Positions 1 to 64,000 of a stretch of DNA of 64,000 nt are shown here, one piece after another; positions within the stretch are counted from its first letter, which is position 1, and every line of letters begins with the position of its first letter. The stretch comes from an uncultured Desulfovibrionaceae bacterium (GTDB lineage: Bacteria; Bacillota; Dethiobacteria; DTU022; UBA8154). The notes below the pieces were generated by a model. That model saw nothing but the letters and a program-made list of their open reading frames with translations, made no database searches and was not told the DNA's origin. A program made the position numbers and the translations under genes. The stretch lies in assembly GCA_964581355.1 (NCBI GenBank), contig CAZOOA010000005.1, forward strand, positions 11,487-75,486. Direction: 5' to 3'.

Positions 1-327
1 AATATCGCCTCCATTGCCGGACTGGAAGGCAACAGCGGCCAATCAAACTACGCCGCTGCCAAAGCCGGAGTGGTTGCTTTTACTAAATCCATGGCTAAAG
101 AAATTGGACGACGGGGAATTACAGTGAATGCTATTGCTCCTGGGTTTATCGAAACAGACATGACAGATGAACTTCCAGATAACTTGAAAGCAGAGGCAAA
201 AGAAAGAATCGCTCTTGGGAAATTCGGAACACCGGATGATGTAGCAGAAGCTGTAGTTTTTTTAGCCGGGGGGGCAGGCTATATAACTGGCACGGTTATC
301 TCTATTGATGGTGGTTTATCGCTTTAA
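1..327 (+). CDS. fabG: 3-oxoacyl-[ACP] reductase FabG, C-terminal part (5' end outside window)
   Basis: Frame-1 translation from nt 1 reads NIASIAGLEGNSGQSNYAAAKAGVVAFTKSMAKE...IAPGFIETDMT..., the classic SDR/FabG C-terminus. It is followed by acpP and fabF. Confidence 0.9.
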   Translation, partial: NIASIAGLEGNSGQSNYAAAKAGVVAFTKSMAKEIGRRGITVNAIAPGFIETDMTDELPDNLKAEAKERIALGKFGTPDDVAEAVVFLAGGAGYITGTVISIDGGLSL

Positions 328-383
328 AGGTTATTAGTTTAATAAGTATGGATTGAACTACGTTGGAGGGAGGTGGAACGGGA

Positions 384-617
384 ATGGATATTTTTTCCAA
401 GGTGAGGTCGTTAATCGTTGAGCAGCTTGATGTGGATGAGGAAAAAGTTACAACGGAAACAACTTTTGAAGACATCGATGCAGATTCACTGGATGTTGTC
501 GAACTGGTGATGGCGCTGGAAGAAGAATTTGACCTGGAAATTGCTGATGAAGAAGTAGAAAACATCAAGACCGTAGGCGACATTGTCAGTTACATAGAGG
601 GGAAAACTGCCTCTTAA
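384..617 (+). CDS. acpP: acyl carrier protein
   Basis: [49 protein letters not shown] carries the DSLD phosphopantetheine motif. GGAGGGAGG RBS sits before the ATG at 384. Gene lies between fabG and fabF. Confidence 0.9.
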
Positions 618-627
618 GATAATAAAA

Positions 628-670
628 GGGAGTTCTGCTTGTGGGCAGGACTCCTGAATTGGTTTTATAC
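628..670 (+). terminator. stem-loop (10-bp stem GGAGTTCTGC/GCAGGACTCC, loop TTGTGG) plus T-rich tail in the acpP-fabF spacer; partial terminator or attenuator
   Basis: Perfect or wobble pairing seen directly in the sequence. Followed by TGAATTGGTTTTATACTTGTGTTTTC. Confidence 0.45.
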
Positions 671-696
671 TTGTGTTTTCAGGCGAGGTGAAGTGA

Positions 697-1947
697 GTGT
701 ATAAAAGAGTGGTTGTCACTGGGATTGGGGCCGTTACCCCTATAGGAACAGGGAAAGATGCCTTTTGGGAAAATATGTATAAGGGAGAAAATGGTGTAAA
801 GGTGATCGACCATTTGCGGGACTTCCCAACCTATATGGCGGCAACAGTTGATGACTTCGAACCCCAGGATTTCATGGAAAAAAGAGATGTGAAAAAAATG
901 GACCGGTTTACCCATTTCGCTCAGGCAGCTGCTCAAATGGCTATTGATGATGCGAAAATGGATCTTACCAAAGAAGATAAGGAACGGGTTGGAGTTATTG
1001 TTGGTTCGGGTATCGGAGGGCTGGACACCATTGAAAAACAGTTTAAAATACTCCTGGATAAAGGGCCACGTAGGGTAAGCCCTTTTCTTGTCCCCATGCT
1101 GATTGCCAATATGGCTTCAGGTTATATTTCCATCGCTCACGGTTTGAGGGGGCCAAATACCACACTGGTTACTGCTTGTGCCAGCGGGTCCCATTCCATC
1201 GGTGAAGCGTACCGTATTTTACAACGCGGTGAAGCGGATATCATGATCGCTGGTGGGGCGGAAGCGCCAATAACATCCATCTCCTTTGCTGGTTTCTGTG
1301 CTGCCCGGGCCATGTCCACAAGAAATGATCAACCGGAAAAGGCCTCCAGGCCCTTTGATCTTCAAAGAGACGGTTTTGTCATGGGCGAAGGAGCTGGTGT
1401 TATTATCCTGGAAACGGAAGAACATGCTTTGAATAGAAATGCACCTATTTATGCAGAAATTGTTGGCTATGGAATGTCGGGGGATGCCCACCATGTTACA
1501 GCTCCTGACCCGGAAGGCCAAGGCGCCTATTTATGTATGCAGAGAGCCTTAAATGATGGCAATCTTTCACCCGATTCTGTTGATTATATCAACACTCATG
1601 GAACCTCTACAGAATATAACGACAAAATTGAGACATTGGCGATAAAACGTTTGTTTAAAGACCAAGCTTATAAAATGGCGCTAAGTTCTACAAAATCGAT
1701 GATTGGCCACCTTCTGGGGGCTGCCGGGGGTGTAGAGCTTGTTGCCACTTTGCTTAGCCTGCAAAAAGGGGTTGTCCTGCCTACGATTAACTATGAAGAA
1801 CCGGATCCGGAATGTGACCTGGACTATACACCGAATAAGCCCCGGGAAAGAGAAATCAATGTTGCCATGTCCAACTCCTTTGGTTTTGGAGGTACAAACG
1901 CCTGTCTTGTAGTCAAAAAATTTAATCAGGAGGCCAGCGGTGCCTGA
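697..1947 (+). CDS. fabF: 3-oxoacyl-[ACP] synthase II
   Basis: GTG start after a GGCGAGGTG RBS. Carries KAS motifs (active-site Cys context TACASG, HGTSTEYND, NSFGFGGTN). 416 aa. Confidence 0.95.
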   Translation: MYKRVVVTGIGAVTPIGTGKDAFWENMYKGENGVKVIDHLRDFPTYMAATVDDFEPQDFMEKRDVKKMDRFTHFAQAAAQMAIDDAKMDLTKEDKERVGVIVGSGIGGLDTIEKQFKILLDKGPRRVSPFLVPMLIANMASGYISIAHGLRGPNTTLVTACASGSHSIGEAYRILQRGEADIMIAGGAEAPITSISFAGFCAARAMSTRNDQPEKASRPFDLQRDGFVMGEGAGVIILETEEHALNRNAPIYAEIVGYGMSGDAHHVTAPDPEGQGAYLCMQRALNDGNLSPDSVDYINTHGTSTEYNDKIETLAIKRLFKDQAYKMALSSTKSMIGHLLGAAGGVELVATLLSLQKGVVLPTINYEEPDPECDLDYTPNKPREREINVAMSNSFGFGGTNACLVVKKFNQEASGA

Positions 1948-2644
1948 AACAGGAATAGATATACTGCTCAGTAACCTTAATTGGCGGGCTAAAAACAAAA
2001 TGTATTATGAGGAAGCGTTAACCCATTCTTCATATGCATATGAATCCGGTCTGGGCAAGAGTAATGAGCGCCTGGAGTTTTTAGGCGATGCGGTCCTTGA
2101 GCTTGTAATTTCGGAATACTTATTTAAGAGTTTTCCAGACTACCCCGAAGGAAAGTTAACACAAATAAGGCACAGGGTGGTGAACGAAGCATCCCTGGCA
2201 GAAATTGCCAGGGAGATCAACCTGGGCTCTTTCATGAGGCTGGGTAAAGGGGAATTATTAAGTGGCGGTCCTGAAAAAAATTCTTTACTGGCGGATGCAT
2301 TGGAAGCATTGATTGGAGCTCTTTTTGTTGACCTGGGTTATAACGAGTCAAGAAAACTGCTCCTGGCGCTATTCCGCCAGACCCTGGATGATGTGGTTCA
2401 AGGAATTCTTCCTCTTTCCGATTACAAGACCCTGCTGCAGGAGTTATGCCAGTCCAGTCTTGGAAAAGTGCCTTTTTACCGCATTGCTTCCGAATCAGGC
2501 CCTCCTCATGACCGGAACTTTGAAGCGGAAGTCCTTCTGGATAAGCAGGTGATTGGCCGGGGACGGGGAAAGAGTAAAAAAGAGGCGGAGCAATCCGCTG
2601 CACAAAAAGCCTGCAAGTGGTTTCAAGAAAATGTTGCAAAATAA
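1940..2644 (+). CDS. rnc: ribonuclease III
   Basis: ERLEFLGDAVLELVISEYLF RNase III signature plus a C-terminal dsRBD (GRGRGKSKKEAEQSAAQKA). Overlaps the fabF stop. Confidence 0.9.
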   Translation: MPETGIDILLSNLNWRAKNKMYYEEALTHSSYAYESGLGKSNERLEFLGDAVLELVISEYLFKSFPDYPEGKLTQIRHRVVNEASLAEIAREINLGSFMRLGKGELLSGGPEKNSLLADALEALIGALFVDLGYNESRKLLLALFRQTLDDVVQGILPLSDYKTLLQELCQSSLGKVPFYRIASESGPPHDRNFEAEVLLDKQVIGRGRGKSKKEAEQSAAQKACKWFQENVAK

Positions 2645-2650
2645 GAAAGA

Positions 2651-2680
2651 AACCTGCTGGGAACGGCAGGTTACTTTTTG
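2651..2680 (+). terminator. intrinsic terminator after rnc
   Basis: AACCTGC-tgggaacg-GCAGGTT stem followed by ACTTTTTGG. Confidence 0.55.
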
Positions 2681-2727
2681 GAACTTGTTGAAAATCGGGC
2701 AGATATTGCTTTTCGGATGGTGAAAAC

Positions 2728-5700
2728 ATGCTATTGAAGCGTATTGACATTATGGGTTTTAAATCATTCCCGGAAAAAACAGAAATAAAATTGTCACCCG
2801 GGATTACTGTGATTATCGGTCCCAACGGTTGCGGCAAAAGCAACCTGGTGGATTCCATCCGTTGGGTATTGGGTGAGCAGAGCGTCAAACTGATGCGTGG
2901 GAATAAAATGGAAGAGTTGATTTTCAGTGGGACTGCTACAAGAAAACCCCTTAATTTTGCCGATGTTTCTGTTGTCTTTGAGGAAGTAGACAAGTTTCTG
3001 CCCGTAGAATACCAGGAAATTTCCGTTTCTCGCCGCATGTATCGCTCCGGTGAAGGGGAGTACCATCTGAATAAAAAACCATGCCGGTTGAAAGATATCA
3101 ATGAACTGTTTTTAGATACGGGAATTGGCATGGAGACGTATTCCCTCATCGGGCAGGGCCGGGTGGAGCAGTTGATCAATGCCCGGCCTGAAGAACACAG
3201 GGAGCTATTTGAAGAAGCGGCGAAAATACATAAATATAAACAAAGAAAAAAAGAAGCCCGGGGCAAGTTGGATGAGATGCACAGAAACTTGATCCGGGTG
3301 GATGACCTGCTTGCCGAATACCAGGGGCAGACAGAGCACCTTTCAGAGGAAGCGGATCGTGCCAGGGAATATAAACAGTTACAGGATCAATGCAAGTTTT
3401 TAGACAAGCAGATCTTGCTTAAACAGTGGGCTGAAAATAAAGCTGCCTATGATAAAATGGAAGCAGAAGTCAACCGGATCAATCATACTCTTCAGGAAAA
3501 GTCAGCAGCAATTCACCAGCTCACGGAAAAGATGAAACAATCTGAACTCCAGGAGCTAGATGCTTTAAACCAACTGGAAGAGGCCAAAAGGCATTACCAG
3601 GAGCAAAAGGAAACTCTTGATTCCCTGCAAAACCAGGTTTACCTGGCGAGGCAGCAGATCAAATACAATATGGAAAAAATCACTTATAAAGAAGAATCAT
3701 ACCAGGAAGTCCAGGGCCGGATTAACGGATTAAATGAGACCATCCAAAACAATCAGCAGGATTTAAATACGGTCCAGGAAGAGCAGAAACAGTTGGGGGA
3801 GCAGGCTTCTAAATTAACGGAACGGCTGAACAATATGCAGCGGGGGCAAAGTTTGGCCCAGGTGGAATCTTTGCGTGAATCCCTGGCCGGAGAAAATCAA
3901 AAAATGGCGGTTTTGCAGCAAAAGCTGCAAGATTATGAGCAGCGGCTGGAAGAAATCCAGCAGCAAAAACAGGAAACAGAAAAGTTAATTCATGCTCAAG
4001 AACAAGTAGCAAAAGAGCTGGCAGAAAAAAAGGGGCAAAGTTTGGAGCAGTTGCAGAAACTGGAACAGGATAAATTCGAACTTCAAACAAGACAAGAACA
4101 GCTGGAAAGCCAGTGGAATAAAAACAATGCGGTCTTGAGCAAAAAAAGGGAATTGCTAAGGAACCTTGGCCGGGAAATAGAAAAAAAGAAAGGTCGCTTC
4201 AGGTTCTTAAAGGAAAGTGAAGAGGGTTTCAGTTTTTTTTCAGATGGTGTAAAGGCGGTAATGCAGTGGGCCTCCAGCAACTCCCTGCAGGAAGGTATTT
4301 ATGGACCTTTTATTCAGTTAATTCAAGTTTCACCTCAATATGAAAAAGCAATAGAAGTAGCCTTGGGTGCCTCGACACAATTTATTGTTGTCGCTGATGA
4401 AGGGTATGCACGGCGTGCCATTGAACACTTGAAAATGAAGCAGGCAGGAAAAGCGACATTTTTGCCCCTGGATATGCTTAAAGTTTCAAGAAGGGAAATT
4501 CCTTCCCGGTCAATGGAAGGCCTGGTTGATCGGGCCAGCCAGCTGGTTCAGACAGCTTCTCAATACAAAAAGGCTGTTGATTACCTGTTAGGTGGAACTT
4601 TGATCGCAAAAAATCTTGAATGTGCAGTGAACATGGCTAAAGGCCTGAGCGGCTGGAGGGTTGTCACCCTGGACGGCGAAATGATCACACCAGGAGGGGC
4701 AATTTCTGGAGGCGTTTCCAGCCGGCAAAGTGCTGGGTTCCTGGCCAGCAAAAGGGAGCGTCAAAACCTGGAGCAGGAGTTAAACAAGCTGGACCAGCGA
4801 GAAAAAAATGAACTGAAGCAAGTTCAGGAATTGGAAGGCTCGATCAAAGAAGTAGAGTCGAGCCTGAATATAGTAAAACAGGAAATTGCAGACCTGGCAG
4901 GAAAAGAAAACAACATCCACTATAACCTGGAACATCTTGAGGCGGATTTGAAACGAGAGACTGAAGCGGTGGATGCTGCCCGTAAAGATAAAGAGAACCT
5001 GGAGCAGCGCTGGGATCACCTGGTAAAGGAAAAAGCAGCCCGGGAAGAAGAGCTTGCTGCCTGTGATAGTTCAATCGATTCCTTTAAGGAACAGATCAAG
5101 GAATTAAATCAAAAAGTTAAGCGTGAGGATGAAGAATACAAGAAGACGGAGGAAGAACGGGTTGAAGTAAGAGTGCGTTTCTCCGCCTTCCAGGAGAAAG
5201 AGAGCTCACTGCAGGATATGCTCCAAAAACAAAAGCAGGAAAAAGAACGCCTGGCTGAACTCTCCAATTCACTGAAACAAGAAAAACGCGGTCTGGAAGA
5301 AGAACTGGAAAAAAATCAGACCCGGGAACAATCTCTATTACACCAATTGGAACAGGAAAAGGAGAAAAGCGCCACCCTGGAAACAAAGGTGGAAGGGTTA
5401 GAGCAGTCGGCCAAAAAGCAGAAGTTGGAGAAGGAAGAAGCTCAATCCCTGTTAGAAAAGGAAAAAAGATCACTGGAACGGTTTCAAAAGCGTTCTCAGA
5501 GTCTGGAGATCGAGATTGTCCGTTACAGGGAAGCTATCCGTTACTTAACCGAGCAACTACTGGAAAAATACCGGGTCGATCCAAGAAAGGATTTATCTCA
5601 GAAACAAGAAGCTGAAATATCCCGGGCGGAATTAGAGAAGGAAAAACAGAAACTGGAAAATGAAATGGATGCCATGGGAGAGGTGGATCTTAGTGTTATC

Positions 5701-6279
5701 GAGGAATATGAAAAACTCCAACAGCGAATCCACTTTTTAACTGAACAAAGAAAAGACCTGGTCGAAGGAGAAAAAGGCGTAAAAAGTGTTCTCAATGAAC
5801 TGGACCAATACATGGAAAAACAGTTCATGGAAGCGCTTCAGGCTATAGAAAGAAACTTTAAAGAAATTTTTAAAAAACTATTTGGTGGCGGCCAGGCAAT
5901 GTTGAAACTGACCGACCCCGACAATGTCCTGGAGTCAGGTATTGAGATTGTCGCGCAACCACCAGGGAAAAAACTACAAACAATTTCCCTTCTTTCTGGT
6001 GGAGAAAAAGCATTGACAGCTATTGGCCTGTTATTTGCCATTTTGCAGTATAAACCGGTTCCATTTTGCGTTCTGGATGAAATAGATTCTTCCCTGGACG
6101 AAAATAACCTGAATAGTTTTTTGCAGTTTCTAAAAGATTATTCCAACGAAACCCAATTCGTTGTCATTACTCACCGCAGAAGGACCATGGAGGAAGCAGA
6201 TGTTTTGTATGGTGTAACCATGGAAGAGCAGGGAATCTCCAAGATTGTTTCGATTAATTTATCACAAAAAGCCGGGTAA
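2728..6279 (+). CDS. smc: chromosome segregation protein SMC
   Basis: 1183 aa. N-terminal Walker A GPNGCGKSN, long coiled coil, hinge, C-terminal LSGGEKALTAIGLLFAI signature motif and Walker B DEIDSSLD. Confidence 0.95.
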   Translation: MLLKRIDIMGFKSFPEKTEIKLSPGITVIIGPNGCGKSNLVDSIRWVLGEQSVKLMRGNKMEELIFSGTATRKPLNFADVSVVFEEVDKFLPVEYQEISVSRRMYRSGEGEYHLNKKPCRLKDINELFLDTGIGMETYSLIGQGRVEQLINARPEEHRELFEEAAKIHKYKQRKKEARGKLDEMHRNLIRVDDLLAEYQGQTEHLSEEADRAREYKQLQDQCKFLDKQILLKQWAENKAAYDKMEAEVNRINHTLQEKSAAIHQLTEKMKQSELQELDALNQLEEAKRHYQEQKETLDSLQNQVYLARQQIKYNMEKITYKEESYQEVQGRINGLNETIQNNQQDLNTVQEEQKQLGEQASKLTERLNNMQRGQSLAQVESLRESLAGENQKMAVLQQKLQDYEQRLEEIQQQKQETEKLIHAQEQVAKELAEKKGQSLEQLQKLEQDKFELQTRQEQLESQWNKNNAVLSKKRELLRNLGREIEKKKGRFRFLKESEEGFSFFSDGVKAVMQWASSNSLQEGIYGPFIQLIQVSPQYEKAIEVALGASTQFIVVADEGYARRAIEHLKMKQAGKATFLPLDMLKVSRREIPSRSMEGLVDRASQLVQTASQYKKAVDYLLGGTLIAKNLECAVNMAKGLSGWRVVTLDGEMITPGGAISGGVSSRQSAGFLASKRERQNLEQELNKLDQREKNELKQVQELEGSIKEVESSLNIVKQEIADLAGKENNIHYNLEHLEADLKRETEAVDAARKDKENLEQRWDHLVKEKAAREEELAACDSSIDSFKEQIKELNQKVKREDEEYKKTEEERVEVRVRFSAFQEKESSLQDMLQKQKQEKERLAELSNSLKQEKRGLEEELEKNQTREQSLLHQLEQEKEKSATLETKVEGLEQSAKKQKLEKEEAQSLLEKEKRSLERFQKRSQSLEIEIVRYREAIRYLTEQLLEKYRVDPRKDLSQKQEAEISRAELEKEKQKLENEMDAMGEVDLSVIEEYEKLQQRIHFLTEQRKDLVEGEKGVKSVLNELDQYMEKQFMEALQAIERNFKEIFKKLFGGGQAMLKLTDPDNVLESGIEIVAQPPGKKLQTISLLSGGEKALTAIGLLFAILQYKPVPFCVLDEIDSSLDENNLNSFLQFLKDYSNETQFVVITHRRRTMEEADVLYGVTMEEQGISKIVSINLSQKAG

Positions 6280-6287
6280 GGAGAGTA

Positions 6288-7199
6288 TTGGCCATGCTGG
6301 AGCAGTTTAAAAAAGGACTGAGCAAAACCAGGGAAGCGTTTAAGGGAAAACTGGATAATTTGTTTAAAGGAAAAGAAATAAACCAGGATTTTTTTGATGA
6401 ACTGGAAGAAGTGTTAATTACAGCTGATGTAGGGGTGGAGACCTCCTTAAAATTGACGGAAGAACTGGAAGGGCGCCTGAAAGAGAAAAAGGTCAAAGAT
6501 CGTGCTGGAGCCCGTGAGGAATTAAAAGGGTTGCTGGTGGAATTGCTGGAACAAGACAGCGATCCAGAGATCAATTTTTCCCCGGTTCCTCCTTCAGTTT
6601 GCCTGGTGCTGGGTGTTAACGGGGTGGGGAAGACAACTACTATTGCCAAAATGGCCTATTATTACTCCCAACAGGGCAAAAAAGTGCTCCTGGCCGCGGG
6701 TGACACCTTTCGTGCAGCTGCAATAGAGCAGCTTACAGAATGGTCTAAAGCCACCGAAGTTGATTTGATCAAACATCATGCTGGAGGGGATCCATCCGCT
6801 GTAATCTTTGATGCCGTGAATGCAGCCGTAGCAAGGCAGACTGACCTTTTACTATGCGATACAGCTGGCAGGTTGCACACCAAATCAAACCTGCTGGACG
6901 AAATAAAAAAGATGAACAGAACCATTGGTAAAGTGCTGCCTGAAGCTCCCCACGAGACTTTGATCGTCATTGATGCGACTACAGGTCATAACGGGATTGC
7001 CCAGGCTAGGTTGTTCCAGGAGGCAGTCCCGATAAGCGGCATTATTCTTACAAAGCTGGATGGGACGGCCCGGGGAGGCATCATCATAGCTGTAAAGGAT
7101 TTAACCGGTATCCCGGTTAAACTTATTGGTACCGGTGAGAAAAAAGAGGATCTGCAGCCCTTTGATGCTGCTGCATTTGTAGATGCTCTTTTGGCATAA
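6288..7199 (+). CDS. ftsY: signal recognition particle receptor FtsY
   Basis: SRP-GTPase NG domain: GVNGVGKTTTIAKMA, DTAGR, TKLDGTARGG. Confidence 0.95.
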   Translation: MAMLEQFKKGLSKTREAFKGKLDNLFKGKEINQDFFDELEEVLITADVGVETSLKLTEELEGRLKEKKVKDRAGAREELKGLLVELLEQDSDPEINFSPVPPSVCLVLGVNGVGKTTTIAKMAYYYSQQGKKVLLAAGDTFRAAAIEQLTEWSKATEVDLIKHHAGGDPSAVIFDAVNAAVARQTDLLLCDTAGRLHTKSNLLDEIKKMNRTIGKVLPEAPHETLIVIDATTGHNGIAQARLFQEAVPISGIILTKLDGTARGGIIIAVKDLTGIPVKLIGTGEKKEDLQPFDAAAFVDALLA

Positions 7200-7303
7200 T
7201 TAAGAAGGAAAAACTTGAAAGGTATTTACTTTATCGGATTTATCGTGTATAACTATTAGGGGAGCAGGGCCTCGCAGGCTCTGGCTTAACTTTTCTAAAA
7301 CAA

Positions 7304-7337
7304 AGGAGGGAAACCCGGGGTATCCGGGTAAACCAGG
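7304..7337 (+). promoter_or_regulatory. ffh translation-initiation region: SD AGGAGGG (7304-7310), then a 6-bp-stem hairpin ACCCGG-ggtat-CCGGGT (7313-7329) lying inside the SD-to-start spacer
   Basis: Linear SD-to-TTG distance is 27 nt. Subtracting the 17-nt hairpin gives an effective spacing of about 10 nt. Confidence 0.4.
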
Positions 7338-8681
7338 TTGATTTTTAGCGGTCTCTCTGAAAAACTTCAAGATACATTTAATAAACTAAAGAAAAAAGGC
7401 AAGCTTAATGAAAAAGATGTTGAGTCGGCTTTGCGGGAGGTCAGGATGGCGCTCCTGGAGGCGGACGTCAATTATAAGGTTGTCAAAAATTTTACTTCAA
7501 CCCTCTCTGAAAGGGCTGTTGGCGCAGAAGTGTTAAAAAGCCTGACTCCTGGCCAGCAGGTGATCAAGATTGTCCACGAAGAGCTGGTCAATCTTATGGG
7601 AGAAAGTCAAAGTAAAATTGTTAGCCCTGATAACCCTCCCAAGACATTAATGCTTGTCGGGTTGCAAGGTTCCGGTAAAACGACGACAGCTGCCAAGTTG
7701 GCTTTGCACTTGAAGAAAATGGGCCACCGGCCTTTACTGGCGGCCGCGGATATTTATCGGCCTGCAGCCATTGATCAGCTTCATGTACTGGGCAAAGATG
7801 CCGATGTCCCGGTATTTAGTCAAGGGCAGGAGAAGCCGGATAAAATAGTAGCAGCAGCCCATAAAACCGCCAAACAAGAAGGAAATGATTATTTAATCGT
7901 TGATACAGCGGGTAGACTGCATATCAACGAAGAACTTATGTCTGAACTGGAACTGTTGAAGAAAAAATTTGACCCGGGGGAGATTTTACTGGTAGTCGAT
8001 TCTATGACAGGCCAGGATGCAGTCAATGTAGCCAAATCTTTTAACGAGCAGTTGGGACTTACCGGTGTTATATTGACCAAGTTGGATGGCGATACCAGGG
8101 GCGGTGCAGCTTTGTCTGTCAGGGCTGTTGCCGACTGTCCAATAAAATATGTGGGTACCGGAGAAAAACTGGATTCTTTTGAACCATTTTTTCCCGAAAG
8201 GATGGCTTCAAGGATCCTGGGGATGGGGGATATGCTTTCCCTGATAGAAAAGGCCCAGGGTGTAGTAGATGAAGAAAAGACCCGCGAACTGGAAAAAAAG
8301 ATGCGCAGCCAGTCTTTAACCCTGGAGGATTTTTTAGAGCAGCTGCAGCAAGTCAAACAAATGGGCCCCCTGGAAAACCTGGTAGAGATGATTCCGGGTT
8401 TAAACAAAGCTGCAGGAAAAGGCCTGGGGAACCTGAGCTTGGATGAAAAGCAGTTGGCCCGCGTGGAAGCAATTATCAACTCCATGACCCGGGAAGAGCG
8501 TCAAAAACCTGAAATTATCAACAGCAGCCGCAGGAAACGAATTGCCAGCGGTAGCGGGACTACAGTCCAGGATGTGAACCGGATTTTAAAACAGTTTGAA
8601 CAGATGAAGAAGTTGATGAAGCAGATGGGTTCCATGGAGAAAGGGAAAGGAAAGAAAAAGAAAGGGTTTTTCCCTTTTTAA
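7338..8681 (+). CDS. ffh: signal recognition particle protein Ffh (SRP54)
   Basis: TTG start. N-terminus MIFSGLSEKLQDTF aligns to Ffh MAFEGL.... GLQGSGKTTTAAKLA, DTAGR and a Met-rich M domain are present. Confidence 0.95.
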   Translation: MIFSGLSEKLQDTFNKLKKKGKLNEKDVESALREVRMALLEADVNYKVVKNFTSTLSERAVGAEVLKSLTPGQQVIKIVHEELVNLMGESQSKIVSPDNPPKTLMLVGLQGSGKTTTAAKLALHLKKMGHRPLLAAADIYRPAAIDQLHVLGKDADVPVFSQGQEKPDKIVAAAHKTAKQEGNDYLIVDTAGRLHINEELMSELELLKKKFDPGEILLVVDSMTGQDAVNVAKSFNEQLGLTGVILTKLDGDTRGGAALSVRAVADCPIKYVGTGEKLDSFEPFFPERMASRILGMGDMLSLIEKAQGVVDEEKTRELEKKMRSQSLTLEDFLEQLQQVKQMGPLENLVEMIPGLNKAAGKGLGNLSLDEKQLARVEAIINSMTREERQKPEIINSSRRKRIASGSGTTVQDVNRILKQFEQMKKLMKQMGSMEKGKGKKKKGFFPF

Positions 8682-8726
8682 TAGCACATTACATTAATAA
8701 CACAATACTCAGGAGGTGTATAGCTG

Positions 8727-8975
8727 ATGTCTGTACGGATTCGTTTAAAAAGAATGGGAGCAAAAAAACGTCCCTTTTATCGGGTGGTTGTTGCCAGCAC
8801 GAATTCTCCCCGTGATGGGCGTTTTATCGAAGAAATCGGGTACTATAACCCTACAACTGATCCCAAAACGATTAAGATCGACCAGGAGAAAGCTGAAAAG
8901 TGGCTCTCCAAGGGCGCTCAACCTTCAGAAACAGTCAAAACTTTGTTAGCGCAAGCTGGCCTGCAAAGCAAATAA
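8727..8975 (+). CDS. rpsP: 30S ribosomal protein S16
   Basis: [23 protein letters not shown]... is a canonical S16. Confidence 0.95.
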
Positions 8976-8996
8976 ATGCTAGGGGAGTGGTAACAG

Positions 8997-9227
8997 GTGA
9001 AGGAAATGGTTGAATACCTGGCAAAGGCCCTTGTCGATTATCCTGATCAGGTTGATGTAAGGCAGGTTGAAGGTGAGCGTTCCATCATTCTTGAGCTGCG
9101 GGTGGCATCGGAAGATATGGGAAAGGTAATTGGAAAACAGGGTCGGATCGCCAAGGCCATCCGTACTGTGGTCAATGCCGCTGCAGTAAAAGAGAATAAA
9201 AAGGTAATGGTGGAAATTATCCAGTAA
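8997..9227 (+). CDS. KH-domain RNA-binding protein (UPF0109, YlqC-like)
   Basis: GKVIGKQGRIAKAIRTVVNAA KH motif. Conserved position between rpsP and rimM. Confidence 0.85.
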   Translation: MKEMVEYLAKALVDYPDQVDVRQVEGERSIILELRVASEDMGKVIGKQGRIAKAIRTVVNAAAVKENKKVMVEIIQ

Positions 9228-9238
9228 GGAGCAGAGTA

Positions 9239-9754
9239 ATGACGTCTCACATGGTGATTGTTGGAAAAATCCTGGCTCCCTTTGGAGTAAAAGGCGAAGT
9301 TAAGGTTTTACCATATTCTGACCACCTGGAGCGTTGTTACCTGTTGAGAAACGTTAAAATTGAAGGGGCCGGTATTTCTGAATACAGGGAAGTTGAGCAG
9401 GCAAGTATCCATAAGAATATATGGCTCCTTCGATTTGCAGATTGCCACACGCGCGATGAAGCTCTGCGGATGAAAAATGCGCTGGTAAAAATAGACCCTT
9501 CCGAAAGGCTGCCTTTGCCTGAAGGAAGCTATTATTTTGACCAGGTTATTGGTTTGGATGTGTATACTGTGGAAGGAGTTTACCTGGGCCGACTAGAAGA
9601 TGTGCTCCAACCAGGAGGTAATGACGTTTACCAGATTATAAACGTTCATGATCAATCTCAAGTCCTGATTCCAGCTTTAAAAGAAGTGGTGAAAGAAGTT
9701 GACCTGGAAAAAGAAATAATGATTATTGAACCGCTACCTGGTCTGCTGGAATGA
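9239..9754 (+). CDS. rimM: 16S rRNA processing protein RimM
   Basis: VGKILAPFGVKGEVKV N-terminal RimM signature plus a PRC-barrel C-terminus. AAGGAG RBS. Confidence 0.9.
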   Translation: MTSHMVIVGKILAPFGVKGEVKVLPYSDHLERCYLLRNVKIEGAGISEYREVEQASIHKNIWLLRFADCHTRDEALRMKNALVKIDPSERLPLPEGSYYFDQVIGLDVYTVEGVYLGRLEDVLQPGGNDVYQIINVHDQSQVLIPALKEVVKEVDLEKEIMIIEPLPGLLE

Positions 9755-9856
9755 TCAACTCTCAGCAGTATGTCCGAAACAACAGGACAGAAACTCTGCT
9801 TGTAACAGCACAGGCAAGCGCAGAACCGGGATTCATGATGTAAGGTGTGAAGAGCT

Positions 9857-10558
9857 TTGAATGTTGATATTGTGTCAGCCTTTCCCAGGATGTTTGAGAG
9901 TGTTTTCGGGGAAAGTATTATTAAGCGGACGATAGAAAAAGAACTGGTTGCCATCAGGATTTGGGATTTAAGGGATTTCACCTCGGATAAGCATCGGCAA
10001 GTGGATGACTGTCCTTTTGGCGGTGGGCCCGGTATGGTAATGAAGCCGGAACCGTTTTTCCAAGCTGTAGAGTTCATCCAGGATGGGAATAAACACCTGA
10101 CAAACCGGAGAACTCTATTAATGTCGCCCCAGGGGGCGACTTTTTCCCAGCAAAAAGCGGTTCAATTGAGCAAGGTGGAACACCTGGTTATTTTATGCGG
10201 ACATTATGAAGGGGTCGATGAAAGGGTGCGGTTGTCCCTGGTGGACGAGGAAATATCCATCGGTGATTACGTTTTAACCGGGGGGGAACTGGCTGCCATG
10301 GTCCTGGTTGATGCTGTAATTCGCTTGCTCCCCGGTGCCTTAAAAGATGCCTCACTGGAAGAAGAATCATTTTCCAGCGGTTTGCTGGAGTACCCCCAGT
10401 ACACACGCCCCCGGGAATATCGAAACATGAAAGTCCCTGACATCTTGCTTTCTGGGGACCATGAAAAAATTCGAAAGTGGAGAGAGCAAATGTCGCTGCA
10501 AAAAACCCGGGAAAGAAGGCCTGACTTGCTATCCAGGCAGGACGGCTATACAGAATAA
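9857..10558 (+). CDS. trmD: tRNA (guanine37-N1)-methyltransferase TrmD
   Basis: TTG start. FPRMFESVF...[17 protein letters not shown]...[13 protein letters not shown] are TrmD motifs. Confidence 0.9.
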
Positions 10559-10725
10559 AGCGGCGATTCTATCTCCAGGGCTAAGCCTGAAATGGCGGCA
10601 ATACTATCAATTGCTATCATGATTAAAAATGTTGTTTATAACAATCTTCTGTGGTATATTTTAGAGATAGGATGATAAACTGGCACGGAAGTGGAAGTTG
10701 AAATATAAGAAAGGAGTTAGCTGCT

Positions 10726-11070
10726 ATGGATTTAGTGAAACAAGTAGAAAGTGAATATATGAAAGAAGAGGTTCCCTCTTTTGCAGTGGGAGATACGGTA
10801 AAAGTTCATTTTAAAGTTATCGAAGGAAACCGTGAAAGAATTCAGGTCTTTGAAGGTGTTGTGATCAAGAAAAAAGGTGGAGGTATTGGAGAAACATTTA
10901 CGGTGCGCCGGGTTTCTTATGGTGTTGGGATTGAGCGGGTTTTTCCTCTTCATTCACCCAAAATTGACAAGATCCAGGTGGCTCGCTGGGGAGATGTCAG
11001 GCGTTCGAAGTTGTACTTCTTAAGGCAGCTAAGGGGTAAGGCGGCCCGGATCAAGGAAAAGAAAAAATAG
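10726..11070 (+). CDS. rplS: 50S ribosomal protein L19
   Basis: [29 protein letters not shown]... is a canonical L19. Confidence 0.95.
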
Positions 11071-11116
11071 TTGAGAGCAGATCTTCCAGGTTATTTTGGT
11101 TTACGGAGCGTTGTCT

Positions 11117-11701
11117 ATGGAGAATGATTTTTTCAACACAGAAAATGATGCCTATAAAGAGCAGTCCAGTCAAAAGAACATGAAAAAAGAAGTGGGCGAA
11201 TGGGTCCGCTCTATTGTGTTGGCCATCGTTATTGCGGTGGTCATACGCATGTTTTTTTTCGAAACGTTTCTTGTGGACGGGACATCTATGTTTCCTACAC
11301 TACAGCATAATGAACGCCTGGTAGTCAATAAAGCGGTTTACTATTTCAGGGAACCCCAGGAGGGCGAAATCATTGTTTTTAATTATCAACCAAGGCCTCG
11401 CCGGGACTTCATTAAGCGTGTAGTGGCTACGGAGGGGGACACTGTTGAAATTCGAGACGGGGATCTTCTTGTTAACGATCAAGTGGTTGAAGAACCTTAT
11501 ATCAAAAAGAATTCCATGAGGGACTTTGGCCCCGTCGAAATACCTGAGGAGCACCTCTTTGTTTTGGGTGATAACCGCAATAACAGCATGGATAGCCGCG
11601 ACAAGGAAGTAGGTGCTGTTTCCCTGGAGCAGGTTAGAGGAAAAGCGCTTGTAGTCTTTTGGCCGCCCTTCGAAGTCAGGGCTTTGGGGGAAGAATCATG
11701 A
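11117..11701 (+). CDS. lepB: signal peptidase I
   Basis: A TM segment followed by GTSMFPTL (Ser box), KRVVATEGD and GDNRNNSMDSR boxes. GGAG RBS lies 9 nt upstream of the ATG at 11117. The ORF track's TTG at 11096 is less likely. Confidence 0.85.
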   Translation: MENDFFNTENDAYKEQSSQKNMKKEVGEWVRSIVLAIVIAVVIRMFFFETFLVDGTSMFPTLQHNERLVVNKAVYYFREPQEGEIIVFNYQPRPRRDFIKRVVATEGDTVEIRDGDLLVNDQVVEEPYIKKNSMRDFGPVEIPEEHLFVLGDNRNNSMDSRDKEVGAVSLEQVRGKALVVFWPPFEVRALGEES

Positions 11702-12546
11702 GTGGAGAACGCCCTTCCGGTGTGATGCTCAAAGAAGAGAAACGTCTGTTACAGCACCTCAAGCATGTAGACTTGGTGGTGGAAGCCCTGGATGCACGCC
11801 TGCCAAAAACAAGCAGGAACTACCGGTTTTTAAATGCTCTTGCAAGTAAAAAGAGAGTGGTTTTGTTAAATAAAGCAGATCTGGCGGATCAAGATGTTAC
11901 GGGTCAATGGATTAACTTTCTGGGAAAAGAACATTGGCCCGTTTTGGCGTTTTCCAGCAAAACCAATCGTGATCTAAAGCGCTTTGAGTCCCTGCTTATG
12001 AAGCAGCGTCCCCAAAATATGAAATTTAAGCGCCCTTTACGGTTAATTGTTGTGGGCATCCCCAACGTGGGAAAATCATCGGTCATAAACCGCCTGGCAC
12101 ATAAACTGGCTGCGAGAACAGGCAATACACCCGGTGTTACACGGGGGCCTCAGTGGATCCGCTTGAGAGCAGGCTGGGAGATGCTCGATACTCCAGGCTT
12201 GCTTTCACCAAACCTGGACCCTGAAAAAGCTTCCCCTGGGCTGGCTGTTATTGGGGCCATTAGTCCCCGGGCTTATGATCATGAAACAGTTGCCCAATGG
12301 CTGTTGGATTGCCTGCTCCAAAAGGAGCGATACCGCAAGTTATTGCAGGATTATTATGGGCTGGAACCTGCTGGGCCCGATGAAGGCACAGAAACTTACC
12401 TAAAGCGCATTGGACAATCCCGGAGACTGCTGGGTCCGGGAGGGGATGTTAGTAAGGAAAAATCATCCCAGGTTTTATTAAAAGATTTTCGGAAAGGAGC
12501 GCTGGGGCGCATAACCCTGGAAAGCCCTGGAGATGTAGATGAATAG
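11698..12546 (+). CDS. rbgA: ribosome biogenesis GTPase A (YlqF/RbgA)
   Basis: Circularly permuted GTPase: NKADL precedes GIPNVGKSS. The ATG overlaps the lepB stop. Confidence 0.9.
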   Translation: MSGERPSGVMLKEEKRLLQHLKHVDLVVEALDARLPKTSRNYRFLNALASKKRVVLLNKADLADQDVTGQWINFLGKEHWPVLAFSSKTNRDLKRFESLLMKQRPQNMKFKRPLRLIVVGIPNVGKSSVINRLAHKLAARTGNTPGVTRGPQWIRLRAGWEMLDTPGLLSPNLDPEKASPGLAVIGAISPRAYDHETVAQWLLDCLLQKERYRKLLQDYYGLEPAGPDEGTETYLKRIGQSRRLLGPGGDVSKEKSSQVLLKDFRKGALGRITLESPGDVDE

Positions 12547-13327
12547 TCACAGCCGAACCAACTTTTCGTCATGGACAGTCAAAGAAATAGAACAATATTT
12601 ACTGGAGAACCCTGTAATTGACAGCACAGTCATCAGTCAATTACAGAGTGATCCCAGGAAAGGTGTCCGGGAACGGGTAGCCCGTTACTTTAAACGTCGA
12701 AATAATGACCTGAAAGGCCTGGAACGTTTAAACAGGTTAACCCGGAAAGAAAGACTGCTTGAGGAGCAAGGCTTTGCCTGTATAGCCGGTGTTGATGAAG
12801 CCGGAAGAGGTCCCTTGGCCGGCCCTGTAGTTGCAGCTGCTGTTATTCTCAAAGAAAAGCCCTATGGTTTATTTAAGTATGTTGACGATTCGAAAAAACT
12901 ATCCCCGAAAAAAAGAAAAGAGTTGTATGAAACGATAATAAAACATGCTCTTGCAGTAAATACTGCAGTAATCGGAACAGAGAGAATCGACCAGGTGAAC
13001 ATCTTTCAAGCTTCCCTGGAAGCAATGCACCAATCAATTATCGGCCTTTCTGTTTCCCCTGATTTTATCCTGACGGATGGTTTTAAAATCCCGGAGTTGA
13101 GTATTGCACAAGAGGCGATCAAAGGTGGCGACTCCCTATGTTTATCTATTTCTGCAGCCTCTATTATTGCCAAAGTAACCAGGGATAAAATAATGGAAGA
13201 ATACGGTTATTGCTACCAGGGTTATGGTTTTGAGCAAAATAAGGGGTATCCCACAGCAGAACACAAAAGAGCGATTAAAGAATTGGGGCCCACACCAATA
13301 CATAGACGCAGCTTTTCCCTGGATTAG
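12539..13327 (+). CDS. rnhB: ribonuclease HII
   Basis: IAGVDEAGRGPLAGPVVAAAVIL catalytic motif. Has a Bacillus-type N-terminal extension. Confidence 0.9.
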   Translation: MNSHSRTNFSSWTVKEIEQYLLENPVIDSTVISQLQSDPRKGVRERVARYFKRRNNDLKGLERLNRLTRKERLLEEQGFACIAGVDEAGRGPLAGPVVAAAVILKEKPYGLFKYVDDSKKLSPKKRKELYETIIKHALAVNTAVIGTERIDQVNIFQASLEAMHQSIIGLSVSPDFILTDGFKIPELSIAQEAIKGGDSLCLSISAASIIAKVTRDKIMEEYGYCYQGYGFEQNKGYPTAEHKRAIKELGPTPIHRRSFSLD

Positions 13328-13342
13328 TGGGGTGAAGGCTTC

Positions 13343-13732
13343 TTGGAAAAGAAAACCGGAGCAAAAGGCTATAAAAAAAGGATTGGGAAAGCGGGAGAAA
13401 AGGTCGCCAGGTTGTTTTTGGAACAGGAATGCGGTTGGAAAATTATTGAGCAAAATTTCTCCTGCTCCCTGGGTGAAATAGACCTGGTTGCCCAGGATGG
13501 CAGTACGGTTGTTTTTGTGGAAGTCCGCTCCACAGGAACTGCTAATTTTGATTTGGTCGAGGAATCTATCAACTGGCAGAAGCAAAAAAAGATAAAACAA
13601 CTGGCTTTGTTTTATCTAAAAAAACAGAAGAACCTTGCTGTTCTTTCCTCTCGTTTTGATGTTCTGCTGGTACAGATCAATCCTGAAACAATGGAAAAAC
13701 AACGGATCCATTGGATCAAGGACGCTTTTTAG
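13343..13732 (+). CDS. yraN: UPF0102 / YraN-family endonuclease
   Basis: GEIDLVAQDGSTVVFVEVRS matches the YraN core. Conserved position after rnhB. Confidence 0.8.
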   Translation: MEKKTGAKGYKKRIGKAGEKVARLFLEQECGWKIIEQNFSCSLGEIDLVAQDGSTVVFVEVRSTGTANFDLVEESINWQKQKKIKQLALFYLKKQKNLAVLSSRFDVLLVQINPETMEKQRIHWIKDAF

Positions 13733-13794
13733 AAATCCGGTGGGAATCCTCGGGATCTATTGACCACGTGAGGATATCATTCTTAAAGTTCTTT

Positions 13795-13940
13795 GTAACT
13801 GCTCAGCGCTATTTGTAAGCGAAGCTGTGGGGACAGTTTTCGCGCTTCCGGAGCGCAGCGGAGGACCGACAGGGAAAGCGCGAGAACCGTCCCCCTGCTT
13901 TGCGGCGTGTTGTGGAATCATATAAGGGCTGAGCAGTTAC
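13795..13940. mobile_element. MITE-like non-autonomous element, copy 1: 146 bp, 13-bp TIRs GTAACTGCTCAGC/GCTGAGCAGTTAC, perfect 8-bp TSD AGTTCTTT (13787-13794 and 13941-13948)
   Basis: About 85% identical to the second copy at 57498-57643. The TIRs and the flanking direct repeat were read directly from the sequence. Internal long hairpin GGGGACAGTTTTCGCGCTT...AAGCGCGAGAACCGTCCCC. Confidence 0.75.
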
Positions 13941-14545
13941 AGTTCTTTTAGATCTGTGGCAATGGCATTTAAATGCCAGAGTATATCCTCAAACGCATCC
14001 AGCATTTGTAAGAAAACAGAGGAGGCTTGAGCGGGACAGATGCCCTGGCTTAGCCTTTCTTCATGCTCGATGGCGTAACGCCGCGAAATAAGCTCGTACT
14101 TGTTGGTTTCCTTAAATATATAGCGAAACAGAACAGGGTTCATGTTGACCAACAAGTCATTCAGGTAGCTATAGATGGCTTTTACCCCCTGGAACAGCTC
14201 TTCCATTTCCATGGCTGCAGTATGGGTAAAACGAATATCGTTCTTGTTTTTAATCCGGGTGAAGTTAATCAGTTTTTCATGATCAAATTTAAGTTTCTGC
14301 ATGTGAACTAACAGGGAATACAGCAAAGCGTATTCTTCCCGTGTGATATCATCCAGTTCCTTTAATTTTTGGGAAAGGGTATTAACAAGCTGGGCGATTT
14401 CCCGGTTCTTCTCTTCGGCGCTGCTCAATGCTTCTTCATTGCGATTAATATACCCTTCAAATGTGTCGTGCATGATTTCATTGGCGCTGGTTGATATATC
14501 TTTAAGTAGGTTTACAACATCAACATCATGAAATATCTTGGCCAT
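13937..14545 (-). CDS. hypothetical all-alpha protein (202 aa). Its stop codon lies inside the MITE terminal inverted repeat
   Basis: Long ORF, convergent with yraN. I do not recognise any family motif; a tentative PhoU/DUF47-like idea was dropped because there is no DRED motif. The C-terminus ...DLKEL* is encoded across the TSD/TIR boundary. Confidence 0.55.
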   Translation of the reverse strand: MAKIFHDVDVVNLLKDISTSANEIMHDTFEGYINRNEEALSSAEEKNREIAQLVNTLSQKLKELDDITREEYALLYSLLVHMQKLKFDHEKLINFTRIKNKNDIRFTHTAAMEMEELFQGVKAIYSYLNDLLVNMNPVLFRYIFKETNKYELISRRYAIEHEERLSQGICPAQASSVFLQMLDAFEDILWHLNAIATDLKEL

Positions 14546-14651
14546 AAAGCCTCACCTCCCTAAAAAATTATATCATAAAACGGGATATTTTTAAACCTTG
14601 TTTGGACAGGACAGGCATTACAGGAACTATCTTGGAAAGGGGATAGGATGA

Positions 14652-16187
14652 ATGCTTTCAAAAGTGACAACCTGCACTCTGATAGGCGTGGAAGGGCATG
14701 AGGTTTTTGTGGAGACGGATATTGCCAACGGCCTGCCCAATTTTAACCTGGTTGGTTTGGCGGCTCCTTCCATTAAAGAAGCCAGGGAGCGGGTACGGGC
14801 AGCAATTAAAAATAGCGGGTTTGAATTTCCAGCCAAAAGAATTACAGTGAACCTGGCCCCGGCTGATTTAAAAAAGGATGGCTCATCTTTTGACCTGGCT
14901 ATCGCAGCGGGTATCCTGGCTGCAACGGGACAGGTTCCGCTAACCTCCCTGCAGGGTAAAATCTTTGCCGGTGAACTGTCCCTTGATGGGCAGTTGCGCA
15001 ACATCCCCGGTGTTCTTGCCATGGCATTGTCTTTAAAAGAAAACCAGGGCCAGGGGAACTCCTATTTTTTTGTCCCCAGGGACAATGCCCCGGAAGCCTC
15101 CATTGTTAAAGGAGCACAAGCTGTTGGGGTGTCCAGCTTAAGGGAGCTGGCAGGTCTATTAAGGGGTGAAACTGAATTATCAGCATCTTCGGGGCGAATG
15201 GATCCCCCGGATGCCTCAGCAGCAGAACAGATGCAGGTAGACTTTCAGGAAGTAAAAGGACATCTTACTGTAAAAAGGGCTTTGGAAATAGCTGCAGCCG
15301 GGGGACACAACGTTCTGCTGACCGGGCCTCCCGGGACCGGAAAAACAATGCTGGCAAGAAGAATCCCTACCATCCTCCCGGCCATGACCATGGATGAATG
15401 CTTGGAAGTCACCCGGATCCACAGTGTAGCCGGGCTGGTCAAACCCCAACAACCCCTGCTAACTAGCAGGCCATTTCGCTCTCCTCACCATTCGGCTACT
15501 GCAGCCAGTATCCTTGGAGGCGGTCGAATTCCAAAACCGGGAGAAGTGAGCCTGGCCCACCGGGGCGTATTATTCCTGGATGAATTTCCTGAATACCCCA
15601 GGGAAGTATTGGAAGGGCTCCGGCAGCCCCTGGAGGACGGTCAGGTACATATTGCCCGCTCTGAGCTAACAGTTTCTTTCCCCTGCCAGTTTATGCTGGT
15701 GGCATCGAGCAACCCGTGTTACTGCGGTTTTTTCGGGCATCCCAGAAAAGCTTGCAGCTGTTCCGAATCCCAACTGCGGCGCTATCAGCTCAAATCTTCC
15801 GGGCCTCTCATGGACCGGATTGATCTGCACATCGAAGTTCCTCCCATGGAATACAGCGAACTGGAGCAGGCTGGAGAAGGTGAAAGCTCTGCTGCCATCA
15901 GGACCAGGGTTGAACAGGCGCGAGAGAAACAACGCGAAAGGTTTAGACATATCCAGGTTGACTGCAACGCTAATATTTCCCACCGTTACCTGAAACAACA
16001 CTGCTGGTTAAGCGTTGAAGCCCAGGCCATTCTGCGCCGGGCCTTCGATTCACTATCTCTGTCCATGAGGGCTCATGACCGGGTAATTAAAGTGGCCCAG
16101 ACTATTGCCGATTTGGAGTCAGAAAAAGAGATCACCGCCTCACACATTGCAGAGGCGATTCAATACCGAAATATGGATAGAAATTAA
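14652..16187 (+). CDS. comM: YifB/ComM-family Mg-chelatase-like AAA+ ATPase
   Basis: N-terminal Lon-like domain, Walker A LLTGPPGTGKTM, VLFLDEFPE, and a C-terminal Mg-chelatase ChlI-like region. 511 aa. Confidence 0.9.
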   Translation: MLSKVTTCTLIGVEGHEVFVETDIANGLPNFNLVGLAAPSIKEARERVRAAIKNSGFEFPAKRITVNLAPADLKKDGSSFDLAIAAGILAATGQVPLTSLQGKIFAGELSLDGQLRNIPGVLAMALSLKENQGQGNSYFFVPRDNAPEASIVKGAQAVGVSSLRELAGLLRGETELSASSGRMDPPDASAAEQMQVDFQEVKGHLTVKRALEIAAAGGHNVLLTGPPGTGKTMLARRIPTILPAMTMDECLEVTRIHSVAGLVKPQQPLLTSRPFRSPHHSATAASILGGGRIPKPGEVSLAHRGVLFLDEFPEYPREVLEGLRQPLEDGQVHIARSELTVSFPCQFMLVASSNPCYCGFFGHPRKACSCSESQLRRYQLKSSGPLMDRIDLHIEVPPMEYSELEQAGEGESSAAIRTRVEQAREKQRERFRHIQVDCNANISHRYLKQHCWLSVEAQAILRRAFDSLSLSMRAHDRVIKVAQTIADLESEKEITASHIAEAIQYRNMDRN

Positions 16188-16249
16188 GAAATTAATGGGG
16201 TCAGGGCTTGAAATATAAGTTTAGGATGAAAAACCGTGTCTTGCTGCTG

Positions 16250-16640
16250 TCGTCCGGGCGACTGGGTAACCCTGTGGAAGGCGCTAAGGTTCCCTCAGGG
16301 TCCCCGGGCGGCCTTCCCGGTTTAACTCCCGTCCGGGTCGTTCCCGGCGGCCGACGTCCTGTCGGCCGGGACCGCCCGAGAACCTTCGGTCACCAAGCGC
16401 CTTTGGCCACAGAGACCAACGTCGCCGGACAAATGCGCCATCTCCCCGGTTAAGAGGGCGGAGTGTTGAAAACCAGCCCTTCGGCCGCAAGCAAGGTTTT
16501 TCATCTCCTGTTGTGGCCCGTAAGGGACGTGGCGGTCAGCATGAAAATGACAGCGTTGGCGCATGCCGGACCAGCCGGTTTAGGTTTGCTGCAGGCAATT
16601 TAAGCTGCCCTACTCGGTCCTCCGGGGATCGTTTCCCGGT
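16250..16640. other. ~400-bp GC-rich (>60% GC vs ~45% background) highly self-complementary non-coding element of unknown class; candidate large structured RNA
   Basis: No credible ORF is present (only overlapping low-complexity frames). Nested long-range helices were seen, for example AAGGCGCT(16278-85)/AGCGCCTT(16396-403), AAGGTTC(16286-92)/GAACCTT(16380-86), GGCCGAC-gtcct-GTCGGCC(16349-67), GGCCACA(16405-11)/TGTGGCC(16512-18), ATGCGCC(16433-39)/GGCGCAT(16558-64). Strand not determined. Confidence 0.4.
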
Positions 16641-16675
16641 ATGAAGACAAACAGTGATTTCAAGATCAGCCCCCA

Positions 16676-16707
16676 TTTTTGAACATTTTTGAACATTTTT
16701 GAAAAAG
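16676..16707. repeat. tandem direct repeat TTGAACATTTT, 2.5 copies
   Basis: tttttGAACATTTTTGAACATTTTTGAAAAAg sits about 180 bp upstream of the MCP-like gene. Confidence 0.5.
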
Positions 16708-16882
16708 AAAGAGGAATTTTATATGGCTTATCGAATTAAAAGAAAACGCTGACCTGTAAAAATAAAAGGCAGCTATGTTTTTACCATCAAAAGTCAGTAT
16801 ATTTTAACATGCTTGAATTATCTATTAGAGGGGGGAGACAAGCCGGGGAAGAATTGTTAATATCTTTCCGGGTGGTTTAATT

Positions 16883-17734
16883 ATGGAAAAGGTTAATAAT
16901 AACAGTAATGACGCCCAAGGGAATATCATGGACACTTTGATTTCGGTAGCGCCAGTGATCCAACAGGCGATTTTCCTGGACAATGTTATAGTTATTACAG
17001 ATCGGGAAAAGTATATTCACATACTTAGTGGAAAAGAGATCAATCTTGACGATCTGGTGGGTAAATTTTTAGATGAAAAGGAAATTATGTACAGGGCGGT
17101 CAACCAGGGAAAGATCATCACTGCTGAAGTTCCCAAAAAATATTATGGCACTCCTTTTAAAGCTTCAGGTGTTCCTATCAGAGACCAGAACAACCAGATT
17201 GTCGGCGGCTTTGGTATTGGCATTTCCCTGGTGAGCCAGAAAATATTGACAGAAACAACGAATACTTTTTTATCAACGACTCAGCAGGTTACGGCTACAG
17301 CCCAAGAACTGGCCGGTACAGCCGAAGAGTTGGCAGGTGAGATGGAAACTCTTAGTTCTCTGGAAGGAGAAGTTATGTCCCATGTCAACAAAACAGATAC
17401 AATTTTGGCTTTAATTAATAAAGTCGCTTCCAATTCCAACCTTTTAGGTTTAAACGCCTCCATTGAAGCGGCCAGGGCGGGGGAACACGGCAGGGGGTTC
17501 AATGTGGTGGCCGAAGAAATTCGCAAAATGGCCGACAGCAGTACTCAATCGGTTGGGGAAATTCAAGAAATACTGGATGCTACAAAAGAGAAAGTGACCA
17601 AAATGGCTGAAGAAATTGAAAAGATAAAGGAAATAAGCCAGCATCAGGCAGCAGCAACGGAAGAGATCTCTGCTTCCATGCAGGAAATGGCCAGTTCCGT
17701 TGATAAGCTTGAACAAGTTTCCCAAATTCTATAA
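16883..17734 (+). CDS. soluble methyl-accepting chemotaxis protein-like signalling protein (uncharacterised N-terminal domain plus a short MCP signalling domain)
   Basis: [31 protein letters not shown] is the MCP highly conserved domain. No TM segments and no adjacent che genes. Confidence 0.8.
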
Positions 17735-17911
17735 TTGTGTCGCTTAAATTGGGCCAAACATCTTTCAGCCGTCCTTTGGCCCCACCGAGTACAGGCGGCA
17801 AGGCCTCAGCCCTGGAAAACTGCTAATGTCAATCCTCGCAGTTTGAGGATCTTTACTGCTGTACAGGTTTCGGTTAAATATCACATCTTATATTAAGGAG
17901 AGGAACATTTC

Positions 17912-18322
17912 ATGGACTATTGCCAGGAGATCATGGAAAAATACAGTAAAGATCTTTTTCCCCAAAGCCTGGGTATTGAAATAATATACCTTTCCCCTGG
18001 AAGCTGCCAGGTGCAAATGGTAGTCAAAGATGAAATGACCAATTTTCATCAAATTACCCATGGAGGTGCCCTTTTCACCCTGGCGGATACGGCCTTTGGA
18101 TTAGCCTCCAACTCCAGGGGGCCTGCCGTTGCCCTGCAGGTCAGCGTCAACTTTATGACTTCTTCCAGGGGAGGGCAGACCCTGGTGGCCACCGCCAGGG
18201 AAGAGCACCTGACGAGATCAACAGGGATTTATAATGTGGATGTGCAAGATGAAAGGGGGGAGGCTATTATGCTTTTTCGTGGTGTGGTTTATAGGTTCAA
18301 GGGAAAAAATAATATATTTTGA
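17912..18322 (+). CDS. PaaI/hotdog-fold thioesterase
   Basis: HGGALFTLADTAFGLA is a PaaI-family hotdog motif. 136 aa. Confidence 0.8.
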   Translation: MDYCQEIMEKYSKDLFPQSLGIEIIYLSPGSCQVQMVVKDEMTNFHQITHGGALFTLADTAFGLASNSRGPAVALQVSVNFMTSSRGGQTLVATAREEHLTRSTGIYNVDVQDERGEAIMLFRGVVYRFKGKNNIF

Positions 18323-18584
18323 ATCAGGCAAACTTTTTATCCTTTCCCATCAGACTGGCTGAAAGTTTACGGCGAAAGTCCGTGGAAGTATCTTAACGGT
18401 AAACAATACATATGTAGTCCTTAATTAGCCTTGCGTTAAAAGCGGGCTTTTTTGCTGCAGGCTTCCTTTTACACTTTCCAGCGGGCCCAGAAAGTGATAA
18501 CATAGAACTGGTTTAAACCCGTTTAAAATATTTCCCGGGCAAGCGCAAATTACGACGAATAACTCTAATTTGGAGGGGCTTTGC

Positions 18585-18887
18585 ATGAAAACCGAGCAAT
18601 CCCAGGCGATTAAAGGAAACCGCATAATTATCAGTGTGATCGGGCCGGACCGGGTTGGGATCATTGCTGGAGTGGCCAATGTTTTGGCTGATAACGAGAT
18701 CAATATTTTGGATATCAGCCAGACGACCCTGCAGGAATACCTGGCTATGGTCTTGATAGCAGATATGGCCAAAAGCCGGATCGACTTGGATACATTGAAG
18801 GAAGAGTTACATACAAAGGGCAAGGAATTGGGTGTTCGTATCGACGCACAGCATGAAGAAGTTTTTAATTTTATGCACCGGATTTAA
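18585..18887 (+). CDS. ACT-domain protein (UPF0237 family)
   Basis: [33 protein letters not shown] has the ACT fold pattern. GGAGGG RBS before the ATG at 18585. Forms a conserved pair with the downstream UPF0210 gene. Confidence 0.75.
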
Positions 18888-18904
18888 TGCCATGGAGGAA
18901 AAAA

Positions 18905-20263
18905 ATGCTAACCATTCAAGAGATTTTGGAAACCATCAAGATGGTACAGGAAGAAAACCTGGATATTCGGACAATTACCATGGGGATCAGTTTAAGGGAC
19001 TGCAGCCACACTGACCCTGAGGTCTCCTGCCAGAAAATATATGACAAGGTGACGCGGATGGCTGACGGGCTGGTGGATGTGGGGGAAAAAATTGCCCGGG
19101 AGTACGGGCTTCCCATTGTGAACAAGCGCATTTCCGTTACCCCGGTTTCCATGGTTGCTGAATCCAGCAGTACGGATTCGTACCTTCCTTTTGCCCAGGC
19201 CCTGGATCGGGCGGCCCGGGAGGTGGGTGTCAACTACATTGGCGGATTCTCCGCCCTGGTCCATAAAGGGCTTACCCGGGGCGATGAACTGTTGATCCGC
19301 TCAATTCCCCAAGCCCTGGCCGAGACTCAGCGAGTCTGTGCCTCGGTTAATGTGGCAACAACCAGGTCTGGTATCAATATGGACGCAGTTTCCCGGATGG
19401 GTCAGGCCATTAAAGAGCTGGCACAATTAACAGCCTCGGATAACGGAATCGGCTGTACAAAGCTGGTGGTCTTTGCCAATGTACCCGAAGATAATCCTTT
19501 TATGGCCGGCGCGTTTCACGGGGTGGGTGAGCCGGAATCTGTGATCAATGTGGGGGTCAGCGGTCCCGGCGTGGTAAAACGCACCGTGGAAGAATTGCCG
19601 GGTGCTGACCTGGGGACACTGTCTGAAGCAATCAAAAAGACTGCTTTTAAAATAACCCGCATGGGTGAACTGGTTGGACGTGCAGCAGCAGAAAGGCTGG
19701 GTGTTCCCTTTGGTATTGTGGATCTTTCCCTGGCACCAACCCCTGCGGTGGGTGACAGTGTGGCAGAAATTTTAGAATCCATGGGGCTGGAGCGCTGCGG
19801 CGCTCATGGCAGCACGGCAGCCCTGGCCTTGTTAAATGATGCCGTGAAAAAAGGTGGGGCCATGGCTTCTTCCTCTATAGGGGGACTTTCCGGTGCCTTT
19901 ATTCCTGTAAGCGAAGATGCAGGAATGATCCGTGCCGTTGAGGAGCAGGCCCTGGGTATTGATAAACTGGAAGCAATGACCTGTGTCTGTTCAGTGGGAC
20001 TTGATATGCTGGCCATACCCGGCGACACTCCAACGGAAACCATTTCAGCCATTATTGCCGATGAAGCAGCCATTGGCGTAATGAACCAAAAAACAACCGG
20101 TGCGCGTATTATTCCTGTGCCAGGCAAGAAAGTTGGCGAGTATGTTGAGTTCGGGGGGCTTTTGGGACGGACTCCCATCATCCCGGTAAACCCTTTTTCC
20201 TCCTCAGGGTTTGTGAACCGTGGGGGACGGATCCCGGCACCGGTCCACAGCTTGACCAATTAG
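18905..20263 (+). CDS. UPF0210 (DUF711) family protein
   Basis: ~450 aa. [30 protein letters not shown] matches the N-terminus characteristic of UPF0210. GGAGGA RBS. Confidence 0.8.
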
Positions 20264-20276
20264 GGCATAAAATGAG

Positions 20277-20861
20277 GTGGCTTTATTGGGAAATAAAGGA
20301 AAAAGACAGCTGGAGATAGTAAACCAGATCCTGGAATTGTTAAAGGAATACCAGGCAGCTCGAAGGGAAGGCGGTATTAAAGGCCTTTCCGACGGCTTTA
20401 TGTTCCAGTTCCAAAAGGAGTTGAATCAACTGGCTGAGGAGCTGGAAAGAAGACAGTTAAGCCTGCCTGATAGCCTATGCTGCAAATTGTGCGGGCAGAA
20501 TATCTTTTGTATACCCAATCTTCCTACCACCATTGGGGGAGTAGGGACGATGAAACCGGGAAAAGTTTCGGAATGGTATGGATCCCGGTCTCTTTCTAAA
20601 GAAGGGCTCTGCCGGGAATGCGAAGATCAGGTGGCAGAGCAGATCCACCATAAAGGATGCCTGATTAACCAGTATATTGAAGATATGCAGGGTGAACAGG
20701 AACGGGTCCAGCAGATCAAGCTGTGCAGGTTAATCCTGGAAAATGCTGAATATCTGCAGGAACTGGAAAAGAAATCGATTCCCACCATCGAGCCTTCTCC
20801 TTCCGAATTAATCCAAGAATATCGTGAAGTTTTGCAGTCCCTGGAGAGCCCTTCCTCTTAA
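20277..20861 (+). CDS. hypothetical Cys-cluster protein (CCxxCxxxxxC and CxxC...C motifs); possible zinc-ribbon protein
   Basis: 194-aa ORF with GTG start and a coiled-coil-like N-terminus. Cys motifs CCKLCGQNIFC and CRECEDQV...HHKGC. Its stop overlaps the convergent helicase stop (TTAA). Confidence 0.5.
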   Translation: MALLGNKGKRQLEIVNQILELLKEYQAARREGGIKGLSDGFMFQFQKELNQLAEELERRQLSLPDSLCCKLCGQNIFCIPNLPTTIGGVGTMKPGKVSEWYGSRSLSKEGLCRECEDQVAEQIHHKGCLINQYIEDMQGEQERVQQIKLCRLILENAEYLQELEKKSIPTIEPSPSELIQEYREVLQSLESPSS

Positions 20862-22855
20862 TAATAATTTTCATATTTGCATTCCAAAAGCTGGTAGCAG
20901 TGGAGGGGGAGCTCCTGTATGAACTGGGATGGACCACCTGTGAACCGTTCCCAGCCCCTGAAGTTTTCTTCAGATGCAGTCAGGTAAAGATGGTCCTTGG
21001 CCCGGGTGGCCGCAACATAAAACAGCCTTCGTTCCTCTTCTATGTTTTTTAACCCCATGGGGGATGGAAACTGACCTTCGTTGTTCCCGATTAGAAAAAC
21101 GGTGTTCCATTCTTTCCCTTTGGCGCTGTGGATTGTGGACAGAGTTAAATAATCTTTTCCTGGCTGCTCGTCTTTGACACTATCCAGGATCAAAGATTCT
21201 TCCAGGGTTAGGGACTCCAGGAAGTCACCCAAGTTAGCGCACCTTTGTCCATAAGCAGCCAGGCGTTCAATGCCCAGGCTCCGTTCGGTATAATCGTCAG
21301 GATATTTTTCCAGTAAAATCTTTTGATAAGAGCTGGCCATAATGATCCGGATCAGCTCGGGGACATTGCTGCTATCTGCCTGGCATAATTTTCCCAGCGA
21401 CTGGGTGAACTGCCCCCAGCCCTGCTTACCCCGCTTGGGGGTGATTTTTTCATCTAAAACAGCTTCCAGGGGGTTGGGGAACGCGCGCATTTTCTGCCAC
21501 AGTGCCCGGAATGTTGCCTCGCCGATGCCTTCGTGCAGCAGGGCAACCCGCTGCCAGGACAGTTCATCCCGGGGGTTTTCCAAAAGCTTCAGCCAGCATA
21601 AAACATCCTTGATATGGGCCCTTTGCAGAAATTTTAATCCGCCAAAGGTCATGTAGGGGATGTTCCGTTTCATCAGGGCCATTTCCACATCTTGTGACAA
21701 AAACGAGCTCCGGTATAAAACAGCGATATCAGTTAAATTCTCCCCGTTGTCATAGTGCTCCAGGATTTTATCGGCGACCAAATCCGCTTCCTGGATATTG
21801 TTTCGAGCCAGGAAAAACCAGGGTTTTTCACCAGCTTCCCGCCGGGTGTACAGTTCTTTTTCGAGCTGCTGCCTGTTATGCTGGATGGAAAAATTGGCCA
21901 GCTGGAGGATTTCCGGGATGCTTCGGTAATTCTGAACCAGCTTAATTACTGCGCACCCTGGCTTTTTCTGGGGCAGGTTGAGGATGTTTCCGATTTCTGC
22001 ACAGCGGAAGCTGTAAATGGACTGGGCATCATCACCCACAAGACAGATGGAACTTTTTTCCCCCAGGAGCAGGACAAGGCGGTCCTGGACGGCATTGGTA
22101 TCCTGGAACTCATCGACGAGAACATGCTGAAACTGTCCCTGGTAGTGTCTTTTCACTTCCTCATGATTTTCCAGCAGTGATAACCACCCAACCAGCAGAT
22201 CATCAAAATCCAGCACATTTGCTGCCTGCTTTTTCTCTTCGTACTTGTTTTCAATATCCTTAATCAAAGGCAAATACTCCAGCAGGTACGTGGAGTTTTC
22301 GGCAATATAAGTTTCCAAATCCAAACAGGAGTTTTTTGCTGCGCTTAAAGTTTTATTCAGCAGTCCGCGCTTGACGAACAGGTTTTGTTCTTTTGCTTGC
22401 AGTTGACTTTTAAAGGAAGCCAGAGAAGACTTGACTAGTTGCTCCCTGTCACCTTCATCCAGGATGGAGAAGTTGGGGGTCCGGTCTGCCAGCCGGGCGT
22501 GTTTTCTTAGTATCCGGGCGCCGATACTGTGGAATGTCCCGGCCCAAAGTCCCTTGGGGAAAAAGCCTAAAATTTCTCTGACCCGGTTTTTCATTTCATC
22601 GGCGGCTTTGTTCGTGAAGGTGACCAGCAGGATTGTTTCAGGAGAAACCCCTTCCTGGACCAGGTGAGCAACCCGGTAGGTCAGTGCCCTGGTCTTCCCC
22701 GATCCAGGTCCTGCAATACCCAGGATTGCCGGGTGTTTCCCGGTAACGAATTCAAACTGTTCCTGGTTTAGTTCATTTTCCAGCCTTTTTAACCACCTGT
22801 TATTTTCGTCTCCCCTGTATGGTTGGGGATTGCTTCCTTGAAATAGGGTATCCAT
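20858..22855 (-). CDS. UvrD/PcrA/Rep-family ATP-dependent DNA helicase
   Basis: Walker A GIAGPGSGKTRALT, helicase motifs (TFTNKAADEM; DEFQDTN; VGDDAQSIYSFR; LxQNYRS; and a C-terminal VAATRAKDHLYLT). 665 aa. Confidence 0.9.
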   Translation of the reverse strand: MDTLFQGSNPQPYRGDENNRWLKRLENELNQEQFEFVTGKHPAILGIAGPGSGKTRALTYRVAHLVQEGVSPETILLVTFTNKAADEMKNRVREILGFFPKGLWAGTFHSIGARILRKHARLADRTPNFSILDEGDREQLVKSSLASFKSQLQAKEQNLFVKRGLLNKTLSAAKNSCLDLETYIAENSTYLLEYLPLIKDIENKYEEKKQAANVLDFDDLLVGWLSLLENHEEVKRHYQGQFQHVLVDEFQDTNAVQDRLVLLLGEKSSICLVGDDAQSIYSFRCAEIGNILNLPQKKPGCAVIKLVQNYRSIPEILQLANFSIQHNRQQLEKELYTRREAGEKPWFFLARNNIQEADLVADKILEHYDNGENLTDIAVLYRSSFLSQDVEMALMKRNIPYMTFGGLKFLQRAHIKDVLCWLKLLENPRDELSWQRVALLHEGIGEATFRALWQKMRAFPNPLEAVLDEKITPKRGKQGWGQFTQSLGKLCQADSSNVPELIRIIMASSYQKILLEKYPDDYTERSLGIERLAAYGQRCANLGDFLESLTLEESLILDSVKDEQPGKDYLTLSTIHSAKGKEWNTVFLIGNNEGQFPSPMGLKNIEEERRLFYVAATRAKDHLYLTASEENFRGWERFTGGPSQFIQELPLHCYQLLECKYENYY

Positions 22856-23047
22856 TATTTTTCCACCTCGTCAAGAAATTTGGCTGTATTTCGTCCATGA
22901 AAACAAACATAAGGCAGGCTTGATGTCCTGGACGGCCACGGGTTCGATGAGCTCTTATCTGGGGTTCATCAATACAGGCATAAACGATATAATGAGCTTT
23001 AAGAAACGGGTAGACCTCATAATACTGCCATTGTTTTCTACTCAAGT

Positions 23048-23069
23048 CAATCATAATTAATAATGATTG
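23048..23069. promoter_or_regulatory. operator-like palindrome CAATCAT-N8-ATGATTG in the divergent intergenic region
   Basis: 7-bp perfect inverted repeat with an 8-bp AT spacer, seen directly in the sequence. Confidence 0.3.
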
Positions 23070-23138
23070 CCTTTAATTATTTTCTCCAAAGCTACATAAA
23101 TACCTTTTATCTTTTCAGGCAGAAAGGAGAAATTGTCT

Positions 23139-23579
23139 ATGACTTACATCGGAGTGATCGGTTCGGGGACTTGTGATGAGCAGACAGGACGGCTGGCTTA
23201 CGAAGTTGGGGCGAATATTGCAAAAAAAGGGGCTGTCCTGGTCTGCGGCGGTATGGGCGGAGTCATGGAAAGTGCCTGTCGGGGTTGCAAAGAACAAGGA
23301 GGAACCAGCCTTGGAATTATACCAGGCAGTGACCGCCGGGAGGCGAACCCCTATGTTACTCATGCCCTGCCTACAGGATTGGGGGAATTGAGAAATTTTT
23401 TGGTTGTTCGTTTTAGCGAAGCTTTGATCGCTGTGGCTGGAGAATACGGAACCCTTTCTGAAATGGCCATTGCACTTAAAGAAGGGAAAAAAGTGGTCGC
23501 TTTACATTCACCATTCGATTTAAAAGGGCTTATTGTCGTTTCCAGTGCAGGCGAAGCGGTGGAAAAAGCATTTTTATAA
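23139..23579 (+). CDS. TIGR00725/LOG-family (SLOG) Rossmann-fold protein
   Basis: IGVIGSG...VLVCGGMGGVMESACRG...VAGEYGTLSEMAIAL pattern typical of LOG/TIGR00725. GGAGA RBS lies 10 nt before the ATG. Confidence 0.7.
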   Translation: MTYIGVIGSGTCDEQTGRLAYEVGANIAKKGAVLVCGGMGGVMESACRGCKEQGGTSLGIIPGSDRREANPYVTHALPTGLGELRNFLVVRFSEALIAVAGEYGTLSEMAIALKEGKKVVALHSPFDLKGLIVVSSAGEAVEKAFL

Positions 23580-23658
23580 TTACTAGGCAGGACATTGGCG
23601 ATTATTTGTGGAATTAATAAACAATTGGGACTACAGTGAAAATATTGTGGTGACGATA

Positions 23659-23697
23659 ACGCTTTGCTGTGTGGGGCGTAAAGCGGGCTGAGCAATT
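23659..23697. repeat. degraded fragment of the MITE right end (...CTTTGCtgtgtggggcg...GGGCTGAGCAatt)
   Basis: About 70% similar to the last ~45 bp of the 146-bp element, including the GGGCTGAGCA terminal motif. Confidence 0.35.
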
Positions 23698-23746
23698 ATT
23701 CTGAACCATTGATGACATTAATTATCTTAAAAAGGAGCCTTCCCTC

Positions 23747-24421
23747 TTGAGAGCATTTCATGTCTTGGACGAGATTTTCTGTGTTGGCGGTAGTGAACAG
23801 TCGGCCCCCGAGGATGGGAGTGTCTATTTGGTGCAGGGCCCGGACGAGTTATGGCTTATTGACAGCGGTTGCGGCAATTCTGTGGACGCCATCATAGAGA
23901 ATATTCAGGGATTGGGGTTTGACCCTTCCCGGATCAGTAAAATTATTGCAACGCACTGCCATATTGACCACTGTGGCGGTTTGGCTGAACTGCAAAAACG
24001 TTTTAATCCCGAAATTATAGCTCACGCTGGAGACGTAGATGCTCTCGAAGGTCGGGCCCCTGAAAAAGTTGCGGCGGAGTTTTACGGGATTGACTATCAT
24101 CCTGTCCGGGTGTCTACCGTGCTCCGCGAGGCGCGTGCGAGCTTGAGCCTGGGCAGCCAGGAACTCGTTTTGCAGCATGTCCCCGGGCATACTCCAGGGA
24201 GTATCGTTGTCTGGGGGGATTTTCCTGGAGGAAGGGTGTTGTTTGGCCAGGATTTGCACGGTCCACTGCACCCTAACTGGGGTTCGGACAGGCAGGCCTG
24301 GAAAAAATCTCTGGAGCAGCTCTTAAAGCTTGATGCCGATGTATTGGCTGAGGGGCATTTTGGAGTAATATCCCCTGCAGAAAATGTAAAGCTGTTTATC
24401 AAACGCTTCCTGTATTCATAA
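23747..24421 (+). CDS. MBL-fold metallo-hydrolase
   Basis: ATHCHIDHCGG matches the HxHxDH zinc motif. TTG start lies 9 nt after an AAGGAG RBS. Confidence 0.85.
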   Translation: MRAFHVLDEIFCVGGSEQSAPEDGSVYLVQGPDELWLIDSGCGNSVDAIIENIQGLGFDPSRISKIIATHCHIDHCGGLAELQKRFNPEIIAHAGDVDALEGRAPEKVAAEFYGIDYHPVRVSTVLREARASLSLGSQELVLQHVPGHTPGSIVVWGDFPGGRVLFGQDLHGPLHPNWGSDRQAWKKSLEQLLKLDADVLAEGHFGVISPAENVKLFIKRFLYS

Positions 24422-24477
24422 ATAAATCTACCCGGGCCTTCGCTGGCCCGGGCAAAAAATGAAAAGGAAGGAAAAAG

Positions 24478-25281
24478 ATGAGTAAAAAAAATATGGACGT
24501 AACAGGACTGAAAAGTGTGTTTAAGGACGGGTTAACTGTGGCATTGGGAGGCCAGTCTGTTACCATGAACCCGGTCCAGCTCATTTGTCAGGTCTTAAAA
24601 GACGGGTTTAAGGATCTTCACCTGGTTGCCTCCCCTGTGGGTGGCTTTGGGGCGGATTTGATGATCGGTGCAGGTGCAGTAAAATCTATTGAATTTGCTC
24701 AAATGGGCTTGTGGGAGTACGGCCTTGCTCCCAACCTGCGGCGTTACTCCCAGGAAGGACGAATTACCTGCGTGGAGCATACCTGACCCAGCCTTTTGGC
24801 CGGGCTCCAGGCTGGAGCCATGGGATTGCCCTTTATGCCTGTGCGTGGAATCATTGGAACGGATTACTTGAAAATACGCTCGGATTTTAAAGTCCTGGAC
24901 AACCCTTACGGGGACGACCAGGTTGTTGTCGTGCCGGCCATAGAGCCAGATATTGCTTTGATCCATGCCAAGAAAGCGGATCTGTCGGGCAATGTCCTGG
25001 TAGATCGCTTTGAAAATGACCCCCTTTTGGCCCGCGCTTCCAAAAATGTTTTTGTTTCCTGTGAAGAAATGGTACAGAATGTCTATGATGATTTTACTGT
25101 AGAAGATATCGTGATCCCTTCTATCTACATTGACGGAATTATTCCTCTTCCCGGGGGTGCCAGGCCGACCCAATGCCATGGGTATTATGATTTTGATGGT
25201 GAAACCATCAAAAAGTATATCAAAGCTTCCAAGGATGAATCCGCACTGCAGGGTTTCCTGAACGAGTTTGTGGGTCAATAA
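24478..25281 (+). pseudogene. family-I CoA-transferase subunit A interrupted by a single in-frame TGA (24784-24786). Either a pseudogene, a sequencing error, or a recoded UGA
   Basis: ORFs 24478-24786 and 24796-25281 are in the same frame (offset 318 nt), and together they span a normal ~266-aa alpha subunit (...RITCVEHT*PSLLAGLQAGAMGLPFMPVRG...). The subunit B gene follows. Confidence 0.6.
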
Positions 25282-25311
25282 GCAAACAAGTCTTTTAAGG
25301 AGGACATTAAT

Positions 25312-26046
25312 ATGTCAGCTACTTATACAATGGAAGAACTGATGGCGACTGCAATCTCCCGGGAAATCAAAGATGGAGAAGTTGTAGCCGTGGGGACTTT
25401 ATCTCCTGCTCCTGCTGCCGGTGCCATCCTGGCAAAGTTAAGCCACGCCCCAAATGCGGAACTGGCCGTTTGGATGGTCCGGGAGTACTGGCCGTTTACC
25501 GAGGGGATTAAGGAGTTTTTTGACCTGGCCCAGAAGGGGGCCGTGGACCTGTTTTTCCTGGGCGGGGCACAAATTGATCAGCACGGAAACACCAACCTGC
25601 ATGTTCTGGGTGATTACTACCAGCCTAAGGTGAGGCTGCCCGGCGGAGCAGGCACTGGGACGCTGTATTATACGGTGCCCCGGGTGATGCTGTTTAAAGC
25701 AGATCACAATACCCGTTCTTTTGTGGAGAAAGTAGATTTTGTGACCGGTGCCGGGAAATCTCCCCCGGAAGTTATGCGCAGGGGGCATGCCGAAAAGTGT
25801 ATTACTCCCCTATGTGTCTTTTCTTATGACAAAAAACAAGAGCGGCTGGAGCTGGATTCTATCCACCCCGGCATTGAACTGCAGCAGGTAATTGACAACA
25901 CAGGCTTTCCTTTGCATAACCTGGAAAATATTCCAGTTACCAGGGAGCCGTCGCCGGATGAACTCCGCTTGTTAAGGAATGAGGTGAAAAACAAGCTGCA
26001 GGCTGCCTATCCTCATTTTGTCAAGTCTGCATTTGCTTCCAGTTAA
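25312..26046 (+). CDS. family-I CoA-transferase subunit B (glutaconate/3-oxoacid CoA-transferase-like)
   Basis: MSATYTMEELMATAISREIKDGEVVAVG and the following conserved blocks are typical of the beta subunit. Confidence 0.85.
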   Translation: MSATYTMEELMATAISREIKDGEVVAVGTLSPAPAAGAILAKLSHAPNAELAVWMVREYWPFTEGIKEFFDLAQKGAVDLFFLGGAQIDQHGNTNLHVLGDYYQPKVRLPGGAGTGTLYYTVPRVMLFKADHNTRSFVEKVDFVTGAGKSPPEVMRRGHAEKCITPLCVFSYDKKQERLELDSIHPGIELQQVIDNTGFPLHNLENIPVTREPSPDELRLLRNEVKNKLQAAYPHFVKSAFASS

Positions 26047-26095
26047 CAATATATGGAATTAATGGCTTAGTGATATACCAAGGAGGCGAATAGAA

Positions 26096-27061
26096 GTGAT
26101 TACCCGTGCAGAAAAGTTTTGCGGTGCGCTTTTGGGGACACATGTTGGAGATGCCCTGGGAATGCCGCTGGAGGGGGCTTCTGCTGCTGCCATTAAGAAA
26201 AACTATGGACAGGTTCGTGAGATGCTGGATGCCCGGTTAGGTGCCGGGACATATACTGATGATACAGAAATGATGATCGCGTTGGCAGAGAGCCTGGTCC
26301 GCAGCCAGGGGATGAACGGGGCAGACCTGGCCCATTCTTTCCTGGAAAACTTTAACCCGCTGCGCGGTTACGGAGCGGGGAGTCGCAAAGCCATGGAACT
26401 GCTCCGTGCGGGAATCAGCTGGAAAGAAGCAGGGAAAAGAATCTTTGAAGGTGGTTCCTACGGTAATGGAGCTGCCATGCGCATAGCACCATTGGGTTGT
26501 CTCTATTGTCATGATCCCCGGGAACTCCAAGAGGCTGCACGAGTTTCTTGTTTAGTGACGCATGCCCATCCCTGGGGGCAGGAAGGGGCCTTGCTTCAGG
26601 CTTATTCTGTGGCCCTGGCGGTAAACGCGGATCCCGCCCGGGGGCTGGAAAGGGGTCAGTTCCTGGATTCCCTGGAAAACCTGTTGGAACCGGACTCTCC
26701 CTTCCTGGAAAAAACTGCAGTGATGCGGAAGCTTTTGGACCAGGACATGCAGTTGGAAGACGTAGCAAATGTTCTGGGAAATGACAGCCGGGCGCTCACC
26801 TCAGTGCCTGCAGCGATTTTCTCCTTTCTCCGGAACTGCCAGGACTTCGAAGAGACCGTGGTTTATGCGGTAGGAATCGGTGGGGATACGGATACCATCG
26901 CTGCCATGGCCGGGGCTATGGCCGGTGCCTTTCATGGTAAAGGGGCAATTCCCGGGCGTTGGCTTGATTCCCTGGAGAGAGGGGAAAAAGGCGCGGATTA
27001 TATTGAGCAGCTGGCCCTTAATCTTTATGAATTACACCAGGAATTTAATCCGGGCTCATAG
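26096..27061 (+). CDS. ADP-ribosylglycohydrolase family protein (DraG-like)
   Basis: GALLGTHVGDALGMPLEG...YTDDTEMMIALAESL...GGDTDTIAAMAGAMAGA are ARH-family metal-binding motifs. GTG start with an AAGGAGG RBS. Confidence 0.85.
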   Translation: MITRAEKFCGALLGTHVGDALGMPLEGASAAAIKKNYGQVREMLDARLGAGTYTDDTEMMIALAESLVRSQGMNGADLAHSFLENFNPLRGYGAGSRKAMELLRAGISWKEAGKRIFEGGSYGNGAAMRIAPLGCLYCHDPRELQEAARVSCLVTHAHPWGQEGALLQAYSVALAVNADPARGLERGQFLDSLENLLEPDSPFLEKTAVMRKLLDQDMQLEDVANVLGNDSRALTSVPAAIFSFLRNCQDFEETVVYAVGIGGDTDTIAAMAGAMAGAFHGKGAIPGRWLDSLERGEKGADYIEQLALNLYELHQEFNPGS

Positions 27062-27135
27062 ACATGCCGTCAGCCTTATAGTATAATGATTCTTACTTAC
27101 TTAAGTACAGGAAATGTTGGAGGCGGGTAGCGATT

Positions 27136-28773
27136 ATGAGTAAAGTTTTTGTGTACGATACGACCCTGCGAGACGGCGCACAAAGGGAAGGAATCTCTTT
27201 TTCTGTCAATGACAAGATCCAGATAGTAAAACTATTGGATGAGCTCGGAATTCATTACATCGAAGGCGGATGGCCCGGTTCAAACCCCAAAGATATGGAA
27301 TTTTTCCGTCGTCTGAAAGACATCCCTTTAAAAAATGCCTGTATAGCGGCCTTTGGCAGCACCCGGCACGCTCATATTAACGCGGAAGCCGATGCCAATG
27401 TCAGAGCGCTGCTGGAAGCCAGCACACCGGTAATCACTGTGGTGGGGAAAAGCTGGGATTTTCATGTTGAACATGCTTTAAATACCACCCTGGAAGAAAA
27501 CCTCTCCATGATTTCCGACACCATTGGGTTCCTAAAGGGTAAACAACGGGAAGTCTTTTTCGATGCGGAACATTTTTTTGACGGCTACAAAAACAACCCG
27601 GCCTATGCCATGGATACAATCCGTGCCGCGGCAGAAAGCGGGGTGGATACCGTTGTTTTATGTGATACGAACGGTGGGACATTGCCTGGCGAGATCCAGT
27701 CGATTATTTCTGAAGTGAAAAAAGAACTGGATGTGCCTTTAGGTATCCACGCTCATAATGATACCGGTATGGCCGTCGCCAACTCTATCCTGGCTTTGCA
27801 GAGCGGGGCAGCCCATGTCCAGGGGACGATCAATGGATACGGGGAGCGGAGCGGGAATGCGGATCTCTGTACTATCATTCCCAACCTTCAGCTTAAGCTG
27901 AAGATGGATCTGTTGGAACCTGAACAGCTGAAACAGCTGACCCGTGTTTCCAAAGTGGTGGCAGAATTGGCGAACATGATTCCCCAGGACAACCAGCCGT
28001 ACGTGGGCCGCAATGCTTTTACCCATAAAGGCGGTATCCATGTGGATGCCATGGTCAAGCATGTACGGACCTATGAACATGCCAACCCTGAGGCCATCGG
28101 CAACAAGAGAAGAGTTCTTGTATCGGAACTTTCGGGAAAGAGCAACATCCTGCTCAAGGTCAAGGAAAACCGTAGCCAACTGCTTAAACAGCACCCCGAG
28201 GCCAAAGAGGTTTTACAGGTCTTGAAGGAGATGGAACACCAGGGCTACCAATTTGAAGGGGCCGAGGGTTCTTTTGAGCTGCTGATCTGGAAAACCTTGA
28301 AAGCATACCAGCCCTTGTTTAAATTAGAAGGCTTCCGGGTGATTGTAGACAAGCAGCGCAGGGAAGACGATCTCTACGTGGAGGCGACCATTAAAATCCG
28401 GGTAGGGGACCAGCTGGTTCATACTGCAGCAGAGGGGAATGGACCCGTAAACGCTATGGACACAGCATTGCGCAAAGCCCTGGAAGAATTTTACCCGGAA
28501 TTGAAAGACATAAAACTGACTGACTACAAGGTGCGTGTGCTGGATGGAACAGACGGTACGGCCGCCAAGGTCAGGGTATTAATAATTTCACGCAACGGCA
28601 ACAAAAGGTGGGGGACTGTCGGTGTCTCAGAAAACATCATTGAAGCCAGCTGGATTGCCCTGGTTGACAGTATTGAGTATGGTTTGCTTTGCCAGGACAG
28701 TCCTTCAGTAAGCCACTTGAAAAAAGCCCTTAAGGAGCTGGCCTGGGTCGAAGAAAACGCTATTAATTGCTAA
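27136..28773 (+). CDS. cimA: (R)-citramalate synthase / LeuA-family
   Basis: [24 protein letters not shown] barrel start, [13 protein letters not shown], and a C-terminal LeuA-dimer regulatory domain. 545 aa is typical of CimA. Confidence 0.8.
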
Positions 28774-28786
28774 CCAAATAAATTAA

Positions 28787-29899
28787 GTGGGAGTGGTCTC
28801 ATTGCAAAAACCGTTGGATTTTCTATATGGAACCGTGACAGGGATCGGGAGCATGCCCGATGAAGATGCCAGTTCAGCCCTGGAATTAATCAAAAATACC
28901 ATCAGTGTAGGACCTCACTGGCCCCAGCTTCCCAAGCGTGGGCGCCAGGAGAGCTTTATCCGGCAGTATCTTACTCCCCTGGTTCGCCTGGGGCTTATTG
29001 ACATCGAATCAGGAGACTCCCCGGTCTTTCAGGACGATTCCGGGGATTGGCTGGAAAACATGGAACAATTTTACCAATACTTTTTGAATTTTGAAGAAGG
29101 GGGAAACTTGAAAGAAGAGGCTCTTTCTTTTTTTGCTTTCCCAAAAGAAGCAGCATCGGGTTTCCACCTGTTTCTGCAGCAGGAATGGGAAAAAATGTCG
29201 CCTGTGCCATCCTTCGTTAAAGGGCACATCAGCGGTCCGTTGACAGTGGGTCTGCAGTTGTTTGCCCATGATCAGTCAACCTCTTTTTACCGGGAAGACC
29301 TGCGGGACATCTTGACAAAAACTCTCTCCTTGATTGCCGCGTACCAGGTCCGGGAAATGAAGAAATCTTCAGTGCCTGTACTCATTTTTATCGACGAGCC
29401 GGGCCTGTTGACTTTTGGCCAATCGACGTATGTTTCTTTATCCCGTGATGATATCTCTGCAAGCTTACGCCAGGTAGTCGACGGAATAACCAGGGCTGGC
29501 GGTTATGCCGGGACACATTGCTGTTCCGGTGTGGACTGGTCTATTTTATTTGAACTGCCGCTGCAGGTGGTCAACTTCGATGCGTACGGCTTTTTTGATT
29601 CAATGCTGGTTTATACCCGGGAGCTGGATAGATTCCTGGCCAATGGGGGATGCTTATCCTGGGGTATTGTCCCCACCACTGAAGATGTGGAAAAAGAAGA
29701 TGTGAACTCCTTGAAAGCAAGATTCTTTGAAGGAGTCGAACGCCTTAGCAGTCAAGGGGTGAACAAAGAACGGCTGTTAAAGCAATATATGATTACTCCC
29801 AGCTGCGGCGCCGGCACATTAACCAGGGAACAAACAGAAAATGTATACCAGTTAACCGGCCAATTAAACCAGGCCATCAAAGCAGAATTACCCGGTTAA
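28787..29899 (+). CDS. cobalamin-independent methionine synthase (MetE C-terminal / Meth_synt_2, URO-D-like) family protein
   Basis: IFIDEPGL and a zinc-ligand pattern H-C-C (GTHCCSG) ... PSCGAG resembling the MetE His/Cys/Glu/Cys site. The start codon is uncertain (GTG at 28787 or TTG at 28802). Confidence 0.55.
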   Translation: MGVVSLQKPLDFLYGTVTGIGSMPDEDASSALELIKNTISVGPHWPQLPKRGRQESFIRQYLTPLVRLGLIDIESGDSPVFQDDSGDWLENMEQFYQYFLNFEEGGNLKEEALSFFAFPKEAASGFHLFLQQEWEKMSPVPSFVKGHISGPLTVGLQLFAHDQSTSFYREDLRDILTKTLSLIAAYQVREMKKSSVPVLIFIDEPGLLTFGQSTYVSLSRDDISASLRQVVDGITRAGGYAGTHCCSGVDWSILFELPLQVVNFDAYGFFDSMLVYTRELDRFLANGGCLSWGIVPTTEDVEKEDVNSLKARFFEGVERLSSQGVNKERLLKQYMITPSCGAGTLTREQTENVYQLTGQLNQAIKAELPG

Positions 29900-29921
29900 A
29901 TCAGTTTAAGAACGGTTCGTT

Positions 29922-29943
29922 TTAAGCGAAGCTTTGAGGACGG
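29922..29943. repeat. short fragment resembling the MITE left-inner segment (TTAAGCGAAGCTTTGAGGACGG vs GTAAGCGAAGTTGAGGGGACGG)
   Basis: Ungapped identity is only ~13/22 (the first 10 nt match). About 18/22 requires a 1-nt gap on each side. Read by eye. Confidence 0.25.
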
Positions 29944-29968
29944 AAGACGTTAAAGGGAGGTTTACCAG

Positions 29969-31018
29969 TTGGGATTGCGTTCACTGCTTAAGGAAATAAC
30001 CCAGAAAGACGGGGTGTCAGGATTTGAACAGGAGCTGGCAAAAACAATAAGCCAGCATTTTGCCTCCCTGGTGGATGATACCAGGACAGATAACCTGGGG
30101 AACTTGATCATGTTGAAAAAAGGCAGCAAAGGCTTTCCCCGGGTGATTTTATGTGCTCATATGGATGAAATCGGATTAATTGTAACCAAAATGGAAAAAG
30201 GCGGTTTTTTACGTTTTACTTCGCTTGGTGGTTTTGATGTCCGTACTCTGCCCGGCCAGAAAGTTACTGTTTATGGCCGGGAAACCTTTGAAGGTATCAT
30301 CGGCTTTAACCCGCCTCACCTGCAAACAAGCCAGGAAAGAAACAAAAGTCCCCAAATGGACACCCTGTTTATTGATACCGGTTTGCCCGAGGAAGAGGTG
30401 GAAAAGTCCATTCCAATAGGCTCTGTGGCGGCAATACAACGGAGCTTTTTAGATCTCATGCATCAGACAAGTGCCGGGAAGGCATTCGACGACCGTGCCG
30501 GCGTGGCTGTGCTCTGGCAATGTGCCGGGGAATTGAACAAGCTCGTCCACGAGGCGGATGTCTATCTCGTTGCCACAGTCCAGGAAGAAGTGGGCGTGCG
30601 GGGGGCTGTTGTTTCTGCTTATGGCCTCTCCCCGGACCTGGGAGTCGCTGTAGATGTCTGCCACGGCAGTATTCCCGGGGCCAAGGAACACGAAGCTTCC
30701 GAGCTGGGAAAAGGTCCCGTGGTCACCGCCGGTCCCAATATCCACCCGGGTATTGCCGAGAGGCTGGCAGCAGTAGCCAAAGATTATCATCTCCCCTGCC
30801 AAAGGGATGTTTCCCCCGGACCTACGGGAACTGATGCCCGGGCTATCCAGGTCAGTATGGAGGGAATCCCTACCGGTCTGCTGTCCATTCCCCTGCGCTA
30901 TATGCATACTTCGGTGGAGTTGGTCGACCTGGATGATGTAAAGTTGAGCGGAAGGCTTCTGGCTTATTTCACGGCCGGGCTGGATCAAACGATGGTGGAG
31001 GAACTGTCATGCTTATAA
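29969..31018 (+). CDS. M42-family (TET/FrvX-like) aminopeptidase, paralog 1
   Basis: CAHMDEIGLIV, DDRAGVAVL and a C-terminal metal-binding block. TTG start after a GGGAGG RBS. Confidence 0.85.
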   Translation: MGLRSLLKEITQKDGVSGFEQELAKTISQHFASLVDDTRTDNLGNLIMLKKGSKGFPRVILCAHMDEIGLIVTKMEKGGFLRFTSLGGFDVRTLPGQKVTVYGRETFEGIIGFNPPHLQTSQERNKSPQMDTLFIDTGLPEEEVEKSIPIGSVAAIQRSFLDLMHQTSAGKAFDDRAGVAVLWQCAGELNKLVHEADVYLVATVQEEVGVRGAVVSAYGLSPDLGVAVDVCHGSIPGAKEHEASELGKGPVVTAGPNIHPGIAERLAAVAKDYHLPCQRDVSPGPTGTDARAIQVSMEGIPTGLLSIPLRYMHTSVELVDLDDVKLSGRLLAYFTAGLDQTMVEELSCL

Positions 31019-32043
31019 AAGAGTTGTCTGACCTTCCCGGTGTCTCCGGGGACGAAAAAAAAGTCCGAGACTATATCCGGGAGCAGTTGGAACAAGAGAA
31101 AATAGAGCACTTTACCGATTCCATGGGCAACCTGTACGCTGTAAAAAAAGGCAGAAAAAACAGCGGAAGAGAACATCAAATCATGCTGACCGCCCACATG
31201 GATGAAGTGGGATTGATGCTCGCTTCGGTGGAAAAAAGTGGTCACCTGCGGTTTTATACCGTGGGAGGCATCAATGAATGGTCTCTGGTCTCCAGGCCAG
31301 TAATAATTGGCAGGGATGAAGTGCCCGGTGTCATCGGGGCCAAGGCTGTGCACCTGCAGAAACCCGAAGAGCGCCGGAAGGCCCTGCAGGTGGACCAGCT
31401 GTATATTGATATCGGTGCCCGGAGTAAAGAGGATGCAGAGAAAAAAGTCAAAGTGGGTGATTATGTTTCCTTTGATGTGCAGGCAGGCAGCATGGCCCAG
31501 GGCCGAATGATTTCCGGTAAAGCCCTGGACAACAGGGCCGGCTGCGCAGCGCTGCTGGAGTTGCTGCAAAAAGAATATGAACAGGGCTTTACAGCAGTCT
31601 TTACCGTGCAGGAAGAGGTGGGGTTAAGGGGGGCCAGGGTGGCCGCCTACCGGGTAAACCCGGAGATTGCCCTGGTGCTGGAAACTACAACAGCTTCCGA
31701 CCTGCCTGAGCTTAAGGAAAAAGACTTTGCCACGACAATGGGTAAAGGCCCCGCTTTTACTATCCGGGACGGCTCGGTAGTCTCCCATCCCCGGGTTCTG
31801 GAGCGGCTCATCCAGACAGCAGAGGAACAAAACCGTCCATACCAGTTTCGGCAGTATACCGGGAGTTTCACCGATGCAGGGATCATCTCGCAGTCCCGTG
31901 CCGGGGTAAAAGCCGGGGTGATCTCAACACCGTGCCGTTATATTCACACATCCGCTTCACTCCTGGACAAAAAAGACTGGGAGCATCTTGTAGAAATTGC
32001 TGCTGGTTTTGTAGGCTCAGTACATGAAAAGGGGTTGGAATAG
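31009..32043 (+). CDS. M42-family aminopeptidase, paralog 2
   Basis: TAHMDEVGLML and LDNRAGCAALLE. Overlaps the paralog 1 stop. Confidence 0.85.
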   Translation: MLIKELSDLPGVSGDEKKVRDYIREQLEQEKIEHFTDSMGNLYAVKKGRKNSGREHQIMLTAHMDEVGLMLASVEKSGHLRFYTVGGINEWSLVSRPVIIGRDEVPGVIGAKAVHLQKPEERRKALQVDQLYIDIGARSKEDAEKKVKVGDYVSFDVQAGSMAQGRMISGKALDNRAGCAALLELLQKEYEQGFTAVFTVQEEVGLRGARVAAYRVNPEIALVLETTTASDLPELKEKDFATTMGKGPAFTIRDGSVVSHPRVLERLIQTAEEQNRPYQFRQYTGSFTDAGIISQSRAGVKAGVISTPCRYIHTSASLLDKKDWEHLVEIAAGFVGSVHEKGLE

Positions 32044-32045
32044 TG

Positions 32046-33038
32046 ATGAAGGAATTAATAGAAACATTAACAGGCACTTTTGGGCCTGCTGGCGCTGAAA
32101 ATACGATAAGTTCGGTGATCCTGGAAGAAATCAAGCCCTATGTGGACGATTATTTTACCGACAACCTGGGCAACCTGGTTGCTTCCAAAGGTGATCCGGG
32201 CCAGGCAAAGCTCCTGGTCGCCGCGCATATGGATGAGATCGGGCTGATGGTTACTTATATCGAAGAAAAGGGTTTTTTACGTTTTACCGGGATCGGCGGG
32301 ATCAGGAACGAGCTGCTCCTGGGCAGCAGGTTGGTATTTGAAAACGGGACAACCGGTGTGATCGGCTTGGAGAAGTTAAAAGAAAAAAAAGACCCGGAAC
32401 TAAGCGATTACTACCTGGACATCGGGGCAAAAAATGCGGATGAAGCCAAAGAACGGGTCAAAATAGGCGATACAGCCTGTTTTCTGGCTCCTTTCGCCCT
32501 GCAAAACCGTCGTGTGATGGCAAAATCCCTGGACAACAGGGCTGGTTGTGCCGTATTGATCGAAACGATAAAAAATCTCCCCCGGGAACTCCCCATAGGC
32601 GTATATTTCGTTTTTACCGTGCAGGAAGAGTTGGGGTTAAGAGGAGCGAGGCCTGTATCCTACAGGCTTAAGCCAAACTATGGTCTGGCTGTTGATGTTA
32701 CCCGGGTGGGCGACACACCGGAACCGGAATATAAAATGAATCTAGCCCTGGGGGAAGGTCCTGCGATTAAGGTCAAAGACTCTTCGGTAATCTGCCACCC
32801 CTTGATTATTGAGAAAATGACAACGGCAGCGGTAAACAATCGTATTCCTTACCAGTTTGAAGTCCTGGAGAGAGGGGGTACTGATGCCGGGGCCATCCAT
32901 CTTTCCAGGGAAGGCGTTCCTTCGGGGGTGCTTTCGATCCCCTGCCGCTATATCCACAGTCCTTCCGAAATGGTTGACCTGGATGACATGGAGCATGCAG
33001 TCTCCCTGCTAAGCGCTCTCTTGCAGGAATCCTGGTAA
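32046..33038 (+). CDS. M42-family aminopeptidase, paralog 3
   Basis: AAHMDEIGLMV and LDNRAGCAVLIE. Its ATG is adjacent to the paralog 2 stop. Confidence 0.85.
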   Translation: MKELIETLTGTFGPAGAENTISSVILEEIKPYVDDYFTDNLGNLVASKGDPGQAKLLVAAHMDEIGLMVTYIEEKGFLRFTGIGGIRNELLLGSRLVFENGTTGVIGLEKLKEKKDPELSDYYLDIGAKNADEAKERVKIGDTACFLAPFALQNRRVMAKSLDNRAGCAVLIETIKNLPRELPIGVYFVFTVQEELGLRGARPVSYRLKPNYGLAVDVTRVGDTPEPEYKMNLALGEGPAIKVKDSSVICHPLIIEKMTTAAVNNRIPYQFEVLERGGTDAGAIHLSREGVPSGVLSIPCRYIHSPSEMVDLDDMEHAVSLLSALLQESW

Positions 33039-33103
33039 CCCCAAAGAACCAGTGGCTTTTGAACCTGGAACTTTGAAGCAAGGTGCGTTCGACTGAACCA
33101 TTC

Positions 33104-33133
33104 TTTGCTGCTTCCAGCTGGAAGCAGCAAAGG
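33104..33133. repeat. perfect 30-bp palindrome CTTTGCTGCTTCCAG|CTGGAAGCAGCAAAG
   Basis: 15+15 bp with no spacer, seen directly. No flanking U-tract, so it is a binding site or a Rho-independent-like hairpin of unclear role. Confidence 0.5.
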
Positions 33134-33189
33134 AAGTAAAGGTAGCAATGAATACCCGAGTGTAATCCCATGTTTTTGCTCCATATTTC

Positions 33190-33218
33190 TTGCATTACCT
33201 TTTGGATCATGGTAAAAT
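33190..33218 (+). promoter_or_regulatory. candidate sigma-A promoter (-35 TTGCAT, 17-bp spacer, TG-extended -10 TGGTAAAAT) giving a ~200-nt leader before the pan operon
   Basis: Motifs read directly from the sequence. Confidence 0.35.
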
Positions 33219-33420
33219 GGCGTGGGCGGGGACACGAACCTGCACCAGAAGCCATTAGTTTTGTTTGTATCTGCCTTCAATGAACAAACTAGTTTTAACT
33301 TAAGTGATTGCTCTGCCTGGAGCCGTCAAAGGACCGGGACAGCAGGTACATCAGCTAAGGATTTTTATGTGCCTTCCTGTTTTCCTGGAAGGCATAATTT
33401 ATTTTAAGGCCTGGTGAGCG

Positions 33421-34299
33421 ATGAAAAAAATTGCCGTAATCGGTGCAGGAAACGTGGGAACCGTGTTGGGGCTGGCCCTGTTTAATAAGGGCTACACCCT
33501 TGTTGGTGCAGTGACTAAGTCCTCGGAAGGTCGTGCTGAAGCTGCTAAACAGCTGCAGTGCCCGGTTTATTCCCAGCCCCACCAAGCTTCCAGAGAAGCG
33601 GAGATTGTTTTTATTACCACCCCGGACCGGGTTATCGAAGACGTGTGTCAGCAGATGGCCCGTGAAGGAGGTTTTTACAAAGGGCAGATTGTCATACACT
33701 GCAGCGGTGCCCATAGCTCTGAGATCCTGCAATCCTCCCGGAAAGCCGGGGCATGGGCCTTATCCATGCATCCCTTGCAAACCTTTCCAGGGACGGAAGC
33801 CGGACTGCGAGCTCTTCCGGGCACCTTTTTTGCTGTAGAAGGAGATACTGGCGCTTTGCCAACTGCCGGGGATTTGGTTAATGCCTTGGGGGGTGAAATG
33901 CTGCCCATCTCCACAGAAATGAAGACTCTTTACCATGCTGCAGCATGTGTTGCCTGCAACTACTTGACCTCCCTCCTGGATGGAGCACTGCGTATGTACG
34001 AACAGGCTGGCGTATCCAGGGAGCAGGCTGTAAAAGCTCTTTATCCCCTGATCTCCAGGACCCTGGAAAACATCAAAGAAGCAGGTCCCGAACAGGCTTT
34101 AACGGGCCCCATCGCCCGGGGGGATACAACAACGGTAAAAGCTCATGTGGAAGAGTTGCAGCGCTTCCTCCCAGAGCTTCTCCCATTTTATCAAATCATG
34201 GGTCAGCAAACAGTGGGGCTGGCTTTGCGTAAAGGAACGCTGACGGAAACACAGGCAGAAAACATAAATTATTACTTAAAACAAGGAGGAACCGATTAA
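33421..34299 (+). CDS. Rossmann-fold DUF2520-family oxidoreductase; putative ketopantoate reductase leading the pan operon
   Basis: KIAVIGAGNVG NAD(P)-binding motif. Immediately precedes panB-panC-panD. No panE is present in the window. Confidence 0.65.
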   Translation: MKKIAVIGAGNVGTVLGLALFNKGYTLVGAVTKSSEGRAEAAKQLQCPVYSQPHQASREAEIVFITTPDRVIEDVCQQMAREGGFYKGQIVIHCSGAHSSEILQSSRKAGAWALSMHPLQTFPGTEAGLRALPGTFFAVEGDTGALPTAGDLVNALGGEMLPISTEMKTLYHAAACVACNYLTSLLDGALRMYEQAGVSREQAVKALYPLISRTLENIKEAGPEQALTGPIARGDTTTVKAHVEELQRFLPELLPFYQIMGQQTVGLALRKGTLTETQAENINYYLKQGGTD

Positions 34300-34300
34300 C

Positions 34301-35143
34301 ATGGCCGGTCGCTACTCGATTGTTGATTTTCGCGAGATGAAAAAGGAAAAGAAACAGATCTCCATGCTGACAGCATATGACTTTCCAACAGCCCAACTTC
34401 TTGATGAAGCAGGCGTGGAAATGATTCTTGTTGGAGATTCACTGGGTATGGTGGTTCTGGGATATGAAGACACTCTTTCTGTAACTTTGACTGATATGAT
34501 CCACCACGGTAAAGCGGTGGTTCGCGGGAGTAAGCAGGCTTTTGTGGTGGTGGATATGCCTTTTTTAACCTACCATATAAACTCGGAAGATGCCCTGCGC
34601 AATGCCGGGAAATTAATCCAGGAAACAGGGGCTCAGGGGGTTAAATTGGAAGGCGGACAGGAAATTATCGCTGCGGTTCGTGCCATAACGGGTGCAGGAA
34701 TACCTGTTATGGGTCATTTGGGGCTGACTCCTCAATCTGCCGGTCAACTCGGAGGCTTCAAGGTCCAGGGTAAAGATCCCCAGGTAGCCAGGAAAATGGT
34801 TGAGGATGCTGAGGCCCTGGAGGAAGCAGGAGCTTTTTCCCTGGTGCTGGAATGTGTCCCCTGGCAGTTGGCCCAGGCAATTACTCAGCGGGTTTCTATT
34901 CCTGTTATCGGTATCGGAGCAGGGAAAAACTGCGATGGACAGGTACTGGTTTATCATGACGTAATGGGTCTTTTTACTGGTAAGCGTCCCAAGTTTGTCA
35001 AACAATACGTAGATGCACGGAGCGAGATGCTCAAAGGGGTAAAGAGGTACTTAAAGGAAGTCCAGGAAGGCTCTTTTCCCGAAGAAAAGCACACCTTTTC
35101 CATGTCCGAATCGGTCCTGGAAGAAGCATTAAAAGAAGGCTAG
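34301..35143 (+). CDS. panB: 3-methyl-2-oxobutanoate hydroxymethyltransferase
   Basis: ISMLTAYDFPTAQLLDEAGVEMILVGDSLGMVVLGYEDT is canonical PanB. Confidence 0.95.
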   Translation: MAGRYSIVDFREMKKEKKQISMLTAYDFPTAQLLDEAGVEMILVGDSLGMVVLGYEDTLSVTLTDMIHHGKAVVRGSKQAFVVVDMPFLTYHINSEDALRNAGKLIQETGAQGVKLEGGQEIIAAVRAITGAGIPVMGHLGLTPQSAGQLGGFKVQGKDPQVARKMVEDAEALEEAGAFSLVLECVPWQLAQAITQRVSIPVIGIGAGKNCDGQVLVYHDVMGLFTGKRPKFVKQYVDARSEMLKGVKRYLKEVQEGSFPEEKHTFSMSESVLEEALKEG

Positions 35144-35164
35144 AAAGAAGGCTAGGAGGTTGCC

Positions 35165-36010
35165 ATGCAGGTCGTTGAGAAAATCCAGGATCTGAAACAT
35201 ATAATAAATCAGCTCCGGCAAGAGGGGCAAAGTATTGGCTTCGTCCCTACAATGGGCTTTTTGCATGAGGGCCATCTTTCCCTGGTGCGTGCGGCTCGCC
35301 GGGAAAATGACTTTGTAGTGGTCAGTATTTTTGTAAATCCCATCCAGTTTGGTGCAGGGGAGGATTATGAAGATTATCCCCGTGACCTGGAAAGGGATCA
35401 GCACCTGGCTTCCCAGGCAGGGTGTGATTTAATTTTTTCTCCCACAGTTACAGAGATGTACCCTGCCGGTTATGCTACTTATGTTGAGGTGGAACAGCTC
35501 ACCGATACTCTTTGCGGCAGTCACAGGCCTGGTCATTTTCGCGGAGTGACCACGGTAGTTGCCAAGCTTTTCAACCTGGTAATGCCCCACCGGGTCTATT
35601 TTGGCCAAAAAGATGCCCAGCAGGCCCTGGTGTTAAATAAAATGGTCCTGGACCTGAATATGGACCTGCAGTTTCAAATCCAGCCTACAGTAAGAGAAGA
35701 AGATGGACTGGCTATGAGCTCAAGAAATAAATACCTGGACCCAAAACAAAGACGTGAGGCTGCAGTTCTTTTTAAAAGCCTGCAGGAAGCGGAGAAGATG
35801 ATTCAGTCTGGAGAAATAAAGGCTGGTAGCGTGAAACATGCTATGGATGAACTGATTCGGGGGGGTAGTGACTCAGAGATCGAGTACGTGGAAATAGTGG
35901 ACATTCAAAGTTTGCGTCCGGTGGAAACAATACAGGGACAATGCCTGGTTGCATTGGCTGTCCGGTTCGGAAAAACCAGGTTAATCGATAACATTATCGT
36001 GGAGGTGTGA
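35165..36010 (+). CDS. panC: pantoate--beta-alanine ligase
   Basis: GFVPTMGFLHEGHLSLV carries the HIGH-type motif of PanC. Confidence 0.95.
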   Translation: MQVVEKIQDLKHIINQLRQEGQSIGFVPTMGFLHEGHLSLVRAARRENDFVVVSIFVNPIQFGAGEDYEDYPRDLERDQHLASQAGCDLIFSPTVTEMYPAGYATYVEVEQLTDTLCGSHRPGHFRGVTTVVAKLFNLVMPHRVYFGQKDAQQALVLNKMVLDLNMDLQFQIQPTVREEDGLAMSSRNKYLDPKQRREAAVLFKSLQEAEKMIQSGEIKAGSVKHAMDELIRGGSDSEIEYVEIVDIQSLRPVETIQGQCLVALAVRFGKTRLIDNIIVEV

Positions 36011-36013
36011 TCT

Positions 36014-36379
36014 TTGTACAGGACGATGTGCAAGTCAAAAATTCACAGGGCAACTGTTACAGACGCTGATTTAAATTACGTGGGCAGCATTACCATCGAC
36101 CAGGAATTGTTGGAACAGGCGGATATAATGCCTTATGAAAAAGTCCAGGTAGTAAACAACAACAACGGAGCCCGCCTGGAAACATATACAATTCCCGGTG
36201 AACGGGGCAAAGGCGATATCTGCTTGAATGGCGCGGCAGCCCGCTTGGTCCAGCCGGGAGATATTGTTATCATCATCAGTTATGCCCAGTATTCCCAGCA
36301 GGAACTGGATACTTATGCGCCTAAAGTTTTGTTCATGGGTGAAAACAACCGGATCGACCGGGTTGCTTCAGAGGGTTAG
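36014..36379 (+). CDS. panD: aspartate 1-decarboxylase
   Basis: TTG start. [29 protein letters not shown] includes the Gly-Ser self-cleavage site. Confidence 0.9.
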
Positions 36380-36420
36380 CCACAGGGCAGGCATGCCTGG
36401 AAATTTAAGGAATGTTTTTG

Positions 36421-36449
36421 TTTACAGTATTTGTGATTTGTGTTATAAT
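36421..36449 (+). promoter_or_regulatory. candidate sigma-A promoter for kamA (-35 TTTACA, 17 bp, -10 TATAAT)
   Basis: Near-consensus motifs with 17-bp spacing, about 90 nt upstream of the kamA ATG. Confidence 0.5.
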
Positions 36450-36537
36450 AGCCACAATTTTAAACGCTTGGATCCATTATATCCGATCCCAAGTATAGTT
36501 AGGCTCAAACCTATTTTTCGAAGGGAATGTACGCGTT

Positions 36538-37791
36538 ATGAGTAGCGAAATAATTACTGGCGAAGAAGGAAGAAAAATTGCCTTAAAACGTGCGGAAGAG
36601 TTAAAAGACAGTATTGCAGATTACCTGGAATACCGTCAAAACGTCCCTACCGGTTTTTCAGAATGGGATGCTATACAGGAAAGACAGGAGCAGATCAAAA
36701 AATACTTTGGCGCTTCAGAAGAAGATTGGACCGACTGGAAATGGCAGTTAAGAAACCGGATTCACGATGCTGATACACTGAGCAGTTTTTTAAACTTGAG
36801 CGCCCAGGAAAAGGAAGAAATTGAACTGACTGGGAGCAAATACCGCTGGGCTGTTGTCCCTTACTACCTGAGCCTGATTGATCCGGACAATCCCAAAGAC
36901 CCTGTGCGATTGCAGTGTATCCCTACCAGCATGGAATATTATGACCAGTGCGGTGTGATGGATCCCATGGCCGAGGAGTATACCTCACCAGCCCCGGCCA
37001 TAACCAGGAGATATCCGGACCGCCTGATCATCAATGTTACCAATCAGTGTGCCATGTACTGCCGCCACTGCCAGAGGCGAAGAGATATCGGGGAGACGGA
37101 TCATCAAACACCGAAAGACCAGATTGAAGCAGCCCTGGAGTATATCTCCAAAAATGAAGAAATTCGCGATGTTCTGTTAACAGGCGGAGACGCTTTCATG
37201 CTCTCCGATGACACCCTGGACTGGGTCTTAACCGAACTGGACAATATTCCTCACGTGGAAATAAAGCGATTGGGGAGCAGGACACCTGTAACTCTCCCTT
37301 ACCGGATAACCGATGAGTTATGCCAGGTGTTGAGCAGGCACCTGCCTCTGTACGTAAACACTCATTTTAATAATCCGCTGGAGATATCTCCGGCATCCCG
37401 GGATGCCTGTATTGCCCTGGCCAGGGCTGGAGTGGGTCTGGGCAACCAGGCGGTATTGCTCAAGGGAGTGAACAATCACCCGCTGCTGATGCGCAAGCTA
37501 AATCATGAGCTGCTGAAGATCATGGTCCGTCCATATTATATTTTCCATGCCAAAGGCGTTCAGGGGACTACCCATTTCCGCACCAGGGTGGAAGAAGGCA
37601 TTGAAATTATGGAAAAGCTGCGGGGTTACACCTCCGGGCTGGCCATTCCAACTTATATTGTGAATGCTCCCCAGGGATACGGGAAGACCCCAATGCTGCC
37701 CGAATACCTGCTCTCGATGGGTGCCGACAAGCTTGTTATCCGGACCTGGGAGAAGCGGGTGCTGGAATACGAAAACGATGAAGATATTTAG
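36538..37791 (+). CDS. kamA: L-lysine 2,3-aminomutase (radical SAM)
   Basis: CAMYCRHCQRRR radical-SAM CxxxCxxC motif in a KamA-family context. 417 aa. Confidence 0.9.
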   Translation: MSSEIITGEEGRKIALKRAEELKDSIADYLEYRQNVPTGFSEWDAIQERQEQIKKYFGASEEDWTDWKWQLRNRIHDADTLSSFLNLSAQEKEEIELTGSKYRWAVVPYYLSLIDPDNPKDPVRLQCIPTSMEYYDQCGVMDPMAEEYTSPAPAITRRYPDRLIINVTNQCAMYCRHCQRRRDIGETDHQTPKDQIEAALEYISKNEEIRDVLLTGGDAFMLSDDTLDWVLTELDNIPHVEIKRLGSRTPVTLPYRITDELCQVLSRHLPLYVNTHFNNPLEISPASRDACIALARAGVGLGNQAVLLKGVNNHPLLMRKLNHELLKIMVRPYYIFHAKGVQGTTHFRTRVEEGIEIMEKLRGYTSGLAIPTYIVNAPQGYGKTPMLPEYLLSMGADKLVIRTWEKRVLEYENDEDI

Positions 37792-37821
37792 AGTGCACCG
37801 GTAACAGCTAAACAAAAAGAA

Positions 37822-37858
37822 GCCATGAGTTTACAGGGACTCATGGTTTCTACTTATT
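37822..37858 (+). terminator. intrinsic terminator after kamA
   Basis: GCCATGAGT-ttacaggg-ACTCATGGT followed by TTCTACTTATT. Confidence 0.6.
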
Positions 37859-37947
37859 CCAGGATACTTCGAATAACCATGACAGCTATAACTTCTTAGC
37901 AGCTCTGAACAGTTGCAGCAAAAAATAACAGGAAACAAGACAGTGAG

Positions 37948-39096
37948 GTGTTGGTCATTCATCATACCAGGGAACAGGCAGTATACTTTCATGCCTGGAA
38001 TCAGCTTGTAGAAATCGGTCCTAAGAGAATGCAGAGGTTGTTGGAGCATTTCGGAAGCGCCTCAAGAGCCTGGAAGGCAACTTCAAAAGAATTTATCAGG
38101 ATAGAGGGTTTTGACCACAACCTGTGTCAGAAAATTGAACAAAAAAAGCGCTGTATCGACCCGGAGAAAAAGTGGGAAGAACTTGCTGCCAGCGGTATAT
38201 CCATCCTCCTTTACAGCTTCCCCGGTTATCCTTCGGCCTTGAACGATATTTATGATCCGCCAATGGTCCTGTATTACCAGGGAGATCGGGAGCTCTTAAA
38301 CACTTTATCTATAGCTATCGTGGGCAGCCGGCGCCATACCCATTACGGGAGGAAATCAGCCTCCAGGCTGGCATCGGAACTGGTTTCCAGGGATGTAACT
38401 GTTACCAGCGGCATGGCCCGGGGGATTGATACCTGGGCTCATAAGGGGGCGCTGGAAGGTAAAGGGAAAACCATTGCGGTTCTGGGTTGCGGCCTGGACA
38501 TTTGCTATCCCCCGGAGAATAAATTGTTAAAAGAAACCATCCAGGATCAGGGGTTGGTAATCAGTGAGTTTCCTCCAGGCACACAGCCAACTCCTTTGAA
38601 TTTTCCCAGGCGCAACCGAATTATCAGCGGCCTCTCCCTGGGTACTGTGGTGGTAGAAGCTGCAGTAAAAAGCGGCGCGCTGATTACGGCAGAATTTGCC
38701 CTGGAGCAGGGAAAAGAGGTATTTGCAGTTCCTGGCTCTATTGAAAGCCCCTACAGCCGGGGATGCCATAAGTTGATTAAAGAAGGGGCTAAGCTGGTCG
38801 AAGGGGTGGAAGATATCCTGGAAGAGTTTTTATCCCCTTTTTCCGGCAAGGCTTCCAACCGGGCAGACCTGGAACTTGACGAGAACGGTCTCCAGGAGCA
38901 GCTTTCCTTGGATGAAGATGAAATTAGCTTGCTGGATGTAATTCAGTTTGAACCTGTTGTCCTGGAGGAAATTGCAAAAAAGGTAAAAATACCTCTTTCC
39001 AAAATAAACCTGCTGCTTTTAGAGCTGGAACTTAAAGGCATAGTAAAACAATTGCCTGGAAATTACTATATACGGAACAAACACGGAGGTGTTTAG
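37948..39096 (+). CDS. dprA: DNA processing protein DprA (Smf)
   Basis: LVEIGPKRMQRLLEHFGS N-terminal SAM-like domain, Rossmann core IVGSRRHTHYG...VTSGMARGIDTWAH, and a C-terminal winged-helix domain. Confidence 0.9.
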   Translation: MLVIHHTREQAVYFHAWNQLVEIGPKRMQRLLEHFGSASRAWKATSKEFIRIEGFDHNLCQKIEQKKRCIDPEKKWEELAASGISILLYSFPGYPSALNDIYDPPMVLYYQGDRELLNTLSIAIVGSRRHTHYGRKSASRLASELVSRDVTVTSGMARGIDTWAHKGALEGKGKTIAVLGCGLDICYPPENKLLKETIQDQGLVISEFPPGTQPTPLNFPRRNRIISGLSLGTVVVEAAVKSGALITAEFALEQGKEVFAVPGSIESPYSRGCHKLIKEGAKLVEGVEDILEEFLSPFSGKASNRADLELDENGLQEQLSLDEDEISLLDVIQFEPVVLEEIAKKVKIPLSKINLLLLELELKGIVKQLPGNYYIRNKHGGV

Positions 39097-41217
39097 ATGA
39101 AGCTGGTTATTGTGGAATCTCCGGCCAAGGCAAGGACCATCGGCCGACTGTTGGGCAAGGGTTACCAGGTCAAAGCGTCTATGGGACACCTGGTGGATCT
39201 TCCCAAGAGCCAGTTGGGGATAGACCTGGACAACCATTTTAAACCTAAATATATAACCATCCGCGGAAAAGGCAAAATACTGCAGGAGTTGAAAGAAGCC
39301 GGCAAAAAGGCGGATAATGTTTATCTGGCCACCGACCCGGACCGGGAGGGAGAGGCCATAAGCTGGCACCTTAGCGAAACCATGGGATTGGAGAAGGACG
39401 CTCCCTGCCGCGTGGTATTTAACGAAATCACAAAAGATGCCGTCAAAAAAGCTTTTTCCAAACCAAGGCTGCTGGATCCAAACCGGTTTGAGGCTCAGCA
39501 GGCACGCCGCATCCTGGACCGGTTAGTCGGTTATTCTATCAGTCCCCTGCTGTGGAAAAAAGTGCGCAAAGGTTTAAGCGCCGGACGGGTGCAATCTGTA
39601 GCTTTAAAGCTGATCTGCGATCGTGAAAGAGAAATCCAGGTTTTCGTCCCGGAAGAATACTGGACCATTGAAGCGAACTTCCGGGAGCTCTATGATAACA
39701 ATACCTTTAAAGCCAGATTCCATGGCAAACAGGGTAAAAAAGTAAATTTGGCCACAGAAGATGAAGTGAAAGAGATTTTAGCCCTGTTGGAGCACAGCAA
39801 ATACCAGGTGAGCCGGGTGCGAGTAAGTGACCGTAAACGCAATCCGGCCCCTCCTTTTACCACCAGCACTCTACAGCAGGAAGCATCCCGCAAGCTGGGC
39901 TTTGCGACCAAAAAAACAATGATCGTCGCCCAGCAGTTGTATGAAGGTATCGAAGTAGGTAAAAAAGGTGAATCTGTCGGTCTGATCACATATATGAGGA
40001 CGGATGCAACCCGTGTATCCCCCCAGGCAGAACAGGAAGCGCGCCAGTTTATTCAAGGAAAATATGGTGAAGACTACCTGCCTGCCAAGCCAAGGCGTTT
40101 TGGGAGCCAAAAGAGGGCTCAAGAAGCTCATGAGGCCATCCGCCCCACTTCAGTGAACCGGGAACCGGATAAAATCAAACAGTTTTTAACCAAAGACCAG
40201 TACAGGGTCTATAAACTCATTTGGGAGCGTTTCCTGGCCAGCCAAATGGAGTCCGCAGTCCTGGAACAGATCAGGGCAGATATTTCAGCCGGTGAGTTTA
40301 TCTTTAAAGCCAGTGGTTCCAAGATCAAGTTTCCCGGCTTTATGGTCCTGTATATCGAGGGCGAAGACGAGGAAAAAGAAAAAGAAAATGAACTGCCTTT
40401 GCTCCAGGAGGGGCAGAACCTGGAACTGTTAGCCATGGAACCCAACCAGCATTTCACTCAACCTCCTCCACGCTATACGGAGGCGACCCTGGTAAAAACC
40501 ATGGAAAGCCAGGGGATAGGTCGTCCCAGCACCTATTCGCCGACTATAGAAACTATCTTGGGGAGAGGGTATGTGCAAAAGGAGAAGAAAGCCTTAAAGC
40601 CTACAGAGTTGGGGTTTATTGTTACTGACCAGTTAAAAGATTTTTTCCCGGAAATTTTGGATGTGGAGTTTACTGCGCAATTGGAAGATAAGCTGGATCA
40701 GGTAGAATCCGGGGATATTTCCTGGTTGAAGGTTCTGGATGAGTTTTATGAACCCTTTAAAAGCCGGCTGAAAAAAGCGGAAGAAGAAATGGAGAAAGTG
40801 GTCATTGAAGACGAGCAGACCGAGGAGGTTTGTCCACAGTGTGGTAAAAACCTGGTTAAGAAGCACGGGCGCTACGGTCCCTTTCTAGCCTGCCCCGGTT
40901 TCCCGGAGTGCCGATACACCATGCAGCCCAAGGTAGATACAGGTGTGGCCTGTCCTCAGTGCGGTGATAACCAGGGTAAAATTGTAGAACGCCGGAGCAA
41001 GAAGGGAAGAAAGTTTTTCGGCTGCAGCAATTATCCCGATTGTAAGTTTGTGCTTTGGGATAAGCCTGTTAATACCCGCTGCCCCGAATGCGGCTATCTG
41101 ATGGTTGAAAAAAGCAGTAAAAAAGAAGGGACTGTTTACCGCTGCGGAGACAAAAGTTGCGGTTACCAGGAGAAAAAAGTGTCCGAAAATGAAAAAAGTC
41201 CCGCGAAGCAAACCTGA
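39097..41217 (+). CDS. topA: DNA topoisomerase I
   Basis: MKLVIVESPAKARTI TOPRIM start, catalytic Tyr region, and C-terminal C4 zinc ribbons (CPQCG..., CPECG...). Confidence 0.95.
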   Translation: MKLVIVESPAKARTIGRLLGKGYQVKASMGHLVDLPKSQLGIDLDNHFKPKYITIRGKGKILQELKEAGKKADNVYLATDPDREGEAISWHLSETMGLEKDAPCRVVFNEITKDAVKKAFSKPRLLDPNRFEAQQARRILDRLVGYSISPLLWKKVRKGLSAGRVQSVALKLICDREREIQVFVPEEYWTIEANFRELYDNNTFKARFHGKQGKKVNLATEDEVKEILALLEHSKYQVSRVRVSDRKRNPAPPFTTSTLQQEASRKLGFATKKTMIVAQQLYEGIEVGKKGESVGLITYMRTDATRVSPQAEQEARQFIQGKYGEDYLPAKPRRFGSQKRAQEAHEAIRPTSVNREPDKIKQFLTKDQYRVYKLIWERFLASQMESAVLEQIRADISAGEFIFKASGSKIKFPGFMVLYIEGEDEEKEKENELPLLQEGQNLELLAMEPNQHFTQPPPRYTEATLVKTMESQGIGRPSTYSPTIETILGRGYVQKEKKALKPTELGFIVTDQLKDFFPEILDVEFTAQLEDKLDQVESGDISWLKVLDEFYEPFKSRLKKAEEEMEKVVIEDEQTEEVCPQCGKNLVKKHGRYGPFLACPGFPECRYTMQPKVDTGVACPQCGDNQGKIVERRSKKGRKFFGCSNYPDCKFVLWDKPVNTRCPECGYLMVEKSSKKEGTVYRCGDKSCGYQEKKVSENEKSPAKQT

Positions 41218-41295
41218 TCATCTTCAATAACAGGGGTTGGGAAGGTATAACACCGGCCCTGCCCTAAAGGGGAGGGGAAGAATATTTCCGGTAAA

Positions 41296-42606
41296 GTGAT
41301 TGTTGTAGGGGCAGGCCTGGCAGGCTCTGAAGCTGCATGGCAGATTGCACAAAGAGGAATAAATGTTGTCCTTTATGAGATGCGTCCCCAAAATATGACT
41401 CCAGCGCACCAAACCGGTTATTTTGCCGAACTGGTCTGCAGCAACTCTCTGCGTGCAGCCTCAAGGACCAACGCTGTAGGGTTGTTGAAAGAAGAAATGG
41501 AACAGCTGGATTCCTTGATCATGCAGGCGGCACGTAAGTCAAGTATTCCGGCGGGAGGCGCCCTGGCGGTAGATCGTGAAGAATTTGCCGGTTATATTAC
41601 CAGGATGTTAAAAGAGCATCCCCGGATTGAGGTGATTGAACAGGAACTTACTGCTATTCCTGAGCACAAACCGACAATTGTCGCCACTGGTCCCTTGACG
41701 TCTTCGGGCCTGGCGTCTCAACTGGAGCAGCTTACAGGTGAGGGGAAGCTGTACTTTTATGACGCCGTTGCCCCTATTGTCACCTTTGACTCAATTGACT
41801 TAACGAAGGCTTTTTTCGCTTCCCGGTATGGTAAAGGCGGGGACGATTACCTAAACTGCCCCATGAATAAAGATGAATATGAAAACTTCTGGTCGGAACT
41901 GTGCCGGGGGGAAATCTATCAACCCAAGGAATTTGAAAAAGAAGTGTTTTTTGAAGGGTGCATGCCTGTTGAAGTCCTGGCCTCCCGGGGAAAAGACACA
42001 TTACGGTTTGGGCCGTTAAAGCCTGTGGGGATCGCTGCCCCTGATGGCCAGGCAGATTTTCATGCAGTGGTCCAGTTGCGTAAAGACAATAAAGAGGGCA
42101 CTCTTTATAATATGGTTGGCTTTCAGACTCGATTGAAATGGCCTGAACAAAGGCGGATTTTTCAATTAATACCCGGGCTGGAAAATGCGGAGTTTGTCCG
42201 CTACGGCGTTATGCATCGGAACACCTTTATCAATTCACCGCTTTTACTGGAGGCCACCCTGGAGATGAAAAGCCAACCGGGGCTATTCTTTGCCGGCCAG
42301 GTTACCGGGGTAGAGGGTTATGTGGAATCGGCAGCAACGGGTATCATTGCAGGAATTAACGCTTTGTGTTATCTTCTAGGGAAACCCAGGCTGGTTTTTC
42401 CCCGGGAAACGGCAATGGGAGCATTGACCAACTATATTACCACTGCTGATCCCGGCAATTTCCAGCCGATGAATGTCAATTTCGGCTTATTTGCTCCCCT
42501 GGAAGAAAAGGTGCCCAAAAAAATACGCAAAGAGCGGATGGCTGAACGCAGCCTCGAAGCCATGTCGAGATTTCGAAAAAATTTCCAGGACTTGCTTGCA
42601 CAATAG
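41296..42606 (+). CDS. trmFO: methylenetetrahydrofolate--tRNA-(uracil54-C5)-methyltransferase TrmFO (Gid)
   Basis: [22 protein letters not shown]-binding start and [10 protein letters not shown]. The frame is open back to the topA stop, and an alternative TTG start exists at 41236. Confidence 0.9.
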
Positions 42607-42642
42607 AAAGGGTTATGCTAATATTGAAAAAGGAAAAAAATT

Positions 42643-43533
42643 ATGGATACTTATCTTGAGAATTTTAATGAATTCCTGAAAGTAGAAAAAAATGCTTCAA
42701 TACTGACTCTTCAAGGCTACCAGAGGGATATTAAGCAGTTTCTGCGGTTCCTCGACCAGAGCAGCCTGGATATTAACGAAGTAAGTCATTTTCATTTAAG
42801 GCAGTTTTTGGGGGTTTTAAAGGAACATGATTATGCCAGAACCACCATTGCCAGGAAGCTTTCAGCAATTCGGGTTTTTTTGCGTTTCTTAAAAAGGGAG
42901 AATGTTTTAAAGAATAATACCTGGGAGATCATTTCGACACCGAAGAAAGAAAAAAAGCTTCCCAAGTTTCTTTATTTAGACGAGGTTTTGGATTTACTGG
43001 ACTCTCCGTTAAAAAACTCGCCTTTAGGGTACCGCGATAAAGCAATCCTGGAGCTTTTTTATGCTACAGGAATCCGAGTGGGCGAAATGGCCGGCCTGAG
43101 CATCCGTTCTATCGATTGGTCAGAAAAGTCTCTGCGTGTTAAAGGAAAAGGCTCAAGGGAGCGGATTGTTCCATTAGGCCGGTACGCATTAATGGAGCTG
43201 GCACAATACCTGGAAAAAAGTCGGCATGCCCTGGCCAGCCGTTCTGACGAGGAGACAAATGCTTTGTTTTTGAACAGGTTCGGAGGTCGCCTTACTGATC
43301 GCAGTATCCGAAGGCTGGTAAGAAAGTACGGCCTGGAAGTTGCGACAACAAGCAATGTAAGCCCTCATGTCATCAGGCACAGTTTCGCCAGCCATCTGTT
43401 AAATGCGGGGGCCGATTTACGCACTGTCCAGGAACTGCTTGGGCATGTAAATATATCCACTACGCAGATTTATACACATATAACCAGGGAAGAGTTGAAA
43501 CGCACATATTTACAAAGCCACCCCAGGGCTTAA
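42643..43533 (+). CDS. xerC: tyrosine recombinase XerC/CodV-type
   Basis: R...HxxR...Y catalytic residues (VIRHSFASHLL, LGHVNISTTQIYTH). Occupies the conserved trmFO-codV-hslVU-codY position. Confidence 0.85.
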   Translation: MDTYLENFNEFLKVEKNASILTLQGYQRDIKQFLRFLDQSSLDINEVSHFHLRQFLGVLKEHDYARTTIARKLSAIRVFLRFLKRENVLKNNTWEIISTPKKEKKLPKFLYLDEVLDLLDSPLKNSPLGYRDKAILELFYATGIRVGEMAGLSIRSIDWSEKSLRVKGKGSRERIVPLGRYALMELAQYLEKSRHALASRSDEETNALFLNRFGGRLTDRSIRRLVRKYGLEVATTSNVSPHVIRHSFASHLLNAGADLRTVQELLGHVNISTTQIYTHITREELKRTYLQSHPRA

Positions 43534-43602
43534 TATGGGTTAAATTATCGAAAGCTTTTCTATATTTTGGAAATTAAATGCGCGAAAAGGGAGAATTGTT
43601 TT

Positions 43603-44133
43603 TTGTTTAAGTCAACGACAATTATCGCGGTTAAACAGGAAGAAAGGGTTGCTATAGCCGGGGATGGCCAGGTCACCCTTTCAGGGAATTATATTATGAA
43701 GCACAATGCCAACAAGGTAAGGCGCCTGTATCAGGACAGAGTCATTGCCGGGTTTGCAGGTTCTGTTGCCGACGCTTTCACCTTATTTGAGAAATTTGAA
43801 CACCAGCTGGAAAATTACCGGGGCAACCTACGCCGTGCTGCTGTTGAGCTGGCCAAGGAGTGGCGTACAGATCGCTACTTAAGGCGGCTTGAAGCGCTGC
43901 TAATCGCCGCTTCACTGGATGGAATCCTGGTAATTTCCGGGACAGGCGAAGTGATTGAGCCCGATGACGGAATAGCGGCGATTGGTTCTGGAGGCCCCCT
44001 TGCTTTGGCTGCAGCCAGGGCACTGTCCCAGAGAACCGAACTGCCAGCGGCCGATATTGCTCGCGATGCTCTTTTGGTGGCAGCAGAAATATGTGTTTAT
44101 ACAAATGATGAAGTCCTGTTAGAGGAGATTTAA
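43603..44133 (+). CDS. hslV: ATP-dependent protease subunit HslV (ClpQ)
   Basis: TTG start gives [10 protein letters not shown] with the N-terminal active-site Thr context. [28 protein letters not shown]. The ORF-track start at 43567 lacks an RBS. Confidence 0.85.
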
Positions 44134-44176
44134 CCATTTATATTCTTAGTCAAGGGAGGTGCCACATTAACAGGTA

Positions 44177-45607
44177 ATGTCATTTCTGGAAAAAGATTTA
44201 ACTCCAAAAAAAATTGTTGCAGAACTCGACAAATATGTCATCGGGCAGCTGGAAGCAAAAAAAAGCGTTGCCATTGCTTTGCGAAATCGCTACCGCAGGA
44301 AGCAGCTGGAGCCTGAGTTAAAAGACGAGGTTATACCCAAAAACATCATCATGATTGGTCCGACTGGTGTTGGGAAAACCGAAATTGCCAGAAGGTTGGC
44401 TCGCCTCGTGAGTGCTCCCTTTGTAAAAGTGGAAGCATCAAAATTTACGGAAGTGGGGTATGTTGGACGAGACGTAGATTCCATGATAAGAGACCTGGTC
44501 GAAATGTCCGTGCGAATTGTTAAAACAGAAAAAATGAAGGATCTGGAGCCAAAAGCGGCAAAAATGGCTGAAAACAGGCTTTTGGAACTGCTTTCTCCCC
44601 TGCCGGGCAAGCCAAAAAACTCTGGAAATCCCCTGGATTTTTTGTTTCAAACTTCCAAGGGGTTGGGAGGCTCTGCTGCAGAAGAAGATGACGAGCAGGA
44701 GTACGAAGAGCAGGCGCAAAAAGCAAGGGATGCTCGAGAAATCACCAAGCAAAAGTTGTTGCGTGGGGAACTTGAGGAAGTCCTTGTGGATGTAGAGGTA
44801 GATGATCGCCAACCTCCTGTAATGGAAATGTTTTCAGGCCTGGGTATGGAAGAAATGGGAATGAATTTCCAGGACCTTTTCAGCAACTTAATGCCTAAAA
44901 AAACGAAAAAGAAAAAACTTCCGGTTAAACAGGCCCGCAGAATTCTGCAACAGGAAGAAGCGGAAAAAATGGTCGACATGGATGAAATTTCTAACGAAGC
45001 CGTGGACAGGGCAGAGCAATCAGGCATTGTGTTCCTGGATGAAATCGATAAAGTTACAGGAAAAGATAGTGGACAGTCAGGACCTGATGTTTCCAGGGAA
45101 GGGGTTCAGCGGGATGTTCTGCCCATTGTGGAAGGCTCCACTGTGGTCACCAAGTATGGGCCAGTAAAAACAGATTACATGCTGTTTATTGCTGCCGGTG
45201 CGTTTCACTTCACCAAGCCATCGGATCTAATACCTGAACTGCAGGGCCGCTTTCCTATTCGCGTGGAGCTGGAGAGTCTTGAAAATGAAGACTTTAAAAA
45301 AATTCTTTTAGAACCGGAAAACGCTTTAACAAAACAGTATACTGCTCTGTTAATGACCGAGGGGGTGAGCGTGGAATTTTCTGCGGACGGAATTGAAGAA
45401 ATTGCCAATGTTGCCTGTACACTAAATGATGAAATGGAGAACATTGGAGCTAGAAGGTTACACACCATCATGGAAAAACTGTTTGAAGAAATATCATTTG
45501 AAGCGCCTGAACTAAAAGGGCAGACATTTATTATTAACAGAGAGTATGTTAAGAATAAACTAAAAGATATTGTCAAAAATAAAGATTTAAGCAAGTACAT
45601 CCTGTAA
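44177..45607 (+). CDS. hslU: ATP-dependent protease ATPase subunit HslU (ClpY)
   Basis: [17 protein letters not shown] and Walker [16 protein letters not shown]. Confidence 0.95.
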
Positions 45608-45685
45608 TGAATAGCTTGAATTATTTTTTGCAAAAGAATAGTGAATTATATTCAACGTTTCTAAAATATGAAAGAGGTGAAAAAA

Positions 45686-46486
45686 ATGGTTACTTCTTCT
45701 TTGCTAGAGAAAACCAGGCGAATCAACAAAATTCTTCAAAAAACGGGAGGACAGCGAGTTGATTTTGCAGAAGTGGCAGAAGTGCTAAAGAACGTCATAC
45801 ATGCCAATGTTTATCTTGCTACAAGGGACGGCGCAATCCTTGGTTACGCCCTGGTGGATGAGTTTGAGTGCGAAATTATGGTGAGCCAGGTCCTGAAAAG
45901 CGATGAGTTCCCCGAACGATACAACGACTTTTTGCTCCGGGATGATGAGACAAGAGTCAATTTGACCCAAAAAACAAATGACTGTGTTTTTGTCGATAAT
46001 GAAGATTGCCTTTTTACAAACAAGATTACTACAGTAGTGCCCATCATGGGTGGAGGTAAAAGATTAGGAACCTTGCTTCTGGCCCGGTTCGCAGAATCAT
46101 TTAATGCGGAAGACCTGATCCTTGCCGAGACAGGTGCAACAGTGGTGGGGATGGAAATACTGCGTTCCAAGGCAGAAAAAATTGAAGAAGAAGCAAGGAA
46201 TAAAGCTGTAGTCCAGCTGGCTATTGGAACCCTTTCCTACTCTGAGTTGGAAGCAGTGGAACATATCTTTGAAGAACTGGATGGAGATGAAGGACTGCTG
46301 GTAGCCAGTAAAATTGCCGACCAACTGGGGATAACCCGTTCGGTGATTGTGAATGCGCTGAGAAAGTTTGAGAGTGCCGGAGTGATCGAGTCCCGTTCCC
46401 TGGGGATGAAAGGGACATACATTAAAGTGCTTAACCCTTACCTTCTGGAGCAGTTGGCCAAAAAGAAAAAGACTTTCCACAAGTAG
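45686..46486 (+). CDS. codY: GTP-sensing pleiotropic repressor CodY
   Basis: Near-identical blocks to B. subtilis CodY ([44 protein letters not shown]). Confidence 0.95.
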
Positions 46487-46524
46487 TGAATTAACTTCTT
46501 GGCAAAACAAGAAAACTCCAATGG

Positions 46525-46559
46525 GGAACCATGGAACGTCAGTGGTTCCTCATTTTTTT
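46525..46559 (+). terminator. intrinsic terminator after codY
   Basis: GGAACCA-tggaacgtcag-TGGTTCC followed by TCATTTTTTT. Confidence 0.65.
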
Positions 46560-46583
46560 AAGGCAAATAGGGCTAACAGGAAT

Positions 46584-46611
46584 TGCTATTTGCCATGTTC
46601 TGTGTTATACT
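46584..46611 (+). promoter_or_regulatory. candidate sigma-A promoter for rpsB-tsf (-35 TTGCTA, -10 TG-extended TATACT), followed by a ~110-nt leader
   Basis: Motifs with 16-17 bp spacing, read directly. Confidence 0.4.
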
Positions 46612-46726
46612 ACCTAATGGCTTTAAAACGCACGCTGTTGAAGCCTGATAAGGGGTGCCTGGCTCATGCTAGGTTCTTTAGGGTAATGACGCAGCGGAGG
46701 AAAAACAAAACCAGGAGGTTGTGAAA

Positions 46727-47593
46727 ATGCCAGTAGTGACTATGAAACAATTATTGGAAGCCGGGGTTCATTTTGGGCATCAGACAAGGCGCTGGAATCC
46801 CAAAATGAAAGAGTTTATTTTTACAGAAAGAAATGGGATCTACATTATTGACCTGCAGAGAACTGTGCGCTTAATGGATACTGCCTACAATTTTGTTAAA
46901 GATCTGGCTTACAATGGTGAAAAAGTGCTTTTTGTGGGGACCAAGAAACAGGCACAGGAATCTATTGCAGACGAGGCAAACAAATGCGAGATGCCTTACG
47001 TTAACCAGCGCTGGTTGGGAGGCATGTTGACCAATTTTGCCACCATCAAAAAGCGTATTGACCGGCTTTTTGAACTGGAAAAAATGGAAGAAGATGGGCA
47101 CTTTGAAGTTTTACCGAAAAAAGAAGTCATTAAACTTAACCATGAAAAAGAAAAGCTGAACAAGTTCCTGGGCGGCATCAGGAACATGAAAGACCTGCCT
47201 TCGGCTGTTTTTATTGTCGACCCGCGCAAAGAAAAAATTGCAGTAGCCGAAGCCAGAAAACTTGAAATCCCCATCATTGCCATTGTTGATACGAATTGCG
47301 ACCCCGATGAGATTGACTACATTATCCCCGGCAATGATGATGCCATCAGGGCAGTAAAGCTCATCACCTCGAAAATTTCCGAGGCGGTTCTGGAGGGCAA
47401 GCAGGGATTCCAGGAAGCAGAAGCAGCGAAAAAGGAAGCAGAAGCTGCAAAGCAAACAGAGGAAACAGAAGAAGCATCGGAAGGTTCCCTGGAAGCTCCG
47501 GATCCAGCAGAGCAGGAAGCTGAAGAAGGGAAAGTCAAGCCAGAAATCCAGGAAGAGAAAACGGAATCCGATGAAAAAGTGGAACCTGCCTGA
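46727..47593 (+). CDS. rpsB: 30S ribosomal protein S2 (with acidic C-terminal extension)
   Basis: [27 protein letters not shown] is canonical. The ATG lies 8 nt after a GGAGG RBS. Confidence 0.95.
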
Positions 47594-47659
47594 TGCCCCT
47601 GGTCTACTGATGGTTATAAGAAGTGAAATACTAAAGATAATGTTGGAGGATGTGATACA

Positions 47660-48280
47660 GTGATCACCGCTGAAATGGTAAAAAAACTCAGAGAAGCAAC
47701 AGGAGCCGGTATGATGGACTGCAAAAATGCGCTGGTTGAAACCGATGGGGACGCAGAAAAAGCTGTTGCCTTGTTGCGCGAAAAAGGTCTGTCCAAGGCG
47801 GCAAAACGTGCTGGTCGGACTGCTTCCCAGGGGATGATTGATTCCTATATACATCTGGGAGGAAAAGTGGGTGTTATGGTGGAAGTAAATTGTGAAACGG
47901 ACTTTGTTGCTCGCAACGATGAATTCAAGTCCTTTGTCAGGGATATCTGTTTACAAGTTGCTGCTACCAATCCTGCGTATTTAAGCAGGGACGATGTGCC
48001 GGAAGATATTATCAACCAAGAGAAAGACGTTTTGAAAAACCAGGCACTGCACGAAGGAAAACCGGAAAAGGTTGTTGAAAAAATTGTCGCTGGCAAGATA
48101 GAAAAATATTTTGAAGAGAACTGCCTTTTGGAGCAAGCTTTTGTAAAAGACCCGGACATCAAAGTCAGTGAATTGCTTTCCAATCTGATCGCTAAAATAG
48201 GTGAAAATATTGTTATCCGTCGCTATACCCGTTATGAAGTAGGAGAAGGTCAGGATCAGCCGGAAACCTGCTCCTCCTGA
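47660..48280 (+). CDS. tsf: elongation factor Ts (short form)
   Basis: [20 protein letters not shown] is the canonical UBA-like N-terminus. Confidence 0.95.
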
Positions 48281-48294
48281 TATGCAACAGGAAA

Positions 48295-48322
48295 AGAACA
48301 CTTTTTAAGTGTTCTTTTTTTA
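48295..48322 (+). terminator. intrinsic terminator after tsf
   Basis: AGAACAC-tttttaa-GTGTTCT followed by a T7 tract. Confidence 0.7.
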
Positions 48323-48354
48323 AGATACTATGTTTACAAACTGGAGGTAAAGTC

Positions 48355-49083
48355 ATGACAGTGCCCGTTTACAAAAGGGTTGTCTTGAAACTAAGTGGAG
48401 AGTCCCTGGCCGGGGAACAGGGTTATGGAATTAATAATGATGTGCTAACGGACATTGCCGAGCAGATCAAGGAAGTTAAAAAGTATAATGTTGAAATTGC
48501 TGTTGTCGTTGGTGGTGGAAACATCTGGAGAGGCGTTTACGGAGGAGAGCGGGGCATGGATCGGGCAACTGCCGACTACATGGGGATGCTGGCTACAGTG
48601 CTCAACGCATTGGCCCTCCAGGATGCCCTGGAACGTATCGATGTGGATACCCGCGTCCAGTCAGCCATTGACATGCGGCAGGTCGCCGAACCTTATATTC
48701 GCAGGAGAGCCATCCGTCACCTGGAAAAAGGGCGTATTGTGATTTTTGCTGGAGGGACAGGAAACCCTTATTTTTCTACTGATACTACAGCAGCCTTACG
48801 CGCAGCTGAAATAGAAGCTGAAGTGATCCTCCTGGCCAAAGGCAAGGTAGATGCAGTTTACAACATGGACCCACTAATTAACCCTGATGCCTTTAAATAT
48901 ACGGAGTTGGATTATATTGACGTCATCAAATCGGGGCTGGGAGTAATGGACTCTACCGCTGCTTCTTTGTGTATGGACAACAAGATTACGCTGGTGGTCT
49001 TTGGGTTAAACAAGTCGGGGAATATAAAAAGAGTTATTATGGGAGAAAAGCTTGGAACAATAGTAAGGGGAGGGTTATCTTGA
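48355..49083 (+). CDS. pyrH: UMP kinase
   Basis: [21 protein letters not shown]...[11 protein letters not shown]. Confidence 0.95.
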
Positions 49084-49637
49084 TGGATGAGATTTTTGCC
49101 AACGCAGAAAGTAAGATGAAAAAAAGTGTTGAAGCATTTAACAGAGAACTCTCAACGTTAAGGGCCGGCCGTGCAGTTCCTTCATTATTGGATAAAGTAA
49201 TTGTCGACTATTACAACACGCCAACCCCATTGAATCAACTGGCTACCATAACTGCACCTGAGGCCAGGTTGCTGGTTATCCAACCCTGGGATAAAAATGC
49301 GATCAAGGACATCGAAAAAGCAATCATGAAGTCTGACCTGGGATTAACGCCCAATAGTGATGGTAGTGTGATCCGGTTGACCATTCCACAGCTGACAGAA
49401 GAGCGCCGCAAGGAACTGGTCAAAGTCATCCGCAAGAAAGCGGAAGAATCGAAAGTGGCCATTCGAAATATTCGACGCGATGCCAATGACCAGTTGAAGA
49501 ACCAGGAGAAAAGCGGAAATATCTCTGAAGATGAGCTGAAAATCGGCCAGGACGAAATCCAGGAGCTTACGACCAAGCAAACAGAAGAAATTGACAAACT
49601 GATGGAAACCAAAGAAAAAGAAATAATGGAAGTTTAG
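49083..49637 (+). CDS. frr: ribosome recycling factor
   Basis: [31 protein letters not shown]. The ATG overlaps the pyrH stop by 1 nt. Confidence 0.95.
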
Positions 49638-49659
49638 TGCTGAACAGGTGTGATAAAGC

Positions 49660-49872
49660 TTGCAAGTGCCCGATGTAACAGCTTTTCGTCTTGACCGTGC
49701 GGTGGAGCGGTTGGACCAACAAGGAATCAACTATTACCTGAAAAAGGTTGTGGCCAGGACGACTGCAGCAGTCATTTCAGTTCAGTGCCAACCGCAGAAT
49801 TACCGGGTGGTTAAGCAAGTTATGGATCAAGATGGCCTTCTTGAGCTAACTGTCGCCCCTGAAATGGATTAA
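49660..49872 (+). CDS. small (70 aa) possible standalone PASTA-like domain protein
   Basis: TTG start 9 nt after AGGTG. MQVPDVTAFRLDRAVERLDQQGINYYL...VISVQCQPQNYRVV...LELTVAP resembles the PASTA consensus (vPdv.G....A...L...G...........Vi.q.P..G..v.....v.l.vs). Tentative. Confidence 0.4.
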   Translation: MQVPDVTAFRLDRAVERLDQQGINYYLKKVVARTTAAVISVQCQPQNYRVVKQVMDQDGLLELTVAPEMD

Positions 49873-49925
49873 TTTAACAATACTTGTCTTGCCCCCGCAT
49901 CAGGGGGTAAATTTATAACGTTCAG

Positions 49926-50702
49926 GTGAAGGCTATGAAAGAGACAGGAAGAAAAAAACACAAACTAACAGAACTCCTATCCGAGCTAGAAAAAAGCAGA
50001 CTTCCCGAACATATTGCTGTAATCATGGATGGCAATGGTCGCTGGGCCAGGAAACGGGGTTTACCCCGGATAGCCGGACACAGGACAGGTATGAAGGTGC
50101 TGAAAAACACTGTTGAATTTTCTCACGAATTGGGGATCAAGGTTCTTACATTGTTTGCTTTTTCAACAGAGAATTGGAAAAGGCCCCAGTGGGAAGTGGA
50201 TTTTTTAATGCGCCTACCTGAAGAATATTTGCAAAAAGAACTGCCAACCCTGGTTGAAAAAAACATCGTGATCAGGTCCATGGGTGATATTAAGCAGTTG
50301 CCCCAGAGTACTCTGGGAGCGGTTGAAAACGCCCTTGAAAAAACCCGGCATAATACGGGAATGGTTTTAAATTTTGCTCTCAATTACGGGGGGCGTTCGG
50401 ATATTATTCAGGCGATTAAAACTCTCTGTCAGGATGCTCAAGAGGGTAAAATAAACTGCCAGGAGATTGATGAAACACTTTTTTCCAGCTACCTCTACAG
50501 TCAAGAACTGCCTGACCCTGACCTGCTGATTAGGCCCAGTGGCGAGCTGCGAGTGAGCAACTTTTTGCTTTGGCAGCTGGCTTATACAGAGCTTTGGTTT
50601 GCCAGGGTGCTCTGGCCGGATTTCACCAGGGAACACATGTTGGAGGCTATTTTGGATTACCAAAGTAGGGACAGGAGATTTGGAGGAGTCAGTATTACAT
50701 AG
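49926..50702 (+). CDS. uppS: undecaprenyl diphosphate synthase
   Basis: HIAVIMDGNGRWA...FAFSTENWKRP are cis-prenyltransferase motifs. Confidence 0.9.
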   Translation: MKAMKETGRKKHKLTELLSELEKSRLPEHIAVIMDGNGRWARKRGLPRIAGHRTGMKVLKNTVEFSHELGIKVLTLFAFSTENWKRPQWEVDFLMRLPEEYLQKELPTLVEKNIVIRSMGDIKQLPQSTLGAVENALEKTRHNTGMVLNFALNYGGRSDIIQAIKTLCQDAQEGKINCQEIDETLFSSYLYSQELPDPDLLIRPSGELRVSNFLLWQLAYTELWFARVLWPDFTREHMLEAILDYQSRDRRFGGVSIT

Positions 50703-50715
50703 GCGGTGTTCAAAT

Positions 50716-51501
50716 ATGTTTATAACCAGAGTTTTAACAGGAATCATTGGTATCCCCCTGCTTCTTTTTTTTGTTTACCTGGGGGGATATATTTATGGTC
50801 TTTTATTAGTCCTGCTGGCTGTTATCGGTTTACGTGAATATTATACGTTGATGGAAAAAACCGGTTGGGGGCCTGTTCCGCTACCCGGCTATGTTTTCAT
50901 CCCTCTGCTCTTTTATGCGGTTTACCTGGAAAGTATTTCCCTGACTGCTTTGCTTTGGGTGCTCTTGTTTGCCTTTTTCTCGCTGCTGCCTGTATTTTTG
51001 GCCACAAGAATTAAATATTGGGAATCGGCTCTTTCTTTTTGGGGTATCGTATATGTTGGGGCACTTTCCAGTTTTTTGTTAGCCATCCGTCTGCTTCCTG
51101 AAGGATTTTACTTAACTGTGATCATATTCGCCATGGTTTGGGCTTCTGATATTACGGCCTACCTGGTAGGTAGTTCCCTGGGCAGGATACCCCTGGCGAA
51201 AAAGGTCAGCCCGAAAAAAACTGTGGAAGGGACGCTGGGAGGAATAGCAGGGAGTTGCGCTGTCGGTTTATTACTGGCCAGCTTGCTGCCGCAAACGGTT
51301 TTAACAGTATTCAGTGGCGGCTTATTGGGGATCCTGGTAGGAGGCGCGGGGGCTTTGGGTGACCTGACCCAATCTGCCTTAAAACGCAGCGTTAATGCTA
51401 AAGATTCAGGAACCCTTTTCCCTGGACATGGTGGGGTGCTGGACCGTTTTGACAGCCTTTTCTTTGCTGCGCCTTTGTTTTATGCCTATATCATTTTTTA
51501 A
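50716..51501 (+). CDS. cdsA: phosphatidate cytidylyltransferase
   Basis: Multi-TM protein with the C-terminal motif SALKRSVNAKDSGTLFPGHGGVLDRFDS. The ATG at 50716 is preferred over the upstream extension. Confidence 0.85.
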   Translation: MFITRVLTGIIGIPLLLFFVYLGGYIYGLLLVLLAVIGLREYYTLMEKTGWGPVPLPGYVFIPLLFYAVYLESISLTALLWVLLFAFFSLLPVFLATRIKYWESALSFWGIVYVGALSSFLLAIRLLPEGFYLTVIIFAMVWASDITAYLVGSSLGRIPLAKKVSPKKTVEGTLGGIAGSCAVGLLLASLLPQTVLTVFSGGLLGILVGGAGALGDLTQSALKRSVNAKDSGTLFPGHGGVLDRFDSLFFAAPLFYAYIIF

Positions 51502-51572
51502 TCCGCTAAAAAAGATGACGTTTACAATTTTCTTATGCTATAATTAATGTTAAGAAGGTAAAGGAGAACGGT

Positions 51573-52739
51573 ATGGTTCGAAAGATTACAATCCTGGGGT
51601 CGACCGGATCAATAGGGAAGCAAGCCCTTCAGGTTATAGACCAGTTTCCAGGTCGGTTTAAGATTGTTGCTCTGTCAGCAAAAGAAAATATTGCAGAGCT
51701 GGAAGAACAGGCCAGGAAGTATCACCCTGAGGCAGTGGCCCTGGAAAACAAAGAAAAGGCAGAAGAGTTATCCCGGCAACTTCGGGGCACAGGCATCCAG
51801 GTTTTAAGCGAAGCAGCTGGAATTGAACGGCTGGCTTCCTGGCCCGGTTCCGACTTGGTCCTTGTTGCCTTAGTGGGCTTTAGCGGACTGCTGCCCACAT
51901 TGGCTGCCATTGAGAGTGGAAAAAACATAGCCCTGGCCAATAAAGAAGCACTGGTTGTAGGCGGTGAACTGGTCCTATCGGCAGCTGCTAACAAGAATTG
52001 CTCAATTATACCTGTAGATAGTGAACACTCTGCTGTGTTTCAGTGTCTTCATGCCGGGGCAAAGCAGGAAGTAAAACGTATTGTTCTTACAGCTTCAGGC
52101 GGACCTTTTAGAGGGTGGACCAGGGATGAGATGTCTGGAGTCACTCCTGAGCAGGCCTTAAAACATCCAAGCTGGGATATGGGTGCGAAAATAACCGTTG
52201 ATTCGGCAACTTTAATGAATAAAGGATTTGAAGTCATTGAGGCCCACTGGTTGTTTGGGTTGAGCTATGATTCAATTGGTGTTGTTGTCCACCCGGAAAG
52301 CATTGTCCACTCCATGGTGGAATATATTGATGGTTCAGTTATGGCCCAGATGGGTTTGCCCAGCATGATGCACCCCATCCAGTACGCATTTAGTTTTCCC
52401 CATCGTTGGGAGAGTACATACCAGCCTCTAGACCTGGCCGGGATTCAATCATTAAACTTTTCCAACCCGGATACGGATGTCTTCCCTTGCCTGAAGCTGG
52501 CATATGATGCAGGGAAGACCGGAGGAACAATGCCGACCGTTTTAAACGCTGCCAACGAAGTTGCCGTATATCATTTTTTAAACAAGCAGTTACACTTTGC
52601 TGATATCCCTGTTTTGCTGGAAAGGGTCATGAAGCTGCATCAATTGACAGCATTTCCTACATTGGAAGATATTCTTTCTGCTGACCGGTGGGCTCGAAAA
52701 GAGGCTGAGTTGTTGTTAAAAAGAAATTTTGCAGGTTAA
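51573..52739 (+). CDS. dxr: 1-deoxy-D-xylulose 5-phosphate reductoisomerase
   Basis: KITILGSTGSIGKQAL...LANKEALV...DSEHSA. Confidence 0.95.
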   Translation: MVRKITILGSTGSIGKQALQVIDQFPGRFKIVALSAKENIAELEEQARKYHPEAVALENKEKAEELSRQLRGTGIQVLSEAAGIERLASWPGSDLVLVALVGFSGLLPTLAAIESGKNIALANKEALVVGGELVLSAAANKNCSIIPVDSEHSAVFQCLHAGAKQEVKRIVLTASGGPFRGWTRDEMSGVTPEQALKHPSWDMGAKITVDSATLMNKGFEVIEAHWLFGLSYDSIGVVVHPESIVHSMVEYIDGSVMAQMGLPSMMHPIQYAFSFPHRWESTYQPLDLAGIQSLNFSNPDTDVFPCLKLAYDAGKTGGTMPTVLNAANEVAVYHFLNKQLHFADIPVLLERVMKLHQLTAFPTLEDILSADRWARKEAELLLKRNFAG

Positions 52740-52752
52740 AGGAGTGCAGTGA

Positions 52753-53769
52753 ATGGCTGGCACGGTTATAGCTACGATAATTATGATTGGTGTTCTTATT
52801 TTTGCCCACGAATTTGGGCACTATATTGTAGCTCGTTTAACGGGTATTCGTGTTTTGGAGTTTGCTATCGGTTTTGGCAAAGAAATTATCGGGTGGGAAA
52901 AAGGAGGCACTCGCTACTCGTTAAGGCTTTTGCCCCTGGGTGGCTTTTGTCGGATGCTGGGAGAAGATCCTGAAGATGCTGTAGCGGAAGGCAGTTTCCA
53001 GGAAAAGCCTGTACTTTCACGTCTGGCTGTTATTGCAGCGGGTTCCGGAATGAATTTCGTATTAGCGATCATTTTGTTTGCTTTCATGTATTTCTTCTTT
53101 TTAGGTGTTCCTCAGACTGATACTACAGAAATTGGCCAGGTGTTTGCGGATGGGCCTGCTTCAGAGGTAGGGATCCAGGAAGGTGATCAAGTCCTAGCCA
53201 TAAATAATACAGAAGTCAACCAGTGGGATGAAGTAGTTTCAGTAATCAACGCGCATCCGGAACAGGAAATTGCAATGACCATAATGAGGGGAGATACTGT
53301 TGTTGAAAAAACTGTTGTCCCCCAGGATGACGAAGGAATCGGCTTGATTGGGATTGCACCGGTGGCCCAAAAATACGCTTTTTTCTCTTCAATATACCTG
53401 GGGATTACCTATACCGGGTTCTTGATCCAGCTCATCTTTGTCAGCTTGTTTCAGATGATTGTTGGCAGCATTCCTGCTGATGTAGCCGGTCCCGTGGGCA
53501 TTGGAGCCGTGGTTGGGGAAGCAATGCAGGAAGGGGTTGTAAACCTGGTTTCCCTGGCTGCGATTATCAGTGTCAACCTTGGTATCATCAATTTGCTACC
53601 TATCCCGGCGCTGGATGGTAGCCGGATCATGTTCCTGATTCTTGAAGGCATTCGGGGTAAACCCATTGACCCTCAAAAGGAAGGATTCATCCATTTTATT
53701 GGTTTTACCCTGTTGATTCTTATAATGATTCTCGTGGTATTTCAAGATATCAGGCGACTTATTCTATAA
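52753..53769 (+). CDS. rseP: RIP metalloprotease RseP/RasP (site-2 protease, M50)
   Basis: HEFGHYIVAR HExxH motif in a TM segment, a PDZ domain, and a C-terminal LDG motif (PIPALDGSRI). Confidence 0.9.
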   Translation: MAGTVIATIIMIGVLIFAHEFGHYIVARLTGIRVLEFAIGFGKEIIGWEKGGTRYSLRLLPLGGFCRMLGEDPEDAVAEGSFQEKPVLSRLAVIAAGSGMNFVLAIILFAFMYFFFLGVPQTDTTEIGQVFADGPASEVGIQEGDQVLAINNTEVNQWDEVVSVINAHPEQEIAMTIMRGDTVVEKTVVPQDDEGIGLIGIAPVAQKYAFFSSIYLGITYTGFLIQLIFVSLFQMIVGSIPADVAGPVGIGAVVGEAMQEGVVNLVSLAAIISVNLGIINLLPIPALDGSRIMFLILEGIRGKPIDPQKEGFIHFIGFTLLILIMILVVFQDIRRLIL

Positions 53770-53790
53770 TCGCTCCTGGAGGTGCTTTTA

Positions 53791-54849
53791 TTGCGCCGCC
53801 AAACTCGACCTGTCAAAGTAGGCAGTAAAACAATCGGTGGGGCTGCTCCCGTCTCAATACAGTCCATGACCAACACGGTTACCCGGGACCGGGATAGCAC
53901 CATGCAGCAAATTTTCCGTCTGCATGAAGCAGGATGTGAACTGGTGCGCCTGGCAGTTCCCGATGAAGCATCTGCAAAAACCCTTAGTTACTATAAACAT
54001 AATTCGCCCATACCTGTAATAGCTGATATCCATTTCGATTACCGCCTGGCACTGCTTTCTATTGAACATGGTGCCGATAAGATCAGGATTAACCCCGGAA
54101 ATATTGGTGGTGAAGACAGGCTCGGCCAGGTCATAAACAAGGCGTCTGAAGCAAATGTTGCTATTCGCGTGGGGGTTAACGCTGGCTCGGTGAGTAAAGA
54201 AATGGTCAAGAAACATGGAGGAGTTACAGCCGATACCCTGGTAGAATCAGCGCTAAATTGTTTGGACTTGATGGAAAAACTGCAGTTTTACAATATTGTT
54301 ATTTCTCTTAAAGCCTCCGATGTGGCAACCAATGTGCAAGCTTATGAGAGAATTGCTGAATTTACCTCCTATCCTCTTCATTTAGGGGTTACAGAAGCAG
54401 GACGTGGCTACCGGGCTGCGGTAAAATCTGCACTGGGGATAGGCTCACTTCTGCTGAAGGGCATTGGTGATACCGTCAGGGTTTCAGTGACGGGAGACCC
54501 GGTACAAGAAGTCTTTCTGGCGAAAGATATTCTGCAGGCTGCGGGTGTAAGAGCCTTCGGCCCGGAGATTATCTCCTGCCCTACCTGTGCTCGCTGCCAG
54601 GTGGACCTGGAGGCGCTGGTGGAGCAGGTGGAAGTTGCAACAAAAGATGTCCGAGAACCTTTAAAAATTGCAGTAATGGGGTGTCCGGTAAATGGCCCCG
54701 GCGAGGCGCGTGAGGCCGATCTGGGCATTTCCGGGACCGGTGGCAAAGGGGGCGTCGTGTTTAAAAAAGGGAAAATTGTCAAACATGCTGTTGCAGGAGA
54801 TTTGCTGCAAATTTTTAAGGAAGAATTGGACAAAATAATAACGCAATAA
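53791..54849 (+). CDS. ispG: 4-hydroxy-3-methylbut-2-enyl diphosphate synthase (flavodoxin)
   Basis: RRQTRPVKVGSKTIGGAAPVSIQSMTNT and C-terminal CPTCARC...GCPVNGPGE [4Fe-4S] ligands. The TTG at 53791 (GGAGG 11 nt upstream) is preferred over the GTG at 53782. Confidence 0.9.
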   Translation: MRRQTRPVKVGSKTIGGAAPVSIQSMTNTVTRDRDSTMQQIFRLHEAGCELVRLAVPDEASAKTLSYYKHNSPIPVIADIHFDYRLALLSIEHGADKIRINPGNIGGEDRLGQVINKASEANVAIRVGVNAGSVSKEMVKKHGGVTADTLVESALNCLDLMEKLQFYNIVISLKASDVATNVQAYERIAEFTSYPLHLGVTEAGRGYRAAVKSALGIGSLLLKGIGDTVRVSVTGDPVQEVFLAKDILQAAGVRAFGPEIISCPTCARCQVDLEALVEQVEVATKDVREPLKIAVMGCPVNGPGEAREADLGISGTGGKGGVVFKKGKIVKHAVAGDLLQIFKEELDKIITQ

Positions 54850-54900
54850 AAGGAAAAGATAATATTGAAAAGGTTTAAAAATAAATAAAGGCGGAGGAAC

Positions 54901-55551
54901 ATGATGGACGTTATTTCTGTTATTCCGGCTTACAATGAAGAAAAAACAATTGGCAACGTATTGTCTGTCTTGAAAGAAGCTCCACTCGTTAAACGAATTA
55001 TAGTTGTAAGCGACGGGTCTGTCGACAACACGGTTGAAGTTGCGAAAAGCTACGATGTAGATGTTGTTGAGTTAAGAGAAAACAGGGGGAAAGGTGGAGC
55101 ACTTCAGGCCGGGCTCGACTCCACCAAGGCAGACGTTGTGCTTTTTTTGGACGCCGATTTGCTGGGACTTACCACTGAGCATGTGGAAAGGCTTCTTCAG
55201 CCGGTTTTGTCTGATGAAGCCGATATGACAATTGGCATTTTTGAAAAAGGGCGTATGGCCACGGATTTTGCCCAAAAAATGGCGCCTCAGCTATCAGGGC
55301 AGCGAGCTATCAAGTTCTCTATTATAGAGCAAATCTCAGATCTGGATGTATCCAGGTTCGGTGTGGAAGTGGCTTTGAATCGCTTCATTGAATCATCAAA
55401 AATCAGGGTAAAGCCCGTTCTTCTTACCGACATGTCCCATGTGATGAAAGAAGAAAAGCTTGGGGTATGGAAAGGGGTTGCAGCCCGGATGAAAATGTAC
55501 TGGGAAATTATTAAATACATCACCCGGGTGGATTCTTTGAAGCTAAAATAA
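54901..55551 (+). CDS. family-2 glycosyltransferase
   Basis: VIPAYNEE...VVSDGSVDNT...DADL is GT-A (GT2). Confidence 0.75.
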   Translation: MMDVISVIPAYNEEKTIGNVLSVLKEAPLVKRIIVVSDGSVDNTVEVAKSYDVDVVELRENRGKGGALQAGLDSTKADVVLFLDADLLGLTTEHVERLLQPVLSDEADMTIGIFEKGRMATDFAQKMAPQLSGQRAIKFSIIEQISDLDVSRFGVEVALNRFIESSKIRVKPVLLTDMSHVMKEEKLGVWKGVAARMKMYWEIIKYITRVDSLKLK

Positions 55552-55557
55552 GCTGCC

Positions 55558-55586
55558 TTGCGCATCCATCGCTGATATGATAGAAT
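55558..55586 (+). promoter_or_regulatory. candidate sigma-A promoter for the rimP-nusA-infB operon (-35 TTGCGC, 17 bp, -10 TAGAAT)
   Basis: Motifs read directly. Confidence 0.4.
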
Positions 55587-55616
55587 ATCGGTTGGAGCAA
55601 AGTATATTTATTAAAA

Positions 55617-55646
55617 AGAGTGGGCCGTACCCACTCTTTATTCATA
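55617..55646 (+). terminator. leader hairpin AAGAGTGGG-ccgta-CCCACTCTT plus T-rich tail in the rimP leader; candidate NusA-dependent attenuator
   Basis: 9-bp perfect stem between the candidate promoter and rimP. Established knowledge: nusA operons are autoregulated by leader termination in E. coli and B. subtilis. Confidence 0.4.
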
Positions 55647-55667
55647 AGTCATAAAAAGGAGAGAGGT

Positions 55668-56156
55668 ATGGCATCTGAAGAACGGAAACAGATGATGCAG
55701 CAGGTGGAAGAACTTGCTGAGACAATAGCTCATGAGACCGGTGTGGAGCTGGTAGACGTTGAATTCAAAGGTTCCAGGCAAAAGCCCCACATCGTAGTTT
55801 ATATTGATAAAGAGGGCGGGGTTACCCTGGATGACTGTGAACATTTCAATAAGTTACTGGGGGAGTTGCTGGATATTAAAGACCCTATTCCCTCAAGTTA
55901 CGTGCTGGAGGTTTCTTCTCCCGGCATAGAAAGGCCGATCAAGAAAAAATGTGATTTTTTGCGTTTTCAGGGAAGCTATGTCAAGATAAAAACCTACGAA
56001 AAGATTGAAGGGCAAAAGAATTTTAAGGGACTGCTGACCGGATTACGAGATGACCACGTGGTGCTCCAGGACGAAGGTGGCCGGGAAATACAGATCAGCC
56101 TGGATCGGATAGCCAAGGCACACCTCTGGGATAAACAACAAAATGGGGGTATATGA
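55668..56156 (+). CDS. rimP: ribosome maturation factor RimP
   Basis: AETIAHETGVELVDVEF...SSYVLEVSSPGIERP. Confidence 0.85.
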   Translation: MASEERKQMMQQVEELAETIAHETGVELVDVEFKGSRQKPHIVVYIDKEGGVTLDDCEHFNKLLGELLDIKDPIPSSYVLEVSSPGIERPIKKKCDFLRFQGSYVKIKTYEKIEGQKNFKGLLTGLRDDHVVLQDEGGREIQISLDRIAKAHLWDKQQNGGI

Positions 56157-56159
56157 AAA

Positions 56160-57461
56160 GTGAACCAGGATTTTATGATGGCACTGGAATCCATTGAAGA
56201 AGAAAAAGGAATAAAAAAAGAGATCCTGTTTGAAGCCATAGAGGCGGCATTAATTTCTGCTTATAAGAGAAACTTTGACTCTGCTCACAACGTAAAGGTA
56301 AATATAGACAGGGAATCAGGGGATATTAAGGTTTTTTCCTGCCTGGACGTGGTGGAAAATGTAACCAACCCCCAGCAGGAGATTGACATAGATGAAGCAA
56401 AGAGTAAGGATCCCAACAAAGACATTGGCGACGTTGTTGAAGAGGAAGTAACTCCCAAAAATTTTGGCAGAATTGCTGCCCAAACAGCCAAACAAGTAGT
56501 GATCCAGCGCATCAGGGAAGCGGAGAGAGAGTTAATCTTTGAAGAATACATTGACCGCGAAGAAGACATCGTAACCGGGTTGGTTCAGCGTTTTGAACAC
56601 AGAAATGCCATTATCAATTTAGGGAAAACAGAAGCGGTCCTTCCTCCTTCAGAGCAGATTCCTGGCGAAGTCCACAGGCAGGGAGACAGGATTAAAGCTT
56701 TTATCCTTGAAGTGAAAAAAACCACCAAAGGCCCGCAGATTGTTATCTCCAGGACGCATCCCGGCCTTTTAAAACGTTTGTTTGAGCTGGAGGTTCCGGA
56801 AATATATAACGGGACTGTAGAGATAAAAGCAGTGGCCCGGGAGCCGGGCTATCGTTCCAAGATCGCCGTTTATTCCAGGCACTCCGATGTTGATCCTGTA
56901 GGGGCCTGCGTTGGACCTAAGGGATCCAGGGTCCAGGCTATAGTGGGCGAATTAAAGGGGGAGAAAATCGATATTATTGAATGGAACGATGAGCCTGAGG
57001 TCTTTATTTCCAGCTCATTGAGTCCAGCCAAAGTAATGAAGGTAGAAGTTTACCCAGACAGCAAATCGGCAATGGTCCTGGTTCCTGATTACCAGCTTTC
57101 ACTTGCCATTGGAAAAGAAGGGCAAAACGCACGCCTGGCAGCCAAGCTGACCGGCTGGAAAATTGATATACTTAGCGAATCCAGGTATAACGAAAAAATG
57201 GCCGAAGCTGGCACCGTCGAACCGTTGCTGGAAGACAGTGAAAACGTTTTTTGTCCCCCGGGTGTTGAACTGGATGAACCGGAGCAAAACGAAGTTGCTT
57301 TGGAATACAGCAGTGAAGAAAAAGGGGTGGAAAAAGAAGAAGTGGATTGTGAAAACGGCACTGATGAAAATGCAGAAGGTGTTTTTTTGAGGGAAGAAGT
57401 GATAGAGGATAACACAGAAGATCAGCCTGAAGCAGATGATGAGGCAAAGGAAGATGATTAG
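56160..57461 (+). CDS. nusA: transcription termination/antitermination factor NusA (with acidic C-terminal tail)
   Basis: EAIEAALISAYKRNF, S1 and KH domains (GACVGPKGSRVQAI). Confidence 0.95.
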   Translation: MNQDFMMALESIEEEKGIKKEILFEAIEAALISAYKRNFDSAHNVKVNIDRESGDIKVFSCLDVVENVTNPQQEIDIDEAKSKDPNKDIGDVVEEEVTPKNFGRIAAQTAKQVVIQRIREAERELIFEEYIDREEDIVTGLVQRFEHRNAIINLGKTEAVLPPSEQIPGEVHRQGDRIKAFILEVKKTTKGPQIVISRTHPGLLKRLFELEVPEIYNGTVEIKAVAREPGYRSKIAVYSRHSDVDPVGACVGPKGSRVQAIVGELKGEKIDIIEWNDEPEVFISSSLSPAKVMKVEVYPDSKSAMVLVPDYQLSLAIGKEGQNARLAAKLTGWKIDILSESRYNEKMAEAGTVEPLLEDSENVFCPPGVELDEPEQNEVALEYSSEEKGVEKEEVDCENGTDENAEGVFLREEVIEDNTEDQPEADDEAKEDD

Positions 57462-57497
57462 TCGGTAATATAATTATTAAAAGCCTAATAACTGCTT

Positions 57498-57643
57498 AGC
57501 AATATTTGTAAGCGAAGTTGAGGGGACGGTTCTCATGCTTCCGGAGCGCAGCGGAGGACCGATAGGGGAAGCGCGAGAACCGTCCCCCTGCTTTGCGGCG
57601 TGTTGTGCAATCACACGAGGGCTGAGCAGTTACGAAGCCTAAT
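57498..57643. mobile_element. MITE-like element, copy 2: 146 bp, TIRs ATAACTGCTTAGC/GCTGAGCAGTTAC, 8-bp TSD aAAGCCTA/gAAGCCTA (7/8). Inserted between nusA and ylxR
   Basis: About 85% identical to copy 1 over its full length. Same length, same TIRs, and a different TSD, which is the signature of independent transposition events. Confidence 0.75.
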
Positions 57644-57702
57644 CATTTCAATAGCTTTTTCCCATTGTCTTTCTCAGTCTATCCAGGTAAGGTGGTTATA
57701 TT

Positions 57703-57969
57703 ATGGCAAAAAAAAGAAAAGTTCCCCAGAGAATGTGCCTGGGTTGCCGGGAATACAAAGAGAAAAGAGCCCTGGTGAGGATCGTTCGAACCCCTGGGGA
57801 AGAGGTGGTGCTGGACTCTACGGGGAAAAAGCCAGGCAGGGGGGCTTATGTTTGCAATGATGAGCAGTGCCTGGAAAAGGCCACCAAGGGCAAAAGTTTG
57901 CAAAAAAATCTCCGCTGCCCTATCCCGGAAACCCTTTTCCAGGAACTAAAAGAACACCTGGATAAATAA
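57703..57969 (+). CDS. ylxR: YlxR/RnpM-family (DUF448) RNA-binding protein
   Basis: PQRMCLGCREYKEKRALVRIV...GRGAYVC. Conserved nusA-ylxR-infB context. Confidence 0.85.
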   Translation: MAKKRKVPQRMCLGCREYKEKRALVRIVRTPGEEVVLDSTGKKPGRGAYVCNDEQCLEKATKGKSLQKNLRCPIPETLFQELKEHLDK

Positions 57970-58105
57970 ATAATCAGTCGTGAATTAAACAGGCTTGGGT
58001 GTAAGGAATATAGCCTTTTATATAAACTATTGAATGTTTGATAACTTGATTTTATTTTCTTAGATTACCTAATTTAAGGAGGTAACTAAATGGAGGTGTA
58101 ATATA

Positions 58106-60214
58106 GTGGGAAAGGTTAGGGTCTATGAGCTTGCCAAAGAGCTTGGCATTAACAGCAAAAAGTTAATTTCAGTATTGCAGGATTTACAAGTAGATGTTAA
58201 AAATCATATGAGCACTATGGACGAAGAAGTGGCTAAAAAAGTGATGGAAAGGTTGACCAGTGGCGAAAAAAAGCCAATCGATCAAGCAGAGGGTGCTCAA
58301 CCGGTCCAGGATACAGAAACATCAAAGGAAACAAAAGAAGCTGTCGTAGAAGAAAAGAAAAGGCCTCCCAGAAAGAAGCAGGAAAAAAAAGAAAAATCAG
58401 CCAAAGAGGGCCGAAAGGCAAGAAAAGCGGCCAGGAGATACAGGTCTGAAAAGACGGAGAATGAGGAAGTCCTGCTGCTGGAAGGTAGAGTCACCGTGGG
58501 AGAGTTGGCTGGCAGGCTTGATGTTCCGTCATCAGAGTTGCTAACGAAGCTGCTTGATTTAGGAATTATCTCTAACATAAATCAGCAACTTGAAGAAGAT
58601 ACCCTGGAGCTTTTATCCGAAGAATATGATATAAAAATTCAATTAAAATCGGACCCCGATGAAGAAGAATTGGTCAGTTTGCGGGAGGATAGCGGGGCAC
58701 CGGAAAATCAAGGGACCAGACCACCTGTTGTTACAGTTCTGGGCCATGTTGACCACGGAAAAACATCTCTGCTTGACGGTATCCGGGAAGCTAATGTTAT
58801 GGCTTCCGAAGCCGGAGGCATAACCCAACATATCGGTGCTTATAAAGCTGAAATCGAAGGCAAACAGATTGTATTTCTTGATACCCCTGGTCACGAAGCG
58901 TTTACAGCAATGAGAGCGCGGGGTGCCCAGGTTACAGATATTGCTATTCTTGTAGTGGCTGCCGACGACGGAGTCATGCCGCAAACAGTAGAAGCGATCA
59001 ACCACGTAAAAGCCGCAGGTGTTCCAATAATTGTTGCCATTAATAAAATCGACAAACCCAATGCCAACCTGGATAAGGTTCAACAGCAACTGGCGGAAGC
59101 CGGCTTAATCCCCGAAGAATGGGGCGGTGAGACAATATGCGTCCACGTTAGTGCATTAAAGAGGCAGGGATTGGATGAACTGCTGGAAATGATCCTGCTT
59201 GTGGCAGAAATGTCCGAGTTAGAAGCGGATTTTTCCAAGCCGGCCCAAGGGACCGTTGTAGAGGCAGAATTGGACAAAGGAAGAGGGCCTGTGGCTACAA
59301 TGCTGGTACAGGATGGCATCATGGAGGTTGGCGATCCAATTATCTGCGGCAGCATTTACGGCAAAGTTCGTGCTATGCTGGATGAGCATGGAAAACGCGT
59401 CAAAAAAGCAACACCTTCTACTCCTGTAGAAGTCTTGGGTCTAACCGATGTGCCCCAGGCAGGAGATAGTTTCATGGTGGTAAAGGATGAAAAACTGGCC
59501 CGGCAAATTGCTGCCAAGCGGGGGGAAAAACTCCGCGAAGCCAGTCTCCGAAAAACCCAAAAGGTTTCCCTGGACGACCTGTTTAAACAGATTCAAGATA
59601 CAGCAGTTGATCTCAATATCATTATCAAAGCCGACGTGCAGGGTTCTGCAGAAGCCCTGGAAGAGTCTCTGCTAAAAATAGAAACTGAAAAAGTAAATGT
59701 TAAAGTGATCCATAAAGCTGTAGGTGCTGTTAATGAATCTGATGTAATGCTGGCTTCGGCATCTAATGCGATTATCATCGGTTTTAATGTTAGACCGGAA
59801 CCCAATGCCAGGAAGCTTGCGGAAAAGGAACGGGTTGACATCAGGCTCTACCGGGTTATCTATGAAGTGCTGGAAGACGTCAAATCGGCCAGTATGGGAC
59901 TTTTAGAACCAGAGTACGAGGAGGTAATTTTGGGGCAAGCTGAAATCAGGCAGGTCTTTAAAGTCTCCAGGATCGGCAATATTGCCGGCACTTATGTTCA
60001 AGAAGGCAAAATATCACGCAATGCCGGTATCCGGGTGATCCGCGATGGTACTGTGATTCATGAGGGGAAAATAGATTCACTGAAGCGTTATAAAGATGAT
60101 GTCAAGGAAGTACAAACCGGCTTTGAATGCGGGATACTCCTGGAAAACTTTAACGATATCAAGGAAGGCGATATAATCGAAGCCTTTCAAATGAAGGAAG
60201 TCACTTCATCTTAA
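58106..60214 (+). CDS. infB: translation initiation factor IF-2
   Basis: GTG start after [21 protein letters not shown] and G-domain [24 protein letters not shown]. Confidence 0.95.
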
Positions 60215-60248
60215 TATAATAATGTAAGGTATTTGGGGGTTTCTTATT

Positions 60249-60632
60249 ATGACCAGGCAAAGGATTCTTCGTATTGGCGAGGAAATCAAAAGAGAGGTCA
60301 GTGATATTTTAAACGTAGAATTAAAAGATCCAGGTCTCGGAAAGATGACCAGCATAACAGATGTTGAAGTTACCAGGGACCTGGGTTATGCCAGAATATA
60401 TGTAAGTATTTATGGTAACGAGGAGGAACAGGAGAGAATATTGAAAATCCTGGATAAAGCCAGGGGGTTTATCCGCTCTGAAGTCGGCAAGCGGGTGCGC
60501 TTGCGTCATACACCGGAAATTGAATTTCGCCTGGATAGGTCTATGGAATATGGTGCCCACATTGAGCAGGTTTTGAAAAACCTGGAGCATAACCGGTCAG
60601 ACGATGGGAATAAAAATGAAAATAATCATTGA
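60249..60632 (+). CDS. rbfA: ribosome-binding factor A
   Basis: RILRIGEEIKREVSDIL...YARIYVSIYG is canonical RbfA. Confidence 0.9.
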   Translation: MTRQRILRIGEEIKREVSDILNVELKDPGLGKMTSITDVEVTRDLGYARIYVSIYGNEEEQERILKILDKARGFIRSEVGKRVRLRHTPEIEFRLDRSMEYGAHIEQVLKNLEHNRSDDGNKNENNH

Positions 60633-60653
60633 ACAGTGATGAGGTTATTAAAT

Positions 60654-61646
60654 ATGGAGGATTTTCTTTTAAACAACCTTTTGGATAAGTGCGAAGGAGT
60701 AAGTATCTTTTGCCACATAAGACCCGATGGCGATGCCATTGGGTCCAGCCTAGGATGGATGCAAGTATTAAGCCAGCACACGGATAAACCCGTGCAGGTA
60801 TATTGTCCGGATGTTATTCCTGCAAAATATACTTTTTTGCCAGGAGTTGAACGTTTTAAGCAGGTATTAGAAGGCACCATCAACAATCATCTTGTTTTTG
60901 TTTTGGACTGCAGCGATTTGGACAGGTTGGATTACCTGAAAAAAAGTGTGTGGCAGGCGGAAGAGATAGTGAATATCGATCACCACACGACAAACACCAA
61001 CTTTGGACGTTACAACCTGGTCGATACATCGGCCGCGGCAACAGCTGAGATTATCTTTCAGCTAAGCAGGCAGTATAGTTTAAACATTGACCAGGATGCC
61101 AGTATCTGTCTTTATGCGGCCATTTCTTCTGATACCGGCTCCTTTAAGTATGACAATACAACCTCTACAACCATGCGTATTGCTGGCGATCTCCTGGAAA
61201 AAGATGTAAAACCATCACTGGTTAGCCAAAAATTATTCGATGAGCGTCCTTACACGACCATGATTCTCTTGGCTGAAGCGTTAAAAACACTCTCCTTTGA
61301 CCGAGATAATAGAGTGGCCTGGATGAGCATGGACGATGAAAGACTGAACAAATGCGGTAGCAAGCCGGAGGAATTGGACGGTTTTGTCAATTACCTTCGT
61401 GATATCCAGGAAGTAGAAGTAGGGATCTTTTTTTACCATACGAGTGAAGAAAAAACAAAAATAGGATTTCGTTCCAAGTCGGTTGATGTAGCCCGTATCG
61501 CTTATTCATTTGGTGGAGGCGGTCATCCACGCGCCGCCGGATGTACCGTTGAGGGACATCCTTCCAGAGTCACCAGTGATGTGCTACAGGCGACTTATGA
61601 GGCTGTGAAAACCATGACTATAACCAAGCAAAAACAGCAGGTTTAA
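60654..61646 (+). CDS. nrnA: bifunctional oligoribonuclease/pAp phosphatase NrnA (DHH-DHHA1)
   Basis: CHIRPDGDAIGS, IDHH and GGGHPRAAG motifs. Confidence 0.85.
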   Translation: MEDFLLNNLLDKCEGVSIFCHIRPDGDAIGSSLGWMQVLSQHTDKPVQVYCPDVIPAKYTFLPGVERFKQVLEGTINNHLVFVLDCSDLDRLDYLKKSVWQAEEIVNIDHHTTNTNFGRYNLVDTSAAATAEIIFQLSRQYSLNIDQDASICLYAAISSDTGSFKYDNTTSTTMRIAGDLLEKDVKPSLVSQKLFDERPYTTMILLAEALKTLSFDRDNRVAWMSMDDERLNKCGSKPEELDGFVNYLRDIQEVEVGIFFYHTSEEKTKIGFRSKSVDVARIAYSFGGGGHPRAAGCTVEGHPSRVTSDVLQATYEAVKTMTITKQKQQV

Positions 61647-61719
61647 AAGCTTAACAGGCTGGAAGAAACAAGGTATTGCTACCGCTGGAATGCTTTTTCA
61701 TTTTGAAGGAGGTCCACTG

Positions 61720-62646
61720 TTGGACGGTTTTATCAACCTGTTAAAAGTGCCAGGGATGACTTCTCACGATGCCGTGTCATATACCCGGAAGCTATTTCCT
61801 GGAACCAAGGTCGGTCACGGTGGAACCCTGGATCCTGCAGCGGCAGGTGTTCTACCATTAATGCTTGGGAAAGCAACCCGTCTTTCTGATTGGGTCATGG
61901 ATGGTTCCAAGCATTATCGTGCTGAACTGCAGCTGGGTGTAACCACGGATACCGATGATACAACAGGTACTGTTCTAAGCAGCTCTACTCTGCCTCAAAT
62001 TGATGAACATTACTTACAGCAGCTATTCGCTTCCCTTGAAGGTGAACTTTCCCAGGTCCCCCCAATGTATTCTGCTGTAAAACACCAGGGGAAAAAAATG
62101 TATCAGTATGCCAGGGAAGGCAAGGAGATGGAACGAGGTCAAAGGTCTGTAACCATTTATTCTTTGAAACTGGTGACACTATTTCCACCCGACCGGGTTA
62201 TTATTGATGTCCATTGTTCCAAGGGGACATATATCCGAACCCTGTGCAGGCAGGTTGGAGAAGATCTGGGTTGTGGTGGATGCATGTCCTTTCTCCTGAG
62301 GAAAGCAGTTGGCCAATTTCAGCTAAAAGATGCGGTTTCCCTGGATGATATGGAAAGCAGCCGGGAGAAAGTAATCTTTCCCCTGGATTTTCTTTTCCAA
62401 AACGAAGAAAAAATATTCTTGGAATCCAAGGAGTTAAATGCTTTGTGTCAGGGACAAAAGATAAAGGCAGACAGGTTATTAGAACAAGGACGACAGACTA
62501 TTTCTGTTTCCGTTGACGGGAACGTGTCACCAGTATATACTACAAAAGGGGAATTTGTGGCCTTGGCCCGCTGGGAACAGATTGGAGACGGGGAGTATTC
62601 CACCTTGGTCCTGGCGCCCCAGCGCGTTTTTAAACCGAATCAGTAA
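61720..62646 (+). CDS. truB: tRNA pseudouridine55 synthase
   Basis: TTG start 6 nt after GAAGGAGG gives MDGFINLLKVPGMTSHDAV. GHGGTLDP catalytic Asp motif and a C-terminal PUA domain. Confidence 0.9.
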   Translation: MDGFINLLKVPGMTSHDAVSYTRKLFPGTKVGHGGTLDPAAAGVLPLMLGKATRLSDWVMDGSKHYRAELQLGVTTDTDDTTGTVLSSSTLPQIDEHYLQQLFASLEGELSQVPPMYSAVKHQGKKMYQYAREGKEMERGQRSVTIYSLKLVTLFPPDRVIIDVHCSKGTYIRTLCRQVGEDLGCGGCMSFLLRKAVGQFQLKDAVSLDDMESSREKVIFPLDFLFQNEEKIFLESKELNALCQGQKIKADRLLEQGRQTISVSVDGNVSPVYTTKGEFVALARWEQIGDGEYSTLVLAPQRVFKPNQ

Positions 62647-62657
62647 AGGTGGCAGGT

Positions 62658-63653
62658 ATGAAGATAATAAATGGAGTTTGGAATATGCCGAAAAATGATG
62701 GAGAGACAGTGCTGGCCCTGGGTAACTTCGACGGCCTTCACTTGGCTCACCGGGAAATTATTGCCAGAACACGTCAAAATGCCCTGAAGCGAGATGGCAG
62801 GAGCGTGGTTTTTCTCCTGGACCCCCACCCTGTTAAAGTGCTTTACCCGGATAGGAGCTTCAAGCTTCTAACGACATTGGATGAAAAATTGGACAAAATC
62901 AGGTGCCTGGGTATTGATTATGCTGTTGTTGAATCCTTTACAGAAAACATATCGGCAATGCCCCCTTTTTATTTTGCTCAAAACTACCTGACCAGGGCTT
63001 TACGTGCTTCCAAGGTGATTGTAGGTTTTGACTATACCTTTGGACGCAAAGGCAAGGGGACTGTAAACCATTTGCTCAAATGGGGAGATGATCTGGGATT
63101 TGAAGTAGAAAGTGTTTCTCCCATCATGTACAACAATTATGTTGTCAGCAGCTCTCTGGTCCGGGAGCTTTTGATCAAAGGTGAAGTTGAGCAAGCAACT
63201 CAAATCCTGGGGTATTTTTACAACCGGACAGGCCGGGTTGTCCACGGAGACGGGCGCGGAAAGAAAATTGGTTTTCCCACGGCAAACCTGGAAATTCCCG
63301 AGGGGCTCCTTCTGCCGGGGAGGGGTGTTTACTTAAGCTTGATTTCCCGGGGCAGAGAAAAAAAATTTGCGTTGACTAACATTGGCATCAAACCGACATT
63401 TTGCCAGGACCGCAAGACAACGGCAGAAGTTTTTATCCTGGACTTCCAGGGAAATATCTATGATGAAGAATTAACAATATATTTTTTGCACAAGATTAGA
63501 GATGAGCAGGCTTTTGAAAATGTTTCCCAATTTACGAAGCAGGTTGAACTTGATATTCAATCTGCCAGAGAGTTAATTAAAAATAAATACCATTTATTAT
63601 TGAACCAGGGGGACGGGATTGACTGCTGTCCCATGTTTACAAAGCTGACGTGA
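62658..63653 (+). CDS. ribF: bifunctional riboflavin kinase / FMN adenylyltransferase
   Basis: ALGNFDGLHLAHREII, then a C-terminal riboflavin kinase domain (GFPTANL...). Confidence 0.9.
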   Translation: MKIINGVWNMPKNDGETVLALGNFDGLHLAHREIIARTRQNALKRDGRSVVFLLDPHPVKVLYPDRSFKLLTTLDEKLDKIRCLGIDYAVVESFTENISAMPPFYFAQNYLTRALRASKVIVGFDYTFGRKGKGTVNHLLKWGDDLGFEVESVSPIMYNNYVVSSSLVRELLIKGEVEQATQILGYFYNRTGRVVHGDGRGKKIGFPTANLEIPEGLLLPGRGVYLSLISRGREKKFALTNIGIKPTFCQDRKTTAEVFILDFQGNIYDEELTIYFLHKIRDEQAFENVSQFTKQVELDIQSARELIKNKYHLLLNQGDGIDCCPMFTKLT

Positions 63654-63750
63654 TGTGATAAAATTTTCATTGCTGTGAAATGCCCGTATGTAGTGCCCGT
63701 TAGACGTAGGTGCTCTGAATCTATTATCCATGATGGGAGGTGAAATGAAG

Positions 63751-64000
63751 ATGGCTCTGTCAAATGAAACAAAGAATAATATAATTAATGAGCACAAGAT
63801 CCATAACAGCGACACAGGATCTCCAGAGGTACAGATTGCGATTCTTACCACCCGCATTACCCAACTCACTGAACACCTCAAAGTGCACAAAAAAGATTTT
63901 CATTCCCGGCGAGGCCTGTTAAAAATGGTTGGAAAGCGACGTGGTTTGCTCAATTATCTGCGAGAGAGAGACCCCAACCGCTACAGGGAAGTCATTGAGC
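63751..64000 (+). CDS. rpsO: 30S ribosomal protein S15 (3' end beyond the window)
   Basis: [68 protein letters not shown]. Not in the ORF track because it is truncated by the window end. Confidence 0.85.

Follow-up and report, generated by a model that had tools for sequence, protein, structure and literature searches.

A 146-bp repeat in a soda-lake Bacillota lineage, very probably a MITE of the ISBst12 group

A 64-kb stretch of bacterial DNA (64,000 nucleotides, referred to here as the window) contains the same short non-coding sequence twice, each time bounded by inverted repeats and flanked by a short direct repeat. What is this sequence, and how did it come to stand at two places between unrelated genes? 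The initial annotation of the window read it as a MITE, a non-autonomous element mobilised by a transposase acting in trans. That reading came through both of the checks set for it at the outset and has been strengthened by the analysis: at least ten insertions carry 8-bp duplications, and empty sites are available for both copies in the window. The element is, with high probability, a MITE and a 146-bp non-coding derivative of an IS of the ISBst12 group, the single-ORF branch of the IS66 family. It also contains a second repeat, an inner palindrome that occurs on its own in many other Bacillota.

Two copies in the window and their empty sites

Copy 1 is complete, 146 bp long, and occupies 13795-13940 on the plus strand (nhmmer E = 6.6e-51). 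Its left terminal inverted repeat, GTAACTGCTCAGC (13795-13807, plus strand), is the perfect complement of the right one, GCTGAGCAGTTAC (13928-13940, plus strand), with 13 of 13 positions complementary; the other copies keep these repeats with some decay. The 8-mer AGTTCTTT stands on the left at 13787-13794 and again, identical, on the right at 13941-13948. The position, length, repeats and flanks of this copy are exactly as first described. Between the ends lies an inner palindromic module (13821-13901, plus strand) with arm cores GGGGACAGTTTTC at 13829-13841 and GAGAACCGTCCCC at 13882-13894 and an apical loop containing CCGGAGCGCAGCGGAGGACC. The sole ORF of at least 50 aa overlapping copy 1 is a 54-aa frame on the minus strand that runs out of the element. 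The right inverted repeat contains the stop codon of another minus-strand ORF, 13937-14545, a point already made in the initial annotation; the TAA is at 13937-13939.

Copy 2 lies between nusA and ylxR, also on the plus strand. Its existence and its length of 146 bp were correctly recognised at the outset; its coordinates are 57488-57633, 10 nt lower than the 57498-57643 originally assigned. The two copies are 90% identical to each other, a closer relationship than the ~85% first estimated. The left repeat of copy 2 has decayed to ATAACTGCTTAGC; it carries the G1>A change that had been described as its only one, and C10>T as well. The inner cores are at 57522-57534 and 57575-57587. This copy too is flanked by its own 8-bp repeat, as had been proposed, with AAAGCCTA on the left (57480-57487) and GAAGCCTA on the right (57634-57641) agreeing at 7 of 8 positions.

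No other repeat in the window approaches the copy 1 / copy 2 pair in length. In a search with a profile of eight full copies, both window copies are recovered at E = 1e-48 to 1e-51, and chance is excluded as the origin of the two matches. The same profile finds no full copy in the window beyond these two. The terminal 14-mer, allowing up to 2 mismatches, occurs four times in the window where 0.29 occurrences are expected. Two degraded fragments had been claimed in addition, at 23659-23697 and, as a weaker possibility, at 29922-29943, and for these the profile search gives no statistical support: across the whole window 23659-23699 is not reported at all, and 29918-29943 scores E = 0.9. The region 23659-23699 (plus strand) is a weak, non-significant candidate for a decayed right-end remnant. 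Its 14-mer at 23686-23699 (GGCTGAGCAATTAT) has 2 mismatches to the right end of the element, and it may be a remnant because its end variant, GCTGAGCAATTAT, is also the right-end variant of a copy found in a metagenome contig (L190).

The interpretation of the flanking 8-mers as target-site duplications was borne out at orthologous loci, where empty sites with the 8-mer present once were found for both window copies. The empty site of copy 2 comes from a relative with 92% identity in YlxR (L202 from ENA and L203 from JGI Ga0207421). The nusA-ylxR spacer is 87 bp in these contigs and 241 bp in the window, a difference of 154 bp, which is exactly 146 + 8. The flanks align without interruption, and a single GAAACCTA is found where the window has AAAGCCTA, the element and GAAGCCTA. 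For copy 1, orthologues of the adjoining 202-aa gene at 83%, 81% and 60% identity are all without the element, and in two of these loci the convergent genes overlap. In one orthologous locus (L193) the gene ends ...GGAACTTTAG (Lys-Glu-Leu-stop), which fits the pre-insertion sequence reconstructed from the window, ...AAAGAACT followed by TTAA. Insertion at the end of the 202-aa gene changed CTT TAA to CTG TAA, and thus the protein is unaltered. In a 77% relative (L194), two solo inner core units occupy the copy 1 spacer in place of the element.

The gene order of the window, rimM-trmD-rplS-lepB-ylqF-rnhB-yraN and rimP-nusA-ylxR-infB-rbfA, matches the arrangement known from Bacillota. Within it, copy 1 lies between two convergent genes, yraN and the 202-aa gene (orf202), and copy 2 within the rimP-nusA-ylxR-infB operon.

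Further insertions and the ISBst12-group ends

A mobile element should be found at other loci, and it was. Extra copies were sought in metagenome contigs using the 20-mer of the apical loop, which also returned many unrelated 20-21-nt matches in soil contigs. At least eight further distinct complete insertions, every one flanked by an 8-bp repeat of its own, were found in soda-lake metagenome contigs (L084, which equals L125; L113; L118; L172; L175; L178; and two in L187), together with the left-truncated copy in L190. Among the matches listed, all but one of the further copies are in contigs with the prefix Ga0207421 (JGI 3300027784). The insertion boundaries were placed at the inverted repeats before the flanks were compared. 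The flank repeats of the ten distinct insertions, two from the window and eight from the metagenomes, match at 8/8 positions in five cases (AGTTCTTT, TTTTCTTT, TTTCAATT, ATATATTT and AATTGTTT), at 7/8 in four and at 6/8 in one. The mean flank identity is 7.4/8; in 90 mismatched pairs of left and right flanks it is 2.7/8, with no pair above 6. The duplicated targets are 78% A+T. Copy lengths span 136-174 bp. All 12 copies, counting two partial ones, are intergenic, and seven of the 12 lie no more than 26 nt from a stop codon.

The copy 1 insertion is present in three independent assemblies: ENA ERZ27265998 k141_353507, a 157-kb contig to which the window was assigned by exact protein matches, NCBI GCA_003555305.1 and JGI 3300000557. 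The contig prefix of the last, SL_8KL_010_SED, is one we take to denote a soda-lake sediment sample. Five short-read (Logan) contigs stop inside copy 1 or copy 2, the outcome expected when an assembler meets a repeat with several copies. No full element was found in 185,579 species-representative genomes among the matches to the generic 18-mer core CGAGAACCGTCCCCCTGC, the element ends gave 0 matches in viral contigs, and ~11 kb past the window there are no further copies and no IS. The full MITE family has so far been observed in soda-lake assemblies only. When the element was compared with plasmids and phages by blastn, matches to Streptomyces plasmid ends reached only E = 0.4 and were set aside as chance or GC-rich similarity.

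The ends of the element begin with 5'-GTAA, as do those of the ISBst12 group. A member of this group from Deinococcus geothermalis, the IS66-family element ISDge4, was reported in a 2026 study; it has the ends GTGACTACTCAGCA and GTAACTGCTCAGCA, an 8-bp direct repeat and one transposase of 449 aa (PMC12898284). Other ISBst12-group elements were read from plasmid records, found by tblastn with the pHTA426 transposase. ISGka4 of G. kaustophilus pHTA426 has the end GTAACTATTCAGCCC and the 8-bp duplication AACTCGTC. The end GTAACTATTCAGCC is found both in an element of G. thermoleovorans pLDW-1 (1613 bp, duplication ATTTTCAT) and in ISGst1 of G. stearothermophilus (1613 bp, duplication AAAAGAAC). 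The element of B. thuringiensis pBMB0231 (1630 bp) has the end GTAACTACTCAGCT and the duplication AATTTATC, and that of Planococcus lenghuensis (1549 bp) the end GTAACTACTTAGGT and the duplication TTTAATTT. The D. wulumuqiensis pDrdI element (1454 bp, duplication TAAAAATC) has the end GTAACTGCTCAGCA at 14 of 14 positions. The list is completed by elements of Ca. Chlorohelix (1504 bp, end GTAACAATTCAGCC, duplication TTCAATTT) and Acaryochloris (1551 bp, end GTTACTGCCCAGGC, duplication CTTCATTC). Both ends were recovered for eight ISBst12-group elements, and in every one of them the 8-bp duplications are identical at 8/8 positions.

Over their first 13 nt, the ends of ISDge4 and of the D. wulumuqiensis element are the same as the MITE end GTAACTGCTCAGC (13/13), and the six other ends read from the records are close variants that differ from it at one to four of the 13 positions. 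The consensus GTAACTRYTCAGC is common to ISBst12-group members of four phyla, and the MITE end fits it. As proof of family, an end identity of 13-14 bp combined with the duplication length is strong but not unique; these are the two features that link a MITE to a parent family. Compared with the group (ISBst12, ISGst1, ISGka4, ISDge4; single-ORF DDE elements of ~1.45-1.63 kb), the MITE has the same inverted repeat and likewise an 8-bp target duplication, with mostly A+T-rich targets, but it is only 146 bp long, is without a transposase gene and has a foreign palindromic interior and unrelated arms. The subterminal arms (positions 14-26 and 108-133) bear no resemblance to any sampled ISBst12-group element. 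Because nothing past the 13-15-bp ends matches a sampled member, the assignment is to the group and not to a specific parent, which may lie outside the sampled elements.

The initial annotation had stated that no transposase gene is in the window. This agrees with a tblastn search using one query, the Geobacillus ISGka4 transposase, which found no ISBst12-type transposase gene there. None was found in a further ~11 kb of flanking sequence, and the remaining fetched loci gave one weak partial match only, in an unrelated soil contig (L144). Nor did the window, the ~11 kb flank or the fetched loci yield a partner transposase gene bounded by matching ends.

Several IS families produce 8-bp duplications. 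The MITE might then derive from, or be mobilised by, one of these (IS6/IS26, ISL3, IS256 or IS1595), with the likeness of its ends to ISBst12 arising by convergence; a parent element that is missing from the window, flank and fetched loci, and arms that match no sampled ISBst12-group element, both speak for such an origin. Against it stand the 13 of 13 end positions shared with ISDge4 and the D. wulumuqiensis element, and a consensus, GTAACTRYTCAGC, that recurs in group members of four phyla, all with 8-bp duplications. The ends known from the other families also start differently, for example with GGTTCTG for IS6 and GGCTCTT for ISL3. Convergence is thus an improbable explanation of the match, though the best placed of the three alternatives considered here.

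The inner palindrome and the hairpin

The interior of the element, ~80 bp, is a palindromic repeat with the core GGGGACGGTTCTC / GAGAACCGTCCCC. Positions ~27-107 of the MITE profile match palindromes of Bacillaceae and Clostridia with E = 1e-5 to 1e-7, and a search for the 18-mer CGAGAACCGTCCCCCTGC in 185,579 species genomes gave ~45 Bacillota loci that have the core in a short palindrome. The hosts include Neobacillus, Niallia, Mesobacillus, Rossellomorea, Falsibacillus and others among the Bacillaceae, and Clostridia MAGs of Desulfotomaculaceae, Pelotomaculum and Lachnospiraceae. Examples from Neobacillus, where a typical palindrome spans ~75-80 bp, have the form GAAGCA-T-GGGGACGGTTCT-TC-TGCTTCATCA ... 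TGATGAAGCA-CG-AGAACCGTCCCC-C-TGCTTC. The 12-13-nt core is nearly invariant across the family. The outer stem varies in a paired way between genomes (GAAGCA, GACCAT, GAGCAG, ATGCAG and others), and so does the central stem. The units occur solo, as inverted pairs and in tandem arrays; one Niallia locus (L020) has three, with 41-nt spacing. No target duplication was detected around the Bacillaceae inner palindromes at any offset, the best mean identity being 0.35. The ISBst12-type ends and the separate palindrome family inside them therefore make the MITE a composite.

The palindrome core is absent from Rfam, to which six Bacillaceae loci were also compared, and from the literature searched, where a string search for the core motif returned primers and unrelated sequences only; it may be catalogued elsewhere, for example in ISfinder. 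A reading of the core as a sigma-54 promoter was rejected on inspection, the GG/GC spacing being one nucleotide out. The palindrome resembles REP/BIME sequences in being short, imperfect and intergenic, in occurring solo, in inverted pairs and in tandem clusters, and in having no detected target duplication. It differs from them in a 12-13-nt core that spans two Bacillota classes, whereas REPs are usually species-specific, and in being without the terminal GTAG/CGTC head. It is a tentative and rather doubtful proposal that a conserved protein, either a hairpin-specific transposase or a nucleic-acid-binding factor, recognises the palindrome, which would then be a genuine pan-Bacillota element not described before.

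A separate observation concerns Deinococcus. In the element of D. wulumuqiensis and D. radiodurans, the bases adjoining the ends (AGCAGGGGGAC and AGCACGAGAA) match both ends of the Bacillota core unit. Such bases are missing from other members of the ISBst12 group, Deinococcus sp. QL22 included, and the likeness is possibly due to chance.

The occurrence of the palindrome family alone, paired and in tandem in many Bacillaceae and Clostridia, with no target duplications, raises the question of whether the palindrome is itself the mobile unit. It would then be REP/BIME-like and moved by a Y1/RAYT-type or other hairpin-recognising enzyme, and the outer repeats would be incidental. One soda-lake locus can be cited in its favour: at 10714-10796 of L172 there is an inner palindrome with the MITE-type apical loop and without the IS-like arms. 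The insertions themselves tell otherwise. What the empty site of copy 2 lacks is the complete 146-bp stretch from one outer end exactly to the other, together with 8 bp, and the outer ends and 8-bp duplications are common to all ten insertions. Neither REP/RAYT-type nor IS200/IS605-type movement produces a duplication or depends on terminal inverted repeats. The description of REP/BIME elements, with no target duplication, no terminal inverted repeats and the palindrome as the unit, does not apply to the whole element. Movement of the palindrome alone is accordingly a very unlikely account of these insertions.

The long imperfect hairpin described in the initial annotation was confirmed by folding. 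As DNA the element folds with -37.8 kcal/mol (z = -6.1), and as RNA with z of about -6.8 to -7.0 on both strands. A structure this stable on either strand could point to a domesticated regulatory or structured-RNA module, such as a terminator, an RNase III site or a small RNA, kept by selection at both loci. The settings lend this idea some substance: copy 1 is between convergent genes, copy 2 is inside the rimP-nusA-ylxR-infB operon, and at several copies T-rich target sequence follows the hairpin. Rfam nevertheless reports no family at the element when the whole window is searched at gathering thresholds, and in permissive mode over 13750-13990 only chance microRNA/U7 matches at E > 0.7. No consensus intrinsic terminator emerged at either copy from a simple scan, whose loop limit of 3-8 nt would miss this hairpin. 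Across nine copies, 0 of 49 predicted pairs have a compensatory double change, and the substitutions break pairs or give one-sided G-U. With close relatives that do without the insertion at both loci, and with the left arm of copy 2 decaying, selection for such a module has very little to recommend it. The hairpin shows no sign of co-option and is most simply neutral mobile DNA. Transcripts from the yraN/orf202 and nusA-ylxR regions may be affected by it incidentally, through yraN read-through or processing of the nusA-ylxR spacer.

Proposed mobilisation and place among MITEs

The ends and the 8-bp duplications match those of the ISBst12 group, and the MITE should therefore be mobilisable in trans by an ISBst12-type DDE transposase. 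We infer that this organism has such a transposase and that it works in trans. Encoded elsewhere, it would bind both 13-bp ends (GTAACTGCTCAGC) and insert the element into A+T-rich intergenic DNA through an 8-bp staggered cut, and repair of the cut would generate the 8-bp direct repeats. The ~80-bp palindrome between the IS-like arms makes the whole element a long hairpin.

Correia/NEMIS of Neisseria, RUP of S. pneumoniae, bcr1 of the B. cereus group and Nezha of cyanobacteria are similar elements. In common with them the MITE is short, has no coding capacity, carries inverted repeats at its ends between duplicated target sites, and forms a long hairpin present in many intergenic copies that often abut gene ends. 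Its ends, duplication length and presumed parent family are different. Target duplications are TA for Correia and TTTAT for bcr1. The literature searched contained no MITE attributed to the ISBst12 branch, and a 2024 review of prokaryotic MITEs makes no mention of IS66 or ISBst12. In the paper that best matched IS66 together with miniature inverted repeats, the MITEs are not traced to IS66. The family is apparently unnamed and assignable to the ISBst12 group of IS66.

An uncultured soda-lake Bacillota lineage thus has a documented MITE family, with defined ends, 8-bp duplications, at least ten insertions and two empty sites. Active transposition of the ISBst12 branch was first reported only in 2026. 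For work on this lineage, the element is a repeat that breaks short-read assemblies, and its insertion polymorphisms are usable as strain markers. It has placed a very stable hairpin in the nusA-infB operon and another at the 3' end of a gene to which it now gives the stop codon. The palindromic core that crosses two classes is an unexplained lead. If the palindrome is such a pan-Bacillota element recognised by a protein of its own, the MITE would be a palindrome hitch-hiking in the shell of a DDE transposon, and a REP-like module would have a second route of spread.

The palindromic core unit across Bacillota

The inner palindromic repeat of the MITE is distributed across many Bacillaceae genera and Clostridia metagenome-assembled genomes. 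Its core GGGGACGGTTCTC / GAGAACCGTCCCC is nearly invariant and its stems co-vary. It was found among the fetched loci in L016, L043 (Neobacillus sp. D3-1R), L008, L015, L020, L029, L041, L044, L047, L054, L061, L062 and others, as solo units, as inverted pairs of ~75-80 bp or as tandem arrays, at times with several per 8 kb. The edges of the repeat often carry short tandem duplications of the terminal ~10 nt (GAAGCAGGGG / CCCCTGCTTC). A target duplication of the repeat was looked for and none was found, and the core matched neither an Rfam family nor the literature. In the window it occurs only within the two MITEs, at 13829-13841/13882-13894 and 57522-57534/57575-57587. The window also has a match to the pan motif (RF01749) at 33261-33346 on the forward strand, scoring 36.7 bits, barely over the gathering threshold of 36.2; it has no relation to the MITE.

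One core unit lies at the end of a conserved non-coding stretch of ~330 bp that contains many repeats of the motif TTTACTCTACA. In Mesobacillus campisalis (L051, 497-868; L060, 7273-7645) this stretch is located immediately downstream of 5S rRNA, and it also occurs in Bacillus sp. FJAT-27251 (L010, about 1370-1704), a locus in which no 5S was found. The stretch from these three loci has no Rfam family match.

The apical-loop string outside the MITE

The 20-mer from the apical loop of the MITE hairpin, CCGGAGCGCAGCGGAGGACC, occurs by itself in more than 100 unrelated soil-metagenome contigs (among metagenome loci L073-L190), and three Streptomyces plasmids (H1-H3) carry a near-match ~300-390 nt away from their ends. 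These occurrences exceed chance, and the string is therefore also part of some actinobacterial repeat or terminal sequence.

MITE variants and a putative second derivative

In a MITE sub-family represented by L084/L125 (a single locus) and L113, the right inverted repeat is interrupted by an 8-nt insertion (GCTGAGCAG-CATACCAG-TTAC), and the 8-bp duplications are still perfect. The L113 copy has in addition a longer, unrelated left arm, giving a total of 174 bp. The L084/L125 locus also carries a distinct 233-bp intergenic element (L084, 1932-2164) bounded by GCTACTGCTCAGC ... GCTGAGCAGACAC, which are similar to the MITE ends. It lacks a clear 8-bp duplication and is perhaps another ISBst12-type derivative, one older than the MITE.

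ISBst12-type ends in Deinococcus

A plasmid of Deinococcus sp. QL22 has two back-to-back ISBst12-type ends, GTGACTGCTCAGC-15 nt-GCTGAGCAGTTAG, forming a 41-bp unit (L212, 376-416); a gene for an IS66-family transposase lies a short distance downstream of it. Possible identities of this unit are a minimal MITE and an end-to-end junction. The ends of an ISBst12-group element were also located in D. wulumuqiensis pDrdI (L209, 423-448 and 1851-1876), and its right end in D. radiodurans CP1 (L216). Directly inside these ends, reading inward, are AGCAGGGGGAC on the left and AGCACGAGAA on the right, the same strings with which the Bacillota core unit, GAAGCAGGGGGAC...GTGCTTC, opens at its two ends. 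They are absent from the other ISBst12-group members. The overlap may be due to chance, or it may hint that the two repeat types are connected.

Follow-up and report, generated by a model that had tools for sequence, protein, structure and literature searches.

Immediately after comM, the window (the whole 64-kb stretch of DNA that was analysed) carries an element of about 487-490 nt, spanning 16192-16680, that is closed at both edges by inverted repeats and is followed by the gene for a soluble chemoreceptor. The sequence-only reading, made by inspection of the letters without database searches, had placed at 16250-16640 an element of about 400 bp. That an element is present here holds; its proposed extent does not, since it is larger and comprises outer as well as inner inverted repeats. 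The upstream gene had been named yifB/comM in the same reading, and its Pfam domains confirm this identification. The features of the locus are:

14652-16187, plus strand: upstream gene YifB/ComM, with the Pfam domains Mg_chelatase, ChlI and Mg_chelatase_C.
16192-16222, plus strand: left terminal repeat (TIR/REP-like), AATGGGGTCAGGGCTTGAAATATAAGTTT, nhmmer E-value 7e-9.
16221-16289, plus strand: 69-nt segment in the left arm of interior domain 1 that has a relative at another locus, blastn E-values 4e-20 to 4e-22.
16224-16506, no strand assigned: interior domain 1, an imperfect palindrome of 283 nt, rich in GC and predicted to form a long rod in the MFE folds of both strands and under DNA parameters.
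16507-16650, no strand assigned: interior domain 2, about 140 nt, with the predicted local hairpins 16534-43/16562-72 and 16622-28/16633-39.
16651-16680, minus strand: right terminal repeat, a degenerate inverted copy that reads AATGGGGGCTGATCTTGAAATCACTGTTT on the minus strand, nhmmer E-value 7e-6.
16674-16703, plus strand: three tandem copies of CATTTTTGAA found by repeat search, which abut or overlap the outer end of the right repeat.
16883-17734, plus strand: gene for a soluble MCP-signal (YfmS-like) chemoreceptor, recognized by Pfam MCPsignal and missing from this site in the loci L085 and L086.

The two 400-nt windows with the highest GC content in the 64 kb start at 16251 and 16201 (0.62 and 0.60 versus 0.47), and the impression that GC is markedly above background here is thus borne out: this is the richest 400-nt stretch of the window (62% versus 47%). 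The limits of the GC-rich tract coincide exactly with the inner ends of the two terminal repeats, and the element is present in one copy within the window. The view that it contains no plausible ORF is also correct. The ORFs in the element are short (at most 81 aa), overlap on both strands and have low-complexity translations, the two longest have no match in Pfam, and the concatenated six-frame translation of the element has zero matches at E<=10 among 5.8 billion proteins. This last result disfavours a decayed gene and also indicates that no gene caller has made a similar spurious ORF elsewhere. In plasmid and phage collections, a distant blastn search detected nothing like the element; similarly, a consensus dimer of the terminal repeat has no match in the plasmid collection, and viral contigs scanned with three patterns gave chance matches only.

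The left terminal repeat begins 7 nt past the comM stop codon, matches many metagenome loci with 93-96% identity over 29 nt, and has an outer end, GGGGTCAG, that fits the motif GGGGWSAS published for TIRYT elements (PMC3733652). The right repeat pairs with the left repeat to give the outermost helix of the predicted structure; its outer end is degenerate and reads GGGGGCTG in the window and GGGGGCAG in the strains L093 and L096. The spacing between the two repeats is 428 nt and their GGGG ends point outward. The adjoining CATTTTTGAA copies vary in number between strains, with two copies in L093 and L096 as the result of a 10-nt deletion (16694-16703). Other identities were considered for the termini and rejected: a tmRNA-like 5' end on the minus strand (GGGGCTGAT) proved to be part of the terminal repeat and comes without a tRNA-like 3' end, and the Tn3-type 38-bp IR shares only the GGGGTC start with the element, which also lacks a 5-bp duplication.

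Metagenome contigs scanned with a consensus pattern of the outer arms, AATGGGGNCNGNNCTTGAAAT, gave at least 120 matches. Among the matches listed, each of the four free positions of AATGGGGNCNGNNCTTGAAAT has a strongly preferred base (T 81%, A 85%, G 77%, T 73%), and conservation extends about 9 nt past the pattern to give the 29-nt family consensus AATGGGGTCAGGTCTTGAAATATCAGTTT. The bias at free positions together with the conservation beyond the pattern excludes chance and identifies a real repeat family. An nhmmer profile of the repeat built from 124 metagenome instances finds exactly two matches in the 64-kb window, inverted with respect to each other and located at the edges of the GC-rich tract, and zero matches in about 85 loci of other species that were fetched by means of comM or the MCP gene.

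In the metagenome contigs, the repeat occurs in several arrangements: (i) singly; (ii) as dimers, with at least 13 adjacent plus/minus pairs that have spacers of 5-23 nt and form hairpins, e.g. L144 3105-3177; (iii) as at least 13 repeat(+)/repeat(-) units with spacers of 855-969 nt that enclose an ORF of about 285 aa; and (iv) as plus/minus pairs with spacers of 90-286 nt, also among those listed, several of which retain the 3' end of the ORF. In these plus/minus pairs the GGGG ends face outward, which is also the geometry of the two repeats in the window. A transposase ORF accompanies 26 of the 120 matches listed. The repeat-flanked ORFs start with MARPLRIEYPGAVYHVTSRG, encode IS200-like Y1 (HUH) tyrosine transposases with the Pfam domains Y1_Tnp and HTH_23, the HTH being at the C-terminus, and score 84.1 bits against the NCBIfam model REP_Tyr_transpos (cut-off 80). 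TIRYT genes have been described as RAYT-like genes flanked by long TIRs that share GGGGWSAS, and their TIR families comprise single repeats as well as dimers and clusters (PMC3733652, Di Nocera et al. 2013), and TnpA_REP proteins of subclass 2.1 have HTH C-termini (PMC6006769, Quentin et al. 2018). Judged from their sequences, the repeat-flanked transposase genes are the published TIRYT or 'TIRtron' arrangement and correspond to TnpA_REP subclass 2.1; according to PMC3733652, TIRYT activity is without experimental demonstration. Within the 64-kb window there is no TIRYT gene and no further copy of the repeat.

The interior that the two repeats enclose has a different character. In the predicted structure, domain 1 is closed by the helix GGATGAAAAACC/GGTTTTTCATCT, which is followed by the stacked helices 16240-44/16487-91, 16252-62/16421-30, 16272-85/16396-16412 and 16297-16311/16372-86, the apical hairpins 16333-47 and 16348-68 and a side branch at 16440-85. 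A coding signal is absent from domain 1, both in the six-frame protein search and with a profile of TIRYT proteins. Domain 2 sits between domain 1 and the right repeat and has no detectable similarity to TIRYT genes or to any other of the compared loci. For the interior as a whole, a profile of 11 TIRYT proteins searched in six frames with filters off has no match, and at the nucleotide level no derivation from the transposase genes is seen. The sole interior part with a relative among the compared loci is the 69-nt segment in the left arm of domain 1, which is 90% identical to L134 4646-4714(-). There it lies in the 5' leader of a gene for an SLH-domain protein, in the same orientation as the gene, and in the local alignment the similarity stops exactly at the ends of the segment. 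The fold of the L134 leader is not unusual (z -0.6), and this leader has no match in Rfam. Because L134 was fetched only for a 29-nt repeat that it carries elsewhere, the shared segment suggests that L134 comes from a related organism and that the segment is another dispersed sequence.

The sequence-only reading had emphasized nested long-range helices and hairpins with CCGGG/CCCGG stems, and self-complementarity beyond chance is indeed found (z -3.5 to -5.5). Relative to dinucleotide shuffles, the RNA MFE of 16200-16680 has a z-score of -3.5 on the plus strand and -5.4 on the minus strand; for the interior alone the values are -3.6 and -5.1, and folding with DNA parameters gives -5.5. The outer inverted repeat I1 (16194-16214/16657-16677) is 81% complementary over 21 nt and the inner inverted repeat (16225-16238/16492-16505) 93% over 14 nt; nested helices include 16272-16285/16396-16412 and 16297-16311/16372-16386, and hairpins include 16333-16347 and 16622-16639. 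The same helices recur in the MFE folds of both strands and under DNA parameters, G-U pairs number 12 in the plus-strand fold versus 14 in the minus-strand fold, and the MFE structure of either strand retains more than 90% of its energy when mirrored onto the opposite strand. Since neither the choice of strand nor the use of DNA parameters makes much difference to how well the element folds, its behaviour is that of a DNA palindrome. CCGGG/CCCGG are over-represented throughout the window, and the element is not unique in this respect. A genome-wide REP-like hairpin CCGGG-TCGTT-CCCGG was considered and discarded: the hairpin is confined to the element and it is the CCGGG enrichment that is window-wide. 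Neither a sigma-70-like promoter nor an intrinsic terminator frames the element, the numbers of such matches are not above those in shuffled sequences, and the sole terminator-like match (16565-16579) is internal to the element.

Comparison with Rfam 15 assigns the region to no family, whether at gathering level, at E<=1 (15900-17000) or credibly at E<=10 (16185-16685), where the two matches obtained both have E>2 and are noise. Likewise, ARAGORN finds neither a tRNA nor a tmRNA. The failure to match the element by eye to RNase P, tmRNA, SRP RNA or riboswitches therefore stands after covariance-model searches at both thresholds, and the resemblance of a minus-strand stretch to SRP domain IV is unsupported, as neither SRP RNA nor any other Rfam family is matched. 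Elsewhere in the 64-kb window, outside the element, a pan motif at 33261-33346 is the only gathering-level match to Rfam.

Over the compared locus (15800-18300), the window shows no difference from a metagenome contig of 157 kb or from contigs of the MAG GCA_003555305.1. Among ComM proteins, the nearest share only 63-78% identity and belong to MAGs of Dethiobacteria or 'Syntrophomonadaceae'; the order of the upstream genes (smc-ftsY-ffh-rpsP-...-rnhB-yraN-hyp-comM) is conserved. In L085 and L086 (75% ComM identity), comM is followed by a 26-nt spacer and then by genes for a 4HBT thioesterase, an ACT protein and a DUF711 protein; in the window these three genes begin at 17912. The 26-nt spacer between comM and the thioesterase gene in these close relatives indicates that 16188-17911, i.e. 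the element together with the MCP gene, is lineage-specific, and the MCP gene possibly belongs to the same lineage-specific insertion as the element. Using blastn and nhmmer, we found no homologue of the element at 80 comM loci from GTDB species or at 5 closer metagenome comM loci, and the blastn comparison with related genomes that had been proposed along with the sequence-only reading returned none in about 85 comM or MCP loci. The element is also absent from the comM locus of L004 and L015. A GC-rich tract after comM in L011 was considered as a counterpart and proved to be a ferredoxin-like gene. The element was also considered as a leader of the MCP gene, and this candidate was dropped: the closest MCP homologues (66-70% identity) are found at other loci and have unrelated upstream DNA. 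As a separate observation, the spacer between comM and the thioesterase gene in L004 and L015 contains a segment of 144 nt, bounded by perfect inverted repeats of 20 bp, that lies in opposite orientations in the two contigs, with nearly identical flanks.

Comparison with other assemblies of the species shows 5 SNPs in 16432-16680, as opposed to 1-2 in roughly 1.4 kb of neighbouring coding sequence. Each of the six SNPs between strains either occupies a position predicted to be unpaired or keeps or restores pairing: the variant 16609 C>T yields a G-U pair on the plus strand, and the variant 16668 A>T restores a base pair and brings the right arm nearer to the family consensus. The latter indicates that the right arm of the strain in the window is decaying. 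The six pair-compatible SNPs are weakly suggestive of structural constraint; the sample is small, and it is biased in that one of these alleles was the input for the fold prediction. Contigs of five other assemblies end inside the element, at 16296, 16345/16408, 16432, 16491 and 16553, and these scattered breaks fit a loss of coverage over a cluster of hairpins with 70% GC better than they fit a boundary of a repeat or an inversion. The nine assemblies of the species are all collinear with the window and an inverted allele is not seen.

Combining the homology of the termini, the association of the repeat with transposases, the outward geometry, the non-coding nature of the element, its lineage restriction and its strain variation, all of which are established here, we suggest that the element is probably a non-autonomous, TIR-bounded repeat element or mobile remnant related to TIRYT/RAYT systems. 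This agrees with what the sequence-only reading had offered as its fallback, a GC-rich mobile remnant, in that the termini belong to a repeat family that flanks transposase genes of the Y1/RAYT type (TIRYT). On sequence grounds, the element is probably an atypical addition to the TIR repeats of Y1/TIRYT transposases, one with an unusual palindromic interior. In this model, the unit would have arrived, or would have been assembled, by the action of a TIRYT encoded elsewhere in the genome that works in trans on single-stranded hairpin DNA, in analogy to the IS200/IS605 and RAYT enzymes. Alternatively, the loop of a repeat dimer may have been the insertion site of a second palindromic repeat. The dense self-complementarity would be a property of palindromic DNA and not a selected RNA fold, and any effect on the host would be incidental. 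If comM is read through, the hairpin of roughly 490 nt that begins 7 nt past its stop codon could form a 3' structural barrier that separates comM from the MCP gene and serves as a stabiliser, attenuator or insulator. No target-site duplication or direct repeat is visible flanking the arms, and with 487 nt the unit exceeds the size of typical dimers or MITEs. Given that the interior is unrelated to TIRYT genes and is not seen between repeats at any other listed locus, the two repeats could also be independent solo insertions beside a pre-existing element.

This last point bears on the principal alternative, in which a lineage-specific structured ncRNA, i.e. a gene, a long cis-acting leader or a 3' UTR element, lies between two solo repeats and selection maintains its fold. 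Its GC content 15 points above that of the genome and its folding z-scores down to -5 are the signature used by GC-IGR screens, the six SNPs are unpaired or compatible with pairing (16609 C>T giving G-U and 16668 restoring a pair), and the 69-nt counterpart in L134 is part of a 5' leader and shares the orientation of the downstream gene. Moreover, at spacings of 90-730 nt the listed plus/minus pairs do not greatly outnumber pairs in other orientations, which makes independent insertion possible. However, Rfam yields no match at E<=10, relatives lack a homologue both at the syntenic site and in front of their MCP homologues, the strands fold equally without G-U asymmetry, no promoter-like or terminator-like site frames the element, SNP density exceeds that of the flanking genes, the GC-rich tract stops exactly at the repeats, and the L134 relative spans one arm of the rod only and is unstructured there. 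On this evidence we consider a structured ncRNA unlikely. The proposal of an undescribed large structured ncRNA in the sequence-only reading is consequently not supported: there is no Rfam family, no homologues for covariation were found and the fold is strand-symmetric, and in addition the element is missing from the same locus in relatives and diverges faster than the neighbouring coding DNA. A combination of both ideas, in which TIRYT-type terminal repeats carry a new structured RNA as cargo in the 425-nt interior, or in which this interior is a mobile cis-regulatory RNA, appears very unlikely. The RNA might then regulate or guide the Y1 transposase system, in analogy to IS200/IS605 omega/re-RNAs or IS110 bridge RNAs, and the 69-nt piece held in common with the leader of the S-layer gene in L134 would be a conserved module.

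The foreign composition of the segment, its restriction to the lineage and its fast divergence between strains would also be expected of a decayed gene fragment or of foreign GC-rich DNA that was acquired by horizontal transfer independently of the repeats and in which structure is incidental. We regard this origin as quite improbable, as the six-frame translation has no match at E<=10 in 5.8 billion proteins, the profile of the repeat-associated transposases matches nothing, plasmid and phage collections contain no match, and a z-score of -5 is unexpected for a random gene fragment. Even harder to sustain, and in our view highly improbable, is an invertible or recombinogenic segment in which the outer or inner inverted repeats flip the interior and thereby switch expression of the MCP gene. 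Inverted repeats do flank a segment upstream of the MCP gene, L004 and L015 do differ by a 144-nt inversion in the same spacer, and contigs of five assemblies do break within the element; yet all assemblies that enter or span the element are collinear, the repeats are imperfect, with 81% complementarity in the outer pair (21 nt) and 93% in the inner pair (14 nt), an internal promoter-like site is not found, and the break points do not match repeat boundaries.

How the preferred reading of a TIR-bounded, TIRYT/RAYT-related element relates to known systems can be seen most clearly from TIRtrons (PMC3733652, PMC6006769). As in the TIRs of TIRtrons, the outer end GGGGTCAG fits GGGGWSAS and the 29-nt repeat flanks Y1_Tnp plus HTH genes elsewhere and occurs as singles and as head-to-head dimers. 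In contrast to these, the repeats in the window enclose 425 nt of unrelated GC-rich palindrome instead of a transposase gene or a loop of 5-23 nt, the 64 kb contain no TIRYT gene or extra copy, and the right repeat is degenerate (GGGGGCTG). With REPINs and REP/RAYT systems (Bertels & Rainey 2011, PMC3116915; PMC3337134) the element shares two inverted short extragenic repeats that are capable of forming a hairpin, an intergenic position right after a stop codon, and an associated protein that scores in NCBIfam as a REP-associated tyrosine transposase. Unlike in a REPIN, the repeat unit in the window has a 4-bp internal stem only, is not a clear palindrome and has no GTAG tag, and the spacer is 428 nt compared to tens of nt, which places the pair outside REPINs.

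Similar to MITEs and to the PATEs of IS200/IS605, the element is non-coding, has TIRs of about 20-30 nt (arms of 21-29 nt, 81% complementary) and a robust predicted hairpin, lies beside coding sequence and shows presence/absence between lineages. It differs from MITEs in its length of about 487 nt compared to the usual 70-300 nt, in that no target-site duplication was found, and in an interior that is not a deletion derivative of a parent transposase gene; within the 64 kb it occurs once. The large RNAs OLE, GOLLD, ROOL, raiA and HEARO/IscB omega-RNA are likewise long, GC-rich and strongly folding intergenic regions in a lower-GC genome of Bacillota type, whereas the element has no covariance-model match and neither conserved homologues nor covariation were found, its fold is rod-like, palindromic and strand-symmetric, and no gene for OapA, IscB, TnpB or a similar protein lies near it. 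Finally, the element resembles invertons in being flanked by inverted repeats upstream of a gene, with a true inversion at the same locus in L004/L015; it departs from them in its single orientation in all assemblies of the species, its imperfect repeats and the absence of an internal promoter-like site.

Intergenic regions of high GC content and strong folding in lower-GC genomes are standard bait in the search for new large ncRNAs. The element after comM has these properties and is better explained as palindromic repeat DNA linked to a domesticated-looking family of Y1 transposases. Proof that its interior is transcribed and conserved would make it the first case of an RNA cargo tied to RAYT/TIRYT elements, an outcome that is unlikely on present evidence. 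Many environmental metagenomes contain the GGGGWSAS-type TIR family with the consensus AATGGGGTCAGGTCTTGAAATATCAGTTT in abundance. Our analyses show that this family extends to a Dethiobacteria-like Bacillota genome and that its TIR repeats can bracket unrelated DNA.

A scan of metagenome contigs found the 29-nt repeat that bounds the element, AATGGGGTCAGGTCTTGAAATATCAGTTT, to be very widespread in environmental metagenomes, with at least 120 loci carrying it; examples among the loci that match the pattern of its outer arm (L098-L217) are L144 (positions 3105-3177), L161, L191, L206 and L214. In some loci (e.g. L206, L214, L165 and L179) one or two additional short AATGGGGTCA units precede the repeat, and in L206 and L214 these units and the 29-nt repeat are followed by a TIRYT gene, a RAYT-like Y1 tyrosine transposase gene flanked by terminal inverted repeats. 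Our literature search found no publication in which the sequence of the 29-nt repeat is printed.

The interior of the element has a relative in one of these metagenome loci, L134, in which 69 nt (4646-4714, minus strand) are 90% identical to window 16221-16289. This segment lies ~170-240 nt upstream of an ORF (1490-4477, minus strand) encoding a 995-aa SLH-domain protein, and it neither matches an Rfam family nor is markedly structured. Candidate explanations for it are a second dispersed repeat and a conserved leader module. The CCGGG/CCCGG stems emphasized in the sequence-only reading are no special signature of the element because both motifs are enriched throughout the 64-kb window: outside the element CCGGG occurs 2.6 times and CCCGG 2.25 times per kb, i.e. 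~3-4 times the ~0.7 per kb that we estimate for either motif from base composition at 47% GC.

Elsewhere in the window, one match to a known RNA family lies just above its gathering score:

33261-33346, plus strand: pan motif (Rfam RF01749), 36.7 bits (gathering score, 36.2)

Directly 3' of this match are a gene for a Rossmann-like DUF2520 protein and then panB and panC, and because this context is as expected, the match is probably genuine.

The element varies between strains, and assemblies repeatedly break within it. Three tandem copies of CATTTTTGAA (window 16674-16703) mark the right repeat's outer edge, and only two copies are found in L093 and L096, which are other assemblies of the same species. 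Contig ends within the element recur in independent assemblies of the species (L002, L003, L092, L093, L094 and L096; window 16296-16563), with breaks at 16296, 16408/16345, 16432, 16491 and 16553, and the pair of contigs that end in the element in the NCBI MAG share an overlap of ~63 nt. These breaks likely reflect loss of coverage or micro-heterogeneity across the GC-rich hairpins.

In two related MAGs without the element, the comM-thioesterase spacer holds a segment that appears invertible:

L004, 5581-5764: segment in one orientation
L015, 1388-1571: segment in the opposite orientation

In both, perfect 20-bp inverted repeats (GTTTCCCTGCTTGCCCTCAG / CTGAGGGCAAGCAGGGAAAC) enclose 144 nt, and the flanks are almost identical. 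The two segments are ~93-95% identical when one is reverse-complemented and ~77% identical in the same direction. The difference is suggestive of a palindromic intergenic element that has undergone natural DNA inversion. This segment is unrelated in sequence to the window element and does not contain the 29-nt repeat.

The element is adjoined by a gene for a soluble YfmS-like MCP (window 16883-17734, plus strand), which has no counterpart at the same position in relatives. Its nearest homologues (66-70% identity) are at other loci, e.g. L089, in which two tandem copies lie near cheW, and L090. This distribution suggests that the MCP gene was relocated or gained together with the element.

Follow-up and report, generated by a model that had tools for sequence, protein, structure and literature searches.

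Selenocysteine (Sec) usually marks a catalytic residue, and most known selenoproteins are oxidoreductases with motifs of the UxxC or CxxU type. Bacterial SECIS elements are described by a loop of 3-9 nt, a stem of 4-16 bp, a G within the first two nucleotides of the loop, a UGA-to-loop distance of 16-37 nt, and a minimum free energy of -7.5 kcal/mol or lower (PMC13188914). Conservation of the UGA in at least two different sequences is used as a criterion for a new selenoprotein family (PMC1088965). For the CoA-transferase fold, the covalent catalytic residue of GctB is Glu54-beta (PMC5380842), and Gln99 of SCOT is among the conserved residues surrounding the bound CoA (PMC12817287). Two further alpha-beta enzymes with this fold are not transferases and are relatives by sequence of the proteins analyzed here: IpdAB, a COCHEA-CoA ring-cleaving hydrolase (6co6, 6coj, 6con), and AibA/AibB, a 3-methylglutaconyl-CoA decarboxylase (5mzw).

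A gene for a CoA-transferase-fold alpha subunit was found in a 64-kb window, i.e., the whole stretch of DNA that was analyzed. The gene occupies one frame with 267 codons and a TAA stop, and the sole interruption of this frame is the TGA at 24784-24786, leaving 102 codons on the 5' side and 164 codons on the 3' side (Table 1). With Cys placed at the TGA, the product matches the Pfam CoA_trans family (PF01144) in residues 14-222 with an E-value of 2.9e-21. The nearest solved structures are those of GctA (1poi_A, E 4e-30), AibA (5mzw_A), and IpdA (6coj_A). The first-pass annotation had described a single in-frame TGA within one alpha frame and an intact gene for the partner subunit B downstream, and both were confirmed: the PF01144 match runs across the only interruption, and the beta subunit gene is complete. 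As judged from the comparisons given below, the interrupted alpha gene is almost certainly intact, not broken, and its most likely product is a selenoprotein of 267 aa with Sec at position 103 (U103).

Table 1. Features of the analyzed locus, with positions in the window.
Feature	Position	Strand	Evidence
TIGR00725/LDcluster4 (LOG-like) gene, upstream of alpha	23133..23579	+	Profile matches
MBL-fold gene, upstream of alpha	23747..24421	+	Profile matches
Shine-Dalgarno-like GGAAGGA, 5 nt 5' of ATG 24478	24466..24472	+	Read from sequence
CoA-transferase-fold alpha subunit, predicted selenoprotein (U103), motif E-H-T-U-P	24478..25281	+	PF01144, structure matches, purifying selection on both sides of TGA
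In-frame UGA, predicted Sec codon, residue 103	24784..24786	+	Column with TGA or Cys codon only
Predicted bacterial SECIS core, 7-bp stem GGCUCCA/UGGAGCC (24803-24809 with 24813-24819), loop GGC (24810-24812)	24803..24819	+	Covariation, folding
Beta subunit of the same enzyme, 244 aa, Trp54 at the canonical catalytic Glu column	25312..26046	+	PF01144 E 9.7e-25; 1poi_B E 1.1e-24
ADP-ribosylglycohydrolase (DraG-like), directly 3' of beta	26096..27061	+	PF03747 E 4.7e-72

All database homologues with more than ~48% identity to the alpha subunit are C-terminal fragments of 148-178 aa, and in ~30 protein clusters the gene callers halted at the same place as here. Every full-length database homologue (33-44% identity) has Cys at the column aligned with the TGA. 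In total, this column was compared in 160 homologous loci among the matches listed; TGA was found in 19 of them, TGC or TGT in 141, and no other codon in any. An aligned Cys had been proposed in the first-pass annotation as a pointer to Sec, and Cys was indeed found in 141 of the 141 non-TGA homologues. The 19 TGA loci represent 17 distinct sequences, which share 41-99% protein identity and belong to Bacillota (Syntrophomonadaceae, Clostridiales, Dethiobacter, and others) and Thermodesulfobacteriota. The UGA is, thus, conserved in 17 different sequences, where two are enough for a new selenoprotein family. The metagenome matches listed are mostly distant Cys forms, with only three TGA forms (L082, L083, and L085) among them; further TGA forms were gathered singly, via truncated database proteins, and the Cys forms gathered number at least 141. 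In each TGA form, the frame stays open for at least 100 codons before the TGA and for at least 150 codons after it, except where the contig ends. Inside the Sec clade, Cys forms were found only in four Paenibacillus, with TGC or TGT as the codon. The homologues show almost no variation in the motif [DE]-x-T-[CU]-P, which has no partner Cys nearby.

The 20 codons that precede the TGA had a pN/pS ratio of 0.40; the ratio was 0.34 for the 11 codons that separate the TGA from the first potential restart and 0.21 beyond. Purifying selection acts on both flanks and on the 11 codons that directly follow the TGA. These codons bear on the possibility of a true split gene, in which the UGA would end an N-terminal chain of 102 aa, a C-terminal chain would restart at an ATG (Met115), and the two pieces would assemble non-covalently. 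An ATG is present 12 codons after the TGA in most of the TGA forms, and the superfamily provides a precedent, the alpha and beta subunits themselves being a split of single-chain enzymes. However, the stretch from the TGA to the ATG is conserved at the protein level with synonymous variation, which is not expected of an untranslated spacer, and the restart Met is replaced by Leu in L001 and by Thr in L165. The ATG also has no preceding Shine-Dalgarno-like sequence, that stretch being occupied by a hairpin. Moreover, the stop would need to hit the invariant Cys codon exactly every time, and the key residue would be lost from the active-site motif [DE]-x-T-[CU]-P. Such a split gene is, therefore, very unlikely.

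A hairpin just 3' of the TGA had been noted previously at 24788-24815. This structure can be drawn, with a free energy of -12.4 kcal/mol, but an equal or better fold was obtained for 32 of 200 dinucleotide shuffles (z = -1.08). Across the 17 TGA sequences, 80.4% of its pairs are formed, compared with 79.3% in column shuffles, and the observed value was matched or exceeded in 46 of 500 shuffles. Thus, the hairpin drawn by the first-pass annotation does not exceed shuffled sequences and is not conserved; the conserved one lies at 24803-24819. The two hairpins overlap and are mutually exclusive.

The stem of the hairpin at 24803-24819 starts 16 nt from the UGA, and its loop is at 23 nt. Folded alone, it has a free energy of -12.1 kcal/mol (z = -2.63), and only 1 of 200 shuffles was as good. 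Across the 17 TGA sequences, 97.5% of the cells are paired, with none of 500 shuffles reaching the observed values. All seven pairs of this hairpin (alignment columns 20-36 after the UGA) are formed in 14 sequences and six of the seven in the other three; a shift of the 3' partner by 1-3 columns lowers the share of paired cells to 29-47%. Compensatory changes were found in four of the seven stem pairs. Some of them couple an amino-acid change with a synonymous one (Gln CAG and Ala GCU versus Arg CGG and Ala GCC), and a further example is Gly GGA with Val GUC. Conservation of the hairpin is partly driven by the protein, because the stem consists of codons for the conserved peptide G-L-Q-A-G-A. 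The apical loop GGC is invariant in the 17 TGA sequences. At 3 nt, this loop is about as short as the SECIS model allows.

In the Cys-form genes, the same columns mostly form only two to four of the seven pairs, and the hairpin is absent. When the hairpin is forced, its mean energy in the Cys forms is +0.7 kcal/mol, compared with -7.2 to -12.9 kcal/mol in the 17 Sec forms. The closest Cys form, that of Paenibacillus (L007), still has six of the seven pairs. The hairpin in the window agrees with the bacterial SECIS description in four of four respects, having a 3-nt loop and a 7-bp stem, GG at the start of the loop, a distance of 23 nt, and an energy of -12.1 kcal/mol. The Rfam scan of the 64-kb window gave one match only, to the pan motif, and none to a SECIS family; Rfam models are not expected to cover bacterial SECIS elements generally, and their silence on SECIS is uninformative.

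The hairpin could also merely slow termination, with the UGA being decoded without Sec, either through near-cognate read-through as Trp or Cys or through insertion of Cys via the Sec pathway. In bacteria, termination is weak at a UGA with C as the next nucleotide, and 14 of the 17 TGA sequences have this context. On the other hand, the loop sequence and spacing of the hairpin fit the SelB-type SECIS model, and all of the sampled carriers belong to Bacillota or Thermodesulfobacteriota, which are largely anaerobes. The four Paenibacillus Cys forms of the Sec clade changed the codon to TGC or TGT rather than keeping TGA. In addition, a column of conserved catalytic Cys is what one typically sees with Sec rather than with Trp read-through. 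Decoding of this UGA without Sec is, thus, highly improbable.

No selA, selB, selD, or tRNA-Sec genes were found within the 64-kb window or the fetched flanks, and no tRNA-Sec was found in 18 TGA-form loci. The 30 further window genes annotated by Pfam are all housekeeping ones, with no selA, selB, or selD among them; they include fabF, rnc, smc, ftsY, ffh, trmD, rnhB, topA, trmFO, xerC, hslU, codY, rpsB, tsf, pyrH, cdsA, dxr, rseP, ispG, nusA, infB, truB, and ribF. Since fabF, topA, rpsB, tsf, pyrH, and ribF end in TGA, this genome has not reassigned UGA, and genetic codes 4 and 25 were ruled out. Use of Sec is supported in one TGA carrier only, L164. Its contig also encodes an FdhA-like protein with a TGA in HCARL-U-HS, which we take to be the classic Sec site of formate dehydrogenases. 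Because of this placement of the TGA, the L164 organism very probably decodes Sec.

The TGA at 24784-24786 very likely encodes Sec, with the hairpin at 24803-24819 acting as the predicted SECIS element. The UGA/Cys column is conserved, and the hairpin covaries, is confined to the UGA forms, and fits the SECIS model. Selection is purifying across the UGA, and other genes in the window terminate at UGA in the usual way. We infer SelB-dependent decoding of this UGA. When the ribosome nears the UGA, the hairpin 16 nt downstream, with its GGC loop, would function as a bacterial SECIS element and bind the SelB-GTP-Sec-tRNA(Sec) complex, so that Sec would be inserted at the UGA. A full-length alpha subunit of 267 aa with U103 would then be made instead of a 102-aa fragment. 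In this predicted read-through product, the residues around U103 are VEHT-U-PSLLAGLQAGAMGLPFMPVR (VEHTUPSLLAGLQ). The alpha subunit would pair with the beta subunit, and the resulting enzyme would have the CoA-transferase fold and belong to the GctAB/IpdAB/AibAB branch.

The first-pass annotation had ranked programmed recoding of the UGA as the least likely option, after recent pseudogenization and sequencing or assembly error; this order is reversed by the Cys column, the recurrent TGA, and the conserved hairpin. Conversion of a Cys codon into TGA by pseudogenization or by a sequencing or assembly error, leaving a dead alpha subunit or a wrong base call, would take one nucleotide change from TGC or TGT and agrees with the two fragments shown by gene callers and NCBI records, but it is strongly disfavored and has a negligible probability, since the same TGA recurs in 17 distinct sequences (41-99% identity, independent assemblies, two phyla) whose divergence excludes an artefact from a single source, no second stop or frameshift is found on either side of it, both gene halves are under purifying selection, and the covarying hairpin is confined to the TGA forms.

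By sequence, the pair resembles family I CoA-transferases: both subunits belong to PF01144 and the alpha and beta genes are adjacent. The catalytic beta glutamate of family I, i.e., Glu54-beta of GCT or that of the SENG motif, was not found in these beta subunits. At the GctB Glu54 column, which in the beta alignment abuts a deletion of 25-30 residues and is not robust, the 117 beta subunits have Leu (97), Ile (8), Trp (7), or, in the rest, Met, Gln, or Val, with no conserved Glu within 4 residues on either side. A mostly conserved Glu or Asp is located ~10 residues downstream of this column (F-T-[ED]-G) and could conceivably stand in for the missing glutamate. Because the canonical catalytic glutamate is missing, members of the Sec/Cys subfamily are probably not CoA-transferases.

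In the profile alignment, the Sec/Cys column falls on Gln99 of pig SCOT. Because of this alignment with a CoA-lining residue and the lack of the usual catalytic glutamate in the beta subunit, the Sec/Cys residue is probably an active-site residue acting on the acyl-CoA thioester, either as a nucleophile or as an acid/base. A more specific proposal, which we consider possible but doubtful, is that Sec103/Cys is the catalytic residue of an unrecognized class of CoA-transferase-fold enzymes, in which it would replace the beta glutamate and act on the acyl-CoA thioester. Such a residue might form an acyl-selenoester or acyl-thioester intermediate or might provide the acid/base for cleaving a C-C or C-S bond. 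The enzyme would then be a thioester selenoenzyme, not a redox one, and may be tied to the recurring nucleotide/ADP-ribose-type neighbor genes.

The ADP-ribosylglycohydrolase gene may be co-transcribed with the alpha and beta genes; a promoter-like site (27059-27087) appears only past this gene. The TIGR00725/LDcluster4 and MBL-fold families, both present upstream of the alpha gene, recur beside the TGA-form alpha/beta pairs on other contigs. No coherent pathway was found in the neighborhoods of the Cys forms of Paenibacillus and Bradyrhizobium. The neighbors in Paenibacillus are genes for a peptide ABC transporter, a luciferase-like monooxygenase, and a family III CoA-transferase, and the neighbor in Bradyrhizobium is a CMD/AhpD-like gene. 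No steroid or isovalerate pathway genes were found in the neighborhoods examined.

Neither PF01144 nor CoA-transferase subunit A is listed in a 2026 review table that covers more than 100 families of prokaryotic selenoproteins, which bears out the view of the first-pass annotation that a selenoprotein CoA-transferase would be novel. Likewise, a CoA-transferase selenoprotein family is not listed in the main text of the BSepDB paper, no model of NCBIfam release 20 matches at its cut-off, and the literature search yielded no relevant selenoprotein CoA-transferase or characterized Cys-type member. The candidate Sec-containing CoA-transferase-like alpha subunit, thus far a prediction from sequence, most likely represents a selenoprotein family not yet described. 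If so, a gene annotated as two fragments or as a "hypothetical protein" is a complete selenoprotein that can be added to catalogues and pipelines. Given that Sec usually marks a catalytic residue, the Sec/Cys pair would also indicate the functional residue for a large uncharacterized subfamily of "glutaconate CoA-transferase subunit A/B" proteins, with at least 141 Cys forms. Among bacterial selenoproteins, it would be unusual to find a selenoenzyme whose fold handles thioesters and that lacks a redox partner cysteine, and such an enzyme would lend itself well to structural work and to study through U-to-C mutants. As a point of method, conserved truncation of database homologues would be shown to reveal recoding sites.

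Among the known CoA-transferase-fold enzymes, GctAB of Acidaminococcus fermentans (1poi, family I) is the best structure match for both subunits (E 4e-30 for alpha and ~1e-24 for beta) and shares with the window family the two-gene alpha-beta layout and the Pfam family. In contrast to the window family, GctA has Gln at the column of the Cys/Sec, and GctB has Glu54-beta at the position where the window-family beta subunits have Leu, Trp, or Ile followed by a deletion of ~25-30 residues. SCOT (1ooz, 3oxo) shares the fold, with the Sec/Cys column on its CoA-surrounding Gln99, but it is a distant relative (E about 1e-7), a single chain with the catalytic Glu305 in the SENG motif. IpdB (Gly57) and AibB (Cys56) have no beta catalytic glutamate, as in the window family, which has likewise lost this Glu while keeping the alpha/beta CoA-binding fold of these non-transferases. 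The acidic residue three positions before the Sec is invariant, and both IpdA and AibA carry Glu at its column, as here; this residue presumably corresponds to Glu105, the catalytic base of IpdA. At the Sec/Cys column itself, IpdA has Ala and AibA has Gly, unlike the window family, and the Cys/Sec is therefore specific to this subfamily. The active-site residue and gene context differ from those of IpdAB and AibAB, and the window pair is not an ortholog of either.

Unlike in known selenoproteins, the host family here has the CoA-transferase fold, and the motif [DE]-x-T-U-P, in contrast to those of most known selenoproteins, has no partner Cys nearby. In other respects, the locus resembles known bacterial selenoprotein genes, such as fdhF of E. 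coli and the glycine reductase gene grdB. These genes likewise have an in-frame UGA at a position where homologues carry Cys, are likewise routinely mis-annotated as two ORFs, and likewise contain a stem-loop within the coding region just 3' of the UGA, with a small loop starting with G and a UGA-to-loop distance of 16-37 nt.

The alpha-subunit gene is a single frame interrupted by one TGA, as the first-pass annotation had described. When Cys is substituted at the TGA, a full-length subunit is rebuilt that matches the Pfam family CoA_trans (PF01144) over residues 14-222 (E 2.9e-21), and the partner gene downstream is undamaged. Coordinates of these and all other features are collected in the table.

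Features in the window and in related loci (L handles) fetched for comparison
Locus	Feature	Position	Strand	Remarks
Window	TIGR00725/LDcluster4 (LOG-like) and MBL-fold genes	23133-24421	+	upstream of alpha
Window	12-bp G+C-rich hairpin	24427-24456		inside the 56-nt gap between MBL-fold and alpha genes
Window	alpha gene	24478-25281	+	one frame, 267 codons; sole internal stop TGA 24784-24786
Window	TTG-initiated ORF, 227 aa	24595-25278	-	antisense to alpha
Window	predicted SECIS hairpin	24803-24809 with 24813-24819	+	GGCUCCA-GGC-UGGAGCC; RNAalifold
Window	beta gene, CoA_trans (Pfam)	25312-26046	+	intact; next gene after alpha
Window	ADP-ribosylglycohydrolase gene	26096-27061	+	downstream of alpha/beta
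Window	370-aa ORF	28787-29899		no Pfam match
Window	three tandem M42-family peptidase paralogues	29969-33038	+	after the 370-aa ORF
Window	pan motif (Rfam RF01749)	33261-33346	+	36.7 bits; gathering score 36.2
Window	gene run	33421-36379		directly downstream of the pan motif
L162	LDcluster4 and MBL genes	1596-2793
L164	LDcluster4 and Macro genes	7328-8368		also ROK kinase
L164	CC_Se_fam (Pfam) gene	5277-5477	-	adjoins alpha
L164	FdhA-like molybdopterin oxidoreductase gene	9768-12528	+	in-frame TGA
L168	LDcluster4 and Macro genes	7262-8408		also ROK kinase
L003	adenine deaminase and HAD hydrolase genes	3294-5892
L002	adenine deaminase gene	3936-5738		among ORFs scanned
L004	HAD hydrolase and ROK kinase genes	5059-5799, 7620-8579		HAD hydrolase among ORFs scanned
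L163	ROK kinase gene
L007	luciferase-like monooxygenase and family III CoA-transferase genes	4562-5944, 8374-9699		beside alpha/beta
L007	SECIS-like hairpin	~6297-6313		after TGC codon
L023	CMD/AhpD-like gene	5215-5790		beside alpha/beta

A search of 5.8 billion proteins returned 119 homologues of the alpha subunit. All matches above about 48% identity are 148-178 aa long and span only the region after the TGA. About 30 clusters consist of such fragments, and therefore gene callers halted at one common site across many organisms. The first-pass annotation had called for an alignment of orthologous alpha subunits; all full-length matches (267-305 aa, 33-44% identity) have Cys at the TGA column, in contexts such as EHTCPA, DHVCSA, DATCPA, and ESCCAT. 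DNA was fetched for 169 related loci, and the codon at this column was read directly. Among the 160 loci listed, TGA was found in 19 (17 distinct sequences), TGC or TGT in 141, and any other codon in none. The TGA-containing (Sec) forms come from two Syntrophomonadaceae, a Clostridiales MAG, a Dethiobacter MAG, another Bacillota MAG, a Thermodesulfobacteriota MAG, and several metagenome contigs. They share 41% to 99% protein identity with the window, and, barring contig ends, the frame stays open for at least 100 codons ahead of the TGA and for at least 150 beyond it. The TGA is conserved and does not reflect damage to the gene.

A split gene, with translation re-initiating at the first possible ATG, was considered and is very unlikely. 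Among the Sec forms, pN/pS (Nei-Gojobori counts) is 0.40 in the 20 codons before the TGA, 0.34 in the 11 codons from the TGA to this ATG, and 0.21 in codons +12 to +40. The supposed restart Met is replaced by Leu in one Sec form (L001) and by Thr in another (L165). Because of these values and the missing Met, the post-UGA stretch is taken to be translated within the same protein, which argues strongly against re-initiation. Sequencing error, one of the options in the first-pass annotation, is also strongly argued against by the recurrence of the TGA and by selection on the codons past it. Pseudogenisation, another such option, is strongly argued against by the persistence of the TGA in 17 divergent sequences with constraint continuing just beyond it. 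Finally, TGA terminates fabF, topA, rpsB, tsf, pyrH, and ribF in the window, and therefore UGA is not reassigned in the source genome.

The 54 nt from each TGA were aligned without gaps for the 17 sequences, and RNAalifold gave a single dominant helix, columns 20-26 with 30-36, closed by an invariant GGC apical loop. Standard pairs were found in 97.5% of cells and compensatory double changes at four of the seven pairs (G-C to C-G, G-C to A-U, C-G to U-A, and A-U to G-C). None of 500 column shuffles matched the observed pairing or covariation, and pairing fell to 29-47% when the 3' partner was shifted by 1-3 columns. Five third positions in the codons for the peptide G-L-Q-A-G-A take part in the stem. 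The compensations couple amino-acid and silent changes: Gln CAG with Ala GCU, Arg CGG with Ala GCC, and Ala-to-Val (GCC to GUC) with Gly GGG to GGA. The Cys forms serve as a natural control because they encode a similar peptide. All seven pairs are formed in 14 of the 17 Sec forms and six in the other three, versus mostly 2-4 in the 138 Cys forms; forced-hairpin energies are -7.2 to -12.9 kcal/mol in the Sec forms, and the mean for the Cys forms is +0.7 kcal/mol. In the 11 post-UGA codons pS is 0.52, below the flanking values of 0.77-0.81, which fits an extra RNA constraint. The bacterial SECIS model includes four criteria: a 3-9-nt apical loop on a 4-16-bp stem, G within the first two loop positions, 16-37 nt from UGA to loop, and an MFE of -7.5 kcal/mol or lower (PMC13188914). 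The window hairpin has a 3-nt loop on a 7-bp stem, GG at the start of the loop, a distance of 23 nt, and an MFE of -12.1 kcal/mol.

A different stable hairpin, placed by the first-pass annotation 1 nt after the TGA (24788-24815) and mutually exclusive with the helix at 24803-24819, was rejected. It can be drawn at -12.4 kcal/mol and is within chance, because 32 of 200 dinucleotide shuffles fold equally well or better. On the alignment it is 80.4% paired versus 79.3% in shuffles, and 46 of 500 shuffles reach the observed value.

UGA recoding had initially been ranked the least likely option; the conserved TGA/Cys column and the covarying hairpin favour it instead, and we are highly confident that the TGA is recoded as selenocysteine (Sec). 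The recoding mechanism would be of the ordinary bacterial kind. No tRNA genes were found in the 64-kb window, no selA, selB, or selD among 30 further window genes (all housekeeping by Pfam annotation), and no tRNA-Sec in 18 loci with Sec forms. In contig L164, which carries a Sec form, the TGA of the FdhA-like gene lies in HCARL-U-HS, which we take to be the classic formate dehydrogenase Sec site, and is followed by a strong hairpin. This gene encodes another unannotated selenoprotein, and the carrier very probably decodes Sec. All 16 Sec forms group in one clade of a neighbour-joining tree, and the only Cys members of that clade are four from Paenibacillus (L007-L010). In one of them, Paenibacillus puerhi (L007), six of the seven SECIS-stem pairs are still formed, and this hairpin may be a fossil SECIS after Sec-to-Cys conversion.

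The protein family appears to be new among bacterial selenoproteins. A table of prokaryotic selenoprotein families in a May 2026 review has no entry for CoA-transferase, PF01144, COG1788, or AtoD, and neither the deep-Sep paper nor the BSepDB paper, in its main text, mentions a CoA-transferase selenoprotein family. A full-text literature search for a selenoprotein CoA-transferase returned nothing relevant. No model in NCBIfam release 20 reaches its cut-off. Full-length U-containing records are missing from the protein database, where the gene product appears only as fragments named "hypothetical protein" or "CoA-transferase". New selenoprotein families still turn up through similar logic, and the case therefore overturns nothing. 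Even so, the case is solid, absent from the lists consulted, and open to direct testing, and it offers a functional entry point to a large enzyme subfamily that is still uncharacterised. The possibility of a non-redox selenoenzyme with thioester chemistry is less certain and more interesting.

Neighbour families (LDcluster4, MBL-fold, ADP-ribosylglycohydrolase, Macro, adenine deaminase, HAD hydrolase, and ROK kinase) recur beside the Sec-form alpha/beta pair in unrelated contigs and differing arrangements, and their nucleotide/ADP-ribose flavour may hint at the substrate. No coherent pathway is evident among the neighbours of Cys forms at the Paenibacillus (L007) and Bradyrhizobium (L023) loci. 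The family III CoA-transferase at the former, a single locus, would fit an alpha/beta pair acting on a CoA ester from another enzyme. The 370-aa ORF and the M42 block also follow the alpha/beta locus in L162. The gene run after the pan motif has equivalents in L081 with panB (pantoate transferase) and panC (pantoate ligase) Pfam domains. The antisense ORF is most likely spurious; a gene caller might still report it since the true alpha gene looks broken. The hairpin upstream of alpha scanned as terminator-like on the minus strand only, with an A-run, not a T-run, following on the plus strand.

The solved structures closest to alpha are GctA (1poi_A, E 4e-30), AibA (5mzw_A, E 1e-27), and IpdA (6coj_A, E 2e-20); those closest to beta are GctB, IpdB, and AibB. 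Where the window family has Sec or Cys, GctA has Gln, AibA Gly, and IpdA Ala. Around this column the motif reads [DE]-x-T-[CU]-P, in which Thr (-1) and Pro (+1) are nearly invariant. The acidic residue at -3, found in all 140 distinct sequence contexts, is presumably the equivalent of the IpdA catalytic base Glu105. In a profile from the full-length Cys forms, the Sec/Cys column aligns with Gln99 of pig SCOT (sequence checked against PDB 1ooz), which is among the conserved residues around bound CoA (PMC12817287). Family I CoA-transferases require a beta-subunit glutamate, Glu54-beta in GCT (PMC5380842). The GctB sequence was checked against 1poi_B and aligned with 117 beta subunits of the window subfamily, in which this column contains L (97), I (8), W (7), M, Q, or V. 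Past this column 25-30 residues are deleted, and the alignment is weak near the gap. The mostly conserved E/D of F-T-[ED]-G, about 10 residues downstream of the Glu column, could be relevant to catalysis. Judging from these alignments, the invariant alpha Cys/Sec would be a catalytic residue acting on an acyl-CoA thioester. An active-site role in a non-transferase enzyme is plausible and slightly favoured; a specific role as nucleophile or selenoester-forming residue is a tentative suggestion. The window subfamily would be another non-canonical CoA-transferase-fold enzyme, the same loss of the catalytic Glu being found in IpdB (Gly57) and AibB (Cys56), whose complexes IpdAB and AibAB are a hydrolase and a decarboxylase, respectively, and not transferases.
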